NCBI GenBank assembly: GCA_045661185.1
Contig: JAZRFD010000017.1
Coordinates: 1 to 47,672, forward strand
Direction: 5' to 3'
DNA from: Eubacteriales bacterium
GTDB taxonomy: Bacteria; Bacillota; Clostridia; Oscillospirales; CAG-272
Length of the DNA: 47,672 nucleotides
Shown here: one piece after another, positions 1 to 47,672 of the stretch
Numbering within the stretch: position 1 is the first letter of the stretch
How the letters are laid out: each line of letters opens with the position of its first letter
Notes under the pieces: model-generated
What the model was told of the DNA's origin: nothing
Seen by the model: only the letters and a program-made list of their open reading frames with translations
Databases searched by the model: none
Program-made: the position numbers and the translations under genes

Positions 1-1
1 C

Positions 2-1846
2 CTTAAATTCGATTTTCTGGCGCTCCGTTACCTCACCATTCTGCATGAGGCAGAGGGTATGATCCGCGAGCGCGAGCCGCAGTTTGACATCGAGCTGCTG
101 CCGCTTGACGACCGCGAGACCTATTCCTTGATCTCCTCGGGTAAGACCGCGGGCATCTTTCAACTGGAATCGGGCGGCATGCGACAAATGCTGCAAAATC
201 TTCAGCCCGAGTCGTTGGACGATATCATCGCCGCGATCGCGCTCTACCGCCCGGGCCCTATGGATTCGATCCCGACCTTTATCGAATGCCGTCACCATCC
301 CGAGCGCGTCCAATACGCAACACCGCTGCTCGAGCCGATCCTGCGCTCGACCTACGGATGCGTTGTGTATCAGGAGCAGGTCATGAGCATCTTCCGCGAG
401 ATCGGCGGATACACCTTTGGGCATGCGGACGTTGTGCGCCGCGCGATGTCCAAAAAGAAAGCAGACGTTTTGCTTTCCGAGCGTGAGGCGTTCGTTTCAG
501 GTGCCGTGGAGAGGGGCGTTGACAGATCGGTCGCGGAGCAGCTTTTCTCCGATATGGAGAGCTTTGCGAACTATGCCTTCAACAAATCTCACGCCGCCGC
601 GTACGCGATCATCTCATACCGCACCGCCTATCTCAAAGCACATTATCCGCAGCAATATTTTGCGGCGCTGCTGACAAGCGTTCTCGGAAGTCAGACAAAG
701 GTGGCGGAGTATATCTCCGAGGCATCGGGGAGAGGCATTCGCGTCCTGCCCCCCGACATCAACGAAAGCCGCATGCAGTTTTCAACCGACGGCTGCGATA
801 TCCGCTTCGGCCTTTTGGCTCTGAAGAACGTCGGCCCCCAGTTTTTGCAACGCATTCTGGATGAGCGCCGCCACGGAAAATTTGCCTCCTTTGAGGATTT
901 TATCGGCAGACTCCCGTACGGGGATCTGAACCGCCGCATGGTGGAATCCCTGATCAAGGGTGGCGCTTTCGACCGCCTCGGTGTTTATCGCTCGCGGCTC
1001 TTGGCGGTGTACGAGATCATGATCGACCGTGCCGTGGAAAAGGGAAGAAACAATTTAGAGGGTCAGCTTGATATGTTCTCCACTCCGGGATTGTCTCCCG
1101 TTGGAGGGTCGGGCGTGGTCTATCCCTCGATTCCCGAGCTTGGCGTGCGGGAAAAGCTGATGATGGAAAAGGAAGCGGCGGGCATGTATTTCTCCGGAAA
1201 TATGCTCGACGAATATCAAAAGCATCTGGCGGTTTTGCAGCCGCAGCCTATTTCCGAGATCGTTGGTGAGGATGCAGAGCCCGTTGATAAGGCAAGTGTG
1301 CGCGTGGCGGGCATGATCACGTCCGTGACCACTAAAAACACGAAAAACGGCGACCGTATGGCGTTTTTTACGCTTGAGGATCGCTTGGCGGAGATCGAAT
1401 GCGTGGCATTTGCACGGCAGTTCGCGAGCCTTTCGCACATGATCCGTCGGGATAGCGGTGTACTTGTCATCGGCAATATTTCCTTGCGTGAGGACGAGCC
1501 ACCGAAGATTTTGATCCAACGAATGGAAGAATTGGTGGAAAACAACCGCTTTAACCCCGCGGATTACCAAACGGCAGAGGAAAAGCCTGTCCCCGCACCG
1601 CAAGCCCCCCAAAAAGCTCCTGCCAAAGCACCCACACGCCTGTTTTTACGCGTGCCCGACCGAAGGGGCGACTTGACGAAAAAGGTGCAAAATTTGCTTG
1701 GCATTTTTGAGGGCGAATTTCCAACGTATTTCTATTATGCCGACAAAAAGGAATACGAAACGCGTCCCGTGGGAGTTGCGTTGAGTGATTACGTTCTGCA
1801 CGAGCTGGTAGCACTCCTGGGGGCGGACAACGTGATTTTGAAATAA
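2..1846 (+). CDS. dnaE: DNA polymerase III alpha subunit (DnaE-type), C-terminal ~614 aa; 5' end lies outside the window
   Basis: Frame is open from nt 2 (LKFDFLALRYLTILHEAEG precedes the first ATG at 59). Motifs YRPGPMD, VVYQEQVM and FNKSHAAAYA are typical of DnaE. Stop at 1844-1846. Confidence 0.9.
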   Translation, partial: LKFDFLALRYLTILHEAEGMIREREPQFDIELLPLDDRETYSLISSGKTAGIFQLESGGMRQMLQNLQPESLDDIIAAIALYRPGPMDSIPTFIECRHHPERVQYATPLLEPILRSTYGCVVYQEQVMSIFREIGGYTFGHADVVRRAMSKKKADVLLSEREAFVSGAVERGVDRSVAEQLFSDMESFANYAFNKSHAAAYAIISYRTAYLKAHYPQQYFAALLTSVLGSQTKVAEYISEASGRGIRVLPPDINESRMQFSTDGCDIRFGLLALKNVGPQFLQRILDERRHGKFASFEDFIGRLPYGDLNRRMVESLIKGGAFDRLGVYRSRLLAVYEIMIDRAVEKGRNNLEGQLDMFSTPGLSPVGGSGVVYPSIPELGVREKLMMEKEAAGMYFSGNMLDEYQKHLAVLQPQPISEIVGEDAEPVDKASVRVAGMITSVTTKNTKNGDRMAFFTLEDRLAEIECVAFARQFASLSHMIRRDSGVLVIGNISLREDEPPKILIQRMEELVENNRFNPADYQTAEEKPVPAPQAPQKAPAKAPTRLFLRVPDRRGDLTKKVQNLLGIFEGEFPTYFYYADKKEYETRPVGVALSDYVLHELVALLGADNVILK

Positions 1847-1924
1847 TTTTGCCCCAAAATGCACACACGTCCGTCAAAAAAAGGCCTCGCAACCGTGAGT
1901 TGACAAATTTTCAAGTCTGCTTGC

Positions 1925-1953
1925 TTGCAAAAAATCACCGTTTTTGCTACAAT
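1925..1953 (+). promoter_or_regulatory. sigma-A type promoter candidate for the XRE-membrane gene
   Basis: TTGCAA (1925-1930), 17-nt spacer, TACAAT (1948-1953), with a TGc extended -10 at 1945-1947. It lies 35 nt upstream of the SD-supported ATG at 1988. Confidence 0.5.
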
Positions 1954-1987
1954 GAAGGTGCAAAAAACAGCAAAAGGAGTTGACATT

Positions 1988-2968
1988 ATGTTAGCCGATA
2001 AGATTATTCAGGAACGAAAAAAGAAGGGCTGGTCGCAGGAGGAGCTTGCCGAACGGCTGGACGTTTCCCGTCAATCGGTTTCCAAGTGGGAGGGCGGCTT
2101 GTCTGTGCCCGAGCTTGATAAGATTCTTGCGATGAGCGAATTGTTCGGTGTGAGCACCGATTATCTTCTTAAAAATGAACAAACCGAGACAACGGATGTG
2201 CGATCTGAAACGACGGAAGAAAAGCCGCGCCGCAAGGTCACGTATCGGGAAGCCGAGACGTATGTTTCCTTGGTGCAGCGGCTGTCCCGACGCATCGCTT
2301 TTGGTGTGATGCTCTGTATTTTGTCTCCGATCACGCTGATTCAGCTATGCGCGTTTGCCGATGCGGGCTTTTTGGGTGAAGGTCTTGCGGTGGGGCTTGG
2401 AGTGATTGTGCTGATTCTCTTTGTCGGAGCAGCGCTGGCACTCTTTATTCCTGCGGGCATTCAACTTGATCCATATGAATTTCTTGAAAAGGAAGCCTTT
2501 GATGCGGATGCGGCCGCTTTGAATATGGCCAAGGATGGCCAAGCGGCGTACGCTCATACGTATCGCACGTTGATCACGGTAGGCATTGTTTTGTTTCCCG
2601 TTGGCGTGGCACCCCTGATCGTTACCGCTTGCCTTGAAATGTGGGTAGTTTGGGTTGTGGCTTGTGTGAATTTGCTTCTTGCCGTGGCAGCAGTCGGCGT
2701 GTTTATGATCGTGCGCGCGTGCTACGTAAACGGCGCGTATCAAAAGCTTTTGCAGGCGGGCGAGTTCTCGGTGCAAAGCAAGGTCAAAAACGCGCTGTCC
2801 GAGGCGGTCATGTCGGTTTATTGGTGCGTGGTTACAGCGGTCTATCTGTTGATCTCCTTCCTCACGGGTGCTTGGGGCATTACGTGGGTTATTTGGATGG
2901 TTGCGGGTGTGATCTCACCTGTGCTCGAAGCACTGCTCAGAAACAGCAGAACACGTAAAAAAAATTGA
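1988..2968 (+). CDS. XRE-family helix-turn-helix protein fused to a polytopic membrane domain
   Basis: ATG 1988 is preceded by AAGGAG (1974-1979). The N-terminus LADKIIQERKKKGWSQEELAERLDVSRQSVSKWEGG is a classic XRE HTH. The remaining ~250 aa contain several long hydrophobic segments. The ORF-track TTG start at 1925 overlaps the promoter and lacks an SD. Confidence 0.8.
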   Translation: MLADKIIQERKKKGWSQEELAERLDVSRQSVSKWEGGLSVPELDKILAMSELFGVSTDYLLKNEQTETTDVRSETTEEKPRRKVTYREAETYVSLVQRLSRRIAFGVMLCILSPITLIQLCAFADAGFLGEGLAVGLGVIVLILFVGAALALFIPAGIQLDPYEFLEKEAFDADAAALNMAKDGQAAYAHTYRTLITVGIVLFPVGVAPLIVTACLEMWVVWVVACVNLLLAVAAVGVFMIVRACYVNGAYQKLLQAGEFSVQSKVKNALSEAVMSVYWCVVTAVYLLISFLTGAWGITWVIWMVAGVISPVLEALLRNSRTRKKN

Positions 2969-2973
2969 AGAAA

Positions 2974-3018
2974 CTTATGGGGTGCTTCTTAACTGAAGTG
3001 CCCCATAAGCTTTTTGTT
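2974..3018 (+). terminator. intrinsic terminator after the XRE-membrane gene
   Basis: 15-bp stem CTTATGGGGTGCTTC / GAAGTGCCCCATAAG (two G-U pairs), 6-nt loop, then CTTTTTGTT. Confidence 0.8.
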
Positions 3019-3055
3019 GCAACCTTATTTGCCAATGGCAAACTATTTTAGTGGT

Positions 3056-3226
3056 GCACTTGGGATGTGGGGCCCAAGTGCCGGCGGGAGTATCTAACCG
3101 TCAGCTCACAAAAGAAGGCATTGCTTTGTTTGCAATGCCTTTTTAGGGGAATCTATTCTCTTTAGGTGAACGTTTTTGAAAGAGGGGTATGGGGTAGGGG
3201 CGGAGAATGCCTTTTGGCATTCTCCG
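3056..3226 (+). repeat. partial copy (R1) of the hairpin-rich composite intergenic repeat
   Basis: Shares these modules with copy A (15317-15732) in the same order and orientation. GCACTTGGG-ATGTGGGG-CCCAAGTGC hairpin (3056-3081) followed by CGGGAGTATCT. ACAAAAGA plus a hairpin with a different but still complementary stem (AAGGCATTGC/GCAATGCCTT, 3115-3141). GGTGAAcGTT...TTGAAAGAGGGGTATGGGG. A terminal hairpin CGGAGAATGCC-TTTT-GGCATTCTCCG (3201-3226). Confidence 0.55.
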
Positions 3227-3284
3227 GAAACCGCTTGCGGTTTTAACTTTATTTTAAAAAGTTTTCTCCCCATAAAATATCCCA

Positions 3285-4355
3285 TCAATCAATAATTCCA
3301 CCACCCACAACAACGTCACCGTCATAAAGAACAACGGATTGTCCTGAGGTAATGGCGCGTTGGGGCTCGTCGAAGCGGACGGTAAAGGTCGTGGGTGAGG
3401 TCTGCTCAACCACGGCGGGCGCGGGAGTCGCCTGATAGCGGATTTTTACCTGCACGCGCATGGGCGCATCAATGTGCTCAAGCGCGATCAGATTGACATC
3501 ATGCGCCGAGAGCTCCGAGCGGAACAGATCGGCGTTGGAGCCCAGCGTGACGGTGTTTTGACACACGTCCTTGGAGCAGACGTAGGTCGGAGCGCCAAGA
3601 GAGATGCCCAAGCCCTTTCTCTGCCCCACGGTATAACGGATCGCACCGTTGTGACGCCCGAGCACGCGCCCGTCGAGTGACACAAAATCCCCCGCAGGGA
3701 AGCGTTTGCCCGTGTAACGCTCGATAAACGCGGCGTAATCACCGTCGGGAACAAAGCAAATGTCCTGACTGTCATGCCGTCCCGCGTTGGAAAAGCCGTG
3801 TGCCGCCGCGATCTCACGCACCTCTGCCTTGGTAAAATCTCCAAGCGGAAAATGCGTGTGCGCAAGCTGCTCCTGTGAGAGCGACCAAAGCACGTAGGTC
3901 TGATCCTTGGAAAGGTCTTTTGCACGCAACAGCCGATACCGACCGTCCGTGCCTTTTTCAATGCGCGCGTAGTGCCCCGTGGCAATGCCGTAGCAGCCGC
4001 ACGCGCGGGCTTCGTCAAACAGAACGCCGAATTTCATCGTGCGGTTGCACTGCACGCAGGGGTTCGGCGTTGCGCCTTCCATATAGGTTTGAACAAAATA
4101 ATCAATCACGTTGCGTCGAAATTCTTCCGAGCAATCGCAAACGGAGAAGGGGATCCCGAGCTGCTCCGCTACACCGCGGGCAAGCGTGATCTCCTCGGGA
4201 TCGCAGCAGGAGCGTGTGGTGCTGAAGGTGACGTCGGAGAGAGAGAAGAGCCGCATCGTCGTGCCGATGCAATCATAGCCCGCTTCCTTTAGCAGGTACG
4301 CTGTCACCGTGCTGTCCACGCCGCCGCTCATGGCAACAAGAATTTTTTCGCTCAT
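3285..4355 (-). CDS. mnmA: tRNA-specific 2-thiouridylase MnmA
   Basis: 356 aa. PP-loop VAMSGGVDSTV at the N-terminus, NPCVQCN motif, overall MnmA-like layout. 4-nt overlap with the upstream trmL. Confidence 0.92.
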   Translation of the reverse strand: MSEKILVAMSGGVDSTVTAYLLKEAGYDCIGTTMRLFSLSDVTFSTTRSCCDPEEITLARGVAEQLGIPFSVCDCSEEFRRNVIDYFVQTYMEGATPNPCVQCNRTMKFGVLFDEARACGCYGIATGHYARIEKGTDGRYRLLRAKDLSKDQTYVLWSLSQEQLAHTHFPLGDFTKAEVREIAAAHGFSNAGRHDSQDICFVPDGDYAAFIERYTGKRFPAGDFVSLDGRVLGRHNGAIRYTVGQRKGLGISLGAPTYVCSKDVCQNTVTLGSNADLFRSELSAHDVNLIALEHIDAPMRVQVKIRYQATPAPAVVEQTSPTTFTVRFDEPQRAITSGQSVVLYDGDVVVGGGIID

Positions 4356-4861
4356 GCGTCCTCACCCCATGAAAACTGCGTCAATTCGCCCGCCGTTTTC
4401 AGATCCTCAAAATTGCTTTGGCGCAAAATCTCATAGACCGCTACCGCCACTGTGTTGGAAAGGTTGAGTGAGCGCAATCCGTCACGCATCGGCAGACGCA
4501 CGCAACGTTCGGGATTGGCCAGCAAAAGATCCTCGGGAAGCCCGCGGGTCTCCTTGCCGAACATGATATAAACGGGGCTCGGGTAGGTGATTTCGCTATA
4601 CACGTGCTGCGCTTTTGTGCTGAAATAATAGACGTTGGCATCGGGGTGCTTGGCGTAAAAATCATCCAAGCCGTCGTAAAAGGTGATGTCAAGCTGATGC
4701 CAATAGTCCAGTCCCGCGCGCTTGAGCTTTTTATCGTCAATGGTAAAGCCCAGGGGGCGGATGAGATGGAGAGACGCGCCCGTAGCAGCGCAGGTGCGCG
4801 CGATATTGCCCGTATTCTGCGGGATCTCGGGCTCGTGAAGCACAATGTTGATCTTACTCAT
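4352..4861 (-). CDS. trmL: tRNA (cytidine/uridine-2'-O)-methyltransferase TrmL (SpoU/TrmH fold)
   Basis: 169 aa. NIVLHEPEIPQNTGNIARTC and SLNLSNTVAVAVYE motifs are characteristic of the YibK/TrmL family. Confidence 0.85.
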   Translation of the reverse strand: MSKINIVLHEPEIPQNTGNIARTCAATGASLHLIRPLGFTIDDKKLKRAGLDYWHQLDITFYDGLDDFYAKHPDANVYYFSTKAQHVYSEITYPSPVYIMFGKETRGLPEDLLLANPERCVRLPMRDGLRSLNLSNTVAVAVYEILRQSNFEDLKTAGELTQFSWGEDA

Positions 4862-4894
4862 GTTTTGTGACCTTTCTGTCGTCTTTTCCTTTAC

Positions 4895-4923
4895 ATGATA
4901 GCATATTTTTTAAAATCCTGCAA
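4895..4923 (-). promoter_or_regulatory. sigma-A type promoter candidate for trmL-mnmA
   Basis: On the minus strand: TTGCAG (4923-4918), 17-nt spacer, TATCAT (4900-4895), with TGc immediately upstream of the -10. About 34 nt upstream of the trmL ATG. Confidence 0.45.
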
Positions 4924-5044
4924 GAGAATTTATTAAAGTTTACAATATTATAATATATTTTTAGTAAAAAATGTAGTATAATGAATCCGAATATGATTTT
5001 GCAGGCCGCGCCGCAGGGCGCGGCAGAGAAAGGATTTTGAAACC

Positions 5045-7813
<2,769 letters not shown>

Positions 7814-7817
7814 TACC

Positions 7818-8558
7818 ATGGGATTTGGCATCCTTTTGGTCGGGTATCTGATCACGTTTGTGATCTGGCTGACCGTGCAGGCGATCAACGTAGGCTCTCT
7901 GGCTCTGCTTTTGGGCTATAGCCTGATGTTCTACGCGCTTTCCATGCTGAATCGCTATCACGGTGCGTTTGCCTTTGCGCGGTGGATGGCGGCGATTCAG
8001 CTGATCCCCTCGCTTTGGTTCCTTGTAACCGATGCGTCAAAGCTGTTTGGCTTTACCTTGCCGCCGATTTGGGCGGATCACATCAACTCGGCATTCACGG
8101 GCGCGGCGTTCGCGCTTGAGATCCTGTTTTTGCTTTCCATGCTGTACGCGATCCGCGCATTGGCGGATTCGATCGGCCTTAAAAGCATTTCCATGTCGGT
8201 CGTGCGCAATATGATCTTCGTGATCGCGCATGCCGTGCTGTCGGTTGCAACCGATCTTCCGTTCCTTGCGGGCATCAAGCCCTACCTCACGGCATCCCGC
8301 TTTTTGGTGGAGCTGGTCACGATCGTGTCCGTCGCGCTCCTGCTTCTTGGCTGCGCCAAGAGCATCTGTCGGGAAGGGGATGAGGAGGTCGCGCACACAC
8401 CCTCGCGCTTTGGCTGGGTCAATCGCATGACCGACGCCTACGAGCGCACGCATAAGCGCCTGAACGATCAAGCAAGGGCGGACGGTGAGGCATTCATGCG
8501 CCGCCGCCGTGAAAAGCTGGAGCAAAAGAATCAAACGAAAAAACGAAAGAAAAAATAA
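7818..8558 (+). CDS. uncharacterised polytopic membrane protein with a poly-basic C-terminal tail
   Basis: ATG 7818 with AAGGAG at 7805-7810, overlapping the secA stop region. About 6 hydrophobic segments. Tail RRRREKLEQKNQTKKRKKK. No family recognised. Confidence 0.6.
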   Translation: MGFGILLVGYLITFVIWLTVQAINVGSLALLLGYSLMFYALSMLNRYHGAFAFARWMAAIQLIPSLWFLVTDASKLFGFTLPPIWADHINSAFTGAAFALEILFLLSMLYAIRALADSIGLKSISMSVVRNMIFVIAHAVLSVATDLPFLAGIKPYLTASRFLVELVTIVSVALLLLGCAKSICREGDEEVAHTPSRFGWVNRMTDAYERTHKRLNDQARADGEAFMRRRREKLEQKNQTKKRKKK

Positions 8559-8576
8559 AAGAACGGAGGTGGTGTG

Positions 8577-10124
8577 ATGCAATTCAAGGCAAAAAAGAAG
8601 CTTGGCCTGGGGCTTTTGCTCCCCGCAATGCTTTTTCTGGCAGAGCCGATCGTGGCGTTTACGGATCTTTTGCCCAACTGCATCGGTTACCTCTTGCTCT
8701 GTGCCGCCATTTTGCAGGTGGCAGACCTTTCCGACCGCATCAACGACGCCTATGAGCGCTTCAAAAAAATGCTATGGGTCAGCGTTGGATGCTTTCTCGC
8801 GCAGCTTTACATCAATCGCGTCCTTGTCGGTGGCAGTGAAGCGATGAACGCATACGAGCGTCCCGTTTTTCTGCTCATCTGCTCCTTCGGTCTGTTTTTG
8901 GCGCATTGTTATTTTCTCATTCCCGCATACAGAGATCTGTTTTTGGGGCTGAACGCGGTGGCGGAGCGCTTTGGCGGCAGCGCGGTGCTCCTGACCAATC
9001 GCCGAGGCAGAACTCACGGTGAGCGCATGGCGCACGCGGCGGGGCGGTTTGCCTTTTGGAACGCCTTGCTGGCTCTTTTGCCCGAGGTGTCGGTGCTGAC
9101 CACCTTCGAGTTCGCCGTTGAAAAGCTCCCCTTTGATTGGTATGAGTTTATAGGACTCTTCCGCACGCTGGCGGGGATGGCCTCGGGCGTGGTGTCCTTG
9201 CTCTTTTTCATTTGCATATTGCGATATACCCACCGATTGCTCGGGGACAAGCCCTTGATGGAAGGGCTTGAGGGGCGGTATACAAAAGAGGTTCTGCCAA
9301 ACACCTACGTGCTCGGCATGCGTCGCTATCGCTTTGCGTTCCTCTTTTTAATGGTCGGCGCGGCCTTTACCGTGCGCATCCGTATGGATGAGCGCGACCT
9401 TTTGCCCACCGTCATCGGTGCTGTGCTCATTGGCGTCGGGATCCTTTGGATGGGAGAGCGATTGCAGGGAATAAAGCCCTTGATAGGAGCCCTTTGTGCG
9501 TTGGCGATCATCAGCCTTTTGCAAAGATGGCGTACCGCGGCGTATCTGGAACTGTATCTGGACGCGCAGGCATCCCTGTATTCCAGCGAAGCCTTTCGCG
9601 CCTATCTCGGCGTTCGCATTTTGACGGCTTTGGAAATTTTATGCACGCTCGGTGTGTTTTTCCTCTTGCTCCGCTTTCTTTATGCGCTGGTGCGCGAGCG
9701 GCTGCACGTGATGTACGGTGGAGCCGACGCGCGAGAGATCTCCGCAAATGCCACGGCGCGATTGCACAAACGAATGCGGATCAAACTGTACGTATGCGCG
9801 GGAGTGTTTGGGCTTTCCGCGGCAGCAAGTCTTGCCGAGGTCATTTTGGGTGTTCTGTATCCATGGCTATGGTGGATCACGCTTGCCGTGTCACTTTCGG
9901 CCGTGATCGTGTTCCTCTCATTGCTTTTTGCGCTTTTGGATGAGCTTGACGACCGTTTATCAACAGAACGGTTGTATAAACAAGAGAAAACTGCACATAC
10001 TGACTCCGTAACCCCAAAAACAAAAAAGGAGTGCAGTAATCATGCAGAACAATCAGAACAACCAGAACAAGAATCAGCAGAACAACCAGAATCAGAACAA
10101 CCAGAATCAGAACAACCAGAATAA
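8577..10124 (+). CDS. uncharacterised polytopic membrane protein, apparent two-module internal duplication, acidic EQPES-repeat tail
   Basis: GGAGG at 8565-8569 favours ATG 8577 (the ORF-track GTG at 8574 is also possible). A DLLPxxIG motif occurs twice, 244 aa apart. The C-terminus AEQSEQPEQESAEQPESEQPESEQPE is encoded by the 15-nt repeat. Confidence 0.6.
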   Translation: MQFKAKKKLGLGLLLPAMLFLAEPIVAFTDLLPNCIGYLLLCAAILQVADLSDRINDAYERFKKMLWVSVGCFLAQLYINRVLVGGSEAMNAYERPVFLLICSFGLFLAHCYFLIPAYRDLFLGLNAVAERFGGSAVLLTNRRGRTHGERMAHAAGRFAFWNALLALLPEVSVLTTFEFAVEKLPFDWYEFIGLFRTLAGMASGVVSLLFFICILRYTHRLLGDKPLMEGLEGRYTKEVLPNTYVLGMRRYRFAFLFLMVGAAFTVRIRMDERDLLPTVIGAVLIGVGILWMGERLQGIKPLIGALCALAIISLLQRWRTAAYLELYLDAQASLYSSEAFRAYLGVRILTALEILCTLGVFFLLLRFLYALVRERLHVMYGGADAREISANATARLHKRMRIKLYVCAGVFGLSAAASLAEVILGVLYPWLWWITLAVSLSAVIVFLSLLFALLDELDDRLSTERLYKQEKTAHTDSVTPKTKKECSNHAEQSEQPEQESAEQPESEQPESEQPE

Positions 10125-10200
10125 GAACCAGCAGAACCAGAACAATCAGAACAAGAATCAGCAGAACAATCAGAATCAGAACAACCAGAACAATCGCTGA
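10042..10200 (+). CDS. candidate small ORF encoding a 52-aa Asn/Gln/Lys-only peptide (leader peptide or exported peptide?)
   Basis: ATG 10042 with AAGGAG at 10026-10031 (10-nt spacer). Translation MQNNQNNQNKNQQNNQNQNNQNQNNQNKNQQNQNNQNKNQQNNQNQNNQNNR, TGA at 10198-10200. Below the 60-aa cutoff of the ORF track. Caveat: a T-poor repeat is stop-poor in every forward frame. Confidence 0.35.
   Translation: MQNNQNNQNKNQQNNQNQNNQNQNNQNKNQQNQNNQNKNQQNNQNQNNQNNR
10045..10197 (+). repeat. T-poor degenerate CAGAAC/AAT repeat with three perfect tandem 15-mers
   Basis: CAGAACAACCAGAAT x3 at 10078-10122, embedded in 153 nt built almost only of CAG, AAC, AAT and AAG triplets (10 T in total). Confidence 0.9.
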
Positions 10201-10247
10201 TCGCGCCCTCCTGCGGGAGGGTACATAGCCTGAAAGGGGGCAACGGG

Positions 10248-12524
10248 ATGTTTGAAATCGACCGTATACCGCAAAGCGTCAAGCAAGCGCTCAAGGACCG
10301 AGACGTACCGATCGAGTCGGTTCGTCTTGCCGCGCATGCCGATCGCACGCAAGCCCAAGCTGTCGGTGACGTGTATCTGTTTGCGAGCGACAAAGAGCTC
10401 ATGCTTCTGCTTGGCACGTGGACGCAATCGGAATCCCTACATACACAATTTCAGGAAACCGGGTTTGAAAGTATCCCCATTTGTACGCTTCACGATTTTC
10501 ACGTCGAGGAACTGCTTTCGGCAGGCCGCCTTGTGGCGCGCCGCCGCGATGGGGAAAGCGATTCTCCGGTCCTTTTGGCATGCTTTACGAATTTCTGCAA
10601 GGAATCCATGTTCCTCTTTTCTAAATATGCGGAAAAGCTTTCAGGGGGCGAGGAGATAGAGATCGACCCCAAGGACGATCCGTTCGCCAAATGCTGTCCC
10701 AAATGCGGACTGCGCTATCCGGATCTGAACCGCAAGGTTTGTCCCCATTGCATGGAAAAAGGGAAGCTGTTCCGCCGCTTTTCCGTGTTTTTGGCGCGGT
10801 ACAAGGGCGCGCTGATCCTCTCGGTTCTCTCCCTTGTGCTCCTGACCGCCACCAGTATTCTGGCGCCCTATCTTTCCAGCGGCTTTTTCTATGATGAGGT
10901 CATCAGCGAATACGGTGCGTTTGCGGGAAATCTTGTACTGGTCATCTTTTTGGTCGTTGCCACGGGACTGTTAAAAATGTTTTCCACCATGGTCAACAAC
11001 TACGTTACCTCTGTGATTGCAGCAAAGGTCGTTTTTGACCTGAAAAAGACCATTTTTGCGGCGATCGAGCGCCTCTCGCTCAGCTTTTTTACGTGCAGAC
11101 AAACAGGGGGACTGATGACGCAGGTTAACGAGGACGCGAATACGATCTACACCTTTTTCTGCGATTCGCTTCCGTATCTGCTCATCAATATCGTGCAGGT
11201 TATCGTTTTGTCGGTCCTGCTCTTTACCATTCAACCCTTTTTGGCGCTTTTGTCGCTTGTTACCGTTCCGATCTTCCTGATCCTGATGCGCTATCTGATC
11301 CGTCGCTTGCGCATGTATCACGCGCGGCGTTATTCCAACTCACGTCGCATGAACGGATTCCTCGCGGACGTGTTCTCGGGTATGCGCGTGGTCAAGGCGT
11401 TTTCCAAGGAGAACGAGGAGATCAAGCGCTTTACGCAGCAAAACCGCTATTTGGCGGACAGCGAAAAAAAGCTTTCGCTTTATACAAACTATATGTGGCC
11501 CGTGGCGCATCAGCTCCTTTACGTTGGCAATATCGTAGCGTGGGGCGTGGGCGGCTATATGGTCATCAGCGGGCAGTTCAACCTGACCTACGGAATCCTT
11601 TTGACCTTTGTGACCTACATCAATATGATCTTTTCACCGCTTGAATATTTCGTGGTGTTCGTGGACCGCATGGCGGATTGCTCGAACGCGCTGCAGCGTT
11701 TGTTCGAGATCATGGACGCACAGCCCGAGGTGAGCGAAAAGGAATCTCCAGAGCGACCTGAGCAGCTTCTGGGTAGCGTAGAATTCGATCACGTGTCCTT
11801 CTCCTATCAAAAGGGGAAAAAGGTGATTGACGATGTCAGCTTTGACGTGCCGGACGGAGGGATCCTCGGCATTGTCGGGCACACGGGCGCGGGCAAGAGC
11901 ACGCTGGCAAACCTCATCATGCGCATGTATGATGCCGAGGTGGGCGAGATCCGTATCGGGGGATACCCCGTCAAGGACTTGGAGCTTGCAACGCTGTATC
12001 GCCACGTGGCGATCGTTTCGCAGGAAACCTATCTGTTTGTCGGCACGATCCTTGATAACATCCGCTACGCGCGCCCCGAGGCGAGCTTTGAGGAGGTCGT
12101 TGAGGCGGCCAAATGCGCGGGTGCACACGACTTTATTATGAAGCTTCCCGACGCGTATCATACGCGCATCGGCTTTGGATATAAGGATCTGTCGGGCGGA
12201 GAGCGCCAACGCGTCTCCATTGCACGCGCGATCCTCAAAAATCCTAAAATTCTGATCCTTGACGAAGCAACTGCCGCGATGGACACGGGCACGGAGCGCC
12301 GCATTCAGGAGGCGCTTGCGGAGCTTGTCAAGGGAAAGACCACCATTATGATCGCGCACCGCTTGTCTACTCTGCGCGACGCGGACGAGCTGGTCGTTAT
12401 TGAGCACGGCCGCGTTGTGGAGCGCGGCACACACCGCGCGCTGCTTGAGATCGAGGACGGTGTTTACAAAAAGCTGTATACCCTGCAGGAAGAAGCACTC
12501 AAGAGCGCAGGGATTGCCGAGTAA
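10248..12524 (+). CDS. ABC exporter half-transporter (TMD-NBD) with ~175-aa N-terminal extension containing a zinc ribbon
   Basis: 758 aa. AAGGGGG SD 7 nt upstream. CCPKCGLRYPDLNRKVCPHC at aa 149-168, just before TM1. Six-TM exporter domain. Walker A GHTGAGKSTL, signature LSGGERQR, Walker B ILILDEATAAMD. Confidence 0.9.
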   Translation: MFEIDRIPQSVKQALKDRDVPIESVRLAAHADRTQAQAVGDVYLFASDKELMLLLGTWTQSESLHTQFQETGFESIPICTLHDFHVEELLSAGRLVARRRDGESDSPVLLACFTNFCKESMFLFSKYAEKLSGGEEIEIDPKDDPFAKCCPKCGLRYPDLNRKVCPHCMEKGKLFRRFSVFLARYKGALILSVLSLVLLTATSILAPYLSSGFFYDEVISEYGAFAGNLVLVIFLVVATGLLKMFSTMVNNYVTSVIAAKVVFDLKKTIFAAIERLSLSFFTCRQTGGLMTQVNEDANTIYTFFCDSLPYLLINIVQVIVLSVLLFTIQPFLALLSLVTVPIFLILMRYLIRRLRMYHARRYSNSRRMNGFLADVFSGMRVVKAFSKENEEIKRFTQQNRYLADSEKKLSLYTNYMWPVAHQLLYVGNIVAWGVGGYMVISGQFNLTYGILLTFVTYINMIFSPLEYFVVFVDRMADCSNALQRLFEIMDAQPEVSEKESPERPEQLLGSVEFDHVSFSYQKGKKVIDDVSFDVPDGGILGIVGHTGAGKSTLANLIMRMYDAEVGEIRIGGYPVKDLELATLYRHVAIVSQETYLFVGTILDNIRYARPEASFEEVVEAAKCAGAHDFIMKLPDAYHTRIGFGYKDLSGGERQRVSIARAILKNPKILILDEATAAMDTGTERRIQEALAELVKGKTTIMIAHRLSTLRDADELVVIEHGRVVERGTHRALLEIEDGVYKKLYTLQEEALKSAGIAE

Positions 12525-12536
12525 GGAGGGGAGAGC

Positions 12537-13082
12537 ATGAGAGAGCACGGAAAAAACGCCCATGGGGGCGAGGAAAAAAAGGTGCGCACGCTGGCGGAGC
12601 TTTCGGTAACGGTATGGCTGACGCCCGAAAACGCGACCTTCTTTATGAAAAATCAGTTTCTCTATATCCGCTACGGTGAAGCCGAGGTGCGCGCGCAGCT
12701 CTACCGACAGTTCCCGTTTGAATCGGAATGGGAATTTATCTCGGTGATGAACGAGGAGCAGGAGGAGATCGGGATCATCCGCAACGTGTCGCAGTTTGAT
12801 GCGGAGACCGAGAATCTTTTGCGGGATGAATTGCGCCGCCGCTATTATGCGCCCGTGATCGAGCGCGTTATCAGCGTCAAGGAGCGCTACGGCTTTTCCT
12901 ACTGGAAGGTACATACTCCCGAGGGGGACGTCTCCTTTACGCTGCACGATACCTATCGCTCGATCATCCATGCGGGGCAGAACCGCCTGATCCTGCTTGA
13001 CGTTAACGGCAACCGCTTTGAGATCCCCGACGCCTTGGCGCTGGATCGCAAGAGCTACAAAAAGATCGAGCTGTATCTATAA
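12537..13082 (+). CDS. small soluble protein, DUF1854-like ABC-transporter-associated protein
   Basis: 181 aa, no hydrophobic segments, AAGGAGGGG SD. Sandwiched between two ABC half-transporter genes, as I recall for DUF1854 (PF08909) proteins. C-terminal NRFEIPDALALDRKSYKKIELYL. The family assignment is from memory and needs an HMM check. Confidence 0.55.
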   Translation: MREHGKNAHGGEEKKVRTLAELSVTVWLTPENATFFMKNQFLYIRYGEAEVRAQLYRQFPFESEWEFISVMNEEQEEIGIIRNVSQFDAETENLLRDELRRRYYAPVIERVISVKERYGFSYWKVHTPEGDVSFTLHDTYRSIIHAGQNRLILLDVNGNRFEIPDALALDRKSYKKIELYL

Positions 13083-13093
13083 GGAGGCGGCGT

Positions 13094-15310
13094 GTGAACG
13101 GATTTCAAAAAAAGCTTTTTGAAAAAGCGAAAACGCTGGATCCCGCATTGAGCGAGGAGGATTTCGTCGATCTGCTTTTGTCAGACCTTGACCCGCTCCA
13201 ACCGCAGGCGCGCGTGCAGGATTTCACGCTCCTGACGCGAGACGGGCTTTGCGTGTACCGTGACGGGGAGCGGATTTTGTTCGAGCCGATTGACGGGATC
13301 GAGCGATTGAACGTGATCAACGGTGTCGGGTGTGTGTTCGTGGAGCTGGTGCGCCGCGACGGCGAGCACGTGCGAATGGCACGCGCGGACAACCGACGAC
13401 AGTCAAGCGTTGCGCAATCGGTCAAGCGAATGAATCATTATCTGCGGCATGGCAGTACGGATTTTTCAAAGATAAAATTTAGCGGCGGGCAATGCCCACG
13501 GTGTGGCAAGCCCTATCCGCGCGGCTCACACACCTGCCCGCGGTGTACCTCCAAGAAAAAGGCACTGCGGCGTCTTTTGGGGCTTGCCATGCGCGAAAAA
13601 TGGCGCATTGCGGCATCTGTGGTTTTCTTCTTTGTGGGGACGCTTGTCAGCCTTGTGACCCCGATCATCAATCGCGTCATGGTGGACGATTACATCCAAA
13701 ACACGGGGGACCGTGCTCTGACGCGGGTTTTCTTTATCGGCTTTGTCAGCGTGGTGCTTTCCATGCTGGTGGCGAATATTCTCAAGCGCCTGATCAATAT
13801 GGGGCGCGGCTATTTTCTGGCGATCGCGGGCAACAACCTGATCGTGCGTCTGCGCGACACGGTCTTTGCCAAGATCCAGCAGCTTTCCATTTCCAGCATT
13901 TCCGAACGAACCTCGGGAGAGCTTATGAAGCGCGTCAACAGTGACACGCGTGTGATCAAGCAATTCCTGATCGACCACCTGCCAAGCCTTGTGGAGCAGA
14001 TGCTCTTGCTTTTGGCGGTCGGTGCTTACGTGTTTGTGGTGGATTGGCGCGTAGCACTCCTGATCCTAATCCCCGCACCCTTCGTAGCTCTTGCCTTCCG
14101 CATGTTCTGGCGCTTTATGCGCGGGCTCTTTCAACGCCGTTGGCAGATCAACTCCGAGACAAACGCCGTTTTGCACGACATCTTCTCGGGCATCCGTGTG
14201 GTCAAATCCTACGGCATGGAAAAGCGAGAGGAGAAGCGCTTCGTCGGCATGGCGGCGGCAGAGCGTGCGGCACAGCTGCGGATTGAGCGCTTTTGGGCGA
14301 TCCTGATGCCGCTTTTACGCTTCCTGATGGGCATCGGTGAATATATCCTGCTCTTTTACGTGGGCACGCAAATGCTCAAGGGGCAGATGACTGCGGGTGA
14401 AATGGCGCAGTTTTCCGCTTACGCGGGGATGATCTTCGGCCCGATGTCGGCGCTGATGAACTTCCCGCGGCAGTTTATGCACATGATGACCTCTCTCACG
14501 CGCGTTTATGAGATTATGGACGAGGAGATCGACATTGCAGACGGAGCTTCCAAGGAAGCCAAGCCCTTTGAGGGCTATATTGACCTTAACAACGTTTCCT
14601 TCGGCTACGATGACGCGCGCGAGGTGCTTCGCGGAATCGACCTGCATATTCGCCCGGGCGAGTTTATTGGATTGGTCGGTAAATCGGGCGTTGGAAAATC
14701 CACGCTGATCAACCTGATTATGCGTATGTACGACGTGGACGAGGGCTCGATCTGTATTGACGGTGAGGATATCCGCAACATTCCGCAGGAGGAGCTGCGA
14801 TCGCAGATGGGCGTGGTGTTGCAGGAAAATTTCCTTTTCACGGGCTCGGTCTGGCAGAATTTGACCTATGCAAAGCCAAACGCCACGCGCGAGGAGGTCA
14901 TTCAAGCCGCCAAAACTGCGGGCGCGCATGAGTTTATCATCCGCCTGCCCGACGGCTACAACACCTACGTTGGCGAAAAGGGGCATACGCTTTCGGGCGG
15001 TGAGCGCCAGCGCATCTCGATCGCGCGCGCGCTGCTGCACGACCCTAAAATCTTGATTTTGGACGAGGCGACGGCATCCTTGGATACCGAAACCGAAAAG
15101 CTGATTCAGGATGCGCTGGCGGCGTTGTCGGCAGGTCGCACGACCATTGCGATCGCGCATCGACTGTCCACGCTCCGCAACGCAACGCGACTTGTGGTCT
15201 TGGATAAGGGCGAAATTGCTGAGGTCGGCACGCACGACGAGCTGATGGAGCGCGAGGGCATCTATTACGGCCTTGTCATGGCTCAGCGTGAAATGTCGAG
15301 GATTGGGTAA
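13094..15310 (+). CDS. ABC exporter half-transporter (TMD-NBD) with ~165-aa N-terminal extension containing a zinc ribbon
   Basis: 738 aa. GTG start 6 nt after AAGGAGG. CPRCGKPYPRGSHTCPRC at aa 134-151. Walker A GKSGVGKSTL, LSGGERQR, ILILDEATASLD. Confidence 0.9.
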   Translation: MNGFQKKLFEKAKTLDPALSEEDFVDLLLSDLDPLQPQARVQDFTLLTRDGLCVYRDGERILFEPIDGIERLNVINGVGCVFVELVRRDGEHVRMARADNRRQSSVAQSVKRMNHYLRHGSTDFSKIKFSGGQCPRCGKPYPRGSHTCPRCTSKKKALRRLLGLAMREKWRIAASVVFFFVGTLVSLVTPIINRVMVDDYIQNTGDRALTRVFFIGFVSVVLSMLVANILKRLINMGRGYFLAIAGNNLIVRLRDTVFAKIQQLSISSISERTSGELMKRVNSDTRVIKQFLIDHLPSLVEQMLLLLAVGAYVFVVDWRVALLILIPAPFVALAFRMFWRFMRGLFQRRWQINSETNAVLHDIFSGIRVVKSYGMEKREEKRFVGMAAAERAAQLRIERFWAILMPLLRFLMGIGEYILLFYVGTQMLKGQMTAGEMAQFSAYAGMIFGPMSALMNFPRQFMHMMTSLTRVYEIMDEEIDIADGASKEAKPFEGYIDLNNVSFGYDDAREVLRGIDLHIRPGEFIGLVGKSGVGKSTLINLIMRMYDVDEGSICIDGEDIRNIPQEELRSQMGVVLQENFLFTGSVWQNLTYAKPNATREEVIQAAKTAGAHEFIIRLPDGYNTYVGEKGHTLSGGERQRISIARALLHDPKILILDEATASLDTETEKLIQDALAALSAGRTTIAIAHRLSTLRNATRLVVLDKGEIAEVGTHDELMEREGIYYGLVMAQREMSRIG

Positions 15311-15316
15311 AGAACG

Positions 15317-15732
15317 TGGGGAGGAGGGAACCTTCTTGAGGAGAAGGTTCCCTCCTCCCCACACCCCTCCACCCTCCAAGACCTTTGCAAAAGGGCACGC
15401 CCCGAGCGTTTGTGTCTTAACAACACAAACGCTCGGGGCGTGTGCGCTTCTGCGAAGCGCATTTCGGGTTAGGGGTATTTTTTTATCAACGGTAAACCAA
15501 CCTTGTGGAGCACTTGGGATGTGGGGCCCAAGTGCTATCGGGAGTATCTTTCCGTCGGTGTACTAAACTTTCCGACACAGTAAGCGCTGCACTGTACGAG
15601 CGAACTTTCACCACGCACTAACAAAAGAGGGCGCACCATGTTGTGCGCCCTTGCTTGGGAATGCTATAACCCGTTTGGTGAAAGTTCTTGAAAGGGGTGT
15701 GGGGAAAACTTCTTTCAAGAAGTTTTCCCCAC
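15317..15732 (+). repeat. full copy (A) of the hairpin-rich composite intergenic repeat (MITE/REP-like or structured RNA)
   Basis: 19-bp terminal hairpin 15317-15361. 20-bp perfect hairpin 15396-15442. GCGCTTC-TGC-GAAGCGC hairpin 15443-15461. GCACTTGGG hairpin 15509-15536. Long-range pair GAACTTTCACC (15602-15612) / GGTGAAAGTTC (15677-15687) enclosing hairpin 15628-15651. 14-bp terminal hairpin 15699-15732. 12-nt inverted termini CCCCACACCCCT (15357-15368) / AGGGGTGTGGGG (15693-15704). Confidence 0.7.
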
Positions 15733-15748
15733 AAAAACTCACACTATT

Positions 15749-18721
15749 TTACTCACTTCTGAGCGCCTCAACGGGGTTCCGCTTCGCGGCGAAGCGAGAG
15801 GGGAAGAGGCCTGCGATGAAGGTCAGGATCATGCTGATAGCCACGAGCACGATCGCGCCGACAACGGGCAGGGTTGCCTTGAGGTTGGGGATTCCCGTGA
15901 GCGAGAAGAGAATGATATTGATAATGATATTGAAGAACAGGGTTACAAGGATACCGATCATACCGGCTACAAATCCGACGATCAGGGTTTCGGCGTTGAA
16001 CACGCGGCTGACGTCGCGCTTGGAAGCACCGATTGAGCGCAAAATACCGATTTCCTTGGTTCTTTCCAGCACCGAGATATAAGTGATAATGCCGATCATG
16101 ATCGAGGAAACGATCAGGGAAATGGCAACGAACGCGATGAGCACGTAGGTGATTGCGTTGAGAACGGTGGTGATTGAGGACATGAGAAGCCCTACGTAGT
16201 CGGTGTATTCGATCTTCTTATCCTCGTCGACGGAATCGTTGTATTCCTTGATCAACGCGGCGATCTCGTCCTTGTTTTCAAAGCTGGACGCATAGAGATA
16301 GATGCTGACGGGATTCGCTTCATCTACGTCGCCAAGCAGATAGAGGTTGGTATCGTAGCTGGAGTCGGAGAATACGCGCGGCACACCGTCTTGCTCGTAA
16401 AGCACCGCCATTTGCGTGTCGTCAAGCGTTGCGGCAACCTGCAGGGCGGTAGCACCTGTTTGAGCGAACACCTGCTCGGAGAGCTCCTGCTGAACCGCAA
16501 GCGTTGCCGCCGCGGTGATGAAATACGCTTTGAGCTCGGGCGTCGAGAGCACCAGCTCGGGTGTGATACCCGCGGGGATCTCCATGCCCATCGAGGGGGC
16601 GAGTGCGAGCAGTTGCTCGACCATAGGGGTCAATTCCGCGTCGCTCATCTGTGAGAGCTGTGCGCTTGCCGCATTGACTGCCTCGGGGGTGATGAGCACG
16701 GTCATCAGGAACATCTGTGCCTGCTCCTCGGGGAGTGTCGCGAGATATTCCATCACGACCTCGCGCTTGCGCTCGGGCGAAACCTCACTCGTAGCAAAGT
16801 ATTTACCGGTGAAAATATCGATGGCAGGATTGGCTTTTTGCAGATTGAGCAGAGTGCTGTCCTTGGTGCGCTTAAGAACGAGGTCTGCCAGCGCCGAGGT
16901 GTAGCCGATGCTACCCGCGGTCAGGGTCGCGGCGGTCGTGCCTTCCTTGGGGCGCACGATACCGACAACGCGCAGCTTGATCGAATCCGCATCATCGTAA
17001 AGCGTGTTGCGTCCGTCTGCCGTATCGGTCAGATCAGAGTAGCCATTGCCGTCGGGCGCATACGCGTCGGAGGCCAGAACCAAACGAAATTCCATGTCGC
17101 GGATCTCGTCAAAGCTCCAGGTTTCGCGGTCGGTGGATACCTGCTCGCCCTTTACGGCGGCATTCCAAAGCTGCAGCATCTCATCCTTGGTGCGAAGACC
17201 CAGCGCGTAGAGCGAAAGGTCGCTTAATTCATTGTTTTCGCTGACGACCAGCACGACCTCGTTAGCGGCGGTCGGCCAGCGGCTACCGCTGTCTACAAGC
17301 TCATATTGCTCCTTGAGCACGTCGTTGACAAGCGAATCGCTGTTTTTGTCCAAGGGCTCAAGCATCTCGGTCCAAACGTCCATGCCGCCCATCATGCTCA
17401 TGCTGCCGCTCATGTCTCCCATGGAGGAGCCGTTGAGCATCGCGTCGCTCATCCATCCAAAGAGGTCGGATTTGACGACGCTGCCGTTCTTGTCCTTAAC
17501 AAGCACGGTCCAGTTGAAGTTGTATGCGTACTGCACGGCGGTCAGATATTCGTCGAATTTTTTAGAGTCCTCCAAATGCTTTTTAAAGGAGGCTAGATCG
17601 TTCTTGGTGCTTCCCGCAGAGCCCATCGCGTTGACAAGGTCGGCAAGGATCGTGCTTTCGTAGACCTTGTCCTTGTCGTGCTTGGTCGCGTTTTCCTGCT
17701 TTTCCATCAGCGTGGTCATCACGGCGGCAAAGTCCATGGTCTCGGCATGAAGCTCGAGCGGGTAGCCCGCCAGCGTATCGCGCTGAACGGCATTGATATA
17801 GTTGTTGACACCCGTGGAGACCGACAGGATCAGCGCAATGCCGATGATACCGATTGATCCCGCAAAGGAGGTCATAAAGGTGCGTCCTTTTTTGGTTAAG
17901 AGGTTATTGAGCGAGAGGGAAAGCGCCGTGAAAAAGGACATGGACTTCTTCTTTTTCTTTTTCACCGCCTTTTTCTCGGCTTGTACGTTCGGCGCCACCT
18001 CGTCCCGATGTGCAGGAGTCGGCTCTGCGCTTTCATCCTCACCGTGATAAGGATTGGAATCGTCCACAATGTGACCGTCGAGCACGCTGATGATACGGTT
18101 GGAATAATCATGTGCGAGGTCGGGGTTGTGCGTGACCATGATGATCAGCTTTTTGTGCGAGATCTCGCGCAGAATATCCATGATCTGCACGCTGGTCTGC
18201 GTGTCAAGCGCGCCCGTCGGCTCGTCGGCAAGCAGAATGTCGGGGTCATTGACCAAAGCGCGCGCGATTGCGACACGCTGCATCTGTCCGCCCGAGAGCT
18301 GATTGGGCTTTTTGTTCAGCTGATCTCCAAGTCCCACGTCGGTCAATGCCTTTGCGGCTCTCTCGCGACGCTCCTTTTTGGAAATGCCCGAAAGCGTCAG
18401 CGCCAACTCTACGTTGGCAAGCACCGTCTGGTGGGGGATCAGATTGTAGCTTTGGAACACAAAGCCGATGGAGTGGTTGCGGTAGGTATCCCAATCTGCG
18501 TCACGGTATTCCTTTGTGGACGTGCCGTCTATGATCAGGTCACCGCTGGTGTATTGGTCAAGGCCTCCGATGATGTTCAGGAGCGTGGTCTTTCCGCATC
18601 CCGAGGGCCCCAGAATCGAAACGAACTCGTGGCGGCGGAACTGCAGCGTAATGCCGTCCAGCGCGCGGACCGACGTGTCGCCCGTTTTGTAATCCTTTAC
18701 AATTTGTCTCAGTTCAAGCAA
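15749..18721 (-). CDS. fused ABC ATPase + FtsX/MacB-type permease with a very large extracytoplasmic domain
   Basis: N-terminal ATPase ([39 protein letters not shown]), Lys-rich linker, TM1, ~560-aa hydrophilic domain, C-terminal FtsX-type 3-TM bundle. TTG 18721 ([11 protein letters not shown]) sits 7 nt after GGAGG (18733-18729) and is preferred over the ORF-track TTG at 18736. Confidence 0.85.
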
Positions 18722-18761
18722 TTTGGTGCCTCCCAAAAGAAAATGATTGCAATTTTAGCAT

Positions 18762-18770
18762 AGTTTTTTT
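18762..18770 (-). promoter_or_regulatory. extended -10 promoter element candidate for the MacB-type gene
   Basis: The minus strand reads TGCTAAAAT (TGn + TAAAAT) about 40 nt upstream of the start. No good -35. Confidence 0.35.
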
Positions 18771-18814
18771 AAGTTAATGTTAATACACGGTGATGAAATG
18801 GTGATTTTTGAAAA

Positions 18815-20575
18815 TTATTCCGCAAATTGGCTATTGTAGAGGTGATGATAGAAGCCCCCCAGCGCCAGCAGCTCGCGATGCGTGCCTTGCTCCACGATCT
18901 TTCCGTCGCGCATGACAAGGATCACGTCTGCGGACTCAATGGTGGAGAGGCGGTGTGCCACGATAAAGGAGGTGCGTCCTTGCATCATGGTGGCAAACGC
19001 GTTCTGGATCTTCAGCTCCATACGGGTGTCGATCGAGGAGGTTGCCTCGTCAAGGATCAGCATAGGCGGGAGCGCGAGCATCACGCGGGTGATGCAAAGC
19101 AGCTGCTTTTGCCCTTGAGACAGCGTGCCGCCGTTTTCGCCAAGCACCGTGTCGTAGCCTTGTGGCAGGCGCTTGATAAAGGAGTGCGCGTGCGACGCCT
19201 TTGCGGCGGCGTTCATTTCCTCGTCGGAGGCATCCGGCCGCCCCATACAAATGTTTTCGCGCACGGTTGCATTTCGCAGCCACGTGTCCTGAAGCACCAT
19301 GCCCCAGTTGGCGCGAAGCGACGAGCGCGTTATGTCGCGGATATCGGTGCCGCTGACCGAAACGCTACCCTCGTTTACGTCGTAAAAGCGCATGAGCAGG
19401 TTGATCAGCGTGGTCTTTCCGCAGCCCGTGGGTCCAACAATTGCCACACGCTGGCCGGGGTGGACGGTGAGGTTGAGATCACGGATCAGGTCGCGCTCGG
19501 GGGTGTAGGAGAACGCCACGTTTTCAAGTGTCACTCTGCCGTCAGCCTCCAAAAGCACCCGTGCGTCGGGCGCGTCTGCGGGGATCTCGGGCTCGTCAAG
19601 CAGCGCAAACACCCTGCCCGCACACGCAAGCGCGTTCTGGAGCTCGGCAAACACCCCCGAGATCTCGTTGAAGGGCTTAGTGTACTGGTTGGCGTAATTG
19701 AGAAATACCGAAAGAGTACCCACCGTAAACCCGGTCGGTGATGTGATGCAAAGGAACGCGCCGACAAGTGCCACGCCCGCGTACACGAGATTGTTCACGA
19801 ATCGCGTGGAGGGGTTGGTAATGGAGGAGAAGAAGGTTGCGCGTAAGGCGCATTTGCCAAGGCGCTCGTTGATCTTGTTGAATTTTCCGATCGACTCGTC
19901 CTCGTGCGAGAAGGCCACGATCAGCTTGTGGTTGCCAATATATTCGTCGATCATCGAGGTCTGCTCTGCGCGGGTCTTGGATTGCAGCGTAAACAATGCA
20001 TGCGTGCGCTTTGCGATGAATGCGGCTACAAAGAGCGAGAGCGGTGTGACCAGAAGCACGACCAGGGCGATCTGCCACTTGATGGTGAGCATGATCACAA
20101 GCGTGCCGAGAATGGTGAGCAGTCCCGTGAAGAACTGCGCAAAGCCGAGCAGCAGACCGTCGGTGAACTGATCGACGTCCGAGATCATACGGCTGACGGT
20201 GTCGCCCGTCGGGTGGCTGTCAAGATAGGAAAGAGGCAGGCGCTGGAGCTTTTCAAAGGACTCGCGGCGCAGTCTGCGTACGATCCCGTAGGTGATGCGG
20301 TTATTGATGACGTTCATGACCCATTGGCAAAGCGCGCCGATGAGCGTGCAGATGCCGATCTGCGCGGCGATCTTCAACACGCCCTTCCAATTTACGTCAC
20401 CCTTGCCGACGATTTCGTCGATGGCAAGACCCGTCAGCAGCGGCACGATCAGGGTCAGTGCCACGCCTACGGCGGCGAGCAGAAGCGAGAAAACAAGCGC
20501 GATGCGATAGTGCTTAAGGCCCTTGAGCACGCGGAAGAAGGTCTTTTTGTCAAACGAATGCTTTTTCTTCGTCAT
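18815..20575 (-). CDS. ABC exporter half-transporter (TMD-NBD), heterodimer partner B
   Basis: 586 aa. Six-TM domain. [30 protein letters not shown]. 4-nt overlap with the upstream partner. Confidence 0.9.
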   Translation of the reverse strand: MTKKKHSFDKKTFFRVLKGLKHYRIALVFSLLLAAVGVALTLIVPLLTGLAIDEIVGKGDVNWKGVLKIAAQIGICTLIGALCQWVMNVINNRITYGIVRRLRRESFEKLQRLPLSYLDSHPTGDTVSRMISDVDQFTDGLLLGFAQFFTGLLTILGTLVIMLTIKWQIALVVLLVTPLSLFVAAFIAKRTHALFTLQSKTRAEQTSMIDEYIGNHKLIVAFSHEDESIGKFNKINERLGKCALRATFFSSITNPSTRFVNNLVYAGVALVGAFLCITSPTGFTVGTLSVFLNYANQYTKPFNEISGVFAELQNALACAGRVFALLDEPEIPADAPDARVLLEADGRVTLENVAFSYTPERDLIRDLNLTVHPGQRVAIVGPTGCGKTTLINLLMRFYDVNEGSVSVSGTDIRDITRSSLRANWGMVLQDTWLRNATVRENICMGRPDASDEEMNAAAKASHAHSFIKRLPQGYDTVLGENGGTLSQGQKQLLCITRVMLALPPMLILDEATSSIDTRMELKIQNAFATMMQGRTSFIVAHRLSTIESADVILVMRDGKIVEQGTHRELLALGGFYHHLYNSQFAE

Positions 20576-22299
20576 GCCTCATCGCCCCCTCTCTTGTACT
20601 GCGATTCGTGGATCTCGCGGTAGACCTCGCAAGAGGTGAGAAGCGTGTCGTGTGTGCCGATCCCGACCAGCTCACCGTCCTCCATGACAAGGATCACGTC
20701 GGCGTGACGGATCGAGGAGGTGCGTTGGGAGATGAGGAAGGTCGTGGGCTTGTGGGGGAGGGTCTTGAGAGACGCGCGCAGGGCGGCATCGGTCGCATAG
20801 TCAAGCGCCGAGGAGCTGTCGTCAAGGATCAAGATTTCCGCCCGACGAACCAGCGCGCGCGCAATGGTCAGGCGTTGGCGCTGACCGCCCGAAAAGTTTT
20901 TGCCGCCTTGAGAGACGGGTGCATCAAGCCCCTGTGGCTTTTCCATTACAAAATCCTTTGCTTGCGCACATGCCAATGCGTCCGTCAGCTCCTCGTCGGT
21001 GGCATTTGCGTTGCCCCAGAGAAGATTGGAGCGCACGGTGCCCTCGACAAGCGCCGCCTTTTGCGGTACAATGGCGATGCGCTCGCGCAGATCCTCTACG
21101 TCATAGCTGCGTACGTCGCGGCCGTTTACCAGAACGCGCCCTTTGTCAGCATCATAAAAGCGTGGGATGAGATTGACAAGAGAGGTTTTTCCCGAGCCCG
21201 TTGAGCCGATCACACCGACCGTGGCACCCTTGGGAATCGAAAAAGAGATGCTTGAAAGCGTTTCCGTCGCGTTGCCGCCATAGGTCAGGGAAACGTTTTC
21301 AAAGGTTACGGCATCGTCGCTGCTAATAGCATCGGTGAATGCTTCCACAGGCATTCCGATGGGTGTGTCAAAGACCTGTTGGATGCGGTCGGCGGATGCC
21401 AACGCCTTGTTGACCGTAAAAATGGTGGTTGCGAATTTGACCAGCTCCACAAGGATCTGTGCCATGTAGTTCGTCATTGCAACGACGTCGCCCTGCGTCA
21501 TATCCCCGATCTCGACCAGATGCGCGCCCGAGAGGAGCAACGCGATCACGCCCGCGTTGACCACCACAAGCGTCAAGGGGTTCATCAGCGCGGCAATTCT
21601 GCCGACAAAATTCTGAATGCGGTTGTGAGATTCGTTGATCTCGTTAAAGCGATCGATCTCCTCGTTTTCCTTACGGAACGCACGGATCACGCGTGCGCCG
21701 TACAGATTTTCGCGCGTCGTCTGCGTAACACCGTCAAGGTTTTTTTGCACCTTTTTGTAAAGCGGAATGCTGCCGATCATGATCGAAAAGACGATTGCCG
21801 CCAGCACGGGAATGACGATTGCAAAGATCCACGCACTTTTAGCATTGACCGTAAACGCCATGATCATTGCACCAAAGACGATAATGGGGGAGCGCAAAAG
21901 CAGGCGGAGCGTGAAGTTGATGCCTGATTGGACCTGGTTGACGTCGCCCGTCATGCGTGTGACCAGCGTGGACGTGCCGATGCGGTCAGTGTCCGAATAA
22001 GAAAACTGTTGGATATGCCCAAACAGATCGCGACGCAGGTCGGTGGCAAAGCCGACTGCCGCGCGCGCGGCGAAATATTGCGCGATCAGGGCACAGGAGA
22101 GCCCCACCACGGCAAAGCCGACAAGCACGCCGCACATGCCGCCCACGTATCCCATGTCCCCGTCGGCAATGCCGCGGTCGATGATCAGCTTGACCACGAT
22201 CGGCACGAGCAGATCGAACACGGCCTCAAGGAGCTTGAACAAGGGGCTCATGATACTCTCGCGCCGATAGGGCTTGAGATATTTCAAAAGCTTTTTCAT
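20572..22299 (-). CDS. ABC exporter half-transporter (TMD-NBD), heterodimer partner A
   Basis: 575 aa. MKKLLKYLKPYRRE N-terminus typical of MdlA/B-type exporters. GSTGSGKTSL, FSGGQRQRLTIARAL, ILILDDSSSALD. Confidence 0.9.
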   Translation of the reverse strand: MKKLLKYLKPYRRESIMSPLFKLLEAVFDLLVPIVVKLIIDRGIADGDMGYVGGMCGVLVGFAVVGLSCALIAQYFAARAAVGFATDLRRDLFGHIQQFSYSDTDRIGTSTLVTRMTGDVNQVQSGINFTLRLLLRSPIIVFGAMIMAFTVNAKSAWIFAIVIPVLAAIVFSIMIGSIPLYKKVQKNLDGVTQTTRENLYGARVIRAFRKENEEIDRFNEINESHNRIQNFVGRIAALMNPLTLVVVNAGVIALLLSGAHLVEIGDMTQGDVVAMTNYMAQILVELVKFATTIFTVNKALASADRIQQVFDTPIGMPVEAFTDAISSDDAVTFENVSLTYGGNATETLSSISFSIPKGATVGVIGSTGSGKTSLVNLIPRFYDADKGRVLVNGRDVRSYDVEDLRERIAIVPQKAALVEGTVRSNLLWGNANATDEELTDALACAQAKDFVMEKPQGLDAPVSQGGKNFSGGQRQRLTIARALVRRAEILILDDSSSALDYATDAALRASLKTLPHKPTTFLISQRTSSIRHADVILVMEDGELVGIGTHDTLLTSCEVYREIHESQYKRGGDEA

Positions 22300-22424
22300 G
22301 TAAAAAATCGAATCCTTTCAGATGATCGTTTTATAACCTTATTATTATACCTTTGTTTTGTTACATTTTGAAAAACAAACCGTGAATACATGGTGAACGA
22401 TAATCGGTAGGGTTCAAAAAAAGC

Positions 22425-22453
22425 AAAAAACGCCGCACCGATGCGGTGCGGCG
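22425..22453 (-). terminator. intrinsic terminator after the small membrane protein gene
   Basis: The minus strand reads CGCCGCACC-GCATC-GGTGCGGCG followed by TTTTTTGCTTTTTTT. Confidence 0.8.
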
Positions 22454-22461
22454 GGTAGGGT

Positions 22462-22923
22462 TCAGCGTTTTCTCGGTTTTTTCTTTGGTGTGCGGCGCAA
22501 TCCCAAGTATGCTCCCGCTACCGATAAAAGGATCACGCCCGCGTGTAAAAGGCAGGAGACGAGTGCGGAATAGGCGGATGCGTGCTTTGCGAAAAAGAGG
22601 GAAAGCAGGAGCATCAGCGCCATCAAAGCGCTCCCGTTGATCAGTCCGCACAAAAGCGCGCTTTGCCCGTGCATGCGCGAGACGGTAAAGCCACCGATCA
22701 GCGCGGTCAGTGCCGCCGCGACAAGCCCCGAAGGGCGGATCATAGGGGAAGGGTTCGGGGAAAAGTAGAGCGCCAGCGAAAGTGCCAGAAGCAACAAAAA
22801 TCCAACACCGACGGTCACGGCAAAGCCTTTGAGAATGGTGCGCACGGGTGGGAGAGGTGCTTTTTCGCTCTCTTTTGTGCGCGTGTGCCGTGCGGGGCGC
22901 TTTTTGTAGGCCGTTCGATTCAT
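22462..22923 (-). CDS. small integral membrane protein, TIGR04086/YrzE-like
   Basis: 153 aa. Basic N-terminus, then 4 hydrophobic segments with a GGFTVSRMHGQSALLCGLINGSAL pattern. Located just downstream of yajC, as I recall for this family. GGAGG SD. Confidence 0.55.
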   Translation of the reverse strand: MNRTAYKKRPARHTRTKESEKAPLPPVRTILKGFAVTVGVGFLLLLALSLALYFSPNPSPMIRPSGLVAAALTALIGGFTVSRMHGQSALLCGLINGSALMALMLLLSLFFAKHASAYSALVSCLLHAGVILLSVAGAYLGLRRTPKKKPRKR

Positions 22924-22926
22924 GAT

Positions 22927-22972
22927 AAAAAACCTCCGTTGGAAGATGCTGGTTCAACATATTCCAACGGAG
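22927..22972 (-). terminator. terminator-like hairpin after yajC whose 3' arm carries the SD of the next gene
   Basis: The minus strand reads CTCCGTTGGAA (22972-22962), 17-nt loop, TTCCAACGGAG (22944-22934), then G-TTTTTT-ATC-ATG (start at 22923). Confidence 0.55.
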
Positions 22973-22991
22973 ATCTTTTTATGCATGAATT

Positions 22992-23270
22992 TTAAGCGTC
23001 TGCGTCCTCGGCCTTGACGTCAACATGTGCGACGGACGTTTTGAGGATGCGGATCTTGGTGCGCTCGTGAGAGGTCTCGATCACGCAGGTCTCGTCCTTG
23101 ATGCTGACGATTTTGCCGATGATGCCGCCCGTAGTGGTGATCTCGTCACCCACGGTCAGCGCGTTGCGCATATCGTTTTGCTCCTTTTGACGCTTTTTTT
23201 CGCTGCGGCTCGTGAAAAAGAACATTGCTACGAGGCCGACGAGCATGATACCTGTTACGGCGAGTTCCAT
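22992..23270 (-). CDS. yajC: preprotein translocase subunit YajC
   Basis: 92 aa from ATG 23270 (GGAGGA SD 9 nt upstream). One N-terminal TM, then VGDEITTTGGIIGKIVSIKDE, typical of YajC. The ORF-track start at 23411 adds an implausible extension across the promoter. Confidence 0.85.
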   Translation of the reverse strand: MELAVTGIMLVGLVAMFFFTSRSEKKRQKEQNDMRNALTVGDEITTTGGIIGKIVSIKDETCVIETSHERTKIRILKTSVAHVDVKAEDADA

Positions 23271-23306
23271 AAATAAATATCCTCCGTGTTTTGCATAATC
23301 GCAAAC

Positions 23307-23335
23307 AGTATACCCGTTTTGGAAAAAATATACAA
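23307..23335 (-). promoter_or_regulatory. sigma-A type promoter candidate for yajC
   Basis: Minus strand: TTGTAT (23335-23330), 17-nt spacer, TATACT (23312-23307). Confidence 0.45.
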
Positions 23336-23405
23336 GGTCTAAATTGTAAACATTTTCTGAACGCTCGGCTTTTTTTAGGATTTTAAAGAAAAAAAGCGTA
23401 AAAAC

Positions 23406-23434
23406 TTGCATTTTGGCAGGGGGTGTGGTATACT
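23406..23434 (+). promoter_or_regulatory. sigma-A type promoter candidate for rimM-trmD
   Basis: TTGCAT (23406-23411), 17-nt spacer, TATACT (23429-23434), with TGg extended -10. Confidence 0.5.
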
Positions 23435-23464
23435 ATAAGCAATATTGGGAAAGGACTTTGATAT

Positions 23465-23989
23465 ATGGCAAGGCTTGCATATCTGCCTGCGGGCAGAGTG
23501 ATCAATACACACGGCTTCCGTGGCACCGTGAAGCTGGAATCCTGGTGCGATTCGCCCGAAATTTTAGCGGAGCTTGCGTGCGTTTACGTGAAGGATCAGG
23601 ACGGCTATCGCGCCATTCGCGTGCGCCATGCGTCGGTTTTCAAGCAGTTTGTGCTGATGGACCTGGAGGGCGTGGAGGGCGAGGAGGCGGCAAACCGCAT
23701 GCGCGGCACGGAGGTGTTTGCGTTGCGCGAGGATCTTCCTCTTGAGGCGGGGGATTACTTTATTCTTGACCTTCTGGGTCTGCCCGTGCGCCATGCCGAC
23801 AGCGGCGAGGTGCTGGGAGAATTGAAGGATATCAACACCGCGTCGGCGCGCGATTTGTATATTGTCAAAACACCGTCGGGGGAGTATATGATCCCCGCAG
23901 TTCCCGAATTGATTGTCAGAATTGATCCCGACGACGCGATCTATGTCCGCCCGATCCCGGGACTTTTGGGGGAGGCCGAAAGCGTATGA
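23465..23989 (+). CDS. rimM: 16S rRNA processing protein RimM
   Basis: 174 aa. GRVINTHGFRGTVK N-terminal barrel motif and PRC-barrel C-terminus. Overlaps trmD by 4 nt in the classic rimM-trmD arrangement. Confidence 0.9.
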   Translation: MARLAYLPAGRVINTHGFRGTVKLESWCDSPEILAELACVYVKDQDGYRAIRVRHASVFKQFVLMDLEGVEGEEAANRMRGTEVFALREDLPLEAGDYFILDLLGLPVRHADSGEVLGELKDINTASARDLYIVKTPSGEYMIPAVPELIVRIDPDDAIYVRPIPGLLGEAESV

Positions 23990-24693
23990 GATTTGATATT
24001 ATGACGCTTTTTCCCGACCTTGTGGATACCGTGCTTGGCGAGAGCATTATCGGGCGCGCGCAAAAAAGCGGTGCCATTACGGTGAAAACGCACAACATCC
24101 GCGATTATTCCGAGGATAAGCACCGCCGCGTGGATGACACGCCCTACGGCGGTGGAAAGGGAATGCTGATGATGGCGCCCCCCATTTATAATTGCTATAG
24201 CGCGATTTTGCGTATGCAGGCCGAGGAGGGCTTTATCACCGACCGCCGCCGCGTGATCTATCTTTCCCCCACGGGAAAGGTGCTCAATCAAAAAAAAGCG
24301 GCGGAGCTTGCCGAGAATTATGACAACCTGATCCTGCTTTGCGGTCACTACGAGGGTGTGGACCGACGCATTGTGGATGAGATCGTGGACGAGGAGCTCT
24401 CGATCGGGGACTTCGTGCTGACGGGCGGTGAGATCCCCGCGTGCATTCTGACCGACTGCGTGGCGCGATTGCTTGACGGTGTGCTTTCCGACGCGGAGTG
24501 CTACGAAAAGGAGAGCATTTCCTCGGGGCTTTTGGAGTATCCGCAGTATACGCGCCCCTACGAATTTCACGGCGTTAAGGTGCCCGACGTGCTCATCTCG
24601 GGCCATCACGCCAATATCGACCGCTGGCGCGACGAGCAGGCACACGAGCTGACCGAGCGCTTGCGCCCCGACCTTCTGGAAGAAAAATCTTAA
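23986..24693 (+). CDS. trmD: tRNA (guanine37-N1)-methyltransferase TrmD
   Basis: 235 aa. MRFDIMTLFPD start, DDTPYGGGKGMLM, GHYEGVDRR, SIGDFVLTGGE motifs. Confidence 0.95.
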   Translation: MRFDIMTLFPDLVDTVLGESIIGRAQKSGAITVKTHNIRDYSEDKHRRVDDTPYGGGKGMLMMAPPIYNCYSAILRMQAEEGFITDRRRVIYLSPTGKVLNQKKAAELAENYDNLILLCGHYEGVDRRIVDEIVDEELSIGDFVLTGGEIPACILTDCVARLLDGVLSDAECYEKESISSGLLEYPQYTRPYEFHGVKVPDVLISGHHANIDRWRDEQAHELTERLRPDLLEEKS

Positions 24694-24698
24694 AAATC

Positions 24699-24733
24699 GC
24701 CTCCTACATAACCTGTTGTGTGGGAGGCTTTTT
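24699..24733 (+). terminator. intrinsic terminator after trmD whose 3' arm carries the SD of the next gene
   Basis: GCCTCCTACA (24699-24708), 10-nt loop, TGTGGGAGGC (24719-24728; one G-U pair), TTTTT (24729-24733), then ATG 24734. Confidence 0.6.
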
Positions 24734-25957
24734 ATGTCGAAAACGAAGGACGTATGCGCGTTTTTTCGCAAAAATCGGGTCATCGAACGCGCTCTTTGCG
24801 CGCTTTTGCTCCTGTTTCCCATCCTGCACGCGCTGCCGCATCCCACCTATCTTGTCGGCGGCGCCGCGGTGTTCCTTTTTGTGGGGTATGTGTTGACATA
24901 CGGTGCTATAGAGCTTTTGCCGCGGGAGTGGGATGAGTGGCTTGCTTGGAGCCTTTGCGGTTTGCTTCTGCTATACGGCTTTTTGGGATATGGCACGGTG
25001 CTGGCAGGCTGTGGCGCGGCACTCCTTTTGGCGACCTATTTCCCCGTGCGTGCGCTGCTTGCCGAGCGGCGCGTCCTTCAAAATCTGCGTTTTTTTGCCG
25101 GCCTTGGTGCTTTTGTGCCCTCGCTTTACGGGATCGGTCAGTATTTCTTCGGGGCGCTTGAGGTGAAATGGGTGGATCTGCGGCTGTTTTCGGACATCGG
25201 CGGTCGCGTGACCTCTTTTTTTGATAACCCCAACGTTTTGGCGATCTATCTCCTGTTTTGCTTTCCGTTGGCGCTTGGCGGCGCATTCGATCGGTCGGAA
25301 CGATTGCTTTTTCGATCCGTTTGCGCCGCGAGCGCGGTTCTGATCCTTTTTTGTACCGTTCTGACCTGGACGCGTGGCGCGTGGCTCGGAATGCTCTTGC
25401 AGGGGACACTTTTTTTGGTGCTTCACAGCAAGCGTACACGTCGGGCGTTGTTGCTTTTTCCGCTGTTTTTTGTTCTTTCCGCCGCGCTTTTGCCGCCGCA
25501 GGTGCTCCGACGCTTTTTGAGCATCGGAAACCTTACGGAGTCCTCAAACCGATACCGCATCCACACCTGGCGCGGTGTGCTCCGCATGATCGCAGCCCAT
25601 CCTCTTGGCATTGGTGTGGGGGAGACCGCCTTTCGACGGGTCTATCCCCCGTATGCCCTTATGGGAACCGAGACCGTGATGCATGCGCACAGCGTTTTTT
25701 TGCAGGTGACGTGCGAAACGGGTGTGATCGGTGGCGCGGTGCTTCTTTTGTGGTGTATTTCTACGGTGTGGCGAGGGCGCAAAAGCGAGCGGATCCTTCC
25801 CATGGCGGGACTGTTGGTAATGGGCCTGTTCGACCACCTCTGGTATGCCCCCGGTATGGCACTTTTGTTTGCGTGTGCCATGGCAATTGCGGCCGCGGAA
25901 CCACAAAACGGCAGGGAACGACAAGAAAATGTATGTATTTTGCACGAAAAACTTTGA
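24734..25957 (+). CDS. O-antigen ligase (Wzy_C) family polytopic membrane protein
   Basis: ~407 aa from ATG 24734 (GGGAGG 6 nt upstream). About 10-12 TM segments. VLTWTRGAWLGMLLQ matches the Wzy_C/O-antigen-ligase loop motif. Confidence 0.75.
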   Translation: MSKTKDVCAFFRKNRVIERALCALLLLFPILHALPHPTYLVGGAAVFLFVGYVLTYGAIELLPREWDEWLAWSLCGLLLLYGFLGYGTVLAGCGAALLLATYFPVRALLAERRVLQNLRFFAGLGAFVPSLYGIGQYFFGALEVKWVDLRLFSDIGGRVTSFFDNPNVLAIYLLFCFPLALGGAFDRSERLLFRSVCAASAVLILFCTVLTWTRGAWLGMLLQGTLFLVLHSKRTRRALLLFPLFFVLSAALLPPQVLRRFLSIGNLTESSNRYRIHTWRGVLRMIAAHPLGIGVGETAFRRVYPPYALMGTETVMHAHSVFLQVTCETGVIGGAVLLLWCISTVWRGRKSERILPMAGLLVMGLFDHLWYAPGMALLFACAMAIAAAEPQNGRERQENVCILHEKL

Positions 25958-25988
25958 CGGATGTTGTAAAAATTACACGGATTGACTA

Positions 25989-26017
25989 TTGATTTTCAAA
26001 AAAAATTTTGCTATACT
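25989..26017 (+). promoter_or_regulatory. sigma-A type promoter candidate for the HPr gene
   Basis: TTGATT (25989-25994), 17-nt spacer, TATACT (26012-26017), with TGc extended -10. Confidence 0.45.
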
Positions 26018-26092
26018 ATTATTGGATAGTATTAACCGAAGCTCCAAATAGGAACGCTTGGGTAACATTTTGAAGATAGGGAGCGAAACGAT

Positions 26093-26359
26093 ATGATTTC
26101 ACGCGACATCGTTATCACCAATACAAGCGGACTGCACGCGCGTCCCGCAACGTTTTTTATTCAGAAGGCAAACACCTATAAGTCTGCTATCTGGATCGAA
26201 AAGGACGACCGCAAGGTCAACGCGAAGAGCCTGTTGGGCGTTTTGTCCTTGGGAATCGCCAAGGATATGACCATCACGCTGATCGCGGATGGGCAGGACG
26301 AAAATGCCGCAATTTCGGGTCTTTCCGAATTGATCGACAGCGGTTTTTCCGAGCTCTGA
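26093..26359 (+). CDS. ptsH: phosphocarrier protein HPr
   Basis: 88 aa. His15 motif SGLHARPA and Ser46 motif NAKSLLGVLSLG. Confidence 0.9.
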   Translation: MISRDIVITNTSGLHARPATFFIQKANTYKSAIWIEKDDRKVNAKSLLGVLSLGIAKDMTITLIADGQDENAAISGLSELIDSGFSEL

Positions 26360-26452
26360 ATCAAAAAAGACAGATAAGCATAGGCGGTGTGCCGGGGGAA
26401 ACGCAATAGCTCCTGCGGTGCGCCGCCTTTGTTCACGAAAGGGGGAGTATAC

Positions 26453-28321
26453 GTGGCTGCAAATGAGGAAACCGTCAAGCGATTGCTGGAAAAAGCAAAC
26501 ACTCTGCCGCTGTCGTCGGGCGTGTATATCATGCGCAACAAGAGCGGAAAGGTCATTTACGTCGGCAAGTCGCGCAAGCTGAAGAACCGCGTGTCACAGT
26601 ACTTCCAGAACGGTGAAAAGAACGTCAAAACGGCGAGAATGGTCGCTTCCGTGCACGATTTCGACTATTACCTTTGCGACAACGAGATGGAAGCGCTGTC
26701 CTTGGAAAACACGCTGATCAAGCAGTATACCCCCAAGTACAATATCCGTCTCAAGGACGCCAAATCCTACCCGTATATCAAGCTGGCGCAGGGAGACTAT
26801 CCGCGCCCCGTGTTTACGCGTCGGCGCGACTCGGACAAGGCAAAATATTTCGGCCCCTATTCGGGCTCGGGCACGGCGTACGCGTTGATCGAGCTGATCT
26901 CGCGCTCCTTGTCGCTCCCCACCTGCTCACGCGTCTTTCCGCGCGACATCGGTAAGGGAAGGCCTTGTATCAATTATCAGATCGGGCGTTGCTGTGGCGT
27001 TTGCACGGGCAAGGTCACGCCCGAGGAATACGGTGAGCGGATCCGCTTCGCGAGCGAGCTTCTCGGCGGTAAGGCGCGGGACGTGCGACGCGCATTGGAA
27101 GCGCAGATGTACGTATACGCCGAGGAGGAACGATACGAGGCGGCAGCGCGTTGTCGAGACACCATCGAGGCGCTTGACCGCGTCAATCAAAAGCAAAAGG
27201 TCGTGGCCTCACCCGATACCGAGCAGGACGTGATCGCGCTGTATTCCGATGATTTTTGCTCCTGTGTGTCGGTGTTTTACATTCGCGCGGGCGTTTTGCA
27301 GGATAAGGCGGACTTTTTATACGGTGCCGACAGTATCCTTGAGGCCGAGGACATGACCACGTTCCTTTGCGAGCATTATAAGGCGCGGGAATACGTTCCG
27401 CACAAGATCCTTTTGTCATTTCCCATGGAGGACGAGGACAGAGAGATGGTGTCCGCCTACCTTTCGGGTGTGTCGGGGCATAAGATCACGGTGCATACGC
27501 CCGTGCGCGGGGAATTGCGGACGCTTTGCGACATGGTGGAAAAGAACGCGGCCGAGCAGGCAAAGCGATATAAAACGGACAATGCCCAGACCGAGGGAAC
27601 GCTGGCACGACTGGCGGCGCTCCTTTGCTTGGAGACCTACCCCGAGCGGATCGAGGCGTACGACATTTCCAACCTTGGTGCCGAGCACCTGACCGCGGGC
27701 ATGATCGTGTGCGAAAACGGCAAATTCAACAAGGCCGACTATCGCACCTTTCGCATCCGATCGGTTACGGGAACCGACGACTATGCCTCCATGCGTGAGG
27801 CCCTTGGGCGTCGTTTGGAGCACCTACGTGACGGTGAGGGCTCGTTTTCGCGCCTGCCCGACCTGATCTTGCTCGACGGCGGACGCGGACACGTATCCAC
27901 CGTACGAGGGCTCCTTGCCGAAATGGAGCTGGATATCCCCGTGTTCGGCATGGTGAAGGACGATTTTCACAAAACGCGTGCGCTCTGCACCGAAAACGAG
28001 GAGATCAGCATCGCGCGCGAGCAGGACGTGTTTTCCTTGATTTATCGCATTCAGGAGGAGGTTCACCGTTATACGGTGGGGCGGATGGAGAGCGCCAAGC
28101 GCAAAACGCTTACGACCTCGTCGCTCACGGCGATCGAGGGAATCGGTGACGCAAAGGCGAAAAAGCTTTTAGGCGCGTTTGGAGGCCTGCGCGGCCTTAA
28201 GGCAGCGAGCGAGGAGCAGATTGCCGCCGTTCGGGGGATTTCTCAAAAGGATGCCGCGGCCGTGCGCGCGTATTTGGACGCACGGGAAGAAGAAAAGAAA
28301 GGACGGATGAAAAAGCGATGA
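26453..28321 (+). CDS. uvrC: excinuclease ABC subunit C
   Basis: GTG 26453, 5 nt after GGGGGAG. GIY-YIG module GVYIMRNKSGKVIYVGKSRKLKNRVSQY, UVR domain, C-terminal endonuclease plus HhH (LTAIEGIGDAKAKKLL). Confidence 0.95.
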   Translation: MAANEETVKRLLEKANTLPLSSGVYIMRNKSGKVIYVGKSRKLKNRVSQYFQNGEKNVKTARMVASVHDFDYYLCDNEMEALSLENTLIKQYTPKYNIRLKDAKSYPYIKLAQGDYPRPVFTRRRDSDKAKYFGPYSGSGTAYALIELISRSLSLPTCSRVFPRDIGKGRPCINYQIGRCCGVCTGKVTPEEYGERIRFASELLGGKARDVRRALEAQMYVYAEEERYEAAARCRDTIEALDRVNQKQKVVASPDTEQDVIALYSDDFCSCVSVFYIRAGVLQDKADFLYGADSILEAEDMTTFLCEHYKAREYVPHKILLSFPMEDEDREMVSAYLSGVSGHKITVHTPVRGELRTLCDMVEKNAAEQAKRYKTDNAQTEGTLARLAALLCLETYPERIEAYDISNLGAEHLTAGMIVCENGKFNKADYRTFRIRSVTGTDDYASMREALGRRLEHLRDGEGSFSRLPDLILLDGGRGHVSTVRGLLAEMELDIPVFGMVKDDFHKTRALCTENEEISIAREQDVFSLIYRIQEEVHRYTVGRMESAKRKTLTTSSLTAIEGIGDAKAKKLLGAFGGLRGLKAASEEQIAAVRGISQKDAAAVRAYLDAREEEKKGRMKKR

Positions 28322-28893
28322 TGCGGATCATTACGGGGCGCGCAAGAGGTACCAAGCTTGCAACCCTTGCGGGTGAGAACACCCGCCCGACGGCGGAGCG
28401 CACGAAGGAAGCCGTCTTTTCCATGCTGCGTGAGTATATTCCCGACGCAAGCGTGCTGGATCTGTTTGCGGGATCGGGGCAGATGGGGCTGGAGGCGCTC
28501 AGCCAAGGGGCGGCGCGCGCCGTATTTTGCGATTCCTCCAAGGAGGCCCTGGCGATGGTGCGCGCCAATGCGGAAAAAACGCATCTGATCGAGCAGTGCG
28601 AGCTTTTTCTGTCGGATGCGCGCACGCTGCTGCGCCGATTGAAGGGTCAAAAACGCTTTGACGTGGTGTTTTTGGATCCACCGTATGCCGCCTGCGCGAT
28701 CCCCGCATGCCTTGAATTGCTGCTTTCCTGCGACCTTTTGGAAGCGGACGCGCGGATCGTTTGCGAAACGGCAAACGAGGCCGACGTGTTTGGCACGCGG
28801 CAGGAGCTTGCGGACTGCTTTGAGGTTTTGCGTGTGGCGCGCTACGGTGCCGCGCACATCACGGTTCTGACGCAAAAGGAGGGGAAGGCATGA
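28318..28893 (+). CDS. rsmD: 16S rRNA (guanine966-N2)-methyltransferase RsmD
   Basis: 191 aa. RIITGRARG, RPTAERTKEAVF, DLFAGSGQMGLEALSQGA, VFLDPPY motifs. Confidence 0.85.
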   Translation: MMRIITGRARGTKLATLAGENTRPTAERTKEAVFSMLREYIPDASVLDLFAGSGQMGLEALSQGAARAVFCDSSKEALAMVRANAEKTHLIEQCELFLSDARTLLRRLKGQKRFDVVFLDPPYAACAIPACLELLLSCDLLEADARIVCETANEADVFGTRQELADCFEVLRVARYGAAHITVLTQKEGKA

Positions 28894-29369
28894 GTCTGGC
28901 GATCATTCCGGGAAGCTTTGACCCGATGACCTTGGGGCATCTTGATATTGTAGCAGACGTTGCCGCCCGCTACGATGACGTGGTGGTCGCGGTGATGATC
29001 AACCCCGCCAAGCGCTATTGCTTCGATATGAAAACGCGCGTGCTGATCGCGCGGCGTACCGTTGCGGCATACCCAAACGTGCGTGTGATCGCGGACAGAG
29101 GGATGCTGATCGACCTGTTCGACAAGCTCCACGCAGACGCGGTCTGCAAGGGGTATCGCAACGCTGAGGATTACGAGTACGAGACGCGCATGGCGGAATG
29201 GAACCGCGCGCACAACCCGCGCTTTTACACGGAATTGATCCGTGCGAAGGAGGGACACGAGCTGATCAGTTCGACCGAGGTGCGCAGAATGATGGAGAGG
29301 GGAGAGGCGTTTGATGCCCTTGTGCATCCCGACGCGCTTCCGCTGATCCAAAGCGCGAAATCAACTTAA
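28890..29369 (+). CDS. coaD: phosphopantetheine adenylyltransferase
   Basis: 159 aa. IIPGSFDPMTLGHLDIV nucleotidyltransferase motif and ISSTEVR near the C-terminus. Confidence 0.92.
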   Translation: MSLAIIPGSFDPMTLGHLDIVADVAARYDDVVVAVMINPAKRYCFDMKTRVLIARRTVAAYPNVRVIADRGMLIDLFDKLHADAVCKGYRNAEDYEYETRMAEWNRAHNPRFYTELIRAKEGHELISSTEVRRMMERGEAFDALVHPDALPLIQSAKST

Positions 29370-29382
29370 ACGGAGGATAGAA

Positions 29383-30018
29383 ATGGATTTGAGCAGCGTA
29401 AAGCGCTCGGCACTCACGGGCGCGCTTATTTACACCGTGTTCGGTGTTCCTGCGGGACTGCTTCTTTTGCTGGTTCCCACAAGCTTTTTGCTTTGGTTGG
29501 TATTTGTGATCATGGGGATTGTCACCGTGGTCAGCAACATTCCCGGTGTGATTATGGGGTTGATGTCTATTGGCCGCCCGTCGGGGATCCTCATGCTCGT
29601 TCTTTCGGCACTTTCGGTGATGCTTGGCGTGATGATGATCTTCTGGCACGAGGAGATTTTGATGATCGTCGTGGGAATTTACATGCTTCTGTTGCCGATC
29701 CTTTCCGTGATCCTTGCCAAGGACCACGGGGCACAGCTCAAGGCGGAGCTGCCAAAGCTCATCATCGGCCTTGTGCTTGTGATCCTGGGACCTGCGGGAA
29801 CGATCGACGTTTTGTTTGACGTGGCCGGCTGGATCGTGATCGCCCTGAGCGTGATCTATCTTGTTACGGTGCTTTTGGGTGTTCGCAAGCTGCAAAACAC
29901 GCCCGGCACACGTGTGTTTGTTGACCACGACGGTGACGGCACGATTGATGCCGTTTACGTAGACACCACGGGCGACGGTCGGGTGGACGCGTCCACTAAA
30001 TATAAGGATCAAAAATGA
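29383..30018 (+). CDS. membrane protein (5-6 TM) with a C-terminal tandem DxDxDG-type tail
   Basis: 211 aa. GGAGGA SD. Hydrophobic through aa ~165, then VFVDHDGDGTIDAVYVDTTGDGRVDAST. Confidence 0.6.
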   Translation: MDLSSVKRSALTGALIYTVFGVPAGLLLLLVPTSFLLWLVFVIMGIVTVVSNIPGVIMGLMSIGRPSGILMLVLSALSVMLGVMMIFWHEEILMIVVGIYMLLLPILSVILAKDHGAQLKAELPKLIIGLVLVILGPAGTIDVLFDVAGWIVIALSVIYLVTVLLGVRKLQNTPGTRVFVDHDGDGTIDAVYVDTTGDGRVDASTKYKDQK

Positions 30019-31421
30019 GTCGGTTTAAAAAGCTTATTTCCAACACCGTTGTGATCGGAATCGGGACGTTTGCCTCAAAGCTTTTGGTCTTTTTGCTCAT
30101 GCCCCTGTATACGGCGTGGCTTTCCACGTCGGATTTTGGCGCGGCGGAGCTGATCACAAGCGTGGCAAATTTCCTCATTCCAATCGCGTGCGTGGGGCTC
30201 AGCACGGGCATTTTCCGCTTTGCGGCGGAGCGCGACTGTGACTGTGAGGTGGTCTTTTCCTCAAGTCTTGCTCTGCTTGGCATCAGCTTAGCGGCGTTTT
30301 TGGCGCTCTCCCCGTTGCTTTTGCTGATCGAATACGTCCGCAAATACGTTTGGCTCATCGTTTTGTACGTACTGCTTGCCGACCTGCAAGCGGTTTGTGC
30401 GCACTACGTGCGCGCGATCGACCGCACCCCGCTTTTTGCGGCACAAGGCGTCTTGAATACGGTGCTGACGGTTGGTTGCAACGTGCTGTTTCTGTTTGTG
30501 CTTGGCATGGGCGTTATGGGATACGTGCTTTCGGTCGTGGTAGGGAATTTTTTGACCACCGTGTTCCTCTTTTTCAAGGCGCAGCTTTGGCGCGTGATCA
30601 AGCCGCGCAAGATTGATCGCGGTATGATGAAGGGGCTTTTGCGTTTCAGTCTCCCCCTGATCCCAACCACGCTCTGCTGGCTCATCACCGATCTTTCCGA
30701 CAGAAGCATGGTCACGGCGATCTGTGGCTCCGCCGCCAACGGTATCTATTCGGCGGCGTATAAGATCCCCACGGTCGTCACGCTTGTGGCAAGCATTTTT
30801 TTGCAGGCGTGGCAGTTTTCAGCCATTGCCGAGGAAAGCGACGAGCAGGAGCGCGGGCGCTTTTATGCAAGCGTATTCGGCGGCTACCTCTCTCTCGTTA
30901 TGATCGGCGCGGCGGGATTGATCCTGATCTCTCCCTATCTTACGAAAATTCTGCTTGCGGACAGCTATTTCGGCGCGTGGCGTTATATGCCCACTTTGCT
31001 TTGCGCGGCGGCATTGGAAGCGATCGTGTCCTTCCTCGCAAGCGTTTATCTTGTCAAAAAGAAAAGCATGCATTCCTTTATAACGGCTCTTTTTGGGGCG
31101 GCTTCAAATATCCTCTTGAATCTCGTGCTGATCCCCGTGATGGGGCCTCTCGGCGCGGCGGTGGCAACGCTTGCAAGCTACGCGATTGTAATGATCGCAA
31201 GACTGTGGGACACGCAGCGCTTGCTGCGCTTCCGCTTGTACCTGCCTCGCTTGCTCGTAAGTGTGGTGCTTTTGGGCGCGCTTTGCGCGGTCATGACCGT
31301 AGAAGCGATTGACGGCAGATTCTGGTGGGCGCTGGGGTTGACGGCGGCGATGGTCGCACTCAACGCACCTTCCTTGATCCGCGCGGTGTTCGGTATGATC
31401 CGCGCAAGAAAAAAAGCATAA
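30015..31421 (+). CDS. MOP-superfamily polysaccharide/oligosaccharide flippase (Wzx-like)
   Basis: 468 aa, ~12-14 TM. The N-terminus MSRFKKLISNTVVIGIGTFASKLLVFLLMPLYT is typical of polysaccharide biosynthesis/flippase proteins. Confidence 0.8.
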   Translation: MSRFKKLISNTVVIGIGTFASKLLVFLLMPLYTAWLSTSDFGAAELITSVANFLIPIACVGLSTGIFRFAAERDCDCEVVFSSSLALLGISLAAFLALSPLLLLIEYVRKYVWLIVLYVLLADLQAVCAHYVRAIDRTPLFAAQGVLNTVLTVGCNVLFLFVLGMGVMGYVLSVVVGNFLTTVFLFFKAQLWRVIKPRKIDRGMMKGLLRFSLPLIPTTLCWLITDLSDRSMVTAICGSAANGIYSAAYKIPTVVTLVASIFLQAWQFSAIAEESDEQERGRFYASVFGGYLSLVMIGAAGLILISPYLTKILLADSYFGAWRYMPTLLCAAALEAIVSFLASVYLVKKKSMHSFITALFGAASNILLNLVLIPVMGPLGAAVATLASYAIVMIARLWDTQRLLRFRLYLPRLLVSVVLLGALCAVMTVEAIDGRFWWALGLTAAMVALNAPSLIRAVFGMIRARKKA

Positions 31422-31423
31422 AA

Positions 31424-31450
31424 GAGAGCCGCGCGGTCGCGCGGCTCTTC
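31424..31450 (+). terminator. GC-rich hairpin after the flippase gene (bidirectional terminator-like)
   Basis: GAGCCGCGC-GGTC-GCGCGGCTC (31426-31447) flanked by an A-run upstream and TTCTGATTT downstream. Confidence 0.6.
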
Positions 31451-31453
31451 TGA

Positions 31454-32047
31454 TTTGCCAAGCGTATCAAGCGCGTCCACGGGATTTGCCTTGCCGTAGC
31501 CGATCAGGTTTGCGGGGTCGAGGTTGATGCCGAGGTTGTCAAGACCGATGTCCTGAATGGCGCGTGCGAGCGTGATGGGCGTTTCCTGTCTCGTTTCAAA
31601 GAGGAAATACTGACCGTTATCCTTTGCATAGGACGCGACCTCGCGCAGGGCATAGATCAAGCCGTGATACTTTTCGGTGGTGGGATCCTCGGGAATAAAG
31701 CCCGCGTGCGTAGCGATCTGTCCCACGCCCAGCTTCTTTGCAAAGTCCGAGCCCGCCTTCAGGTCAAGAATGCGCTGGAAGCGGTACGCCTCGGGCACAA
31801 GACCCAGCGTGTACTGTCCCTCGTAGAAGTTCCAGAAGCCGCGTCCCGACCAGCCCGTCCAGAAGGTGGAGATCGTTACGTTATATTCGGCACACGCCGC
31901 CTTGATGCGCTCGGCGTTTTCATCGTTGTAGCAAGCCGTGTCCCAGCAGGAAATCTGGCAATAGCCAAAGCCCATGTCGTGTACCTTCTTGATTTTTTCT
32001 GCAATATCCGACCGTGCGTTGAGATTTACCATCACTCCGAGTTTCAT
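31454..32047 (-). pseudogene. sugar phosphate isomerase/epimerase (xylose-isomerase-like TIM barrel), C-terminally truncated
   Basis: Family-like sequence runs from M1 to ...NLDPANLIGYGKANPVDALDTLGK (aa 198). The ORF then reads through the flippase terminator and the antisense of the flippase 3' end to 31178. The last beta/alpha units seen in the paralog at 33098-33958 (HLKD..., ENNH) are missing. Confidence 0.5.
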
Positions 32048-32062
32048 ATCAACACCTCGCTT

Positions 32063-33085
32063 TTAAATAGAATAGGGGATCTTCTCGCCGCCGCGATCCG
32101 CGCTTTCGCGCAGAGCCTCGATCAGCTTAACGGTCGCGCAAGCGCTTTCGGGCGTGTTGACTGTGTTGGGAAGGTCGTCAACGATCGCTTTTGCAAAGAA
32201 AGCAATTTCCTCAGCGTAGCAATCGCCCGTGATGGCAGGCAGATCGACAGGCACTTCGTTTTCCTGCCAAAGCACCGCGTGACCGTCGGGAGCGCGCATG
32301 ATCGTGGCTTTTTCAAATACCGCGCGGTAGTCGGCAACGAACGAGGTGCCGCGTGTTTCATCCCAGGAGCCGTTGATGCAAACGGTTACGTCATCGTAGA
32401 ACAGACGCGTGTTTTCCCACTGCCAACGGGTCTTTCCATCATAAGCGACCGTGCTGACCGCCTTCGGCTCGCCCAAAAGGAAGCGTGCCATATCAATGTC
32501 GTGAATGTGCATATCCAGAATACAGCCGCCGCTGCGGTCGGTGTCCTGGAACCATTGCTCAAAGCCCCAGATGGGCAGGGCGCTCAGACGGCTCATGTTA
32601 AGCGCGCGGAGCTTGCCGTATTTGCCGCTGTCAATTGCTTCTTTCAGGTGGAGGTAGGGGGCGTCAAAGCGCAAGCACTGACCGATCATCAGCTTTTTGC
32701 CGCACTCTTTGGCTACGGCGATCATTTCCTCGCAGTCATGGGAGGAGAGCGCCATGGGCTTTTCACAAAGCACGTGCTTGCCCGCGCGCAAAAGCTTGAC
32801 CGTGTATTCCTTGTGCAGGTACGTGGGCAGACAAATGTCCGCCATGTCAAAGTCCTCGTTTGCAACCAGCGCGTCCACGTCGGTGTAGATGTGCATCTCC
32901 TCGGGGAGCGTCACGGGCTCGGTGGAGGTGTTGATTTTGACCTGACGCGTCAATTGCTCAGGAACGATGTCACATACTGCCACCAAGGAGAGGTAGGGGT
33001 GAGATTCCAGCATCATCTGATATCCCGAATAGTGTGCGCGGGCGATTCCGCCAAAGCCGATCATTGCGATTTTTACCTGTTTCAT
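32063..33085 (-). CDS. Gfo/Idh/MocA family NAD(P)-dependent oxidoreductase
   Basis: 340 aa. N-terminal Rossmann KIAMIGFGGIARAH, EKPMALS motif, C-terminal alpha/beta domain. Confidence 0.85.
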   Translation of the reverse strand: MKQVKIAMIGFGGIARAHYSGYQMMLESHPYLSLVAVCDIVPEQLTRQVKINTSTEPVTLPEEMHIYTDVDALVANEDFDMADICLPTYLHKEYTVKLLRAGKHVLCEKPMALSSHDCEEMIAVAKECGKKLMIGQCLRFDAPYLHLKEAIDSGKYGKLRALNMSRLSALPIWGFEQWFQDTDRSGGCILDMHIHDIDMARFLLGEPKAVSTVAYDGKTRWQWENTRLFYDDVTVCINGSWDETRGTSFVADYRAVFEKATIMRAPDGHAVLWQENEVPVDLPAITGDCYAEEIAFFAKAIVDDLPNTVNTPESACATVKLIEALRESADRGGEKIPYSI

Positions 33086-33097
33086 AGCGTACTCCTT

Positions 33098-33958
33098 TTA
33101 TATATTGATGATTTTGTTTACAAGATCCATAGCGGTCGCAACGCCATCTTCATAGCTGCCGGCGTGGTTGTTTTCCAGAGCGATCGCGCCCGCATAGCCG
33201 CTTTCCTTCAAAATTTCCAAGGCCGTGACCGCATCAACGATGCCTTCACCGATCACACATTCCTTGACGTACGTGCCGTCGCGCGTTTGGTCAGCGCCCT
33301 CGTCATTTGCCTCGCACACCACGTAATCCTTCAGATGCACGTGCTTGAACTCGGATGCAAACGCGCGATAGAAGTCTACGGGCGGCTCGTTGACGAACAG
33401 CGTGTTGCCAACGTCACCGCAAATGCCGACGCTTGGCACCCTTGCCTTGACCGCGCGGTAAAACGCGCCAAAGCCGTCCACGCCGTTAAAATACAGGCCC
33501 TGATCCTCGTAAAGGCAGGCCACACCGAGAGATGCCGCGTATTTTGCCACGCGCACCACGGCGGGGAGAACGGTGGTAAGCATTTTGCCGTAGGGAATGG
33601 GGGTACCCTCGGTGCCGAGCGTGATGGTGTGATGCAGATAGGGAGAGCCGAGCAGAACGGCGCGCTCCACGTATTTCATCAGCTTTTCTTCGGATGCGTG
33701 ATTGATTCCGTCGGGGGAGGTGGGATCGTACAGGTTGACAGCCACGGAGTAGCACGCAACCGACAGACCGCGCTCGGAGAGAATGCGGCGATATTCGCGC
33801 GCTGCTTCAAGACTTGGAACGAGCTCTACCCAATCCTTACCGATAAATTCAAAAAATTCAACCGAGGAAAAGCCGAGCCTTACCGCCTCGTCAGCGGCAG
33901 CCTCGATTCCGCACGCTTTTACGCGGTGATACCATTTGGCGCACATTGTAAAATTCAT
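33098..33958 (-). CDS. sugar phosphate isomerase/epimerase (xylose-isomerase-like TIM barrel)
   Basis: 286 aa. AP_endonuc_2-type pattern with GFSSVEF, HHTITLG, CYEDQG, HVHLKDY, IALENNH. Confidence 0.8.
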   Translation of the reverse strand: MNFTMCAKWYHRVKACGIEAAADEAVRLGFSSVEFFEFIGKDWVELVPSLEAAREYRRILSERGLSVACYSVAVNLYDPTSPDGINHASEEKLMKYVERAVLLGSPYLHHTITLGTEGTPIPYGKMLTTVLPAVVRVAKYAASLGVACLYEDQGLYFNGVDGFGAFYRAVKARVPSVGICGDVGNTLFVNEPPVDFYRAFASEFKHVHLKDYVVCEANDEGADQTRDGTYVKECVIGEGIVDAVTALEILKESGYAGAIALENNHAGSYEDGVATAMDLVNKIINI

Positions 33959-34016
33959 TTTTTTAATCCCTTTCTTTTGTGATTTGAGAAGAAAACGATG
34001 AGTTTTTGCATTTTTA

Positions 34017-34045
34017 TTGACTTGCTTGCGGTTTTATTATATAAT
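34017..34045 (+). promoter_or_regulatory. consensus sigma-A promoter for the AraC-family gene
   Basis: TTGACT (34017-34022), exactly 17 nt, TATAAT (34040-34045). A second TATAAT lies at 34101-34106. Confidence 0.6.
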
Positions 34046-34121
34046 AAAGCCGAGACGATTACAAGGAATATTTTTCATACACTATAGCACAATTTTACGC
34101 TATAATTTAAAGGAGATACCC

Positions 34122-34939
34122 ATGAACGATCTGCTTTTATATGAAAAAATGCCACAGGACGCATTTTTGGTGCGCTTTTTGAAGTACACCGAAAGCAATT
34201 ACAGCGTTTTTCTGCATTGGCACGAGCACATTGAATTACATTTGATTCTTGACGGCGCGTGCAAGCTGCGCAACGGCGAGGAGGAGATCCTGCTTGAGGC
34301 GGGGGATTGCGCGGTGATCAACGGAAACGATCTGCACGAGGGGTGTGGCGGGAAATGCGCATTCATTTGCTTGATCCTCTCCTCTCGCCCGATTTTTTTG
34401 AAAATCACCGCGCTTCCTTTCAAAAAAGGATACGCGATGCGTACGTGGCAGAGCTGATTGAAAAGATCACGCGCGGTGACAAAACGCTGGACAACGTAAC
34501 CGATCTTGAGAGCCGCGGATATGCGTATCTGTTGATCTCGCATCTGATCAAGCACTATGCCGTGCGAACCTTCAGCGAGGCGGTGTATTCACAGCATTTT
34601 AAAAAGATGAACCTTGTCAATCGCGCGGTGCGCTTTATGAACGAGCACTACGCCGAGCCGCTTTCCACACGCGCGCTTGCCAAAGAGCTGCATTTGAGCG
34701 AGGGATATTTTTGCGAGATATTCAAGAGCACCACGGGAAAGACCGCACTGGAATACTTGAACGGCTTGCGCGCCGAAAAGGCGGAGCAGCTCTTGCGCAC
34801 GACCGATATGACCGTGTCCGAGATCGCGTTTTGCTGTGGCTTTGCGGATGCGAACTATTTTGCGCGCGTCTATAAGCGATGCATGGAAAAAACGCCGCGA
34901 CAGACGCGGGAGGGATGCGATACGAGGGGGACTTTTTGA
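34122..34939 (+). pseudogene. AraC-family transcriptional regulator (cupin + HTH), disrupted by a frameshift
   Basis: The cupin N-domain (frame of ATG 34122, AGGAG SD) stops at 34457. The HTH domain (LSTRALAKELHLSEGYFCEIFK ... SEIAFCCGFADANYFARVYK) continues in the other frame to 34939. Removing one copy of the tandem CCTCT/CCTCT (34376-34385) joins them as ...AFICLILSPDFFENH... Confidence 0.6.
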
Positions 34940-35315
34940 GAAAAGTCCCCCTCGCGCTCCCCTCAAAAACTTTCACCTACATGAATTTTGTTTTCCCTAT
35001 GGAGGGAGCACCACATCGTGCACCCTCTTTTTTTGTGCGTGGTGAAAGCTCGTTCATGCAGTACAGACTTTGTTTCTGCGTCGCTTGCTGCCGCTCGCTC
35101 GCACGTAACAGTGTTGGTGCGCGATTCGGCAGAGGCAGATAGCTTGCAGATAACACACCTCAACCGAAATGCGCTTCGTAGAAGCGCACACGCCCCCACG
35201 ATCGGCGTTGTCAAGACACCGATCGCGGGGGCGTGCTCTTTGTGAAAAGGTTTTAGAGGGTGAGGGGTATGGGGAGAGGGAGACCTTTTCCTTAAAAAGG
35301 TCTCCCTCTCCCCAT
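34924..35315 (-). repeat. full copy (B) of the hairpin-rich composite repeat, inverted relative to copy A
   Basis: 13-bp hairpin 34924-34953 (araC stop codon in its loop). AACTTTCACC 34968-34977 / GGTGAAAGCT 35041-35050 around hairpin 35002-35027. GCGCTTC-GTA-GAAGCGC 35171-35187. 20-position hairpin 35189-35235 (2 mismatches). 21-bp terminal hairpin 35269-35315. Collinear with the reverse complement of copy A. Confidence 0.7.
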
Positions 35316-35332
35316 ATGTCTTTCCTTTAAAA

Positions 35333-36016
35333 TTATCTCGCCAGAATGAGCTTGGTCAATTCAACGGGATCAACGATCTTGCCGTCCTTATAGACGCGCA
35401 TGTTGCCCGAAGCGATCTCGTCGATGAGGATCACCTCACCGTTGTTGTAGCCGAACTCGAACTTGATATCCCACAGGTCAAGGCCGATGGACTTCAGGTC
35501 GTCAGCTACGATCTTGGTAATAGCGAGCGTCTGCTTTTTCATGCTGTCAAACATCGCCATATCCATAACGCCAAGAGCTGCCAAACCCTCAGCGGTTACG
35601 AGCGGGTCGCCCTTTGCATCGTTCTTGAAGGTGCATTCAACGTATCCACCCTCCAGCGGGGTACCGTCAGCGATGTATTCGCCGTAGCGACGGATAAAGC
35701 TACCGGTTGCAACCAAGCGGCAGATGACCTCAAGACCGTGACCGAACACGGTTGCGGGAAGCACCTCCATGGTTACGTTGTCGATGTCAGCACCGACGTA
35801 ATGCGTCTTGATGCCTGCCTTTTTGCACAGCTCAAAGTAGTAGATAGAGGTGCGCAAATTTGCTTTGCCGATGCCCTCAATGGTCAGACCAACGGTGTTT
35901 TCACCCGGATCAAACACGCCGTCCTTGCCGGTACAGTCGTCCTTGAATTTGAGCATTACGTTGCCGTTGTCGAGCTGATAAACGTCCTTGGTTTTTCCTG
36001 TGTAGAGCTTTTTCAT
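35333..36016 (-). CDS. SAICAR synthetase (PurC) family protein, divergent and stand-alone
   Basis: 227 aa. [11 protein letters not shown]-terminal motif, LWDIKFEFG and [13 protein letters not shown] in the positions of PurC motifs. GGAG SD. Not in a pur operon. Confidence 0.65.
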
Positions 36017-36075
36017 ACACTTGTACTCCTTTAAAAAATCAGAATTCGAGTGGAATTTCTGTAAATCACCCCTTT

Positions 36076-36104
36076 AGTATACGATAAAACGCGCCAAAAG
36101 TCAA
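36076..36104 (-). promoter_or_regulatory. near-consensus sigma-A promoter for the PurC-like gene
   Basis: Minus strand: TTGACT (36104-36099), 17 nt, TATACT (36081-36076). The leader is only ~50 nt, too short for a purine riboswitch. Confidence 0.55.
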
Positions 36105-36219
36105 TGGCAGGAATGAAAAAAATGTAAAGAACATGCGAAAAAATTTTGTGTATTTTTTCATTGCTCCGCCTTAAAGGGTACGCAGGAGGAAAAAATAATT
36201 GCCGTTTTGGAAAAATCGG

Positions 36220-36248
36220 TTGACTTTTCGCACTTTTTGCGCTATAAT
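36220..36248 (+). promoter_or_regulatory. consensus sigma-A promoter for the rpiR-flavoprotein pair
   Basis: TTGACT (36220-36225), exactly 17 nt, TATAAT (36243-36248). Confidence 0.6.
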
Positions 36249-36285
36249 AAAATGAATGTCGCAAACAGAAAGGAGAGGGAGAAAA

Positions 36286-37146
36286 ATGGGAGATCTGCTA
36301 AAGATTCTGCGCGATGGAATGCCGTCCTTTTCCAAAGGTCAGCGCCTCATTGCCGCATACGTTTCAGAGCATTACGAAAAGGCGGCGTACCTGACCGCGG
36401 CGCGGCTCGGCGCTCTTGTCGGCGTGTCGGAATCCACCGTTGTGCGCTTTGCAATCGAGCTGGGCTTTGACGGATATCCCGCGTTTCAGCAGGCGTTGCG
36501 TAAAATGATCCGCAGCCGCTTGACCTCCTTTCAGCGCGTAGAGGTTACCAACAACCTCATTGGCGAGAGTGACGTATTGGACAAGGTCTTGCTGTCTGAC
36601 GTTGAAAAAATCAAAAGCACGCTCGACGAGATCGACCGCCGCTCCTTTGAGGAGGCGATCGACGCGATCGTAAACGCGAAAAACATCTATATCATCGGTG
36701 TGCGCTCCTCGTCAGCCCTTGCGGGCTTTCTCAATCACAGCTTCCGTATGATCTTTGATAACGTCCGCTTCGTGCAGACCACCTCGGGTAGCGAGATGTT
36801 CGAGCAGATCATGCAGGTGGGGGAGGACGACGTGATGATCGCCATCAGCTTCCCGCGTTATTCTACGCGTATTATCAATGCCGTGGAGTATGCCAGAAGC
36901 CGAAATGCCGACGTCGTGGCTTTGACCGACAGTCAGCTTTCTCCCATCGCGCCTTACGCAAACCAGCTGCTGCTCGCGCATAGCGATATGGCCTCCTACG
37001 TGGATTCTTTGGTAGCCCCGTTAAGCATTATCAACGCCATGGTCGTAGCGGTGGCGCGCAAAAAGCAGGATGAGGTCAGCCGTCGCCTGCATGCGCTTGA
37101 GGACGTGTGGGACCGCTATGACGTGTATGAAAAAAAGGAGCATTGA
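36286..37146 (+). CDS. MurR/RpiR family transcriptional regulator (HTH_6 + SIS)
   Basis: ATG 36286 after AGGAGAGGGAG. SKGQRLIAAYV...VGVSESTVVRFAIELGFDGY HTH and SIS motif IYIIGVRSSSALAGFL. Confidence 0.85.
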   Translation: MGDLLKILRDGMPSFSKGQRLIAAYVSEHYEKAAYLTAARLGALVGVSESTVVRFAIELGFDGYPAFQQALRKMIRSRLTSFQRVEVTNNLIGESDVLDKVLLSDVEKIKSTLDEIDRRSFEEAIDAIVNAKNIYIIGVRSSSALAGFLNHSFRMIFDNVRFVQTTSGSEMFEQIMQVGEDDVMIAISFPRYSTRIINAVEYARSRNADVVALTDSQLSPIAPYANQLLLAHSDMASYVDSLVAPLSIINAMVVAVARKKQDEVSRRLHALEDVWDRYDVYEKKEH

Positions 37147-37149
37147 CCG

Positions 37150-38385
37150 ATGCGACGCGTAGGAATTATAGGCGGCGGAGCCGCCGGCATGATGGCGGCA
37201 ATCGCGGCGGCGGAGGCGGGCGCTGAAGTGACCCTCTTTGAACGCAACGACCGCATGGGTAAAAAGCTTCGCATTACGGGCAAGGGCAGATGTAACGTCA
37301 CAAACAACTGTGACCTGAATGAATTTTTGAGCAACGTTCCCACAAACGCGCGGTTTCTGTATGCCGCACTTTCTCGCTTTTCAACGGCGGACACCATGGC
37401 GTTTTTTGAAAACGCGGGCGTGCCGCTCAAAACCGAACGCGGTAAGCGTGTTTTTCCGCAATCGGATAAGGCGGGGGATATTGTTGCCGCTATGGACAAA
37501 AAATGCCGCGCACTTGGTGTGGCGGTCGTGCACCGACGGGTGGACGGTCTTTTGATCGAAAACGGACAAGCCGTTGGCGTGCAGCACGGAGCTGCCGAGG
37601 AGCGCTTTGACGCCGTGATCGTTTGCACGGGCGGCAGATCCTATCCCGTGACGGGCTCGGACGGAGACGGTTATCGCATGGCGCAAAAGGCGGGGCACAC
37701 CGTCACGCCGCTGCATCCCTCACTCGTGCCCATTGTGGCACAGGGGAAGCTGTGCGCCACGATGCAAGGATTGTCACTCAAAAACGTCGCTCTGCGTGTA
37801 AAGCTCGCGACAAACGGGAAAACTGTATACGAGGATTTCGGTGAAATGCTCTTTACGCATTATGGGATCACGGGACCCTTGGTGCTCTCGGCCTCGGCAC
37901 ATTTGTCAGATATTGCACCGGGAAAATACGAGGCGTATATTGATCTGAAGCCGGCGCTGGACGAAAAAACGCTTGACGCGCGACTGCGTTCGGATTTTGC
38001 GAAATATCAGAACCGCGACCTCATTAACGCGCTGAACGACCTTTTGCCGCAAAAAATGATCGAGCCCTTCATTCGGCTTTGCGAGATCGACCCGCGCAAA
38101 AAGATCAATTCGATCACGCGCGAGGAGCGCGAGCGGATGGTGAAAACGCTGAAGGGAATGCGGATCCCGCTGTCGGGCTTCCGCCCGATCGACGAGGCGA
38201 TCATCACGCGCGGCGGTGTCAGCGTCAAGGAGGTCGATCCCAAAACGATGGAGTCCAAGATCGTCGAGGGCTTGTATTTTGCGGGTGAGATCCTCGACGT
38301 GGATGCCTATACGGGCGGATTCAATCTGCAGATCGCCTTTTCCACCGCCGTGGCGGCAGGGCAGGCGGCAGCAGAGGAATGGTAA
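37150..38385 (+). CDS. NAD(P)/FAD-dependent oxidoreductase, HI0933/BaiN-like flavoprotein
   Basis: 411 aa. VGIIGGGAAGMMAA dinucleotide fold, GKGRCNVTN, C-terminal GEILDVDAYTGGFNLQIAFSTAVAAG, typical of this family. Confidence 0.8.
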   Translation: MRRVGIIGGGAAGMMAAIAAAEAGAEVTLFERNDRMGKKLRITGKGRCNVTNNCDLNEFLSNVPTNARFLYAALSRFSTADTMAFFENAGVPLKTERGKRVFPQSDKAGDIVAAMDKKCRALGVAVVHRRVDGLLIENGQAVGVQHGAAEERFDAVIVCTGGRSYPVTGSDGDGYRMAQKAGHTVTPLHPSLVPIVAQGKLCATMQGLSLKNVALRVKLATNGKTVYEDFGEMLFTHYGITGPLVLSASAHLSDIAPGKYEAYIDLKPALDEKTLDARLRSDFAKYQNRDLINALNDLLPQKMIEPFIRLCEIDPRKKINSITREERERMVKTLKGMRIPLSGFRPIDEAIITRGGVSVKEVDPKTMESKIVEGLYFAGEILDVDAYTGGFNLQIAFSTAVAAGQAAAEEW

Positions 38386-38396
38386 TGAATCAAGAT

Positions 38397-38544
38397 GTTC
38401 TTTTTCTTTTGACCGTGTAGGCGCAAAAGAAAAAAGAACCAAAAAAAGCGCCGTAAGGGGAATTTCGCCCTCTGCGAAGGGCGAGAAGGGCTACGCGCCC
38501 TTCACCGCGCGAGCTTTTGAAAAAGCTCGACCAAAACTTTCACC
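38397..38544 (-). repeat. T/A-rich hairpin plus partial copy (R4) of one terminus of the composite repeat
   Basis: Hairpin GTTCTTTTTTCTTTTG / CAAAAGAAAAAAGAAC (38397-38439). TCGCCCT-CTGCGA-AGGGCGA (38465-38484). AAGGGC/GCCCTT (38486-38502). CGAGCTTT-TGAA-AAAGCTCG (38510-38529) followed by AACTTTCACC (38535-38544), the same order as the left end of copy B. Confidence 0.5.
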
Positions 38545-38566
38545 AAAAATGAGTGAGGATAGATTT

Positions 38567-39241
38567 ATGATTCAAATTGCAATTGACGGGCCCAGCGGAG
38601 CCGGAAAATCCACCGTCGCAAAGGCGGTTGCCAAGAAGCTCGGTATCGTGTACGTGGATACGGGCGCGCTTTACCGCACGATCGGCTATTACGTGCGTTC
38701 GCGAGAGGTCGATCCCAAGGACGCACTTCGTGTGGAAGCGCTGCTCCCCGAGATCAAGGTCGAGCTGAAATATGAAAACGGAGCGCAGGTCGTGCTTCTC
38801 AACGGAGAAAACCTCGGAGATCGCATCCGCACGCCCGAAATGTCGCTTTATGCGTCTGCCGTGTCGGCGATCCCCGCCGTTCGCGCCTTTTTGTTGGAGA
38901 CTCAGCGCGAGATCGCGCGCACCAACAGCGTGATCATGGACGGGCGCGATATTGGCACGGTGATCCTGCCGAATGCCGACGTTAAGATCTTTTTGACCGC
39001 GTCCGACGAGTGCCGCGCAACGCGTCGTCGCGACGAGCTTCTTGCAAAGGGAATCGAGACCACCTACGAGGAGGTTCTGGCAGACATGCAAACGCGTGAC
39101 GCCAACGACCGCAACCGTAGCGTAGCTCCCGCCGTAGCGGCTCCCGACGCGATCACGCTTGACAACTCCTGGTTCACGGTCGACGAGAGCTGCGATGCCG
39201 TGGTCGAGCTGGTCAAAAGGACAGTAGGGGAGAAGCTTTGA
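38567..39241 (+). CDS. cmk: cytidylate kinase
   Basis: ATG 38567 (GAGGAT 7 nt upstream) gives MIQIAIDGPSGAGKSTVAK (P-loop). The longer ORF-track frame from 38216 runs through the repeat and the upstream gene's 3' end. Confidence 0.9.
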   Translation: MIQIAIDGPSGAGKSTVAKAVAKKLGIVYVDTGALYRTIGYYVRSREVDPKDALRVEALLPEIKVELKYENGAQVVLLNGENLGDRIRTPEMSLYASAVSAIPAVRAFLLETQREIARTNSVIMDGRDIGTVILPNADVKIFLTASDECRATRRRDELLAKGIETTYEEVLADMQTRDANDRNRSVAPAVAAPDAITLDNSWFTVDESCDAVVELVKRTVGEKL

Positions 39242-41268
39242 TGAGAGAGGTCACAGTTGCAAAGCATGCAGGCTTTTGCTTTGGTGTCAAGCGCGCGACC
39301 GATCGGCTCGAGGAGGCGCTTGCAGGTGCCAAAAGCGGAGAGCGGATCTGTACGCTGGGGCACCTGATCCACAACGAGACCTATAACGAGTCCTTGCGCC
39401 GCCGCGGCGTGGAAACGGTTACGCTTGAGGACGTGGAGGGGCTTGCTCGTACGGCGTGCGAGGAAAGGCCCGTAACGGTTCTGGTGCGCGCGCATGGGTG
39501 TACCAGAGAAACGGCCGAAACGCTTGAGCGCGCGGCACAGTCAAACCCGTATTTTTCATGGATCGACTGTACCTGCCCGTTTGTCAAAAAGATCCATAAG
39601 ATCGCGGAGGAATGCGATCCCGAGGAATGCTTTTTTATCCTGATCGGAGCCGAGGCGCATCCCGAGGTCGTTGGGATCATGAGCTTTTTCGACGGTGAAA
39701 AATACGTTTTTGCAACCGCAGAGGAGTTGGAATCGGCACTTTCACAACAGGGCAGTGGCAAAATGCACAAAAAAACACCCGTGATGGCGGCTCAAACAAC
39801 CCAAAAATTGGGCAATTGGAACAAAAGCCAAAAAAATCTAAAAAAACTATATACAAATGCGAAAATTTTTGATACAATATGCAGTGTGACTGAAGAGCGG
39901 CAGACCGAGGCGGAGGCCCTTTCCAAGCAGTGCGATTTCATCATCGTCATCGGCGGCAGAGAGAGCTCGAACACCGCCAAGCTTTATGAAATTTGCCGCA
40001 CCTACTGCGCACAAGCCGTATGGATTGCATCGGCGGCGGAGCTTGACCCCGCGGCATGCGCCACGGCACAACACATTGGAATCGTCGCAGGTGCATCGAC
40101 ACCGAGCGGTGAAATACAGGAGGTATATAAAACCATGAGCGAAATGAAAGAAAATTTCGAAGAATTGCTCGAATCGCAATGCTTAACTTTAAATACAGGA
40201 GATGTCGTTACCGGAACAGTTACACATGTTTCCGACGCTGAGCTTCAGCTGGACGTTGGCGCAGGTGTGACCGGTTACATAAAAGCGGATCAGATTTCCA
40301 ACGATCCCACTTTTAAGTTGACCGAAAACTTCAAAAACGGTGATCAAGTGAAAGCCTTCGTCATTCGTGTCAGCGACATCGAGGGCGTTGCAGAGCTTTC
40401 CAAGAAGAGAGTTGATGCAGACGAGAACTGGCAGACGCTGGTTGACGCTTGCGAGAACAAGACCGTTCTCGAGGGCAAGGTCACCAAGGCTGTCAAGGGC
40501 GGCGTAGAGATTATCTACAACGCAAACCGTGTATTCGTTCCCGCATCCCAGTCCGGTGTTCCGAAGGACGGCGACCTCGCAGTTCTCGTTGACACCACCG
40601 TATCCTTTAAGGTCATTGAGATCAAGCCCGGCAAGAAGGCAATCGGCTCCATCCGCATCGTGCTCAACGAGGTACGCCGCGCACAGGTCGCAGATTTCTG
40701 GGCAGGCATCGAGATCGGCAAGACCTACCACGGTACCGTTAAGAGCCTGACTTCCTTCGGTGCATTCGTGGATCTGGGCGGCGTTGACGGTATGGTTCAC
40801 GTAACCGAGCTGTCCTGGAAGCACATCAAGAACCCCGCAGAGGTTGTTGCTGTAGGCGATGAGATCGACGTATTCGTAAAGAGCTTCGATCCCGAAAAGA
40901 AGAGAATTTCTCTGGGATACAAGACCGAGGCTTCCAACCCCTGGAACCTCTTCAAGTCCCAGTATGCGATCGGTGATATCGCATCCGTTAAGATCGTCAA
41001 CATGATGCCCTTCGGAGCATTCGCAGAGATCATTGACGGCGTAGACGGTCTGATCCACATTTCTCAGATCGCTATGAAGCGTATCGCGAAGCCCGCAGAG
41101 ATGCTGGAGATCGGTCAGGTCGTTGATGCACGCATCATTGATATTGACGACGAAAAGCAGAAGGTCAGCCTGTCTATCCGTTCGCTTCTGGAGGAAGCAG
41201 CAAGTGCCGCTGAGGCAATGCCCGAGGATTACGTGGCTGAGGAAGCTATAGCAGAGGATCAGCAGTAA
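39238..41268 (+). CDS. ispH: bifunctional 4-hydroxy-3-methylbut-2-enyl diphosphate reductase (IspH) / ribosomal protein S1 fusion
   Basis: 676 aa. The N-terminal half has IspH motifs (HAGFCFGVKRA, LGHLIHN, GASTP). The C-terminal half has four S1 repeats (e.g. GTVKSLTSFGAFVDLGGVDGMVHVTELSW). To my knowledge this fusion is common in Clostridia. Confidence 0.9.
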   Translation: MMREVTVAKHAGFCFGVKRATDRLEEALAGAKSGERICTLGHLIHNETYNESLRRRGVETVTLEDVEGLARTACEERPVTVLVRAHGCTRETAETLERAAQSNPYFSWIDCTCPFVKKIHKIAEECDPEECFFILIGAEAHPEVVGIMSFFDGEKYVFATAEELESALSQQGSGKMHKKTPVMAAQTTQKLGNWNKSQKNLKKLYTNAKIFDTICSVTEERQTEAEALSKQCDFIIVIGGRESSNTAKLYEICRTYCAQAVWIASAAELDPAACATAQHIGIVAGASTPSGEIQEVYKTMSEMKENFEELLESQCLTLNTGDVVTGTVTHVSDAELQLDVGAGVTGYIKADQISNDPTFKLTENFKNGDQVKAFVIRVSDIEGVAELSKKRVDADENWQTLVDACENKTVLEGKVTKAVKGGVEIIYNANRVFVPASQSGVPKDGDLAVLVDTTVSFKVIEIKPGKKAIGSIRIVLNEVRRAQVADFWAGIEIGKTYHGTVKSLTSFGAFVDLGGVDGMVHVTELSWKHIKNPAEVVAVGDEIDVFVKSFDPEKKRISLGYKTEASNPWNLFKSQYAIGDIASVKIVNMMPFGAFAEIIDGVDGLIHISQIAMKRIAKPAEMLEIGQVVDARIIDIDDEKQKVSLSIRSLLEEAASAAEAMPEDYVAEEAIAEDQQ

Positions 41269-41274
41269 AATGAT

Positions 41275-41304
41275 CGGGGAGGCTCGGTTGAGCCTCCCCG
41301 TTTT
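41275..41304 (+). terminator. intrinsic terminator after ispH::S1
   Basis: CGGGGAGGCTC-GGTT-GAGCCTCCCCG followed by TTTT. Confidence 0.8.
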
Positions 41305-41335
41305 GCCCCTTTAGAGATTTGATGGGAGATAGAAT

Positions 41336-43078
41336 ATGAGCACTTACGACTATATTGAGCGGATCAAGAGCCGCATGAGCGAGGAGGATCTTCGCTTTTA
41401 CGCGGATATTTTCGCGCCCGTTGAGGTGGCGCAGCCGGACGACGATGCGTGGCGAAACCTGTGCGTGATGCCCGATGGAGAGATCCGTTGCTACGGTGTG
41501 TACCAAAAGCAGAGTGTATTCCAAAAGAACGCACAAAGATGCTATCTTGCCTCGACGGACGGCGGGCTTTCATGGAAGCGCCATCTCGTCAAGGGCAGAT
41601 TTGCGCTCGGCGCGTCTACGTACGTTCCGTATCTGAACAAATACGTAGCCGTCAAGGATCTTGGCGCGGAGGGGACGTTTTTCCTCGTGGGTGACAGCCC
41701 CGACGACGAAAATCCTATGCGTATCATGGTTACGGAGGGCTCGATCGGTGAGGTTCGCATGATCTTTCCCTTGCGCAGCCGCAACCGCGTGATCATCGTG
41801 GCGCATGAAACGCGCCCGCAATTGCACCCCACGGCCTTTTTTGCGGTATTGTACATCGCGGACGACGATCTGCGCGATTGGCGCCGCGTTTCCCTTGAGG
41901 CGGTTCCGTTTTATAAGCCTGCCGAAGGAAAAACGGGTGTGCGCTGGCAGCAGAACAACCGCGAGAATACCATTGAGGAGCTTTCGGACGGACGGCTGAT
42001 GATGATCTCACGCACCGCGACCGACCATCATTATATCTGCTATTCCTCCGACGGGGGAGACACGTGGACGAAGGCCGAGCCCTCCGTATTTTACGGCACG
42101 GGCACGATGCCAAATCTGTTGCGCCTGTCCGACGGCAGAATCCTTTTCTGCTGGTGCAACACGCGTCTGCTGCCCGAGAGAGCGGATGCGGACGGCATCT
42201 GGGAGGACGTTTTTACCAACCGTGATGCGAATCACGCCGCGATCTCCGAGGATGATGGACAAACATGGATCGGCTGGCGTGAGATGGCGCTCAACCCGCT
42301 TCGCAACAGCATGGATTTTCGCTCTGTCTGGGGGCCCGAGCACGGCCGCGACAAAAGTGTGCATCAAGTTCAGGCTTTGGAGCTTCCCAACAACAAGGTG
42401 CTCGTGCATTACGGACAAAATCACTTGTCGCGCTTGATCATTTTCGACCTGAAATGGTTGTATGAAAAGAGCCGTAGCGAGGATTTCATTCATGGACTCG
42501 AAAACGTATCCTCGCAGGGGTACGTTGAGAGCGTGATGGGCTGCTATCGCGGTACACCCGAAGAGCCGCTTGCATATGTTGGACACTGCGCATATAACCG
42601 CGTGAACAGCGCGTTTATGGTACCCGATCCGATCCGCGACGGCTGTGAGGCGTTGCAGATCTGTCGTAACGACGATCCGAGATTGATCAGCGGCATCGGC
42701 GGTGCGGTGTGGAATTTCCCCGCATCGAAAAAGGGATGCGTCAGGGTCAAATTCTGCGTGATGGGGGAGGGGATTCGCGTCTCGCTTCTCGATCATTGGG
42801 TCAACCCGTGCGACGAGGAGATCAAGCAGATCGCAGACTTTACGGGTGTGATCACGTCCACCGTGCAAAAGTCCAAGGATGCGTACACCGAGCTTCGTCT
42901 GGAGTTTGATTGTGACGCGAATACCGTGGAGGTCTTTGCCGACACGCGCTTCCTTGCCAAGACCGTGATGAAGGGCAAGCATCCCGCAGGGCTTTCGTAT
43001 CTGCATATCCAATCCGCCGCGCAGGATTCCGATCTGAAGGGAACCTTGATCGCAGGTATGGAGTTTGAAGGCAAATAA
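41336..43078 (+). CDS. BNR/Asp-box repeat protein, exo-alpha-sialidase-like beta-propeller plus ~200-aa C-terminal domain, no signal peptide
   Basis: 580 aa. Asp-boxes STDGGLSW, SSDGGDTW, SEDDGQTW. The N-terminus MSTYDYIERIKSRMSEED is hydrophilic. Confidence 0.7.
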   Translation: MSTYDYIERIKSRMSEEDLRFYADIFAPVEVAQPDDDAWRNLCVMPDGEIRCYGVYQKQSVFQKNAQRCYLASTDGGLSWKRHLVKGRFALGASTYVPYLNKYVAVKDLGAEGTFFLVGDSPDDENPMRIMVTEGSIGEVRMIFPLRSRNRVIIVAHETRPQLHPTAFFAVLYIADDDLRDWRRVSLEAVPFYKPAEGKTGVRWQQNNRENTIEELSDGRLMMISRTATDHHYICYSSDGGDTWTKAEPSVFYGTGTMPNLLRLSDGRILFCWCNTRLLPERADADGIWEDVFTNRDANHAAISEDDGQTWIGWREMALNPLRNSMDFRSVWGPEHGRDKSVHQVQALELPNNKVLVHYGQNHLSRLIIFDLKWLYEKSRSEDFIHGLENVSSQGYVESVMGCYRGTPEEPLAYVGHCAYNRVNSAFMVPDPIRDGCEALQICRNDDPRLISGIGGAVWNFPASKKGCVRVKFCVMGEGIRVSLLDHWVNPCDEEIKQIADFTGVITSTVQKSKDAYTELRLEFDCDANTVEVFADTRFLAKTVMKGKHPAGLSYLHIQSAAQDSDLKGTLIAGMEFEGK

Positions 43079-43090
43079 ATGAAAAAAGAC

Positions 43091-43126
43091 GGAAGGGTAC
43101 TCGGGGTACCCTTTCTTCTTTTATTT
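43091..43126 (+). terminator. intrinsic terminator after the BNR gene
   Basis: GGAAGGGTAC-TCGGG-GTACCCTTTC followed by TTCTTTTATTT. Confidence 0.75.
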
Positions 43127-43148
43127 ACAGATCGTTCACAAAAAGATT

Positions 43149-43188
43149 TTGTCAACGATTGACAAATGATTGACTAATATGTTATAAT
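43149..43188 (+). promoter_or_regulatory. promoter with overlapping palindromic operator candidate for the decarboxylase cluster
   Basis: TTGACA (43159-43164), 18 nt, TATAAT (43183-43188), with TGt extended -10. A perfect palindrome TTGTCAA-CGA-TTGACAA (43149-43165) covers the -35, and a third GATTGAC half-site lies at 43168-43174. Confidence 0.55.
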
Positions 43189-43272
43189 TTTATTAAACTG
43201 GGGTAGGATGGTAATTTTTTAAAAATCACGGTTTTATCTCAAAAGAAATAACGAATCTGGAGGGTTGTCTTT

Positions 43273-44622
43273 ATGGAGAAAGGCACAACGATCGGCTATG
43301 AAAAGATCGCCGCCCTTTTCGATGCGGGTACCTTTGTTGAAATCGGTGCTTACATGAAAAGAGCAGACGGAGATCTGATCGGTGTGGTCTGCGGATACGG
43401 CGCGATCGGCGGCAAGCTGGTTTATGCATTTGCGCAGGACAGCGATCGAAACAAGGGAGCGTTTGACGCGCTTCAGGCAGAAAAAATTGTCATGCTTTAC
43501 AATATGGCAATGAAGAACGGAGCACCCGTGATCGGACTCTTTGACAGCATCGGCGCGTACGTTGGTGACGGTGCGTCCGCAATGAGTGCGTACGGTAAGG
43601 TCCTGGCAGCGGTCAGCGCGGCTTCCGGCGTGATTCCGCAGTACGCTTTGATCGGCGGTGTTTGCTCGGGACTTAGCGCAACGGTGGCTGCAATGTTCGA
43701 TCTGGTGGTAACGATCAAGGACAAGTCCCGTTTCTTCGTCAACGCACCGTTCCTCGTTGGCAAAGAGGTCGGCACGGCGGAATACGCGGCAGAAAACGGG
43801 CTTTCCTCGGCTTGCGTCGAGAGCGAAGCGGACGCCGAGGCGCTGCTTAAGAAGCTGATCGCATGGCTCCCCTCCAACAACGACGAGGGCATTGCCGTTG
43901 AGGATATTCCCGCCGACATCAACCGCGCGTCGGCCGTTGAAGGCCTTACGGGCGCGGATCTGATCAAGGAGATCGCGGACGCGGCTGATTTTGTTGAGAT
44001 CGGCACGGAATACGCAAAGGAAATGATCACAGGCTTCATTCGCTTGGGCGGTGTGACGGTCGGCGTTGTGGCAAACAACGGTGTGATCACCTGCGACGGT
44101 GCAAAGAAGGCGGCAAAGCTGGTGTCTCTTTGCGATAGCTTCTCAATTCCCGTCCTGACGCTGGTTGACAGCGAGGGCGTGGAGATCAGTAAGGCGGCGG
44201 AGGGAACGCCTCTCGCGCTTCAGCTGGGTAAATTAGCAATGGCGTACGCAACGGCGGACACCGCAAAGATCACGGCAGTGGTCGGCAAGGCGTACGGCGC
44301 GGCATTCACGCTTATGGGCTCCAAGGCACTGGGCGCGGATATGGTCTACGCACTGCCCACGTCCGAGATCAGCGTGATGGCTCCCGCATCTGCGGTCGCA
44401 TTTTTGTGGAATGACCGCATCACCGAGGACGTCACACGCGCTAACCTTGTAGAAAAGTGGACGAACGAGTGCGCGTCTCCTGCCTCTGCTGCGGCAGACG
44501 GCAGCATTGATGACGTTATCAACGCAAGTGAGCTCCGTCAGCGTCTTTGCGCGGCGGTTTACATGCTGATGATGAAAAACGCAGGTGCTCCCGCACGTAA
44601 GCATTGCAACCTTCCTCTGTAA
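43273..44622 (+). CDS. acyl-CoA carboxyltransferase (12S / MmdA-GcdA-PccB type), short and divergent
   Basis: 449 aa. Two crotonase-like carboxyltransferase halves (GYGAIGGKLVYAFAQD..., VIGLFDSIGAYVGDG; IRLGGVTVGVVANN..., PVLTLVDSEG). Confidence 0.75.
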   Translation: MEKGTTIGYEKIAALFDAGTFVEIGAYMKRADGDLIGVVCGYGAIGGKLVYAFAQDSDRNKGAFDALQAEKIVMLYNMAMKNGAPVIGLFDSIGAYVGDGASAMSAYGKVLAAVSAASGVIPQYALIGGVCSGLSATVAAMFDLVVTIKDKSRFFVNAPFLVGKEVGTAEYAAENGLSSACVESEADAEALLKKLIAWLPSNNDEGIAVEDIPADINRASAVEGLTGADLIKEIADAADFVEIGTEYAKEMITGFIRLGGVTVGVVANNGVITCDGAKKAAKLVSLCDSFSIPVLTLVDSEGVEISKAAEGTPLALQLGKLAMAYATADTAKITAVVGKAYGAAFTLMGSKALGADMVYALPTSEISVMAPASAVAFLWNDRITEDVTRANLVEKWTNECASPASAAADGSIDDVINASELRQRLCAAVYMLMMKNAGAPARKHCNLPL

Positions 44623-44637
44623 GCGGAGGTAGACGTA

Positions 44638-45039
44638 ATGAGTAATTTCGTATTTGCTTTGGCAAAGGCTATACCGTTTTCCGAGCGCGCCTCGGAGGCG
44701 GGGATCGTAACCCTGCAGGGTATGCTGATGATCTTCGCGGTTCTGGCAATTCTCTGGGCAGCGGTTGAGGCGATGCACGCCATTCTTCACAGAGGCGACA
44801 AGAAAGAGAAAAAGCCGACCGAGAAGAAAAAGGTCGTCGAACCGAAAAACGACGCACCCGCAACCAACGACGCGATGATCGCGGCGGCAATCGCCGCGGC
44901 AATGGCAGCGTCCGAGGACGACGGTGCAACGGTGGCCGCTATTACGGCGGCAATCTCCGCGATGCGCGTGGAAGAAGGATGCACGGGCGGCTTCCGTGTC
45001 GTATCCTTTAAGCGTGTGCCTCATGGGCGCAGAAGATAA
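44638..45039 (+). CDS. OadG/MmdD-type small membrane subunit of Na+-translocating decarboxylases
   Basis: 133 aa. GGAGG SD. A single TM (LQGMLMIFAVLAILWAAVEAM), a Lys-rich linker, and an Ala-rich AAIAAAMAA...AAITAAISA C-terminus. Confidence 0.65.
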   Translation: MSNFVFALAKAIPFSERASEAGIVTLQGMLMIFAVLAILWAAVEAMHAILHRGDKKEKKPTEKKKVVEPKNDAPATNDAMIAAAIAAAMAASEDDGATVAAITAAISAMRVEEGCTGGFRVVSFKRVPHGRRR

Positions 45040-45097
45040 GAGCCACAACAAACGTAAACTAAAAACAATTATTTGAAAGGTTAAAAGGTAAATTATT

Positions 45098-45517
45098 ATG
45101 AAAAACTATCGTGTAACTGTAAATGGTGTTGTTTATGACGTAGTCGTTGAAGAAGTGAACGGCGCACAGGTTCCTTACGTTGCTCCCGTGGCGGCTCCTG
45201 CTCCCGTAGCAGCTCCTGCTCCCGTAGCGGCTCCCGCTCCCGCAGCAGCTCCTGCTCCCGCAGCAGCTCCCGCTCCCGCAGCAGCTCCCGCCGGCAAGGC
45301 AGGCGCAACCGCTGTTAAGGCTCCCATGCCCGGCACGCTCGTTAAGGTCAACGTAAAGGTTGGCGACTCCGTTAAGAAGGGCGACGTTCTCTGCGTTCTC
45401 GAGGCTATGAAGATGGAAAACGACATCATGGCTCCCGCAGACGGTGTTGTAGCAACCGTTGAGGCTGCGCAGGGTGCAAGCGTTGCAACCGACGCGGTTC
45501 TGGTAACTTTGAACTGA
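45098..45517 (+). CDS. biotin carboxyl carrier subunit with Ala-Pro linker
   Basis: 139 aa. Linker (PVAAPA)n/(PAAAPA)n, then a biotinyl domain with VLEAMKMEN. Confidence 0.9.
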   Translation: MKNYRVTVNGVVYDVVVEEVNGAQVPYVAPVAAPAPVAAPAPVAAPAPAAAPAPAAAPAPAAAPAGKAGATAVKAPMPGTLVKVNVKVGDSVKKGDVLCVLEAMKMENDIMAPADGVVATVEAAQGASVATDAVLVTLN

Positions 45518-45560
45518 TCCTTTTGACTGTTTTAACCTTGCAGAAAGGAAAACATGATAG

Positions 45561-46754
45561 ATGGAAGCTTTACTGAAAAGCTTGGAAAACTTTTGGTATG
45601 ATACCGGTATTTACAAGATCATCGCAAGCGTCGAGGCAGACTGGTGGCAAACGCTGGTGATGCTTGGAATCGTTTGCGTGCTCGTGTATCTTGCCATCGC
45701 TAAGGGCTTTGAGCCTCTGCTTTTGTTGCCGATTGCGATCGGTATGCTCTTGACGAACCTCCCCGGAGGTGAGCTTTTCCATGAAGAATTCTTTATGACA
45801 AGTAAGCCGATCGACTACATGGAGGTTTTGCGTCACGGCGGCCTCTTGGATCTGCTTTACATCGGTGTTAAGACCGGACTTTATCCCTGCATTATCTTTA
45901 TCGGTATCGGTGCAATGACCGATTTTACCCCCCTGATCTCCAACCCCAAGAGCTTTTTGATCGGTGCGGGTGCACAGCTTGGCGTGTTCGTGGCATTTTC
46001 GGGCGCACTGCTTTCGGGCTTCTTTACGGGCACCGAAGCGGCATCCATCGGTATTATCGGTGGTGCGGATGGCCCCACGGCAATCACCGTTACCAAGACG
46101 CTGGCACCGCATCTGCTCGGTGCGATCGCGATCGCGGCATATTCTTATATGGCGCTGATCCCGATGATCCAGCCCCCCATTATGAAGCTGCTTACCACCG
46201 AGAAGGAGCGCAAGATCAAGATGACTGCGCTTCGCCCCGTATCCAATCTGGAAAAGATCATTTTCCCGATCATCGTAACCATCGTTGTAGCGCTGGTCGT
46301 TCCTTCGGCGCTCGTGCTCATCGGTTGCTTGATGTTCGGTAACCTGATGAACGTGTGCGGTGTCACGGGACGCTTGTCCAAGACCGCGCAGAACGGCTTG
46401 ATGAACACGATCACGATCTTCCTCGGTATCAGCGTAGGCGCAACCGCGACCGCGCAGTCCTTCCTGAGCTTGCAGACGATTTTGATTATCGTTTTGGGAT
46501 TGACCGCATTTATGATCTCTACCGCAGGTGGCTTGATTACGGCGAAGATCATGAACTGGCTCACGGGCGGTAAGATCAACCCGCTCATCGGTTCCGCAGG
46601 CGTTTCCGCCGTTCCTATGGCGGCGCGCGTGTCGCAGATCGTCGGTCAGAAGGAGGAGCCTTCCAACTTCCTCCTGATGCACGCAATGGGCCCGAACGTA
46701 GCAGGTGTTATCGGATCGGCGGTTGCCGCAGGCGTGCTCCTGGCGTTCTATTGA
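45561..46754 (+). CDS. Na+-translocating decarboxylase beta subunit (OadB/MmdB/GcdB family)
   Basis: 397 aa, ~9-11 TM. Motifs LLLPIAIGMLLTN, IGIIGGADGPT, IGSAGVSAVPMAARV. Confidence 0.85.
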   Translation: MEALLKSLENFWYDTGIYKIIASVEADWWQTLVMLGIVCVLVYLAIAKGFEPLLLLPIAIGMLLTNLPGGELFHEEFFMTSKPIDYMEVLRHGGLLDLLYIGVKTGLYPCIIFIGIGAMTDFTPLISNPKSFLIGAGAQLGVFVAFSGALLSGFFTGTEAASIGIIGGADGPTAITVTKTLAPHLLGAIAIAAYSYMALIPMIQPPIMKLLTTEKERKIKMTALRPVSNLEKIIFPIIVTIVVALVVPSALVLIGCLMFGNLMNVCGVTGRLSKTAQNGLMNTITIFLGISVGATATAQSFLSLQTILIIVLGLTAFMISTAGGLITAKIMNWLTGGKINPLIGSAGVSAVPMAARVSQIVGQKEEPSNFLLMHAMGPNVAGVIGSAVAAGVLLAFY

Positions 46755-46778
46755 TTTGTTTGAATTGGAGAAAATAAA

Positions 46779-47672
46779 ATGGCTAACGTAAAAATTACAG
46801 AAACAGTTCTCCGCGACTCTCACCAGTCGCTGATCGCGACCCGCATGACCACCGAGGATATGCTGCCCATTCTGGAGAAGATGGATAAGGTCGGCTACTA
46901 CTCGCTCGAAGCATGGGGCGGTGCAACCTTCGACGCCTGCATGCGTTTCCTCAACGAGGATCCTTGGGAAAGACTGCGCGCCATCCGTGAGCGCGTTAAG
47001 AACACCAAGCTGCAGATGCTGTTCCGCGGCCAGAACATTCTGGGCTCCCGCCACTATTCGGACGACGTTGTAGAGTATTTCGTTCAGAAGTCGATTGCCA
47101 ACGGTATCGACATCCTGCGTATCTTCGACGCACTCAACGATGCCCGCAACCTTGAAACTGCTATTAAGGCAACTCGCAAGGAGGGTGGTCACGTTCAGGC
47201 GGCGATCAGCTACACCACCGGTCCCATTTACGATATTGAATATTATATCAACTACGCCAAGCAGCTCGAGGAGATGGGCACTGACTCCATCTGTATCAAG
47301 GATATGGCAGGTCTGCTTCTGCCTTACACCACCTACGATCTGGTCAAGGCTCTCAAGGAAACCGTTAAGGTTCCGATCCAGCTCCATACCCACTACACCG
47401 CAGGTGTGGCAAGTATGTCCACCATGAAGGCAATTGAAGCCGGTGTTGACGTTGTCGATACCGCTATCTCGCCCATGGCACAGGGTACGTCCCACATGCC
47501 TACCGAGTCGCTGGTTGCCGCTTTGGCCGGCACCGAGTACGACACGGGCATCGACCTGACCGAGCTCAACGAGATCCCCAAGTATTTCACTCCTCTTGGT
47601 GAGAAGTACCTGGCAAGCGGACAGATGGACTACAAGGTCATGAAGGTCAACGTCAACGCTCTGATCAACCAG
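46779..47672 (+). CDS. oxaloacetate decarboxylase alpha / pyruvate carboxylase subunit B / transcarboxylase 5S-type carboxyltransferase; 3' end outside the window
   Basis: Not in the ORF track (no stop before the window end). ATG 46779, 8 nt after GGAG. My own translation: MANVKITETVLRDSHQSLIATRMTTEDMLPILEKMDKVGYYSLEAWGGATFDACMRFLNEDPWERLRAIRE...ICIKDMAGLL...LHTHYTAG. This is the HMGL-like TIM barrel of the OadA/PycB/5S family, open to nt 47672. Confidence 0.85.
   Translation, partial: MANVKITETVLRDSHQSLIATRMTTEDMLPILEKMDKVGYYSLEAWGGATFDACMRFLNEDPWERLRAIRERVKNTKLQMLFRGQNILGSRHYSDDVVEYFVQKSIANGIDILRIFDALNDARNLETAIKATRKEGGHVQAAISYTTGPIYDIEYYINYAKQLEEMGTDSICIKDMAGLLLPYTTYDLVKALKETVKVPIQLHTHYTAGVASMSTMKAIEAGVDVVDTAISPMAQGTSHMPTESLVAALAGTEYDTGIDLTELNEIPKYFTPLGEKYLASGQMDYKVMKVNVNALINQ

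Follow-up and report, generated by a model that had tools for sequence, protein, structure and literature searches.

Two separable gene modules downstream of secA in uncultured gut Clostridia: a probable SecA-associated membrane complex with an Asn/Gln-rich micro-ORF and a putative ABC–DUF1854 exporter

The six genes that follow secA in this contig from an uncultured gut Clostridia lineage are probably best understood as two separable modules that lie side by side only in one lineage, where they are probably carried on one transcript. Module 1 (M1) comprises secA-ORF1-ORF2 with or without a micro-ORF rich in asparagine and glutamine codons (the QN ORF), and Module 2 (M2) comprises ABC1-DUF1854-ABC2. 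To judge from gene order among related loci, the true tie to secA is that of the ORF1-ORF2 pair, whether or not a QN ORF follows, and the ABC triad is a separate module. ORF1 and ORF2 are uncharacterised and have no relative in Pfam, NCBIfam or the PDB by sequence or by fold; the ABC/DUF1854 part has named relatives. Within the window, by which is meant the whole 47,672-nucleotide stretch of DNA that was analysed, the array is laid out as follows:

5045–7813, + strand: secA (NCBIfam equivalog NF009538), first gene of the array
7818–8558, + strand: ORF1, 246 aa
8574/8577–10124, + strand: ORF2, 516/515 aa
10042–10200, + strand: QN ORF, 52 aa
10038–10195, no strand assigned: tandem repeat of CAGAAC type, units of about 6/15/24/39 nt
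10205–10226, + strand: T-less stem-loop with TACAT (the smaller hairpin itself at 10206–10221)
10248–12524, + strand: ABC1, 758 aa
12537–13082, + strand: DUF1854 protein (PF08909), 181 aa
13094–15310, + strand: ABC2, 738 aa
15317–15361, no strand assigned: GC-rich hairpin of 20 bp, between the convergent ABC2 (+) and an FtsX-type ABC gene (−)

The first-pass annotation had described six same-strand frames after the secA stop, separated by small gaps or overlapping, and all six were confirmed on the + strand where it had put them; the successive gaps from secA through ABC2 are 4 nt, 15–18 nt, an 83-nt overlap, 47 nt, 12 nt and 11 nt. For ORF2, the ATG at 8577 is probably the true start. Both of the tails that had been reported, poly-basic in ORF1 and an acidic repeat in ORF2, are present, as is the hairpin at 15317, which lacks a run of T on the + strand and is likely to mark the end of the transcription unit; the smaller T-less hairpin at 10206–10221 is an addition to that description. 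The secA-to-ABC2 arrangement recurs in dozens of species-level genomes, which is far beyond chance expectation. SecA itself, which carries a C-terminal zinc-binding motif, is the housekeeping SecA, scoring 1178 bits against the NF009538 equivalog (cutoff 814). A SecA2 identity was rejected, the scores being below all model cutoffs (TIGR03714, 755 against 930; TIGR04397, 888 against 1085; NF012136, 670 against 1100).

The comparison set consisted of 105 non-redundant related loci; a genome scan seeded with DUF1854 supplied 80 loci, and a metagenome scan seeded with ORF1 and blind to secA also recovered secA upstream of ORF1. ORF1 adjoins ORF2 in all 95 of 95 loci, over a SecA identity range of 57–100%, and secA lies immediately 5′ of ORF1 in at least 92 of 98. 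Among the six loci without a called upstream secA, three carry short secA fragments. M2 is missing from 12 M1 loci, in which the genes found 3′ of M1 vary and include PcrA/UvrD (pcrA), DnaX, radical SAM, GH106, glycerate kinase, MatE, CHAP, esterase and ECF genes; M2 also occurs by itself in approximately 29 species, beside unrelated housekeeping genes. Adjacency of M1 and M2 was encountered only where SecA is at least about 70% identical to that of the window (the window's clade), all such loci having a SecA identity of at least 72% with the exception of one (L033, at 70%). The claim that the six genes form a single conserved ensemble, which was to be abandoned should the genes assort independently in a neighbourhood comparison, does not survive, as independent assortment across loci is what the comparison revealed. 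The associated claim of coupling to secA stood for the ORF1-ORF2 pair, whether a QN ORF is present or not, and fell for the ABC triad.

ORF1 is a single membrane module of six helices with an invariant MGFG N-terminus. It bears a conserved motif on the cytoplasmic side (C-x4-C-x-G-D/E-E ... SRF-x-W/F-V/I-N), and its long terminal helix runs into the poly-basic tail; its AF2 model (pLDDT 81, pTM 0.69) contains six TM helices and a helix at residues 199–245. ORF2, in which the ORF1-type module is duplicated in tandem to give about 12–13 helices, belongs to a family of 1074 clusters at 50% identity (E ≤ 1e-3), and the helix pattern of its AF2 model (pLDDT 72.7, pTM 0.66) matches that of ORF1. The paralogy of three membrane modules proposed in the first-pass annotation is backed by profile comparison, in which the N-half and C-half of ORF2 matched with a probability of 89–93% (E 2e-6 to 4e-8) and ORF1 matched the N-half of ORF2 with a probability of 52–86% (E 1.5e-4 to 6e-7), as against E values of 0.07–0.27 for reversed-sequence controls; direct profile comparison of ORF1 with the C-half of ORF2 detected no likeness. 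The view that ORF1 and both halves of ORF2 are paralogous six-helix modules is thus supported at the level of sequence profiles. Searches with ORF1, ORF2 and the QN peptide gave no significant match in Pfam, in NCBIfam or in the PDB by sequence or fold, the sub-threshold matches (Peptidase_S49_N, DUF6249, DUF2070) being noise only; the best E value for ORF2 in Foldseek against the PDB was 0.13.

The QN ORF, of 52 codons, encodes MQNNQNNQNKNQ...NNR behind a Shine-Dalgarno sequence (AAGGAG, 10026–10031), and together with the overlapping tail of ORF2 it represents two frames of the same tandem repeat at 10038–10195. Its peptide is about 80% Asn+Gln with a few Lys/Arg, only 3.9% of its residues are hydrophobic, and no hydrophobic segment was found in the QN peptides. 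The QN ORF is present in 45 of the 67 loci having enough sequence 3′ of ORF2 (about two thirds) and absent from the other 22, and is thus dispensable for M1. From the company it keeps, it belongs to M1 and not to the ABC genes. Four M1-only loci in which 3.5 kb or more is available downstream contain it (L101, L135, L140, L152), and it is also found, with no ABC gene following, on four shorter contigs (L090, L107, L128, L132), the QN-bearing M1-only loci reaching SecA identities as low as 58% (L135, L140). Intrinsic terminators lie 3′ of the QN ORF in L101, L107, L128, L132 and L152, and in two further sequences (P0200, P0225) the QN ORF is in frame with, and fused to, the C-terminus of ORF2.

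Between the QN ORF and ABC1 lies a stem-loop, CCCTCC-TGCG-GGAGGG, which is followed by an invariant TACAT and contains no T tract. An alignment anchored on TACAT (32 sequences from different loci) displayed at least one compensatory change in each of the five core pairs, and a scan of 3.7 Mb returned 62 hairpin+TACAT sites, of which about 37 are at the QN-ABC1 junction and only one is in the window; the element is specific to this junction. In most loci the distance from the QN stop to the start of M2 is 41–101 nt with no promoter match, and read-through transcription of the secA operon is therefore the most likely way in which M2 is expressed.

In ABC1 an N-terminal cytosolic domain (approximately residues 1–170), which carries a CxxC...CxxC zinc ribbon, is followed by the transmembrane domain of a type-IV exporter and by a nucleotide-binding domain of canonical type (PF00664, E=3e-35; PF00005, E=5e-31). 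ABC2 is a half-transporter of the same architecture, likewise with PF00664 and PF00005, and the N-domains of the two proteins are homologous (hhalign probability 96%). Both translations contain the Walker A and Walker B motifs with catalytic Glu, the signature and the H-loop (GHTGAGKST/GKSGVGKST, LSGGERQR, ILILDEAT, IAHRLST), and both have the features of type IV (ABCB-like) exporters. The best NCBIfam model for each is NF052233 (CphA_assoc_ABC), at 483.8 bits for ABC1 and 552.4 bits for ABC2 against a cutoff of 880, the ABC2 match spanning model positions 73–745 and so reaching into the N-domain. The protein encoded between them, soluble and highly conserved, is a member of the DUF1854 family (PF08909, 119.2 bits against a cutoff of 26.8, E=1.3e-34, residues 54–178), falls below the cutoff of NF052234 (79.3 bits against 150) and has a median identity of 70% across 41 loci. 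The order ABC1-DUF1854-ABC2 is kept in 80 of 80 genome-scan loci, with gaps of 11–12 nt in the window. The initial view that neither the ensemble nor its components other than the ABC cores had a characterised role is therefore out of date for the ABC/DUF1854 part, since its closest NCBIfam relatives are named as cyanophycin metabolism-associated. By analogy with them, M2 probably exports a polar polymer or peptide; the analogy to polymer export is a loose one, because the NCBIfam cutoffs are unmet and no cphA/cphA′ candidate (an ATP-grasp or Mur-ligase type protein) was present among the large ORFs of the 47.7-kb window. No cphA/cphA′-like gene was seen among the sampled neighbours of stand-alone triads either.

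The QN ORF is almost certainly translated, as far as its sequence features allow this to be judged. The opposing account, in which the CAGAAC-type repeat is a DNA or RNA feature (a slippage-prone spacer or an A-rich protein-binding 3′ UTR) and the open frame a by-product of a stop-free repeat, draws on the facts that stop codons are absent from every frame of the repeat unit, that the +1 frame is also open in 38 of 40 copies, that repeat copy number differs freely among relatives and that, in the window clade, ORF2 reads identical DNA in another frame as its acidic E/Q/S/P tail. However, all 37 unique copies (42–74 aa) have a Shine-Dalgarno sequence at the correct spacing, 35 of them begin with MQN or MQT and 35 start with ATG-CAG-AAC; the +2 frame is closed in 36 of 40 copies; and third positions vary synonymously as those of secA do, with similar usage of AAC for Asn (0.68 in QN against 0.67 in secA) and of CAG for Gln (0.67 against 0.71). 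A subclade moreover keeps its non-repeat C-terminus (e.g. ...YEQKKNER) despite altered repeat number, and with the fusions of the QN frame to ORF2 this renders the untranslated account highly improbable. Translation could instead serve regulation, the speed of the ribosome over about 45 Asn/Gln codons sensing the supply of charged tRNA-Asn/Gln, and with it nitrogen status, and the ribosome, as it covers or releases the hairpin 5–8 nt past the stop, setting read-through into, or translation of, the ABC genes. In line with such a leader, the distance from the QN stop codon to TACAT is tightly fixed at 20–30 nt in 33 loci, the CCCTCC arm is complementary to SD-like sequences including the G-rich SD of ABC1, and the ABC relatives are tied to a nitrogen-storage polymer. 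Yet neither a terminator/antiterminator pair nor any such alternative pairing was found at the junction, whose local fold is of unremarkable stability (z = −1.3) and has no T tract; M1-only loci have an ordinary terminator and then an unrelated gene behind the QN ORF; the in-frame ORF2 fusions point to a role as protein; and 42–74 regulatory codons would be far more than in the his, phe and trp attenuation leaders. This is the least probable of the accounts considered here.

The two remaining alternatives concern the array as a whole. All six products could form one machine, as the first-pass annotation had it, in which the QN peptide would be a nitrogen-rich ribosomal analogue of a cyanophycin-like polymer and the cargo of ABC1/ABC2-DUF1854, ORF1 and ORF2 a membrane platform for assembly, anchoring or immunity, and SecA the supplier of other components. 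The shared strand, the gaps of 4–47 nt, the lack of a terminator between QN and ABC1 and the retention of the complete array in 36 loci would suit this idea, as would the link of the nearest named ABC/DUF1854 relatives to an Asp/Arg polymer, the QN peptide too being polar and N-rich. QN and the triad also occur together more often than not (both in 36 loci, triad only in 5, QN only in 4, neither in 8), but phylogeny and the use of DUF1854 as the seed for 80 loci confound these counts. M2 moreover exists without QN, ORF1 or ORF2 in those 29 or so species and QN exists without M2, in part ahead of genuine terminators, in the loci given above; M1 and M2 adjoin without QN in L005, L043–L045 and L151; ABC1 has a promoter-like site of its own in front of it in L013, L022 and L061; and there is neither a leader on the QN peptide nor a C39 peptidase domain on the ABC proteins. 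A single machine is accordingly a distinctly improbable reading. At the other extreme, the secA-ORF1-ORF2 adjacency might reflect inherited synteny and shared transcription only, with ORF1 and ORF2 performing a job unrelated to protein export. Divergent trmL, often with mnmA, is syntenic upstream of secA in many loci with no obvious functional tie, so that synteny alone could account for part of the conservation; ORF1 and ORF2 diverge far faster than SecA (median identity 43% and 39%, as against 80%), a speed that is unusual among core partners of essential ATPases; and the Pfam, NCBIfam and PDB searches revealed no homology of either protein to Sec, YidC or accessory-Sec components. What speaks against synteny alone is that at least nine different kinds of breakpoint follow ORF2 or QN and that the compared loci showed no break at either the secA-ORF1 or the ORF1-ORF2 boundary, that the median gaps are 12 nt (secA-ORF1) and 24 nt (ORF1-ORF2), and that the linkage holds down to 57% SecA identity; this reading is considered unlikely.

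In the favoured arrangement of two juxtaposed modules, M1 is probably a SecA-associated membrane complex. We infer that ORF1 and ORF2, as a membrane complex of three copies of one module, would associate physically and work with SecA at the cytoplasmic face, that the QN peptide may act as a cytoplasmic partner or tail of ORF2, and that M2, an autonomous heterodimeric ABCB-type (type IV) exporter, is transcribed by read-through and would export a polar amino-acid polymer or peptide, for which DUF1854 and the ABC N-domains could provide a cytosolic adaptor or gate. The secA operon of M1-only genomes ends after QN with an ordinary terminator, in place of which the window clade possesses the T-less hairpin and invariant TACAT. 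A bolder extension, put forward only tentatively and with some doubt, is that secA-ORF1-ORF2-QN constitutes an unrecognised SecA-associated complex, widespread in uncultured gut Clostridia, in which three novel six-helix modules are joined by a near-pure Asn/Gln partner or fused tail as a polar-zipper or condensate-like element of the translocase, one clade having wired a polymer or peptide ABC exporter into the transcript via a modified terminator.

Several known systems resemble parts of the array. The accessory Sec system (SecA2/SecY2/Asp) likewise has extra membrane proteins encoded with secA, but it was rejected as an identity given that SecA passes the housekeeping equivalog and fails the SecA2 cutoffs, and that ORF1 and ORF2 have no SecY or Asp matches. 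The Sec monitoring substrates (SecM, MifM, VemP, RAPP/RQH) are encoded upstream of the regulated sec or yidC gene and combine an N-terminal localisation signal with a C-terminal arrest motif (Nat Commun 2024, PMC10987492). The QN ORF shares with them a small ORF in a sec operon beside an RNA hairpin; it was rejected as such an arrest peptide, lying downstream of secA with its very low hydrophobic content and having no such motif. A transcription-attenuation leader was similarly discounted on account of the single hairpin, the missing T tract and the z of −1.3. Bacteriocin/RiPP loci also present a small peptide gene, a stem-loop and then ABC exporter genes, but in the window the peptide gene travels with secA-ORF1-ORF2 and not with the ABC genes; this identity was rejected as well, there being no double-glycine leader in the QN peptides, no modification enzymes and no Peptidase_C39 match on the ABC proteins (TIGR01193 and TIGR03796 far under their cutoffs).

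Closest to M2 is the beta-proteobacterial NF052233/NF052234 system (bioRxiv 10.1101/072470), for which Price et al. inferred amino-acid polymer export by ABC/DUF1854 from mutant co-fitness. An N-terminal extension, a type-IV TMD, an NBD and an adjoining DUF1854 gene are common to both, so that the window contains the ABC exporter with N-extension beside DUF1854 that marks the cyanophycin-associated system, and it has no cphA neighbour. The proteobacterial system has one half-transporter, whereas the window, from its gut Clostridia host, has two paralogous halves flanking DUF1854 and falls well short of the equivalog cutoffs in score (484 and 552 against 880; 79 against 150). In fold, the PDB relatives closest to ABC2 are TM287/288, TmrAB, BmrCD and the homodimeric Sav1866, with an alignment of the transmembrane and nucleotide-binding core that extends along about 570 residues (E 1e-94 to 1e-107). 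One ATP site is degenerate in several of the heterodimeric exporters among them; unlike these, the window pair has two canonical ATP sites, and in comparison with all four structures only the window adds a zinc-ribbon N-domain of about 170 residues to each half together with a dedicated DUF1854 partner.

On the forward strand, secA is followed by six further reading frames, with successive spacings from secA to ABC2 of 4 nt, 15-18 nt, an 83-nt overlap, 47, 12 and 11 nt:

5045-7813, forward strand, secA, 922 aa
7818-8558, forward strand, ORF1, uncharacterised membrane protein, 246 aa
8574/8577-10124, forward strand, ORF2, uncharacterised membrane protein, 516/515 aa
10042-10200, forward strand, QN ORF, small gene for an almost pure Asn/Gln peptide, 52 aa
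10248-12524, forward strand, ABC1, half-transporter, 758 aa
12537-13082, forward strand, soluble DUF1854 protein, 181 aa
13094-15310, forward strand, ABC2, half-transporter, 738 aa

Between ABC2 and a convergent FtsX-type ABC gene lies a 20-bp hairpin (15317-15361). The gene-by-gene description of this block in the first-pass annotation was accurate. In the secA 5' leader, a GC-rich stem-loop at 5003-5028 (GCCGCGCC-GCAGG-GCGCGGC) is placed between an AT-rich promoter-like region (4900-4990, TATAAT at ~4977) and the secA Shine-Dalgarno motif, and may be a regulatory or stabilising element. Convergent to the block, the reverse strand of 15749-22299 encodes the FtsX-type ABC protein (995 aa, ABC_tran plus FtsX) and two ABCB half-transporters of 586 and 575 aa; these genes are syntenic in many related loci (L001, L003, L007, L009 and others), not in L006 or L151. 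Farther downstream, Wzy_C (O-antigen ligase-like) and Polysacc_synt (flippase-like) genes at 24716-25957 and 30015-31421 point to a putative surface-polysaccharide region, for which no link to the secA block was seen.

Related loci were assembled in three independent ways, namely from the genomic contexts of ORF2 and DUF1854 homologues, by a DUF1854-seeded scan of GTDB species genomes (80 loci, all hosted by uncultured Clostridia, Eubacteriales, Oscillospiraceae or Acutalibacteraceae gut MAGs), and by a metagenome scan seeded with ORF1 only (60 loci). In the resulting non-redundant set of 105 loci with ORF1 and/or ORF2, the secA-ORF1-ORF2 linkage is unbroken: ORF1 and ORF2 were adjacent in 95/95 loci, and the end of secA lay directly 5' of ORF1 in 92 of the 98 loci with at least 150 nt of upstream sequence, the six exceptions being three with short secA fragments and three too short to judge. 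Median gaps are 12 nt between secA and ORF1 and 24 nt between ORF1 and ORF2. The genes 3' of ORF2 are diverse and include the ABC1-DUF1854-ABC2 triad, a PcrA/UvrD helicase, DnaX, a radical-SAM enzyme, GH106, glycerate kinase, MatE, a CHAP-domain protein, an esterase and an ECF transporter. The triad itself was found in ~29 species with no secA, ORF1, ORF2 or QN ORF within 7-10 kb, among unrelated housekeeping genes (NTP transferase, HAD, TauE, LexA, thioesterase, YgjP, GDSL lipases, MatE, SpoIVA and MarR). The coupling to secA proposed in the first-pass annotation thus holds for ORF1 and ORF2 but not for the triad, and its proposal that the six genes after secA form a single membrane or secretion machine fails, as the two parts occur independently across loci.

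Behind secA-ORF1-ORF2, the triad was found only where SecA identity to the window is at least ~72%, plus one locus at 70%, and it was absent from loci of this kind at 57-72%. The block is thus composed of two modules, secA-ORF1-ORF2 with or without the QN ORF and the ABC triad, and the junction between them arose as a derived trait in a single clade. Median identity to the window within this clade is 80% for SecA, 72% for ABC1, 70% for DUF1854, 67% for ABC2, 43% for ORF1 and 39% for ORF2. In one locus from an uncultured Ruminococcus MAG (L053, 6543-9932), a single 1129-codon frame after secA-ORF1 covers the positions of ORF2 and ABC1; a fusion of a truncated ORF2 with ABC1 is possible, as is an artefact of assembly or frameshifting.

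By its sequence, the secA product is the housekeeping enzyme, because it scores 1178 bits against NCBIfam NF009538 (cutoff 814) and lies below the cutoff of all SecA2 models; secA-ORF1-ORF2-QN is not an accessory Sec system. The two membrane proteins behind it are built from related modules. The AF2 model of ORF1 (pLDDT 81, pTM 0.69) shows six transmembrane helices followed by a long helix at the C-terminus, and that of ORF2 (pLDDT 73, pTM 0.66) contains two six-helix sets of the same length pattern, with a tail disordered from residue 473. The paralogy suggested in the first reading was borne out by profile-profile comparison, both for the internal duplication of ORF2 (probability 89-93%, E down to 4e-8) and for ORF1 against the N-terminal half of ORF2 (probability 52-86%, E down to 6e-7), with reversed-sequence controls at E 0.07-0.27; no direct relationship was detectable in this way between ORF1 and the C-terminal half. 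ORF1 begins with an invariant MGFG, carries the conserved cytoplasmic motif C-x4-C-x-G-[DE]-E...SRF-x-[WF]-[VI]-N and has a poly-basic tail that all relatives keep as a feature. In a full HMMER scan, 1.84 billion representative proteins yielded 1074 ORF2-family clusters at E<=1e-3, of 440-510 aa in nearly all cases. Pfam and NCBIfam gave nothing above threshold for ORF1, ORF2 or four QN peptides, every member of alignments A3 and A6 included; PDB sequence-profile searches with ORF1 and ORF2 gave no match, the QN peptides likewise matched no PDB sequence, and nor was there a match by Foldseek of the two models against the PDB (best E 0.13 for ORF2 and 1.0 for ORF1, TM at most ~0.4).

The QN ORF was found in 45 of the 67 loci with enough sequence 3' of ORF2, in most of them free-standing in the spacer and without overlap with ORF2. 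Among 37 unique copies, all are preceded by a Shine-Dalgarno motif 4-18 nt upstream and 35 begin MQN or MQT; the peptides are 42-74 aa long, consist of 52% Asn, 29% Gln, 5% Lys and 4% Arg with 3.9% hydrophobic residues, and bear a net charge of +2 to +5. Their synonymous codon choice matches that of secA from the respective genomes (AAC 0.68 vs 0.67; CAG 0.67 vs 0.71), the pattern expected if selection acts on the peptide and not on the RNA sequence, and across the copies the +2 frame is closed in 36/40 and the +1 frame open in 38/40. QN ORFs with no triad behind them were encountered down to 58% SecA identity, in L101, L135, L140 and L152 with at least 3.5 kb of downstream sequence and also on the shorter contigs L090, L107, L128 and L132; ordinary hairpin-plus-T terminators follow the QN ORF in L101, L107, L128, L132 and L152. 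In L101, the small ORF after ORF2 (6579-6878) is an S/Q/N/D repeat (SQNSQNSQD...) rather than Q/N, and hence the composition of the low-complexity ORF differs between lineages.

In the window, one tandem repeat (10038-10195) is read in two frames, as the acidic tail of ORF2 and as the QN ORF. The ORF2 genes of the window and its closest relatives have lost their usual stop and read the repeat in an E/Q/S/P frame until a chance stop, which explains the varying tail lengths, and the conserved KKECSNHAEQ of these tails is encoded by the Shine-Dalgarno motif and ATG of the QN ORF. On these two grounds the acidic tail is best seen as overprinting. In the ORF2 homologues P0200 (551 aa) and P0225 (547 aa), the QN sequence is joined in frame to the ORF2 C-terminus with an internal MQN still visible; the tails of P0205 and P0209 are acidic E/Q/S/P, like that of the window, and so the same repeat is used in two frames in different lineages.

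Several other explanations were weighed for these arrangements: that the six genes form one integrated machine with the QN peptide as its cargo, that the QN ORF is an Asn/Gln-sensing leader, that it is untranslated, and that the linkage of secA to ORF1 and ORF2 is mere synteny. Each loses weight, either because the modules assort independently or because the QN ORF shows coding signals. Tests of class membership placed the QN ORF outside Sec arrest peptides, bacteriocin precursors and attenuation leaders, all three of which were rejected. We conclude that the QN ORF is in all likelihood a real gene of the secA module, being neither a partner of the exporter nor its leader.

The point at which the two modules meet has features of its own. 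In the window's clade, a stem-loop lies within 5-25 nt after the QN stop, and its arms co-vary by locus (GCCCTCC/GGAGGG in the window, ACCCGC/GCGGGT in L048, GCTCTCCC/GGAGAG in L013 and ATCTCCCC/GGGGAGAT in L019), with compensatory changes at all five core pairs. The 3' arm always continues into TACAT, 20-30 nt after the QN stop, and there is no T tract. Hairpin-plus-TACAT sites number 62 in 3.7 Mb (both strands), of which ~37 fall at this junction; in the window, the one at the junction is the sole example. The local fold is energetically unexceptional (z = -1.3), and Rfam over 9800-10400 held no family for the element, returning only a sub-threshold CrcZ match (14.8 bits vs 95). In nearly all loci of the clade, the window included, the QN-ABC1 spacer measures 41-101 nt (47 nt in the window) and matches no promoter. 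The long spacers of L013, L022 and L061 carry TTGACA-17/18-TATGAT-like sites, of strong sigma-70-like form (TTGACA-18-TATGAT, TTGACT-17-TACAAT) at ~7590-7640, ~7640-7690 and ~7400-7500, respectively, and in these three the triad probably has its own promoter. The simplest reading would be that, on the arrival of the triad, the secA operon lost a working terminator at its end, with the proposed consequence that the triad is read through; the invariant TACAT may serve for processing or for protein binding. In a subclade (L019-L024, L031 and L042), a second mini-hairpin just 5' of the main one carries the QN stop in its loop (GCGC-TAA-GCGC). The ORF2 frame remains open for 41 codons after its TAA (10122-10124), straight into the ABC1 ATG (10248), so that a single stop codon separates the two; this continuity was rejected as the sign of a fusion protein and treated as chance because homologues stop at many points of the repeat.

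ABC1 and ABC2 are ABC_membrane plus ABC_tran half-transporters (Pfam) with canonical Walker A/B, signature and H-loop motifs in translation, and their nearest solved relatives are Sav1866, TM287/288, TmrAB and BmrCD. At the N-terminus, each carries an additional domain of ~170 residues, with a CxxC...CxxC zinc ribbon at its end; these domains are homologous to each other (hhalign 96%), and hhalign found no relationship between either and DUF1854. The zinc ribbon is absent from the ABC2 domain of L049. The DUF1854 protein matches PF08909 clearly (119 bits) and had no match in a PDB sequence-profile search. The best NCBIfam model of both ABC proteins is NF052233, "cyanophycin metabolism-associated ABC transporter" (484 and 552 for ABC1 and ABC2, below the equivalog cutoff of 880), and that of the DUF1854 protein is NF052234 (79, below 150). 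As these cutoffs failed, the triad should not be called cyanophycin-associated; no cphA-like gene lies in the window. On DUF1854/PF08909 a single paper was found, Price et al. (bioRxiv 10.1101/072470), which reported that in two beta-proteobacteria DUF1854 shows co-fitness with an ABC transporter and with cphA/cphA'; literature searches on cyanophycin exporters, Asn-codon leader peptides and secA operons in Oscillospiraceae found nothing further.

As to mechanism, the linkage suggests that ORF1 and ORF2 may form a membrane complex of three related modules acting with SecA. The ribosome-binding tails of YidC/Oxa1-type insertases resemble the poly-basic tail of ORF1, which offers a lead. The QN peptide would act on the cytoplasmic side together with ORF2, as the QN-ORF2 fusions suggest. 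By analogy with Price et al., the triad may export a polar polymer or peptide, for which DUF1854 and the N-terminal domains would serve as cytosolic adaptors.

What takes the place of the single machine is an appendage of secA, universal across a large group of gut bacteria and previously unrecognised, alongside which a conserved gene encodes a near-pure Asn/Gln peptide; the combination is both unusual and open to direct testing. Though SecA is among the best-studied bacterial machines, the secA of a large clade of gut Clostridia is tied to two uncharacterised membrane proteins, the ORF2 family alone amounting to ~1000 clusters at 50% identity. Should they work with SecA, they would add new accessory components to the protein-export machinery of organisms dominant in the gut microbiomes of ruminants and humans. 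Conserved bacterial genes for low-complexity, prion-like Asn/Gln peptides are rare, and as one such case the QN micro-ORF provides a defined and testable object for the role of such sequences in bacteria. For annotation, the triad should not be credited with a role in secretion on the strength of its association; it is a candidate system in which to trace the cargo of "cyanophycin-associated" exporters with no cyanophycin synthetase nearby.

Among known systems, no counterpart of the secA-ORF1-ORF2-QN module was found. A bacteriocin locus was ruled out, as was a monitoring substrate, such ORFs being located upstream and carrying localisation signals (PMC10987492). The secA-linked part is accordingly rated as new in category, and the ABC part as belonging to the already known DUF1854/ABC kind, of which the triad is a new heterodimeric member without cphA.

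Follow-up and report, generated by a model that had tools for sequence, protein, structure and literature searches.

Between the secA-TM1-TM2 genes and an ABC operon of the window (i.e., the whole stretch of DNA that was analysed, 47,672 nt), we found nested a small gene whose product would consist almost entirely of Asn and Gln, hereafter the QN gene. The features of the locus are as follows:

9974..9978, + strand: -35-like box GTATA (G[ACT]ATA), inside the extended TM2 coding sequence; in an alignment of 14 lineages, its G and ATAA columns show no variation
9987..10124 (start approximate), + strand: 3' extension of TM2 (gene at 8574-10124) that is specific to the window clade, from comparison with other lineages
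9991..10007, + strand: segment spanning the -10 box, able to pair with the SD-to-ATG region 10028-10047 (MFE fold)
9996..10001, + strand: -10-like box CATACT, separated by 17 nt from the -35 box and by 40 nt from the ATG downstream
10026..10031, + strand: Shine-Dalgarno sequence (SD) AAGGAG of the QN gene, with a 10-nt spacer to the ATG; AAAGGAGT is invariant in the 14-lineage alignment
10042..10200, + strand: QN gene, 52-aa peptide (28 N, 19 Q, 3 K, M1, R52; 6.3 kDa, pI 11.3)
10078..10122, + strand: three perfect 15-nt units CAGAACAACCAGAAT in the QN gene, starting at 10078, 10093, and 10108
10206..10221, + strand: 3' hairpin CCCUCC-UGCG-GGAGGG, 5 nt past the stop codon (-11.8 kcal/mol)
10222..10227, + strand: UACAUA, directly 3' of the hairpin
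10248..15310, + strand: ABC1-DUF1854-ABC2 operon (Pfam, NCBIfam, and synteny), listed for orientation, as it cannot be shown to belong to the QN unit

The QN ORF runs from ATG 10042 to TGA 10198-10200 and is translated as MQNNQNNQNKNQQNNQNQNNQNQNNQNKNQQNQNNQNKNQQNNQNQNNQNNR. Of its codons, 90% specify Asn or Gln, all Gln codons are CAG, and the tract contains 83 A, 39 C, 25 G, and 12 T. On re-reading the sequence, all coordinates and counts of the original prediction (SD, ATG, TGA, composition, repeats, and hairpin) were correct. Because T is found only at the third position of QN codons, the third forward frame of the window lacks stops there as well, and the openness of the QN frame in the window sequence alone is not beyond chance. 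Neither Pfam nor NCBIfam gave a match for the window peptide. As the window alone cannot show coding, the coding status of this gene is derived from the comparison across lineages.

Conservation of the QN frame and origin of the acidic TM2 tail

A total of 62 distinct QN ORFs (19-68 aa) were identified in MAGs assigned to Eubacteriales, Oscillospiraceae, and Clostridia, and their peptides contain internal repeats and Gln/Asn-rich low complexity (62-92% N+Q). All carriers are MAGs, and a stricter DNA pattern search found no cultured isolate with a QN gene. The key claim of the original prediction, that the QN frame rather than the acidic frame of the upstream membrane protein is the meaningful one, is strongly supported by open frames, third-position substitutions, and the conserved SD and ATG. 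The QN frame is open in all 30 lineages analysed, whereas the acidic frame carries one to six stops in 27 of them; most of the lineages have an open third frame as well. GGAG is located 6-10 nt upstream of the QN ATG in 27 of these 30 lineages, and both SD and ATG are invariant in the 14-lineage alignment. Differences at the first, second, and third QN codon positions numbered 736, 400, and 2353, and synonymous versus non-synonymous changes were 1413:1266 in the QN frame, the two alternative frames giving 350:2589 and 184:2800. Most indels (1163/1417) are multiples of 3. Gln codon usage varies by lineage (CAG in the GC-rich clade, CAA elsewhere), Thr, His, and Pro codons are avoided though they are equally A/C-rich, and the C-termini of the peptides are conserved within clades (e.g., NNQYEQKKNER). 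No Pfam match at E<=1 was obtained for 10 diverse members, and 10 QN peptides were absent from a collection of 15 billion proteins by exact look-up. On this comparative evidence, 10042-10200 is a real protein-coding small gene that is widely conserved in uncultured gut Clostridia and has been unannotated until now.

In the window, the TM2 extension crosses the putative QN promoter, the leader, and the first 27 QN codons in another frame, giving TM2 an acidic tail (...EQPESEQPESEQPE, stop TAA 10122-10124). In three other lineages, among others, TM2 stops approximately 60 nt before the QN SD, the window's AHTDSVTPKTKKECSNH codons align to the non-coding leader of other lineages, and the position of the TM2 stop inside the tract varies among members of the window clade. 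Judged from these alignments, the acidic tail is a clade-specific read-through by-product, which arose because the TM2 stop codon was lost in the window clade. Residues 473-515 of the tail have pLDDT values below 50 in the AF2 model (overall pLDDT 72.7). The TM2 model had no Foldseek match (best E = 0.13, TM below 0.2), a PDB profile search with TM2 gave no match, and neither TM1 nor TM2 matched Pfam or NCBIfam.

Two further observations concern TM2. The original prediction had missed both the by-product nature of its acidic tail and the sporulation-type promoter inside its coding sequence. In addition, TM2 and ABC1 of the window share one frame with a single TAA between them, which we regard as a coincidence since other lineages differ in frame or carry several stops.

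Expression signals and genomic context

The motif G[ACT]ATA-N17-18-CATA[AC]T is present upstream of 50 of 56 QN ORFs, mostly 35-60 nt from the ATG, where 0.006 would be expected (background, 24 matches in 945 kb), and it occurs once in the 47.7-kb window when both strands are counted (9974-10001). The boxes are invariant in the 14-lineage alignment and the spacer sequence is variable. According to C. difficile sigmaF/G promoter lists (PMC3789822 Table S6), the consensus of these promoters is a -35 G-x-ATA, a spacer of 17-18 nt, and a -10 (C/A)A(T/A)A(A/C)T (PMC3789822). GTATA-N17-CATACT of the window agrees with this consensus. A forespore -10 PWM outscores the sigmaE PWM in 35 and the sigmaK PWM in 30 of 43 QN promoters, with a small margin for the CATACT type of the window (4.5 bits vs 3.4 and 4.2), and the -35 box and spacing are also common to sigmaE promoters. 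We infer that the QN promoter is most like the forespore sigmaF/sigmaG type. SASP genes are known to be sigmaG-dependent (PMC3533761). At one locus the QN gene adjoins dpaA and dpaB, and on another contig a Coat_F gene with the same promoter motif is found together with a QN gene. No recognisable sporulation genes were detected among the other ORFs of the window (47 kb), and a tblastn search of all loci with a B. subtilis SspA sequence gave no match.

The -10 box segment and the SD-to-ATG region may form a duplex (9991-10007 / 10028-10047) of -15.1 kcal/mol (shuffle mean -6.4, z = -3.9). This pairing would arise in transcripts that start further upstream, and the A/C-rich QN tract itself is nearly unable to pair in the MFE fold.

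Downstream of the gene, a hairpin is found at the same place in 35 of 53 QN genes, with many different, covarying stem sequences. In 35 of the 53, TACAT follows the hairpin within 0-5 nt (background P = 0.048), extended to TACATA in 31 of these 35. TACAT is invariant in the alignment of QN-ABC junctions, and the hairpin with TACAT also occurs at QN genes without an ABC operon. The hairpin counts were made from per-sequence folds anchored on TACAT; a MAFFT alignment of the junction folded with RNAalifold put the second clade's hairpins out of register and gave only three pairs. The window hairpin has no U-tract, and lineages without this module carry a canonical terminator instead. Since TACATA is not rare in the window (five on the + strand vs 2-7 expected), its conserved position is the sole argument for the idea of MazF processing. 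Rfam gave nothing at the gathering threshold in the whole window; the only match, in 9850-10350, was CrcZ, a weak compositional one (E = 0.078, 14.8 bits vs a gathering score of 95).

The ABC operon starts at 10248, approximately 47-48 nt past the QN stop. ABC1 follows about 28 of the 62 QN genes, more than 15 lie beside TM2 but have no ABC gene next to them, and some 10 occur in unrelated contexts; altogether, more than 25 of the 62 have no adjacent ABC gene. About 49 of 62 are located directly after secA-TM1-TM2, with TM2 identity down to 25%, and two Ruminococcus-type TM2 loci have no QN ORF. A canonical terminator follows the QN gene at seven loci, and sigmaA-type -35/-10 boxes are present between hairpin and ABC1 in two others, with a third possibly similar by eye. 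The best NCBIfam matches of ABC1, ABC2, and the DUF1854 protein are cyanophycin metabolism-associated models (NF052233 / NF052234), with scores below the cut-offs (484 and 552 bits vs 880; 79 bits vs 150). ABC1 and ABC2 contain ABC_membrane and ABC_tran domains and an N-terminal extension with Zn-ribbon cysteine motifs, for which Pfam Zn_Ribbon_1 gives a weak match in ABC2 only; Pfam detected no peptidase domain on either protein. From synteny, the QN gene is independent of the ABC operon.

Possible function and competing explanations

Considering these features together, the QN gene might be a self-contained ssp-like unit encoding a basic 6-kDa Asn/Gln peptide under a sporulation-type promoter, a reading whose function is inferred and which we consider about evenly balanced between being right and wrong. 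The bipartite element at 9974-10001 would be a promoter specific to sporulation, closest in type to those of forespore sigmaF/sigmaG, with a transcript start approximately 33 nt upstream of the QN ATG. Translation would be driven by the strong SD, and the GC hairpin followed by UACAUA may mark or stabilise the 3' end. The product could be an abundant, disordered, acid-soluble spore protein which, by analogy with gamma-type SASPs, would either hold amino acids and amide nitrogen in reserve or provide a protective filler. In read-through transcripts of the secA operon, the RNA of the -10 box would pair with the SD-ATG region and keep the gene silent outside sporulation.

We also consider a more far-reaching version, as yet tentative and rather doubtful, in which the QN genes represent a new class of near-homopolymeric Asn/Gln sporulation-specific micro-proteins, acting as an amide-nitrogen reserve or glass-forming protectant in the spores of uncultured gut Clostridia. 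Three devices, stacked on one another, would restrict their expression: a forespore promoter located within TM2 or after it, occlusion of the RBS in read-through transcripts by the RNA of the -10 box, and the hairpin-UACAUA module, which a MazF-type U^ACAUA endonuclease could cut to release a hairpin-protected mRNA. Evidence against the spore reading comes from gene order: known ssp genes are scattered in genomes, but the majority of QN genes stay at one position behind secA-TM1-TM2 even in deeply diverged lineages, a constancy that suggests some connection to these membrane proteins. Moreover, a nearly pure Q/N peptide would be prone to aggregation and deamidation, which is odd for a storage protein.

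The fixed locus is an argument for a partner or regulator of TM1 and TM2 (perhaps of SecA), whatever the time of expression. TM1 and TM2 are polytopic and uncharacterised, and a dedicated small partner is conceivable because neither has a known family or fold. Such a role appears unlikely considering that about 10 QN genes with the same promoter boxes occur elsewhere, that the gene is preceded by a promoter-like element of its own and only loosely coupled to TM2, that the two Ruminococcus-type TM2 loci lack a QN ORF, and that stable synteny alone is no proof of function. It is also improbable that the peptide is exported as a polyamide cargo by ABC1-DUF1854-ABC2, as may be imagined by analogy with the proposed export of a cyanophycin-like amino-acid polymer by DUF1854-type ABC systems. 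In favor of this earlier proposal, the exporter genes come immediately after the QN gene in about 28 lineages, the exporter's best NCBIfam matches are cyanophycin-associated, and read-through from QN into the exporter is plausible because the hairpin has no U-tract. It is weakened by the QN genes in synteny without an exporter, by the sub-threshold NCBIfam scores, and by the lack of a peptidase domain on the ABC proteins; in addition, GG is found in only one of the 62 peptides, leaving 61 with no GG-type leader, and sigmaA-type promoter-like sequence separates the units in two or possibly three lineages. The original prediction had favored a third role for the ORF, as a translated leader or sensor in which Asn/Gln decoding speed gates the ABC operon. 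Enrichment of two codon families, a stop 5 nt before a hairpin with an anti-SD-like 5' arm and no U-tract, and the close ABC start (approximately 47 nt) would suit such a leader. However, QN genes with the same promoter boxes persist without the ABC operon and at the ends of transcription units, often with a canonical terminator, so the gene does not appear to be an ABC leader, and the hairpin also occurs at stand-alone QN genes. The pairing once suggested between the 5' arm of the hairpin and the ABC SD was not found as a conserved structure, alignment folding giving only the hairpin core, and there is no conserved terminator/antiterminator alternative. Lengths of 19 to 68 codons also disagree with a leader, and clade-specific C-termini such as NNQYEQKKNER favor a peptide product. 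The leader model is thus already largely refuted by synteny, and we consider it quite improbable.

Two explanations that make the peptide secondary or accidental must also be weighed. The unstructured A/C-rich tract could bind a protein at the RNA level (Hfq-type AAN/ARN or a Rho loading site), in agreement with its poor ability to pair and with the weak matches to CrcZ, an sRNA built from A-rich CA motifs. Nevertheless, third-position variation and CAG/CAA switching preserve amino acids rather than bases, conservation extends to the SD, the ATG, and the stop codon, codons for Thr, His, and Pro are avoided, and no Rfam match reaches its gathering threshold, making this highly improbable. The possibility raised previously that the ORF is open by chance, being a mere low-complexity tail of the membrane protein, would agree with the scarcity of stops in T-poor DNA and with the open third frame in most lineages. 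It is refuted by conservation in 62 distinct sequences, which retain the QN frame with SD and ATG, some of them without the membrane-protein gene; since the membrane protein ends before the tract in most lineages and its frame is interrupted in 27 of 30, we find a chance origin scarcely credible.

If the ssp-like reading is true, the QN family would be a missing spore component of the uncultured Oscillospirales of gut and rumen, which are important colonisers by way of their spores; Clostridia are not known to have gamma-type SASPs or most of the minor ones. The locus also illustrates an annotation blind spot, as in the window clade the tail of a longer gene conceals the real one. A bacterial near-pure Q/N peptide may offer a handle on how prion-like composition is tolerated or exploited, and the promoter-embedded RBS occlusion and hairpin-UACAUA module are candidate regulatory devices.

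Comparison with known systems

Extreme Asn/Gln composition is shared with Q/N-rich prion-like domains (e.g., the Rho prion domain of Clostridium botulinum), but QN is a free-standing peptide of 19-68 aa with regularly spaced Lys/Arg and not part of a larger protein. The closest relatives of the neighboring ABC1-DUF1854-ABC2 are the cyanophycin-associated ABC/DUF1854 modules, which have been proposed to export an amino-acid polymer; here, however, the scores are below family cut-offs, no cyanophycin synthetase is present, and the QN gene often occurs without the module. Leader peptides (bmrB-bmrCD and his/trp/thr) resemble the QN gene of the window in being short codon-enriched ORFs, with QN upstream of an ABC exporter and followed by a hairpin. 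They differ in that QN is not tied to a downstream operon, has its own putative promoter and terminator, lacks an alternative terminator/antiterminator fold, and is longer, with a length that varies and peptide ends that are conserved.

The minor Bacillus SASPs (SspH to SspP and Tlp), which are 34-70 aa polar peptides with forespore promoters, lineage-restricted and often unannotated, are similar to QN in these respects (the forespore promoter of QN being putative), but show no homology to it, and we know of none that is a near-homopolymer of two residues. In comparison with gamma-type SASPs (SspE of Bacillales), no sequence or profile similarity to SASP_gamma was observed (Pfam and NCBIfam), N+Q is approximately 39% in SspE versus 62-92% in QN peptides, and the GPR-type cleavage motif E[FIYL][AG][ST]E is present in none of the 62. 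QN is also strongly basic, most copies occupy one conserved locus after secA-TM1-TM2, and its spore localisation is presumptive. On the other hand, both are small, very hydrophilic, repetitive, and Gln/Asn-rich, both are conserved by composition over sequence with highly variable length, and both genes are compact and combine a strong RBS with a terminal hairpin, behind a promoter that in the QN gene is putatively of the forespore type. Considering that SspE is absent from all clostridia (PMC3533761), the QN family would fill an empty niche.

Coding status of the Asn/Gln frame

All features on which the original prediction was built are present in the window, namely the Shine-Dalgarno sequence (SD) at 10026-10031, the ATG at 10042, the TGA at 10198-10200, the encoded 52-aa peptide (28 Asn, 19 Gln, 3 Lys, Met, and Arg), three perfect 15-mers starting at 10078, 10093, and 10108, the TAA at 10122-10124 closing the upstream membrane-protein frame, the hairpin at 10206-10221, and the ABC start at 10248. 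TRF resolves the tract into overlapping repeat arrays whose periods range from 6 to 39. Because T is confined to position 3 of the Asn/Gln (QN) codons, base composition keeps two of the three forward frames open, and the window sequence by itself cannot settle the coding status of the QN frame. This open reading frame (ORF) lies within a tightly spaced string of genes:

5045-7813, + strand, secA
7818-8558, + strand, membrane-protein gene TM1, after secA
8574-10124, + strand, membrane-protein gene TM2, before the QN ORF
10248-12524, + strand, ABC1, after the QN ORF
12537-13082, + strand, DUF1854 protein gene, between ABC1 and ABC2
13094-15310, + strand, ABC2, last of the string

Homologues of the window TM2 with a common "...KKECSNHAEQ..." tail (62-77% identity) were found in loci L001-L010, which represent five distinct lineages. 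All five keep AAGGAG and the ATG, a QN frame of 40-66 codons terminating in CG(C/T)TGA, and a CCCTC(C)-N4-GGAGGG-TACAT hairpin 5-7 nt past the QN stop. The TAA that closes the acidic frame (the TM2 frame across the tract) differs from lineage to lineage, and L007 contains two stops. The QN ORF had already been annotated by gene callers in L005, L006, L007, and L008. Searching species-level genomes with a profile built from 21 TM2 homologues gave 30 loci, all from Eubacteriales, Oscillospiraceae, or Clostridia MAGs; nearly every one has a QN-rich ORF after TM2, down to 26% TM2 identity. The QN frame is open in 30/30 lineages, with an N+Q content of 80-96% in nearly all, and GGAG is located 6-10 nt 5' of the ATG in 27/30; the acidic frame carries 1-6 stops in 27/30. 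The window clade, which is GC-rich, uses CAG for Gln, whereas other lineages use mainly CAA; Asn codons are AAC or AAT. Among 217 alignable pairs, which are non-independent and whose low-complexity alignments are approximate, differences at QN codon positions 1/2/3 amount to 736/400/2353, synonymous and non-synonymous changes to 1413:1266 when read in the QN frame (350:2589 and 184:2800 for the remaining frames), and 1163 of 1417 indels have a length divisible by three. A second QN clade has the conserved C-terminus NNQYEQKKNER.

On this comparative evidence, the QN frame is the coding frame. Both conservation of the start with its SD and a synonymous excess in the QN rather than the acidic frame had been proposed as checks, and both were borne out. 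The alternative of a repeat that is open by chance in T-poor DNA, which the composition of the window tract would allow, is contradicted by the QN frame being open in every lineage while the acidic frame is so often interrupted, and by the position-3 bias. We are highly confident that the original observation holds and that the QN gene is real. TM2 loci and DNA-pattern scans together yielded 62 distinct QN peptides of 19-68 aa. No cultured isolate was found among the carriers in the DNA-pattern scans, none of 10 members looked up in a 15-billion-protein collection was present, and limited literature searches returned no description of the family.

In lineages outside the window clade, TM2 stops ~60 nt upstream of the SD, and the window "AHTDSVTPKTKKECSNH" codons align with the non-coding leader of these lineages, which indicates loss of the TM2 stop in the window clade. 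TM2 in this clade (9987-10124) now extends, in another reading frame, across the QN promoter, the leader, and 27 QN codons, and its acidic tail is a by-product of stop loss. The tail is modelled as disordered (pLDDT < 50, residues 473-515), and its length, between 14 and 57 aa, varies from lineage to lineage. TM2 and ABC1 share one frame in the window with the TAA alone between them; this is untrue of other lineages and was rejected as coincidence.

Putative promoter, leader and 3' module of the QN gene

Alignment of upstream regions reveals two invariant boxes with a variable spacer (G-ATAA, 17-18 nt, CATA(A/C)T), followed 3' of the -10-like box by GTA and then AAAGGAGT. The motif G[ACT]ATA-N17-18-[ACT]A[AT]A[AC]T occurs within 250 nt upstream of 50/56 distinct QN ORFs, in most cases at a distance of 35-60 nt to the ATG, against a background of 24 matches in 945 kb (0.006 per 250 nt); scanning both strands of the window gave a single match, at 9974-10001. 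It is also present at stand-alone QN genes (those outside the TM2 context) with unrelated flanks (L102, GTATA-17-CATACTA; L056, GTATA-18-CATAATA; and L144). The -35 box lies over TM2 (Y/H/N)K codons, whose first base is T, C, or A, exactly what the box permits. Mapped sigmaF/sigmaG promoters of C. difficile have the same geometry and boxes (PMC3789822 text, Table S6), and sigmaE promoters have the -35 box and spacing in common but differ at -10, CATA[TAC]A.T (PMC3789822 Table S7). When -10 matrices derived by EM from the tables of PMC3789822 were applied, the forespore matrix scored higher than sigmaE in 35/43 and than sigmaK in 30/43 QN promoters (means of 6.0, 3.2, and 4.1 bits, respectively), with a small margin for the CATACT type of the window (4.5 vs 3.4 and 4.2 bits). 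We infer a putative forespore-type sigma factor from these promoter sequences. A connection between QN-bearing lineages and sporulation comes from two contigs: the QN gene of L070 adjoins dpaA and dpaB, and L168 carries both a QN gene and a Coat_F gene preceded by GCATA-N18-GCATAAT.

In the predicted fold, window RNA 9991-10007 (over the -10 box) pairs with 10028-10047 (SD to ATG). The duplex energy between these regions is better than that of shuffles (p<=0.05) in 20/43 lineages, with pairing sequences and registers varying by lineage: -15 kcal/mol in the window clade, -17 kcal/mol for GGCAUAAUGAGUA with UGCUCAUUAUGC in a second clade (L014-L026), and further cases in L033, L059, and L115. 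Pairing over the initiation region was seen in 0/6 stand-alone QN genes tested. The RNA over the -10 box could silence the QN gene in read-through transcripts, and a transcript initiated at the putative sporulation promoter would not contain the strand that occludes the ribosome-binding site.

Where the QN transcript is predicted to begin, in the interval from the -10 box to the SD, most lineages (L012, L013, L021, L059, L070, and others) have a short palindrome or hairpin, e.g. GTAATTCCAAATTAC. It is degenerate in the window clade (GTAACCCCAAAAAC) and replaced by different hairpins in stand-alone QN genes; it could be a 5' stabiliser or an operator. In L015 (5392-5594) and at the equivalent site of L022, a ~150-nt insertion common to both lineages lies between the conserved promoter, palindrome, and first SD on one side and the QN start on the other, and the start has a newly acquired SD (GGAGA); the insert could represent a small element, either mobile or structured.

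Downstream, a GC hairpin of 5-8 bp followed by TACAT after 0-5 nt was detected in 35/53 distinct QN genes (background P 0.048), 31 of these 35 having TACATA (10222-10227 in the window). Stems change while pairing is kept (CCCUCC/GGAGGG, UCUCCCC/GGGGAGA, CCCCC/GGGGG, CCCUCUC/GAGAGGG, CCCCGC/GCGGGG, and others). Since this module also occurs at QN genes that have no ABC operon (L052, L102, L063, and L069), it is part of the QN gene. MazF of B. subtilis, Listeria, and S. aureus cleaves strictly at UACAUA (bioRxiv 10.64898/2026.08.06.743204), and a MazF cut at this position would give the QN mRNA a 3' end protected by the hairpin; because UACAUA is not rare in the window, such processing is only a lead.

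The ABC operon and other neighbours

One option raised in the original prediction was that the QN ORF is a translated leader gating the ABC exporter. QN genes follow TM2 in ~49/62 cases, and ABC1-DUF1854-ABC2 comes next in only ~28. QN genes without an ABC gene behind them usually end with a canonical intrinsic terminator (for example L014, L024, L033, L036, and L038), and ~10 QN genes stand in unrelated contexts (including L052, L056, L102, L070, L053, L063, L069, L144, and L163). The leader reading is therefore not supported. SigmaA-type -35/-10 boxes were observed between the QN hairpin and ABC1 in two loci, and a possible similar promoter was noted by eye before ABC1 in L017:

L027, about 5660-5700, TTGACA-18-TATGAT
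L031, about 5640-5690, TTGACT-17-TACAAT, extended TG

Export of the QN peptide as cargo of ABC1-DUF1854-ABC2 is an idea kept alive by the exporter itself. ABC1 and ABC2 are half-transporter fusions with ~170-aa N-terminal cytoplasmic extensions bearing Zn-ribbon-type CxxC...CxxC motifs (a weak Pfam match to Zn_Ribbon_1, in ABC2 only). The best NCBIfam models for these two and the DUF1854 protein are "cyanophycin metabolism-associated" ABC/DUF1854 families, all three below cut-offs, and DUF1854 has been proposed as part of an amino-acid polymer exporter (bioRxiv 10.1101/072470). No cyanophycin synthetase gene was found near the window ABC operon. However, the synteny counts speak against a strict link between QN gene and exporter.

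TM1 (about 240 aa) and TM2 (core of about 465 aa) are polytopic and uncharacterised; neither matched Pfam, NCBIfam, or PDB by sequence, and the AF2 model of TM2 had no match among solved folds (Foldseek). The secA-TM1-TM2 order (window 5045-10124, L001-L040) is kept to ~25% identity in many Eubacteriales/Oscillospiraceae MAGs. A palindrome with a 20-bp stem (15316-15362), between ABC2 and a convergent ABC/FtsX gene, is likely a bidirectional terminator. Upstream of secA and in opposite orientation lies an MnmA-type tRNA 2-thiouridylase gene (3285-4355, - strand) with a SpoU methylase gene downstream, an arrangement kept in L002, L004, and L007. MnmA modifies U34 of Gln, Lys, and Glu tRNAs; its proximity to a Gln-rich ORF is probably a coincidence.

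In L052, L056, and L102, the stand-alone QN gene is located between a pflA-like gene (labelled from its N-terminal sequence only) and a convergent gene of 698-713 aa, which is glutamine synthetase III by Pfam in L052 and is judged to be so from a near-identical N-terminus in the other two. This is notable given the Gln/Asn-only peptide and may be mere synteny. Six loci that have no ABC operon (L034, L038, L084, L088, L112, and L115) contain a large ORF next 3' of the QN gene (813-866 aa where translated; conserved N-terminus ...ERYIKAKRxLF or ...ERFLKLKR); an identity as prfB is at odds with its length and a Walker-A-like GAGSGKT motif.

Comparison with small spore proteins

Our best model, to which we give about even odds, is that QN encodes a SASP-like Asn/Gln micro-protein specific to sporulation and has a promoter and 3' module of its own, the spore function of the peptide being putative. 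Expression of SASP genes depends on sigmaG, and clostridia have no gamma-type SASPs (PMC3533761). With respect to gene architecture and composition, the QN unit resembles ssp genes, the closest being the Gln/Asn-rich gamma-type SASP of Bacillales. However, QN peptides lack both the sequence signature and the GPR site of the gamma-type family, and thus QN is not a member of it. Compared with gamma-type SASPs, QN composition is far more extreme, the peptide is strongly basic (6.3 kDa and pI 11.3 in the window), and the gene is usually found at one conserved locus.

Follow-up and report, generated by a model that had tools for sequence, protein, structure and literature searches.

The window, by which we mean the whole 47.7-kb stretch of DNA analysed here, came from a lineage of uncultured gut Clostridia and contained A and B, a pair of paralogous mosaics in intergenic regions, as well as a third, partial one (Table 1). 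Their modules belonged to dispersed repeat families of this lineage. Both A and B were situated between convergent genes. Namely, copy A lay between an ABC exporter gene (13094-15310, +) and a MacB-like gene (15749-18736, -), and copy B between an AraC-family ORF and purC (35333-36016, -). At both ends of each copy there was a short hairpin repeat, hereafter the unit, close to a stop codon. The left unit of A was 6 nt past the stop of the exporter gene, and the right one was separated from the MacB-like stop by 16 nt; each was in the sense orientation with its gene. The right unit of B was 17 nt from the purC stop, and the stop of the AraC-family ORF fell within the hairpin of the left unit, a diverged one where GGGGA was replaced by GAGGGGG.

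Table 1. Modules of the three mosaics in the window. R1 is the model of the unit; L121 and L424 are loci in related genomes.
Feature	Coordinates	Strand	Details
A, left unit hairpin	15316..15362	+	arms 15316-15336/15342-15362, 100% complementary; partial match to R1, 20.3 bits
A, mirror tract of left unit	15363..15383	+	ACCCCTCCACCCTCCAAGACC, read directly from the sequence
A, type-L long hairpin	15396..15442	+	~20-bp stem, conserved loop CTTAACA; 5-copy alignment A3
A, type-L small hairpin	15443..15465	+	TGCGCTTC-TGC-GAAGCGCA, then TTTC
A, middle module H1	15498..15553	+	hairpin with GTGG-containing loop, then CGGGAGTATC
A, type-T block	15603..15686	-	AACTTTCACC (15603-15612) and GGTGAAAGTT (15677-15686) flanking terminator hairpin 15628-15651; four-copy alignment A5
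A, right unit	15687..15733	-	purine mirror tract CTTGAAAGGGG 15687-15697, hairpin 15698-15733; R1 match 15670-15739 (-), 80.1 bits, E=5e-21
B, left unit, mirror tract and AACTTTCACC	34923..34977	+	four-copy alignment A6; R1 match 34915-34984 (+), 38.6 bits
B, type-T terminator hairpin	35001..35052	+	T7 tract, then GTGCGTGGTGAAAGCTCG
B, B-type middle module	35053..35165	.	matches middles of L121 and L424 1-100
B, type-L hairpins	35170..35235	-	small hairpin 35170-35188, long hairpin 35189-35235
B, right unit	35255..35316	-	purine mirror tract AGAGGGTGAGGGG, hairpin 35268-35316, arms 100% complementary; R1 match 35236-35322 (-), 30 bits
Third mosaic, partial	2974..3274	.	between XRE-family gene (+) and mnmA (-); R1 16.9 bits
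Third mosaic, terminator	2974-3016		stem base TATGGGG/CCCCATA
Third mosaic, H1 module	3043-3098
Third mosaic, bidirectional terminator	3110-3144
Third mosaic, GGTGAACGTTTTTGAAAGAGGGG and disrupted unit	3165-3274

The initial annotation had described A and B as collinear copies of a composite repeat of ~400 nt, a structured RNA or MITE-like element, and the two ends of A as inverted repeats. The reverse complement of A (15316-15733) was indeed collinear with B (34923-35316), and BLASTN aligned them in two segments (167 nt, 80.8%, E=2e-34; 137 nt, 72.3%, E=1.4e-17) with ~105 nt left unaligned in the middle. Each of the linkers quoted in that annotation occurred exactly once in A and once in B (chance expectation 0-0.1), and GGGGTRTGGGGA had 4 occurrences against 0.17 expected. 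Its hairpins were found as well, the terminal ones with 21-22-nt arms that were 100% complementary and the long one in both copies. However, one single unit of ~400 nt was not supported, since A and B had two halves in common but not the middle, and the middle module of A, H1, was dispersed separately. It had 76% identity to 3025-3113, and nhmmer located it, in addition to its two positions in the window, at nine loci of related genomes (L059, L102, L141, L122, L095, L025, L091, L073, and L124). The middle of B did not align with that of A, and in the closest MAG the orthologue of A had the B kind of middle. Inverted units were present at the ends of A, but they were two independent short repeats that were also found singly, rather than the termini of an element.

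Thus, the ~400-base repeat was two stacks of small structured modules placed tail to tail between convergent genes, with a swappable middle module separating the two halves. Each half started with the unit, a perfect hairpin beginning 5-20 nt past a stop codon, which was followed by a linker and then by a terminator-like hairpin. Such a cassette ended in one of two ways. Type T consisted of AACTTTCACC, a terminator, and then GGTGAAAGTT, while in type L a 21-bp covarying hairpin, whose loop was CTTAACA, preceded a small hairpin and a T-rich tail. Copies of type L were found in A and B of the window and at L121, L123, and L088. Its small hairpin, which in A was terminator-like for the + strand gene, was kept in A, B, L121, L424, and L001, and in L121 its tail was TTTTTGTT.

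Further copies did exist. Besides the third partial mosaic in the window, two related MAGs had composites that were orthologous, and the modules were present in dozens of copies in related species. Positions 1-260 of L424 were the orthologue of the third mosaic, with the unit intact there. An element of ~180 nt ('M + unit') was present in 24 near-full copies. We considered it as one conserved ncRNA gene and rejected this because the genes that flanked it were unrelated between loci. The turnover of modules was also visible at site A, where the composite was present in the window, L121 (90% protein identity), and L424 (89%), whereas syntenic relatives at 81-83% protein identity had a simpler site lacking the composite. 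Namely, L430 (83%) had a single long hairpin and L427/L428 (81%) had a 40-nt bidirectional terminator; the unit model had no match in these loci. After purC, the unit was absent from all 80 other Clostridia examined (0/80), each of which had a plain terminator; these loci served as a negative control, the purC protein being too conserved for picking close relatives.

The compensatory changes that had been claimed for the stems were borne out and persisted with the additional copies. In the five type-L copies of the long hairpin, both sides had changed in 15 of 21 pairs and 97.1% of cells were paired, a level reached by 0 of 500 shuffles; slid controls were 43-60% paired. Double changes were observed in 34 of the 109 predicted pairs of the four full composites. 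For the unit hairpin, 98.7% of cells were paired, including 85 cells with both sides changed. The long-range pair AACTTTCACC/GGTGAAAGTT was nearly invariant in the four-copy alignment A5 and gave no covariation support. With folding tools, which cover only Watson-Crick and G-U pairs, copy A had z-scores of -15.2 and -14.2 against shuffles on its two strands, so both strands folded equally well. The stems were almost wholly Watson-Crick (G-U in 5 of 779 cells). Counts of G-U versus A-C in the long hairpin (7 versus 2) weakly favoured the gene-sense strand, and for the other helices these counts were uninformative on the RNA strand. The scarcity of G-U pairs was equally compatible with RNA, with a constraint at the DNA level, and with a copying mechanism. 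As had been proposed from the first two copies, pairing rather than sequence was conserved in the long hairpin, the unit, and the composites. The shape of the modules was maintained by selection on structure, and the modules themselves were gained, lost, and swapped between sites.

A second regularity concerned the G-rich lower stem of the unit, which had its mirror image in the tract next to it. Along the G-rich strand, the order was third strand, a 3-nt turn TRT, purine arm, and pyrimidine arm; GTTCTTGAAAGGGGTGTGGGGAAAACTTCTTTCAAGAAGTTTTCCCCACA was an example of a unit read on this strand. In the left unit of A, ACCCCTCCACCCTCCAAGACC read outward from CCCC repeated the 3' arm in mirror order. 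The flank and the reversed 3' arm agreed at 4.64 of 8 positions; with flanks permuted among units, the value was 3.57 (sd 0.12). Moreover, A or G at arm position 2 tracked T or C in the flank (Fisher 3e-9), and the four composites had four distinct arm sequences, every one of them mirrored (GGGGAAAA, GAGAGAAA, GGGAAAAC, and GAGGGGGA). Opposite an arm A, the third strand carried A 155, T 11, G 5, and C 3 times; opposite an arm G, it carried G 34 times, A 15 times, and never T or C. This followed the code of the purine-motif triplex imperfectly, with A at ~30% of the G positions. Pairing of the flank with the hairpin loop or 5' arm, as in an attenuator-like switch, was rejected because flank-loop covariation was absent and the antiparallel model scored only 1.15 of 8. 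A G-quadruplex or i-motif was also rejected, as the common short units had just two G4 tracts. The occurrence of GGGGTGTGGGG, the human insulin-linked repeat, was a mere coincidence.

The purine block, its pyrimidine partner, the mirror block, and a short TRT loop were all present in the sequence. This purine/purine/pyrimidine mirror layout is what an intrastrand triplex needs, and the mirrored tract of the end hairpins is the sequence signature of the predicted triplex, a fold known from BoxC repeats of E. coli. Whether the unit acts as a natural triple helix, with a selected third strand that would form a barrier behind stop codons, is a more tentative matter, and we regard it as possible but rather doubtful. 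Across the hairpin from the TRT turn there was a complementary AYA that covaried with it (GC 41, AU 10); this pairing competes with TRT serving as the triplex loop. In the strand with mRNA sense, a triplex would require four neighbouring protonated C.G-C triples. If the triple helix is real, this would be the first family of triplex repeats for which the support comes from three-way (mirror) covariation and not from an unchanging sequence. The variation in this family tracks three strands at once, which is direct evolutionary evidence for a functional mirror tract.

The position of the units relative to genes was also biased. In 64 versus 11 cases, the gene on the TCCCCAYA side was on the opposite strand, that is, the unit was sense-oriented behind a stop codon, usually at a distance of 5-30 nt. 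GC skew was positive across the whole window, and both unit orientations occurred on this one replication arm; therefore, orientation followed the gene and not replication. Behind the MacB-like orthologue, the unit was found in eight species with 63-93% protein identity and compensated stems. Hairpins with T-tracts were present inside each cassette. The type-T hairpins 15628-15651 (-; the T-tract was on this strand in the terminator scan) and 35001-35034 (+) had the properties of Rho-independent terminators, and the type-L small hairpin had them weakly. The unit and the long hairpin did not have them; no U-tract followed the unit hairpin, which therefore does not qualify as a canonical terminator on its own. 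Each mosaic had six to eight helices, and only two or three of them were terminator-like.

Judging from these sequence features, the most likely role of the cassettes would be in ending and insulating transcripts between convergent genes. We estimated a probability of roughly 55% that they end and insulate transcription units and that the mosaics are such gene-end cassettes joined tail to tail. The terminator module would end sense transcription, and the unit beside the stop codon would form a second barrier. The latter might protect the mRNA as a 3' structure, or the G-rich non-template strand might block polymerase entering from the convergent gene; a triplex, if formed, would act in one of these two ways, by folding of that G-rich strand or by protecting the 3' region of the mRNA. 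Since the family is tied to stop codons in one orientation, the purpose of triplex repeats would become testable via transcript ends and convergent transcription.

An unlikely alternative to termination and insulation, though the most probable one, was that the modules are selfish non-autonomous mobile DNA whose hairpins are recognised by a transposase encoded elsewhere (REP/REPIN-RAYT or IS200/IS605-derived type), the position at gene ends merely reflecting tolerated or targeted insertion. Many dispersed copies beside unrelated genes, patchy presence in close relatives, and near-pure Watson-Crick stems, as expected of single-stranded DNA hairpins, were consistent with it. Additionally, the contigs of several MAGs terminated at or near units, and a scan of species genomes with the linker GAAATGCGCTTCGNAGAAGCGCA gave a single match, at a contig end. 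Units were also present in contigs binned to Lentisphaeria and Desulfovibrionaceae, and such family-like units in MAGs of three phyla suggest horizontal spread. However, no transposase, reverse transcriptase, or integrase was found in the 47.7-kb window, and no RAYT (Y1/HUH) gene was found among the genes of this covered part of the genome. The initial annotation had also suggested a MITE-like element, but no target-site duplication or clean empty site was seen, and the 'empty' sites had another terminator with no clean excision point. None of the 23 pattern matches in viral contigs had the family flank. The orientation tracked the neighbouring gene rather than the replication arm, and over a protein identity range of 63-93% the units kept their place at a given gene end, with their stems compensated. 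We also considered the mirror repeat to be beyond what a copying mechanism would create or maintain.

Somewhat less probable was a non-B DNA structure, an intrastrand purine-motif triplex plus cruciform, with a non-transcriptional role as a hot spot of recombination or instability, a replication pause site, or a binding site of nucleoid proteins, as proposed for TMECO. The third-strand code agreed with it in that it matched the purine motif, with T present only opposite A, and this motif was reported in DNA and not in RNA (PMC4666352). The TMECO triplex was stable in vitro and marked rearranged loci (PMC4666352); here, modules were visibly swapped among sites, and the two strands folded equally well. 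On the other hand, TMECO had no orientation bias with respect to genes (PMC4666352), while the present units were strongly oriented directly behind stops, and ordinary terminators were also present within the cassettes.

It was improbable that the cassettes encode discrete structured small RNAs with their own promoter. The type-T cassette did have a suitable arrangement, namely a hairpin at the 5' end, then the single-stranded C-rich sequence CACACCCCUUUC and a terminator, and the helices covaried strongly. Nevertheless, there were no promoter-like sites in A and one weak site in B, and the element began 1-30 nt past a stop codon and would therefore be co-transcribed with the gene. G-U pairs were nearly absent, and the copy number was far above that of a typical trans-acting sRNA. 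The family had not been recognised in the initial annotation, and no model of Rfam 15 matched in the window at the gathering score, nor at the elements of 16 related loci; relaxed thresholds applied to A and a related element gave generic hairpin noise only. Finally, chance likeness, or unrelated ordinary terminators resembling each other at expected places between convergent genes, is already refuted by the BLASTN scores (E=2e-34 and 1e-17), motif counts well over those of shuffles, and dozens of related copies elsewhere.

A metagenome scan with GTGCGCTTCNNNGAAGCGCA, a pattern that was too generic, gave 120 unrelated contigs, mostly from soil, and no family member; exact look-up of the window proteins gave no record elsewhere, and our literature searches found no description of this repeat family. 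In practical terms, these repeats break MAG assemblies, and they could serve as markers for a gut lineage about which little is known.

Among known systems, bidirectional or paired Rho-independent terminators occupy the same location and resemble the T-tract hairpins embedded in the cassettes, and in related genomes the corresponding site was occupied by a single bidirectional terminator. Such terminators differ from the unit and the long hairpin, which had no proper U-tract and were conserved as a family across loci. Like MITEs, the mosaics measured ~400 bp, had inverted ends, were predicted to fold strongly, and were present in several copies. However, the inverted ends were independent units that also occurred singly, the interior was not conserved as a whole, no direct repeat was seen at the ends, and composite-free sites carried a different terminator.

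BIMEs are enterobacterial intergenic mosaics built from REP sequences, and the pneumococcal BOX and neisserial NIMEs are similar modular repeats. The modules described here were likewise short, extragenic palindromes in many copies, arranged as mosaics of few module kinds and linkers; they were common both at the 3' ends of genes and in the gaps of convergent gene pairs, with a content that depended on the site. In contrast to these systems, the sequences were unrelated, no RAYT gene was seen in the window, the mosaics included a triplex-type unit and true terminators, and the orientation of the cassettes was tied to genes.

By analogy with the ENEs of PAN, MALAT1, and transposons, a major-groove triplex of the sense strand near the 3' region of the transcript could protect it from decay. 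In ENEs, an A-rich tail is clamped by U-rich loops (PMC7583470, PMC12501189). In the units, a C/U tract would serve as the third strand along a G/A arm, for which several cytosines would have to be protonated, and there was no homology.

The closest likeness in layout was to the BoxC/PIT/TMECO intrastrand triplex motif, which was reportedly described by Hoyne and Maher in 2000. Its E. coli form was treated by Holder et al. 2015 (PMC4666352), whose introduction states that neither promoter nor terminator activity was found for BoxC/PIT elements, which speaks against the role proposed here. Both repeats are short, multi-copy, and strictly intergenic, and have on one strand two mirrored G-rich blocks with a 3-nt turn between them and a complementary C-rich block, the opposite strand having the matching pyrimidine-type arrangement. 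Some copies of both form inverted pairs, with no link to a transposon or phage. However, the order of blocks was reversed: third strand-purine-pyrimidine (class I) in the units and pyrimidine-purine-third strand (class II) in TMECO (PMC4666352). The likeness was one of layout, and no sequence similarity is claimed; the TMECO pattern (CCCTCNCCC N3-6 GGGNGAGGG N3 GGGNGAGGG) did not describe the units. Since block order and sequence differed, the units were of the TMECO kind but not members of the TMECO family. Moreover, the triplex-capable part of the units was confined to the base of a longer hairpin, the top of which was of mixed sequence, the units were biased in orientation and position behind stop codons while TMECO was unbiased, and they occurred in gut Clostridia (and in the MAGs binned to Lentisphaeria and Desulfovibrionaceae) rather than in Proteobacteria. 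Intergenic mosaic repeats and triplex motifs of the BoxC type were discovered decades ago, and their function has never been agreed upon. The E. coli motifs are nearly invariant, and therefore their sequence alone cannot reveal which contacts matter. The units varied among copies, and therefore the three-way relation was visible as covariation.

The genes of the 47,672-nt window were those of an ordinary chromosome, namely dnaE (C-terminal part), mnmA, secA, several ABC exporters, yajC, rimM, trmD, uvrC, purC, cmk, ispH-S1 and the oxaloacetate decarboxylase genes, and none encoded a mobile-element enzyme. The repeat noted in the initial annotation was confirmed: its copies A and B both lay between convergent genes, and the reverse complement of A was collinear with B over two BLASTN segments (167 nt, 80.8%, E=2e-34; 137 nt, 72.3%, E=1.4e-17), with about 105 nt of the middle unaligned. 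All the linkers and hairpins quoted there were found, at motif counts far above the shuffled expectation.

Coordinates of repeats and other features in the window
Feature	Positions	Context
Copy A	15316-15733	ABC exporter gene (+, ends 15310) on one side, MacB-like gene (-, ends 15749) on the other
Copy B	34923-35316	AraC-family gene (+) and purC (-)
Third convergent gap	2974-3274	XRE-family gene / mnmA; A-type middle and GGGGTATGGGG motif
H1 hairpin (middle module; GTGG in loop)	15498-15553 and 3043-3098	Nine further loci
Ordinary-looking terminator	2974-3016	Unit-like stem base TATGGGG/CCCCATA; T-tract present, mirror tract absent
Terminator with weak unit-model match (15.6 bits, E about 0.05)	41269-41333	Between same-strand genes; CGGGGAGGCTC-GGTT-GAGCCTCCCCG, then TTTTGCCCCTTT
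Another dispersed repeat	38420-38550	Gap ahead of cmk; GC-rich hairpins, then CGAGCTTTTGAAAAAGCTCG, then AAAACTTTCACC tail as in the type-T block
In-frame coding repeat, CAGAAC-type (Asn/Gln-rich)	10036-10199	End of a 516-aa ORF
In-frame 18-nt coding repeat, Ala/Pro-rich	45164-45325	Linker of a biotin-carrier protein
772-aa ORF without family match, probably spurious	31664-33982 (+)	Overlaps two well-supported genes, 32063-33085 (-, GFO/IDH/MocA family) and 33098-33958 (-, xylose-isomerase-like TIM barrel)

The repeat was real, but the idea of a single composite element of about 400 nt did not hold. A third convergent gap shared the middle of A (76% identity between 3025-3113 and 15479-15567), so the element was modular, and further copies were present in this gap and in loci of related species (L numbers). 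We distinguished four module types: the unit, type L, type T and the middle modules. The unit was a perfect hairpin with an adjoining mirror tract, a candidate third strand; with P denoting the strand that starts GGGGTRTGGGGA and S its complement, its consensus in the S orientation was TTTTG-TGGGGAAAACTTCTT-loop-AAGAAGTTTTCCCCACA-CCCCTTTCAAGAAC (alignment A4). In type L, the unit was followed by the CCAAGACCTTTGCAAA linker, a hairpin of about 21 bp (loop CTTAACA) and, ahead of a T-rich tail, the small hairpin GCGCTTC-NNN-GAAGCGC; this module was complete in five places (copies A and B, L121, L123 and L088). In type T, it was followed by AACTTTCACC, then, after a spacer, by a terminator hairpin and its T-tract, and finally by GTGCGTGGTGAAAGTT; copies A and B, L121 and L124 had this arrangement, and L122 and the Lentisphaeria-binned loci had it in shortened form. 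Thus, each composite was a type-L cassette at the stop codon of one gene facing a type-T/middle cassette at the stop codon of the other, with T-tract terminators embedded in the cassettes. In L122 (10220-10330), three truncated unit copies (GCGTTTTTTGTGGGGGACTTTTGAAAAAGGA) stood in tandem right after the ABC exporter stop, before a complete type-T cassette. The repeat ahead of cmk also had copies in L141 (88%, 130 nt), L095, L120, L406, L014, L127 and L006. The terminator at 41269-41333 is possibly related to the unit, either distantly or in decayed form, and the one at 2974-3016 hints that units and plain terminators may be linked.

When each species was represented by one genome, a pattern scan for units gave more than 119 loci, and the family flank was present in about 85 of them. 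Most came from uncultured gut Clostridia, Oscillospiraceae or 'Eubacteriales' MAGs and some from MAGs binned as Lentisphaeria/Victivallaceae and Desulfovibrionaceae; among 23 pattern matches in viral contigs, none belonged to the unit family. On the TCCCCAYA side (P strand), the neighbouring gene was on the opposite strand for 64 family units versus 11, usually 5-30 nt away, which placed the unit just past a stop codon and made the S strand the mRNA-sense one; at the other side, gene orientation was random (22 vs 22). Since the window contained units in both orientations and yet had positive GC skew throughout, orientation tracked the gene rather than the replication arm. The unit directly followed the stop codon of MacB-like orthologues in eight species (63-93% protein identity), with stems that differed yet remained complementary, and five other orthologues were followed by a plain terminator. 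The modules were anchored to stop codons in the sense orientation.

As had been proposed, pairing was conserved rather than sequence, with compensatory changes in the unit hairpin, the type-L long hairpin and the full composites. Among 52 copies of the unit hairpin, 98.7% of cells were paired, both sides had changed in 85 cells, only 5/779 cells were G-U pairs, and 0/500 shuffles reached the covariation score. For the type-L long hairpin (5 copies), both sides had changed in 15/21 pairs, with 97.1% paired (slid controls 43-60%; 0/500 shuffles). The four full composites (window A, L424, L121 and window B) had double changes in 34/109 predicted pairs; the AACTTTCACC/GGTGAAAGTT pair was essentially invariant, so covariation was uninformative for it. 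The five loci L431-L435, from independent assemblies of a single related species, all ended inside the long hairpin after the ABC gene, and long perfect palindromes seem to fragment such assemblies.

The syntenic relatives at site A, the gap between the ABC exporter and MacB-like genes, formed a graded series: L121 and L424-L426 (protein identity 90% and 89%) had the full composite, L430 (83%) had a 104-nt gap with one long hairpin, and L427-L429 (81%) had a 40-nt gap with one bidirectional terminator. The unit model had no match in L430 and L427-L429. The middles also swapped, being A-type in L424 and B-type in L121 at this site, and the mnmA site had an intact unit with a B-type middle in L424 and the H1 middle with a disrupted unit in the window. 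Modules were thus gained, lost and exchanged between sites. In 80/80 other Clostridia, purC was followed by a plain terminator, and 0.85 Mb of these loci contained only two units, versus four clear units and one or two weak matches within the 47.7 kb of the window; across 1.03 Mb of loci taken around the ABC gene, units were confined to species whose copy of that gene was at least 63% identical. Judging from these loci, the structured modules were clearly a lineage-specific family. Family-like units, often at contig ends, occurred in L005, L017, L024, L032, L064, L094, L106 and L118 (binned Lentisphaeria/Victivallaceae) and in L037 and L066 (binned Desulfovibrionaceae); the Lentisphaeria-binned ones had nearly identical flanks (…GGTGAAAGTTTTTGGAAAAT-unit-AAACAGTTTTGCA). 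Either these units have spread horizontally or the contigs are mis-binned. For the family as a whole, we judged a selfish element, REP/RAYT-like or otherwise, an unlikely explanation. A related arrangement of H1 of about 180 nt ('M + unit') occurred in 24 near-full copies beside unrelated genes, with up to two or three within a single 8-kb locus; the suggested MITE-like insertion found no backing, as neither a target-site duplication nor a clean empty site was seen in the window and syntenic loci.

The tract beside the unit hairpin did not pair in the usual antiparallel way; it mirrored the adjacent arm and changed along with it (GGGGAAAAC with CCCCTTTC, GGGGAGAAC with CCCCTCTC, GGGGAGACC with CCCCTCCC, GGGGAGGAGAAAAAC with CCCCTCCTCTTTTC, CTTCTT with CAAGAAC, and CTTTTT with CAAAAAC). 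Mirror matches were 4.64/8 versus 3.57 when permuted (sd 0.12, max 3.96, 2000 permutations) and 1.15 for the antiparallel model, and A/G at arm position 2 was associated with T/C in the tract (Fisher p = 3e-9); these p-values overstate independence because the unit copies are akin, although many distinct variants follow the mirror rule. All four composites had different arms, each mirrored, and in L424 GAGAG replaced GGGG jointly in the third strand and in the 5' and 3' arms. Structural selection included a three-strand relation. Copying of the replication type gives rise to direct or inverted repeats, not mirror repeats, so we infer that selection acted on a contact of parallel or Hoogsteen type. 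Read on the G-rich strand, the tract had A 155, T 11, G 5 and C 3 opposite arm A, and G 34, A 15, T 0 and C 0 opposite arm G; at the sequence level it obeys the purine-motif triplex code, with about 30% of G positions being A. A sense-strand form of the predicted triplex would require four adjacent protonated cytosines, and TRT, the candidate turn on the G-rich strand, paired and covaried with AYA across the unit hairpin, a competing use. A role at the DNA level alone, such as instability or protein binding, would fit the scarcity of G-U pairs; the sense orientation past stop codons speaks against it, and we considered it somewhat less probable than a selfish element. Copy A folded far better than shuffles, with nearly equal energies on the two strands (z = -15.2 on +, -14.2 on -). 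Independent small RNAs were very improbable, and Rfam had no family matching the repeat (window, A and related loci).

In the reading we prefer, the cassettes would terminate and insulate convergent transcription units, and the unit would be a second barrier. It might fold on the mRNA and protect the 3' region; alternatively, its G-rich strand, which is the non-template strand for a polymerase arriving from the convergent gene, might fold and block that polymerase. Stable triplex DNA is able to block T7 RNA polymerase in vitro (PMC4538819).

The unit family, the cassette architecture, the anchoring to stop codons and the covarying mirror tract were absent from Rfam and the literature searched; intergenic mosaics and triplex-type repeats are already known kinds. 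In E. coli, BoxC/TMECO repeats have two mirrored G-rich blocks 3 nt apart and a C-rich block and form a triplex in vitro, and BoxC/PIT elements showed neither promoter nor terminator activity (PMC4666352), which speaks against the barrier role proposed here. Intrastrand triplexes of class I are defined by the order of third strand, turn, purine arm and pyrimidine arm (Holder et al. 2015, PMC4666352). The unit, known here from its sequence, follows this order, with a turn of 3 nt and a loop between the two arms, and its complementary strand has that of a pyrimidine-type triplex (PMC4666352).
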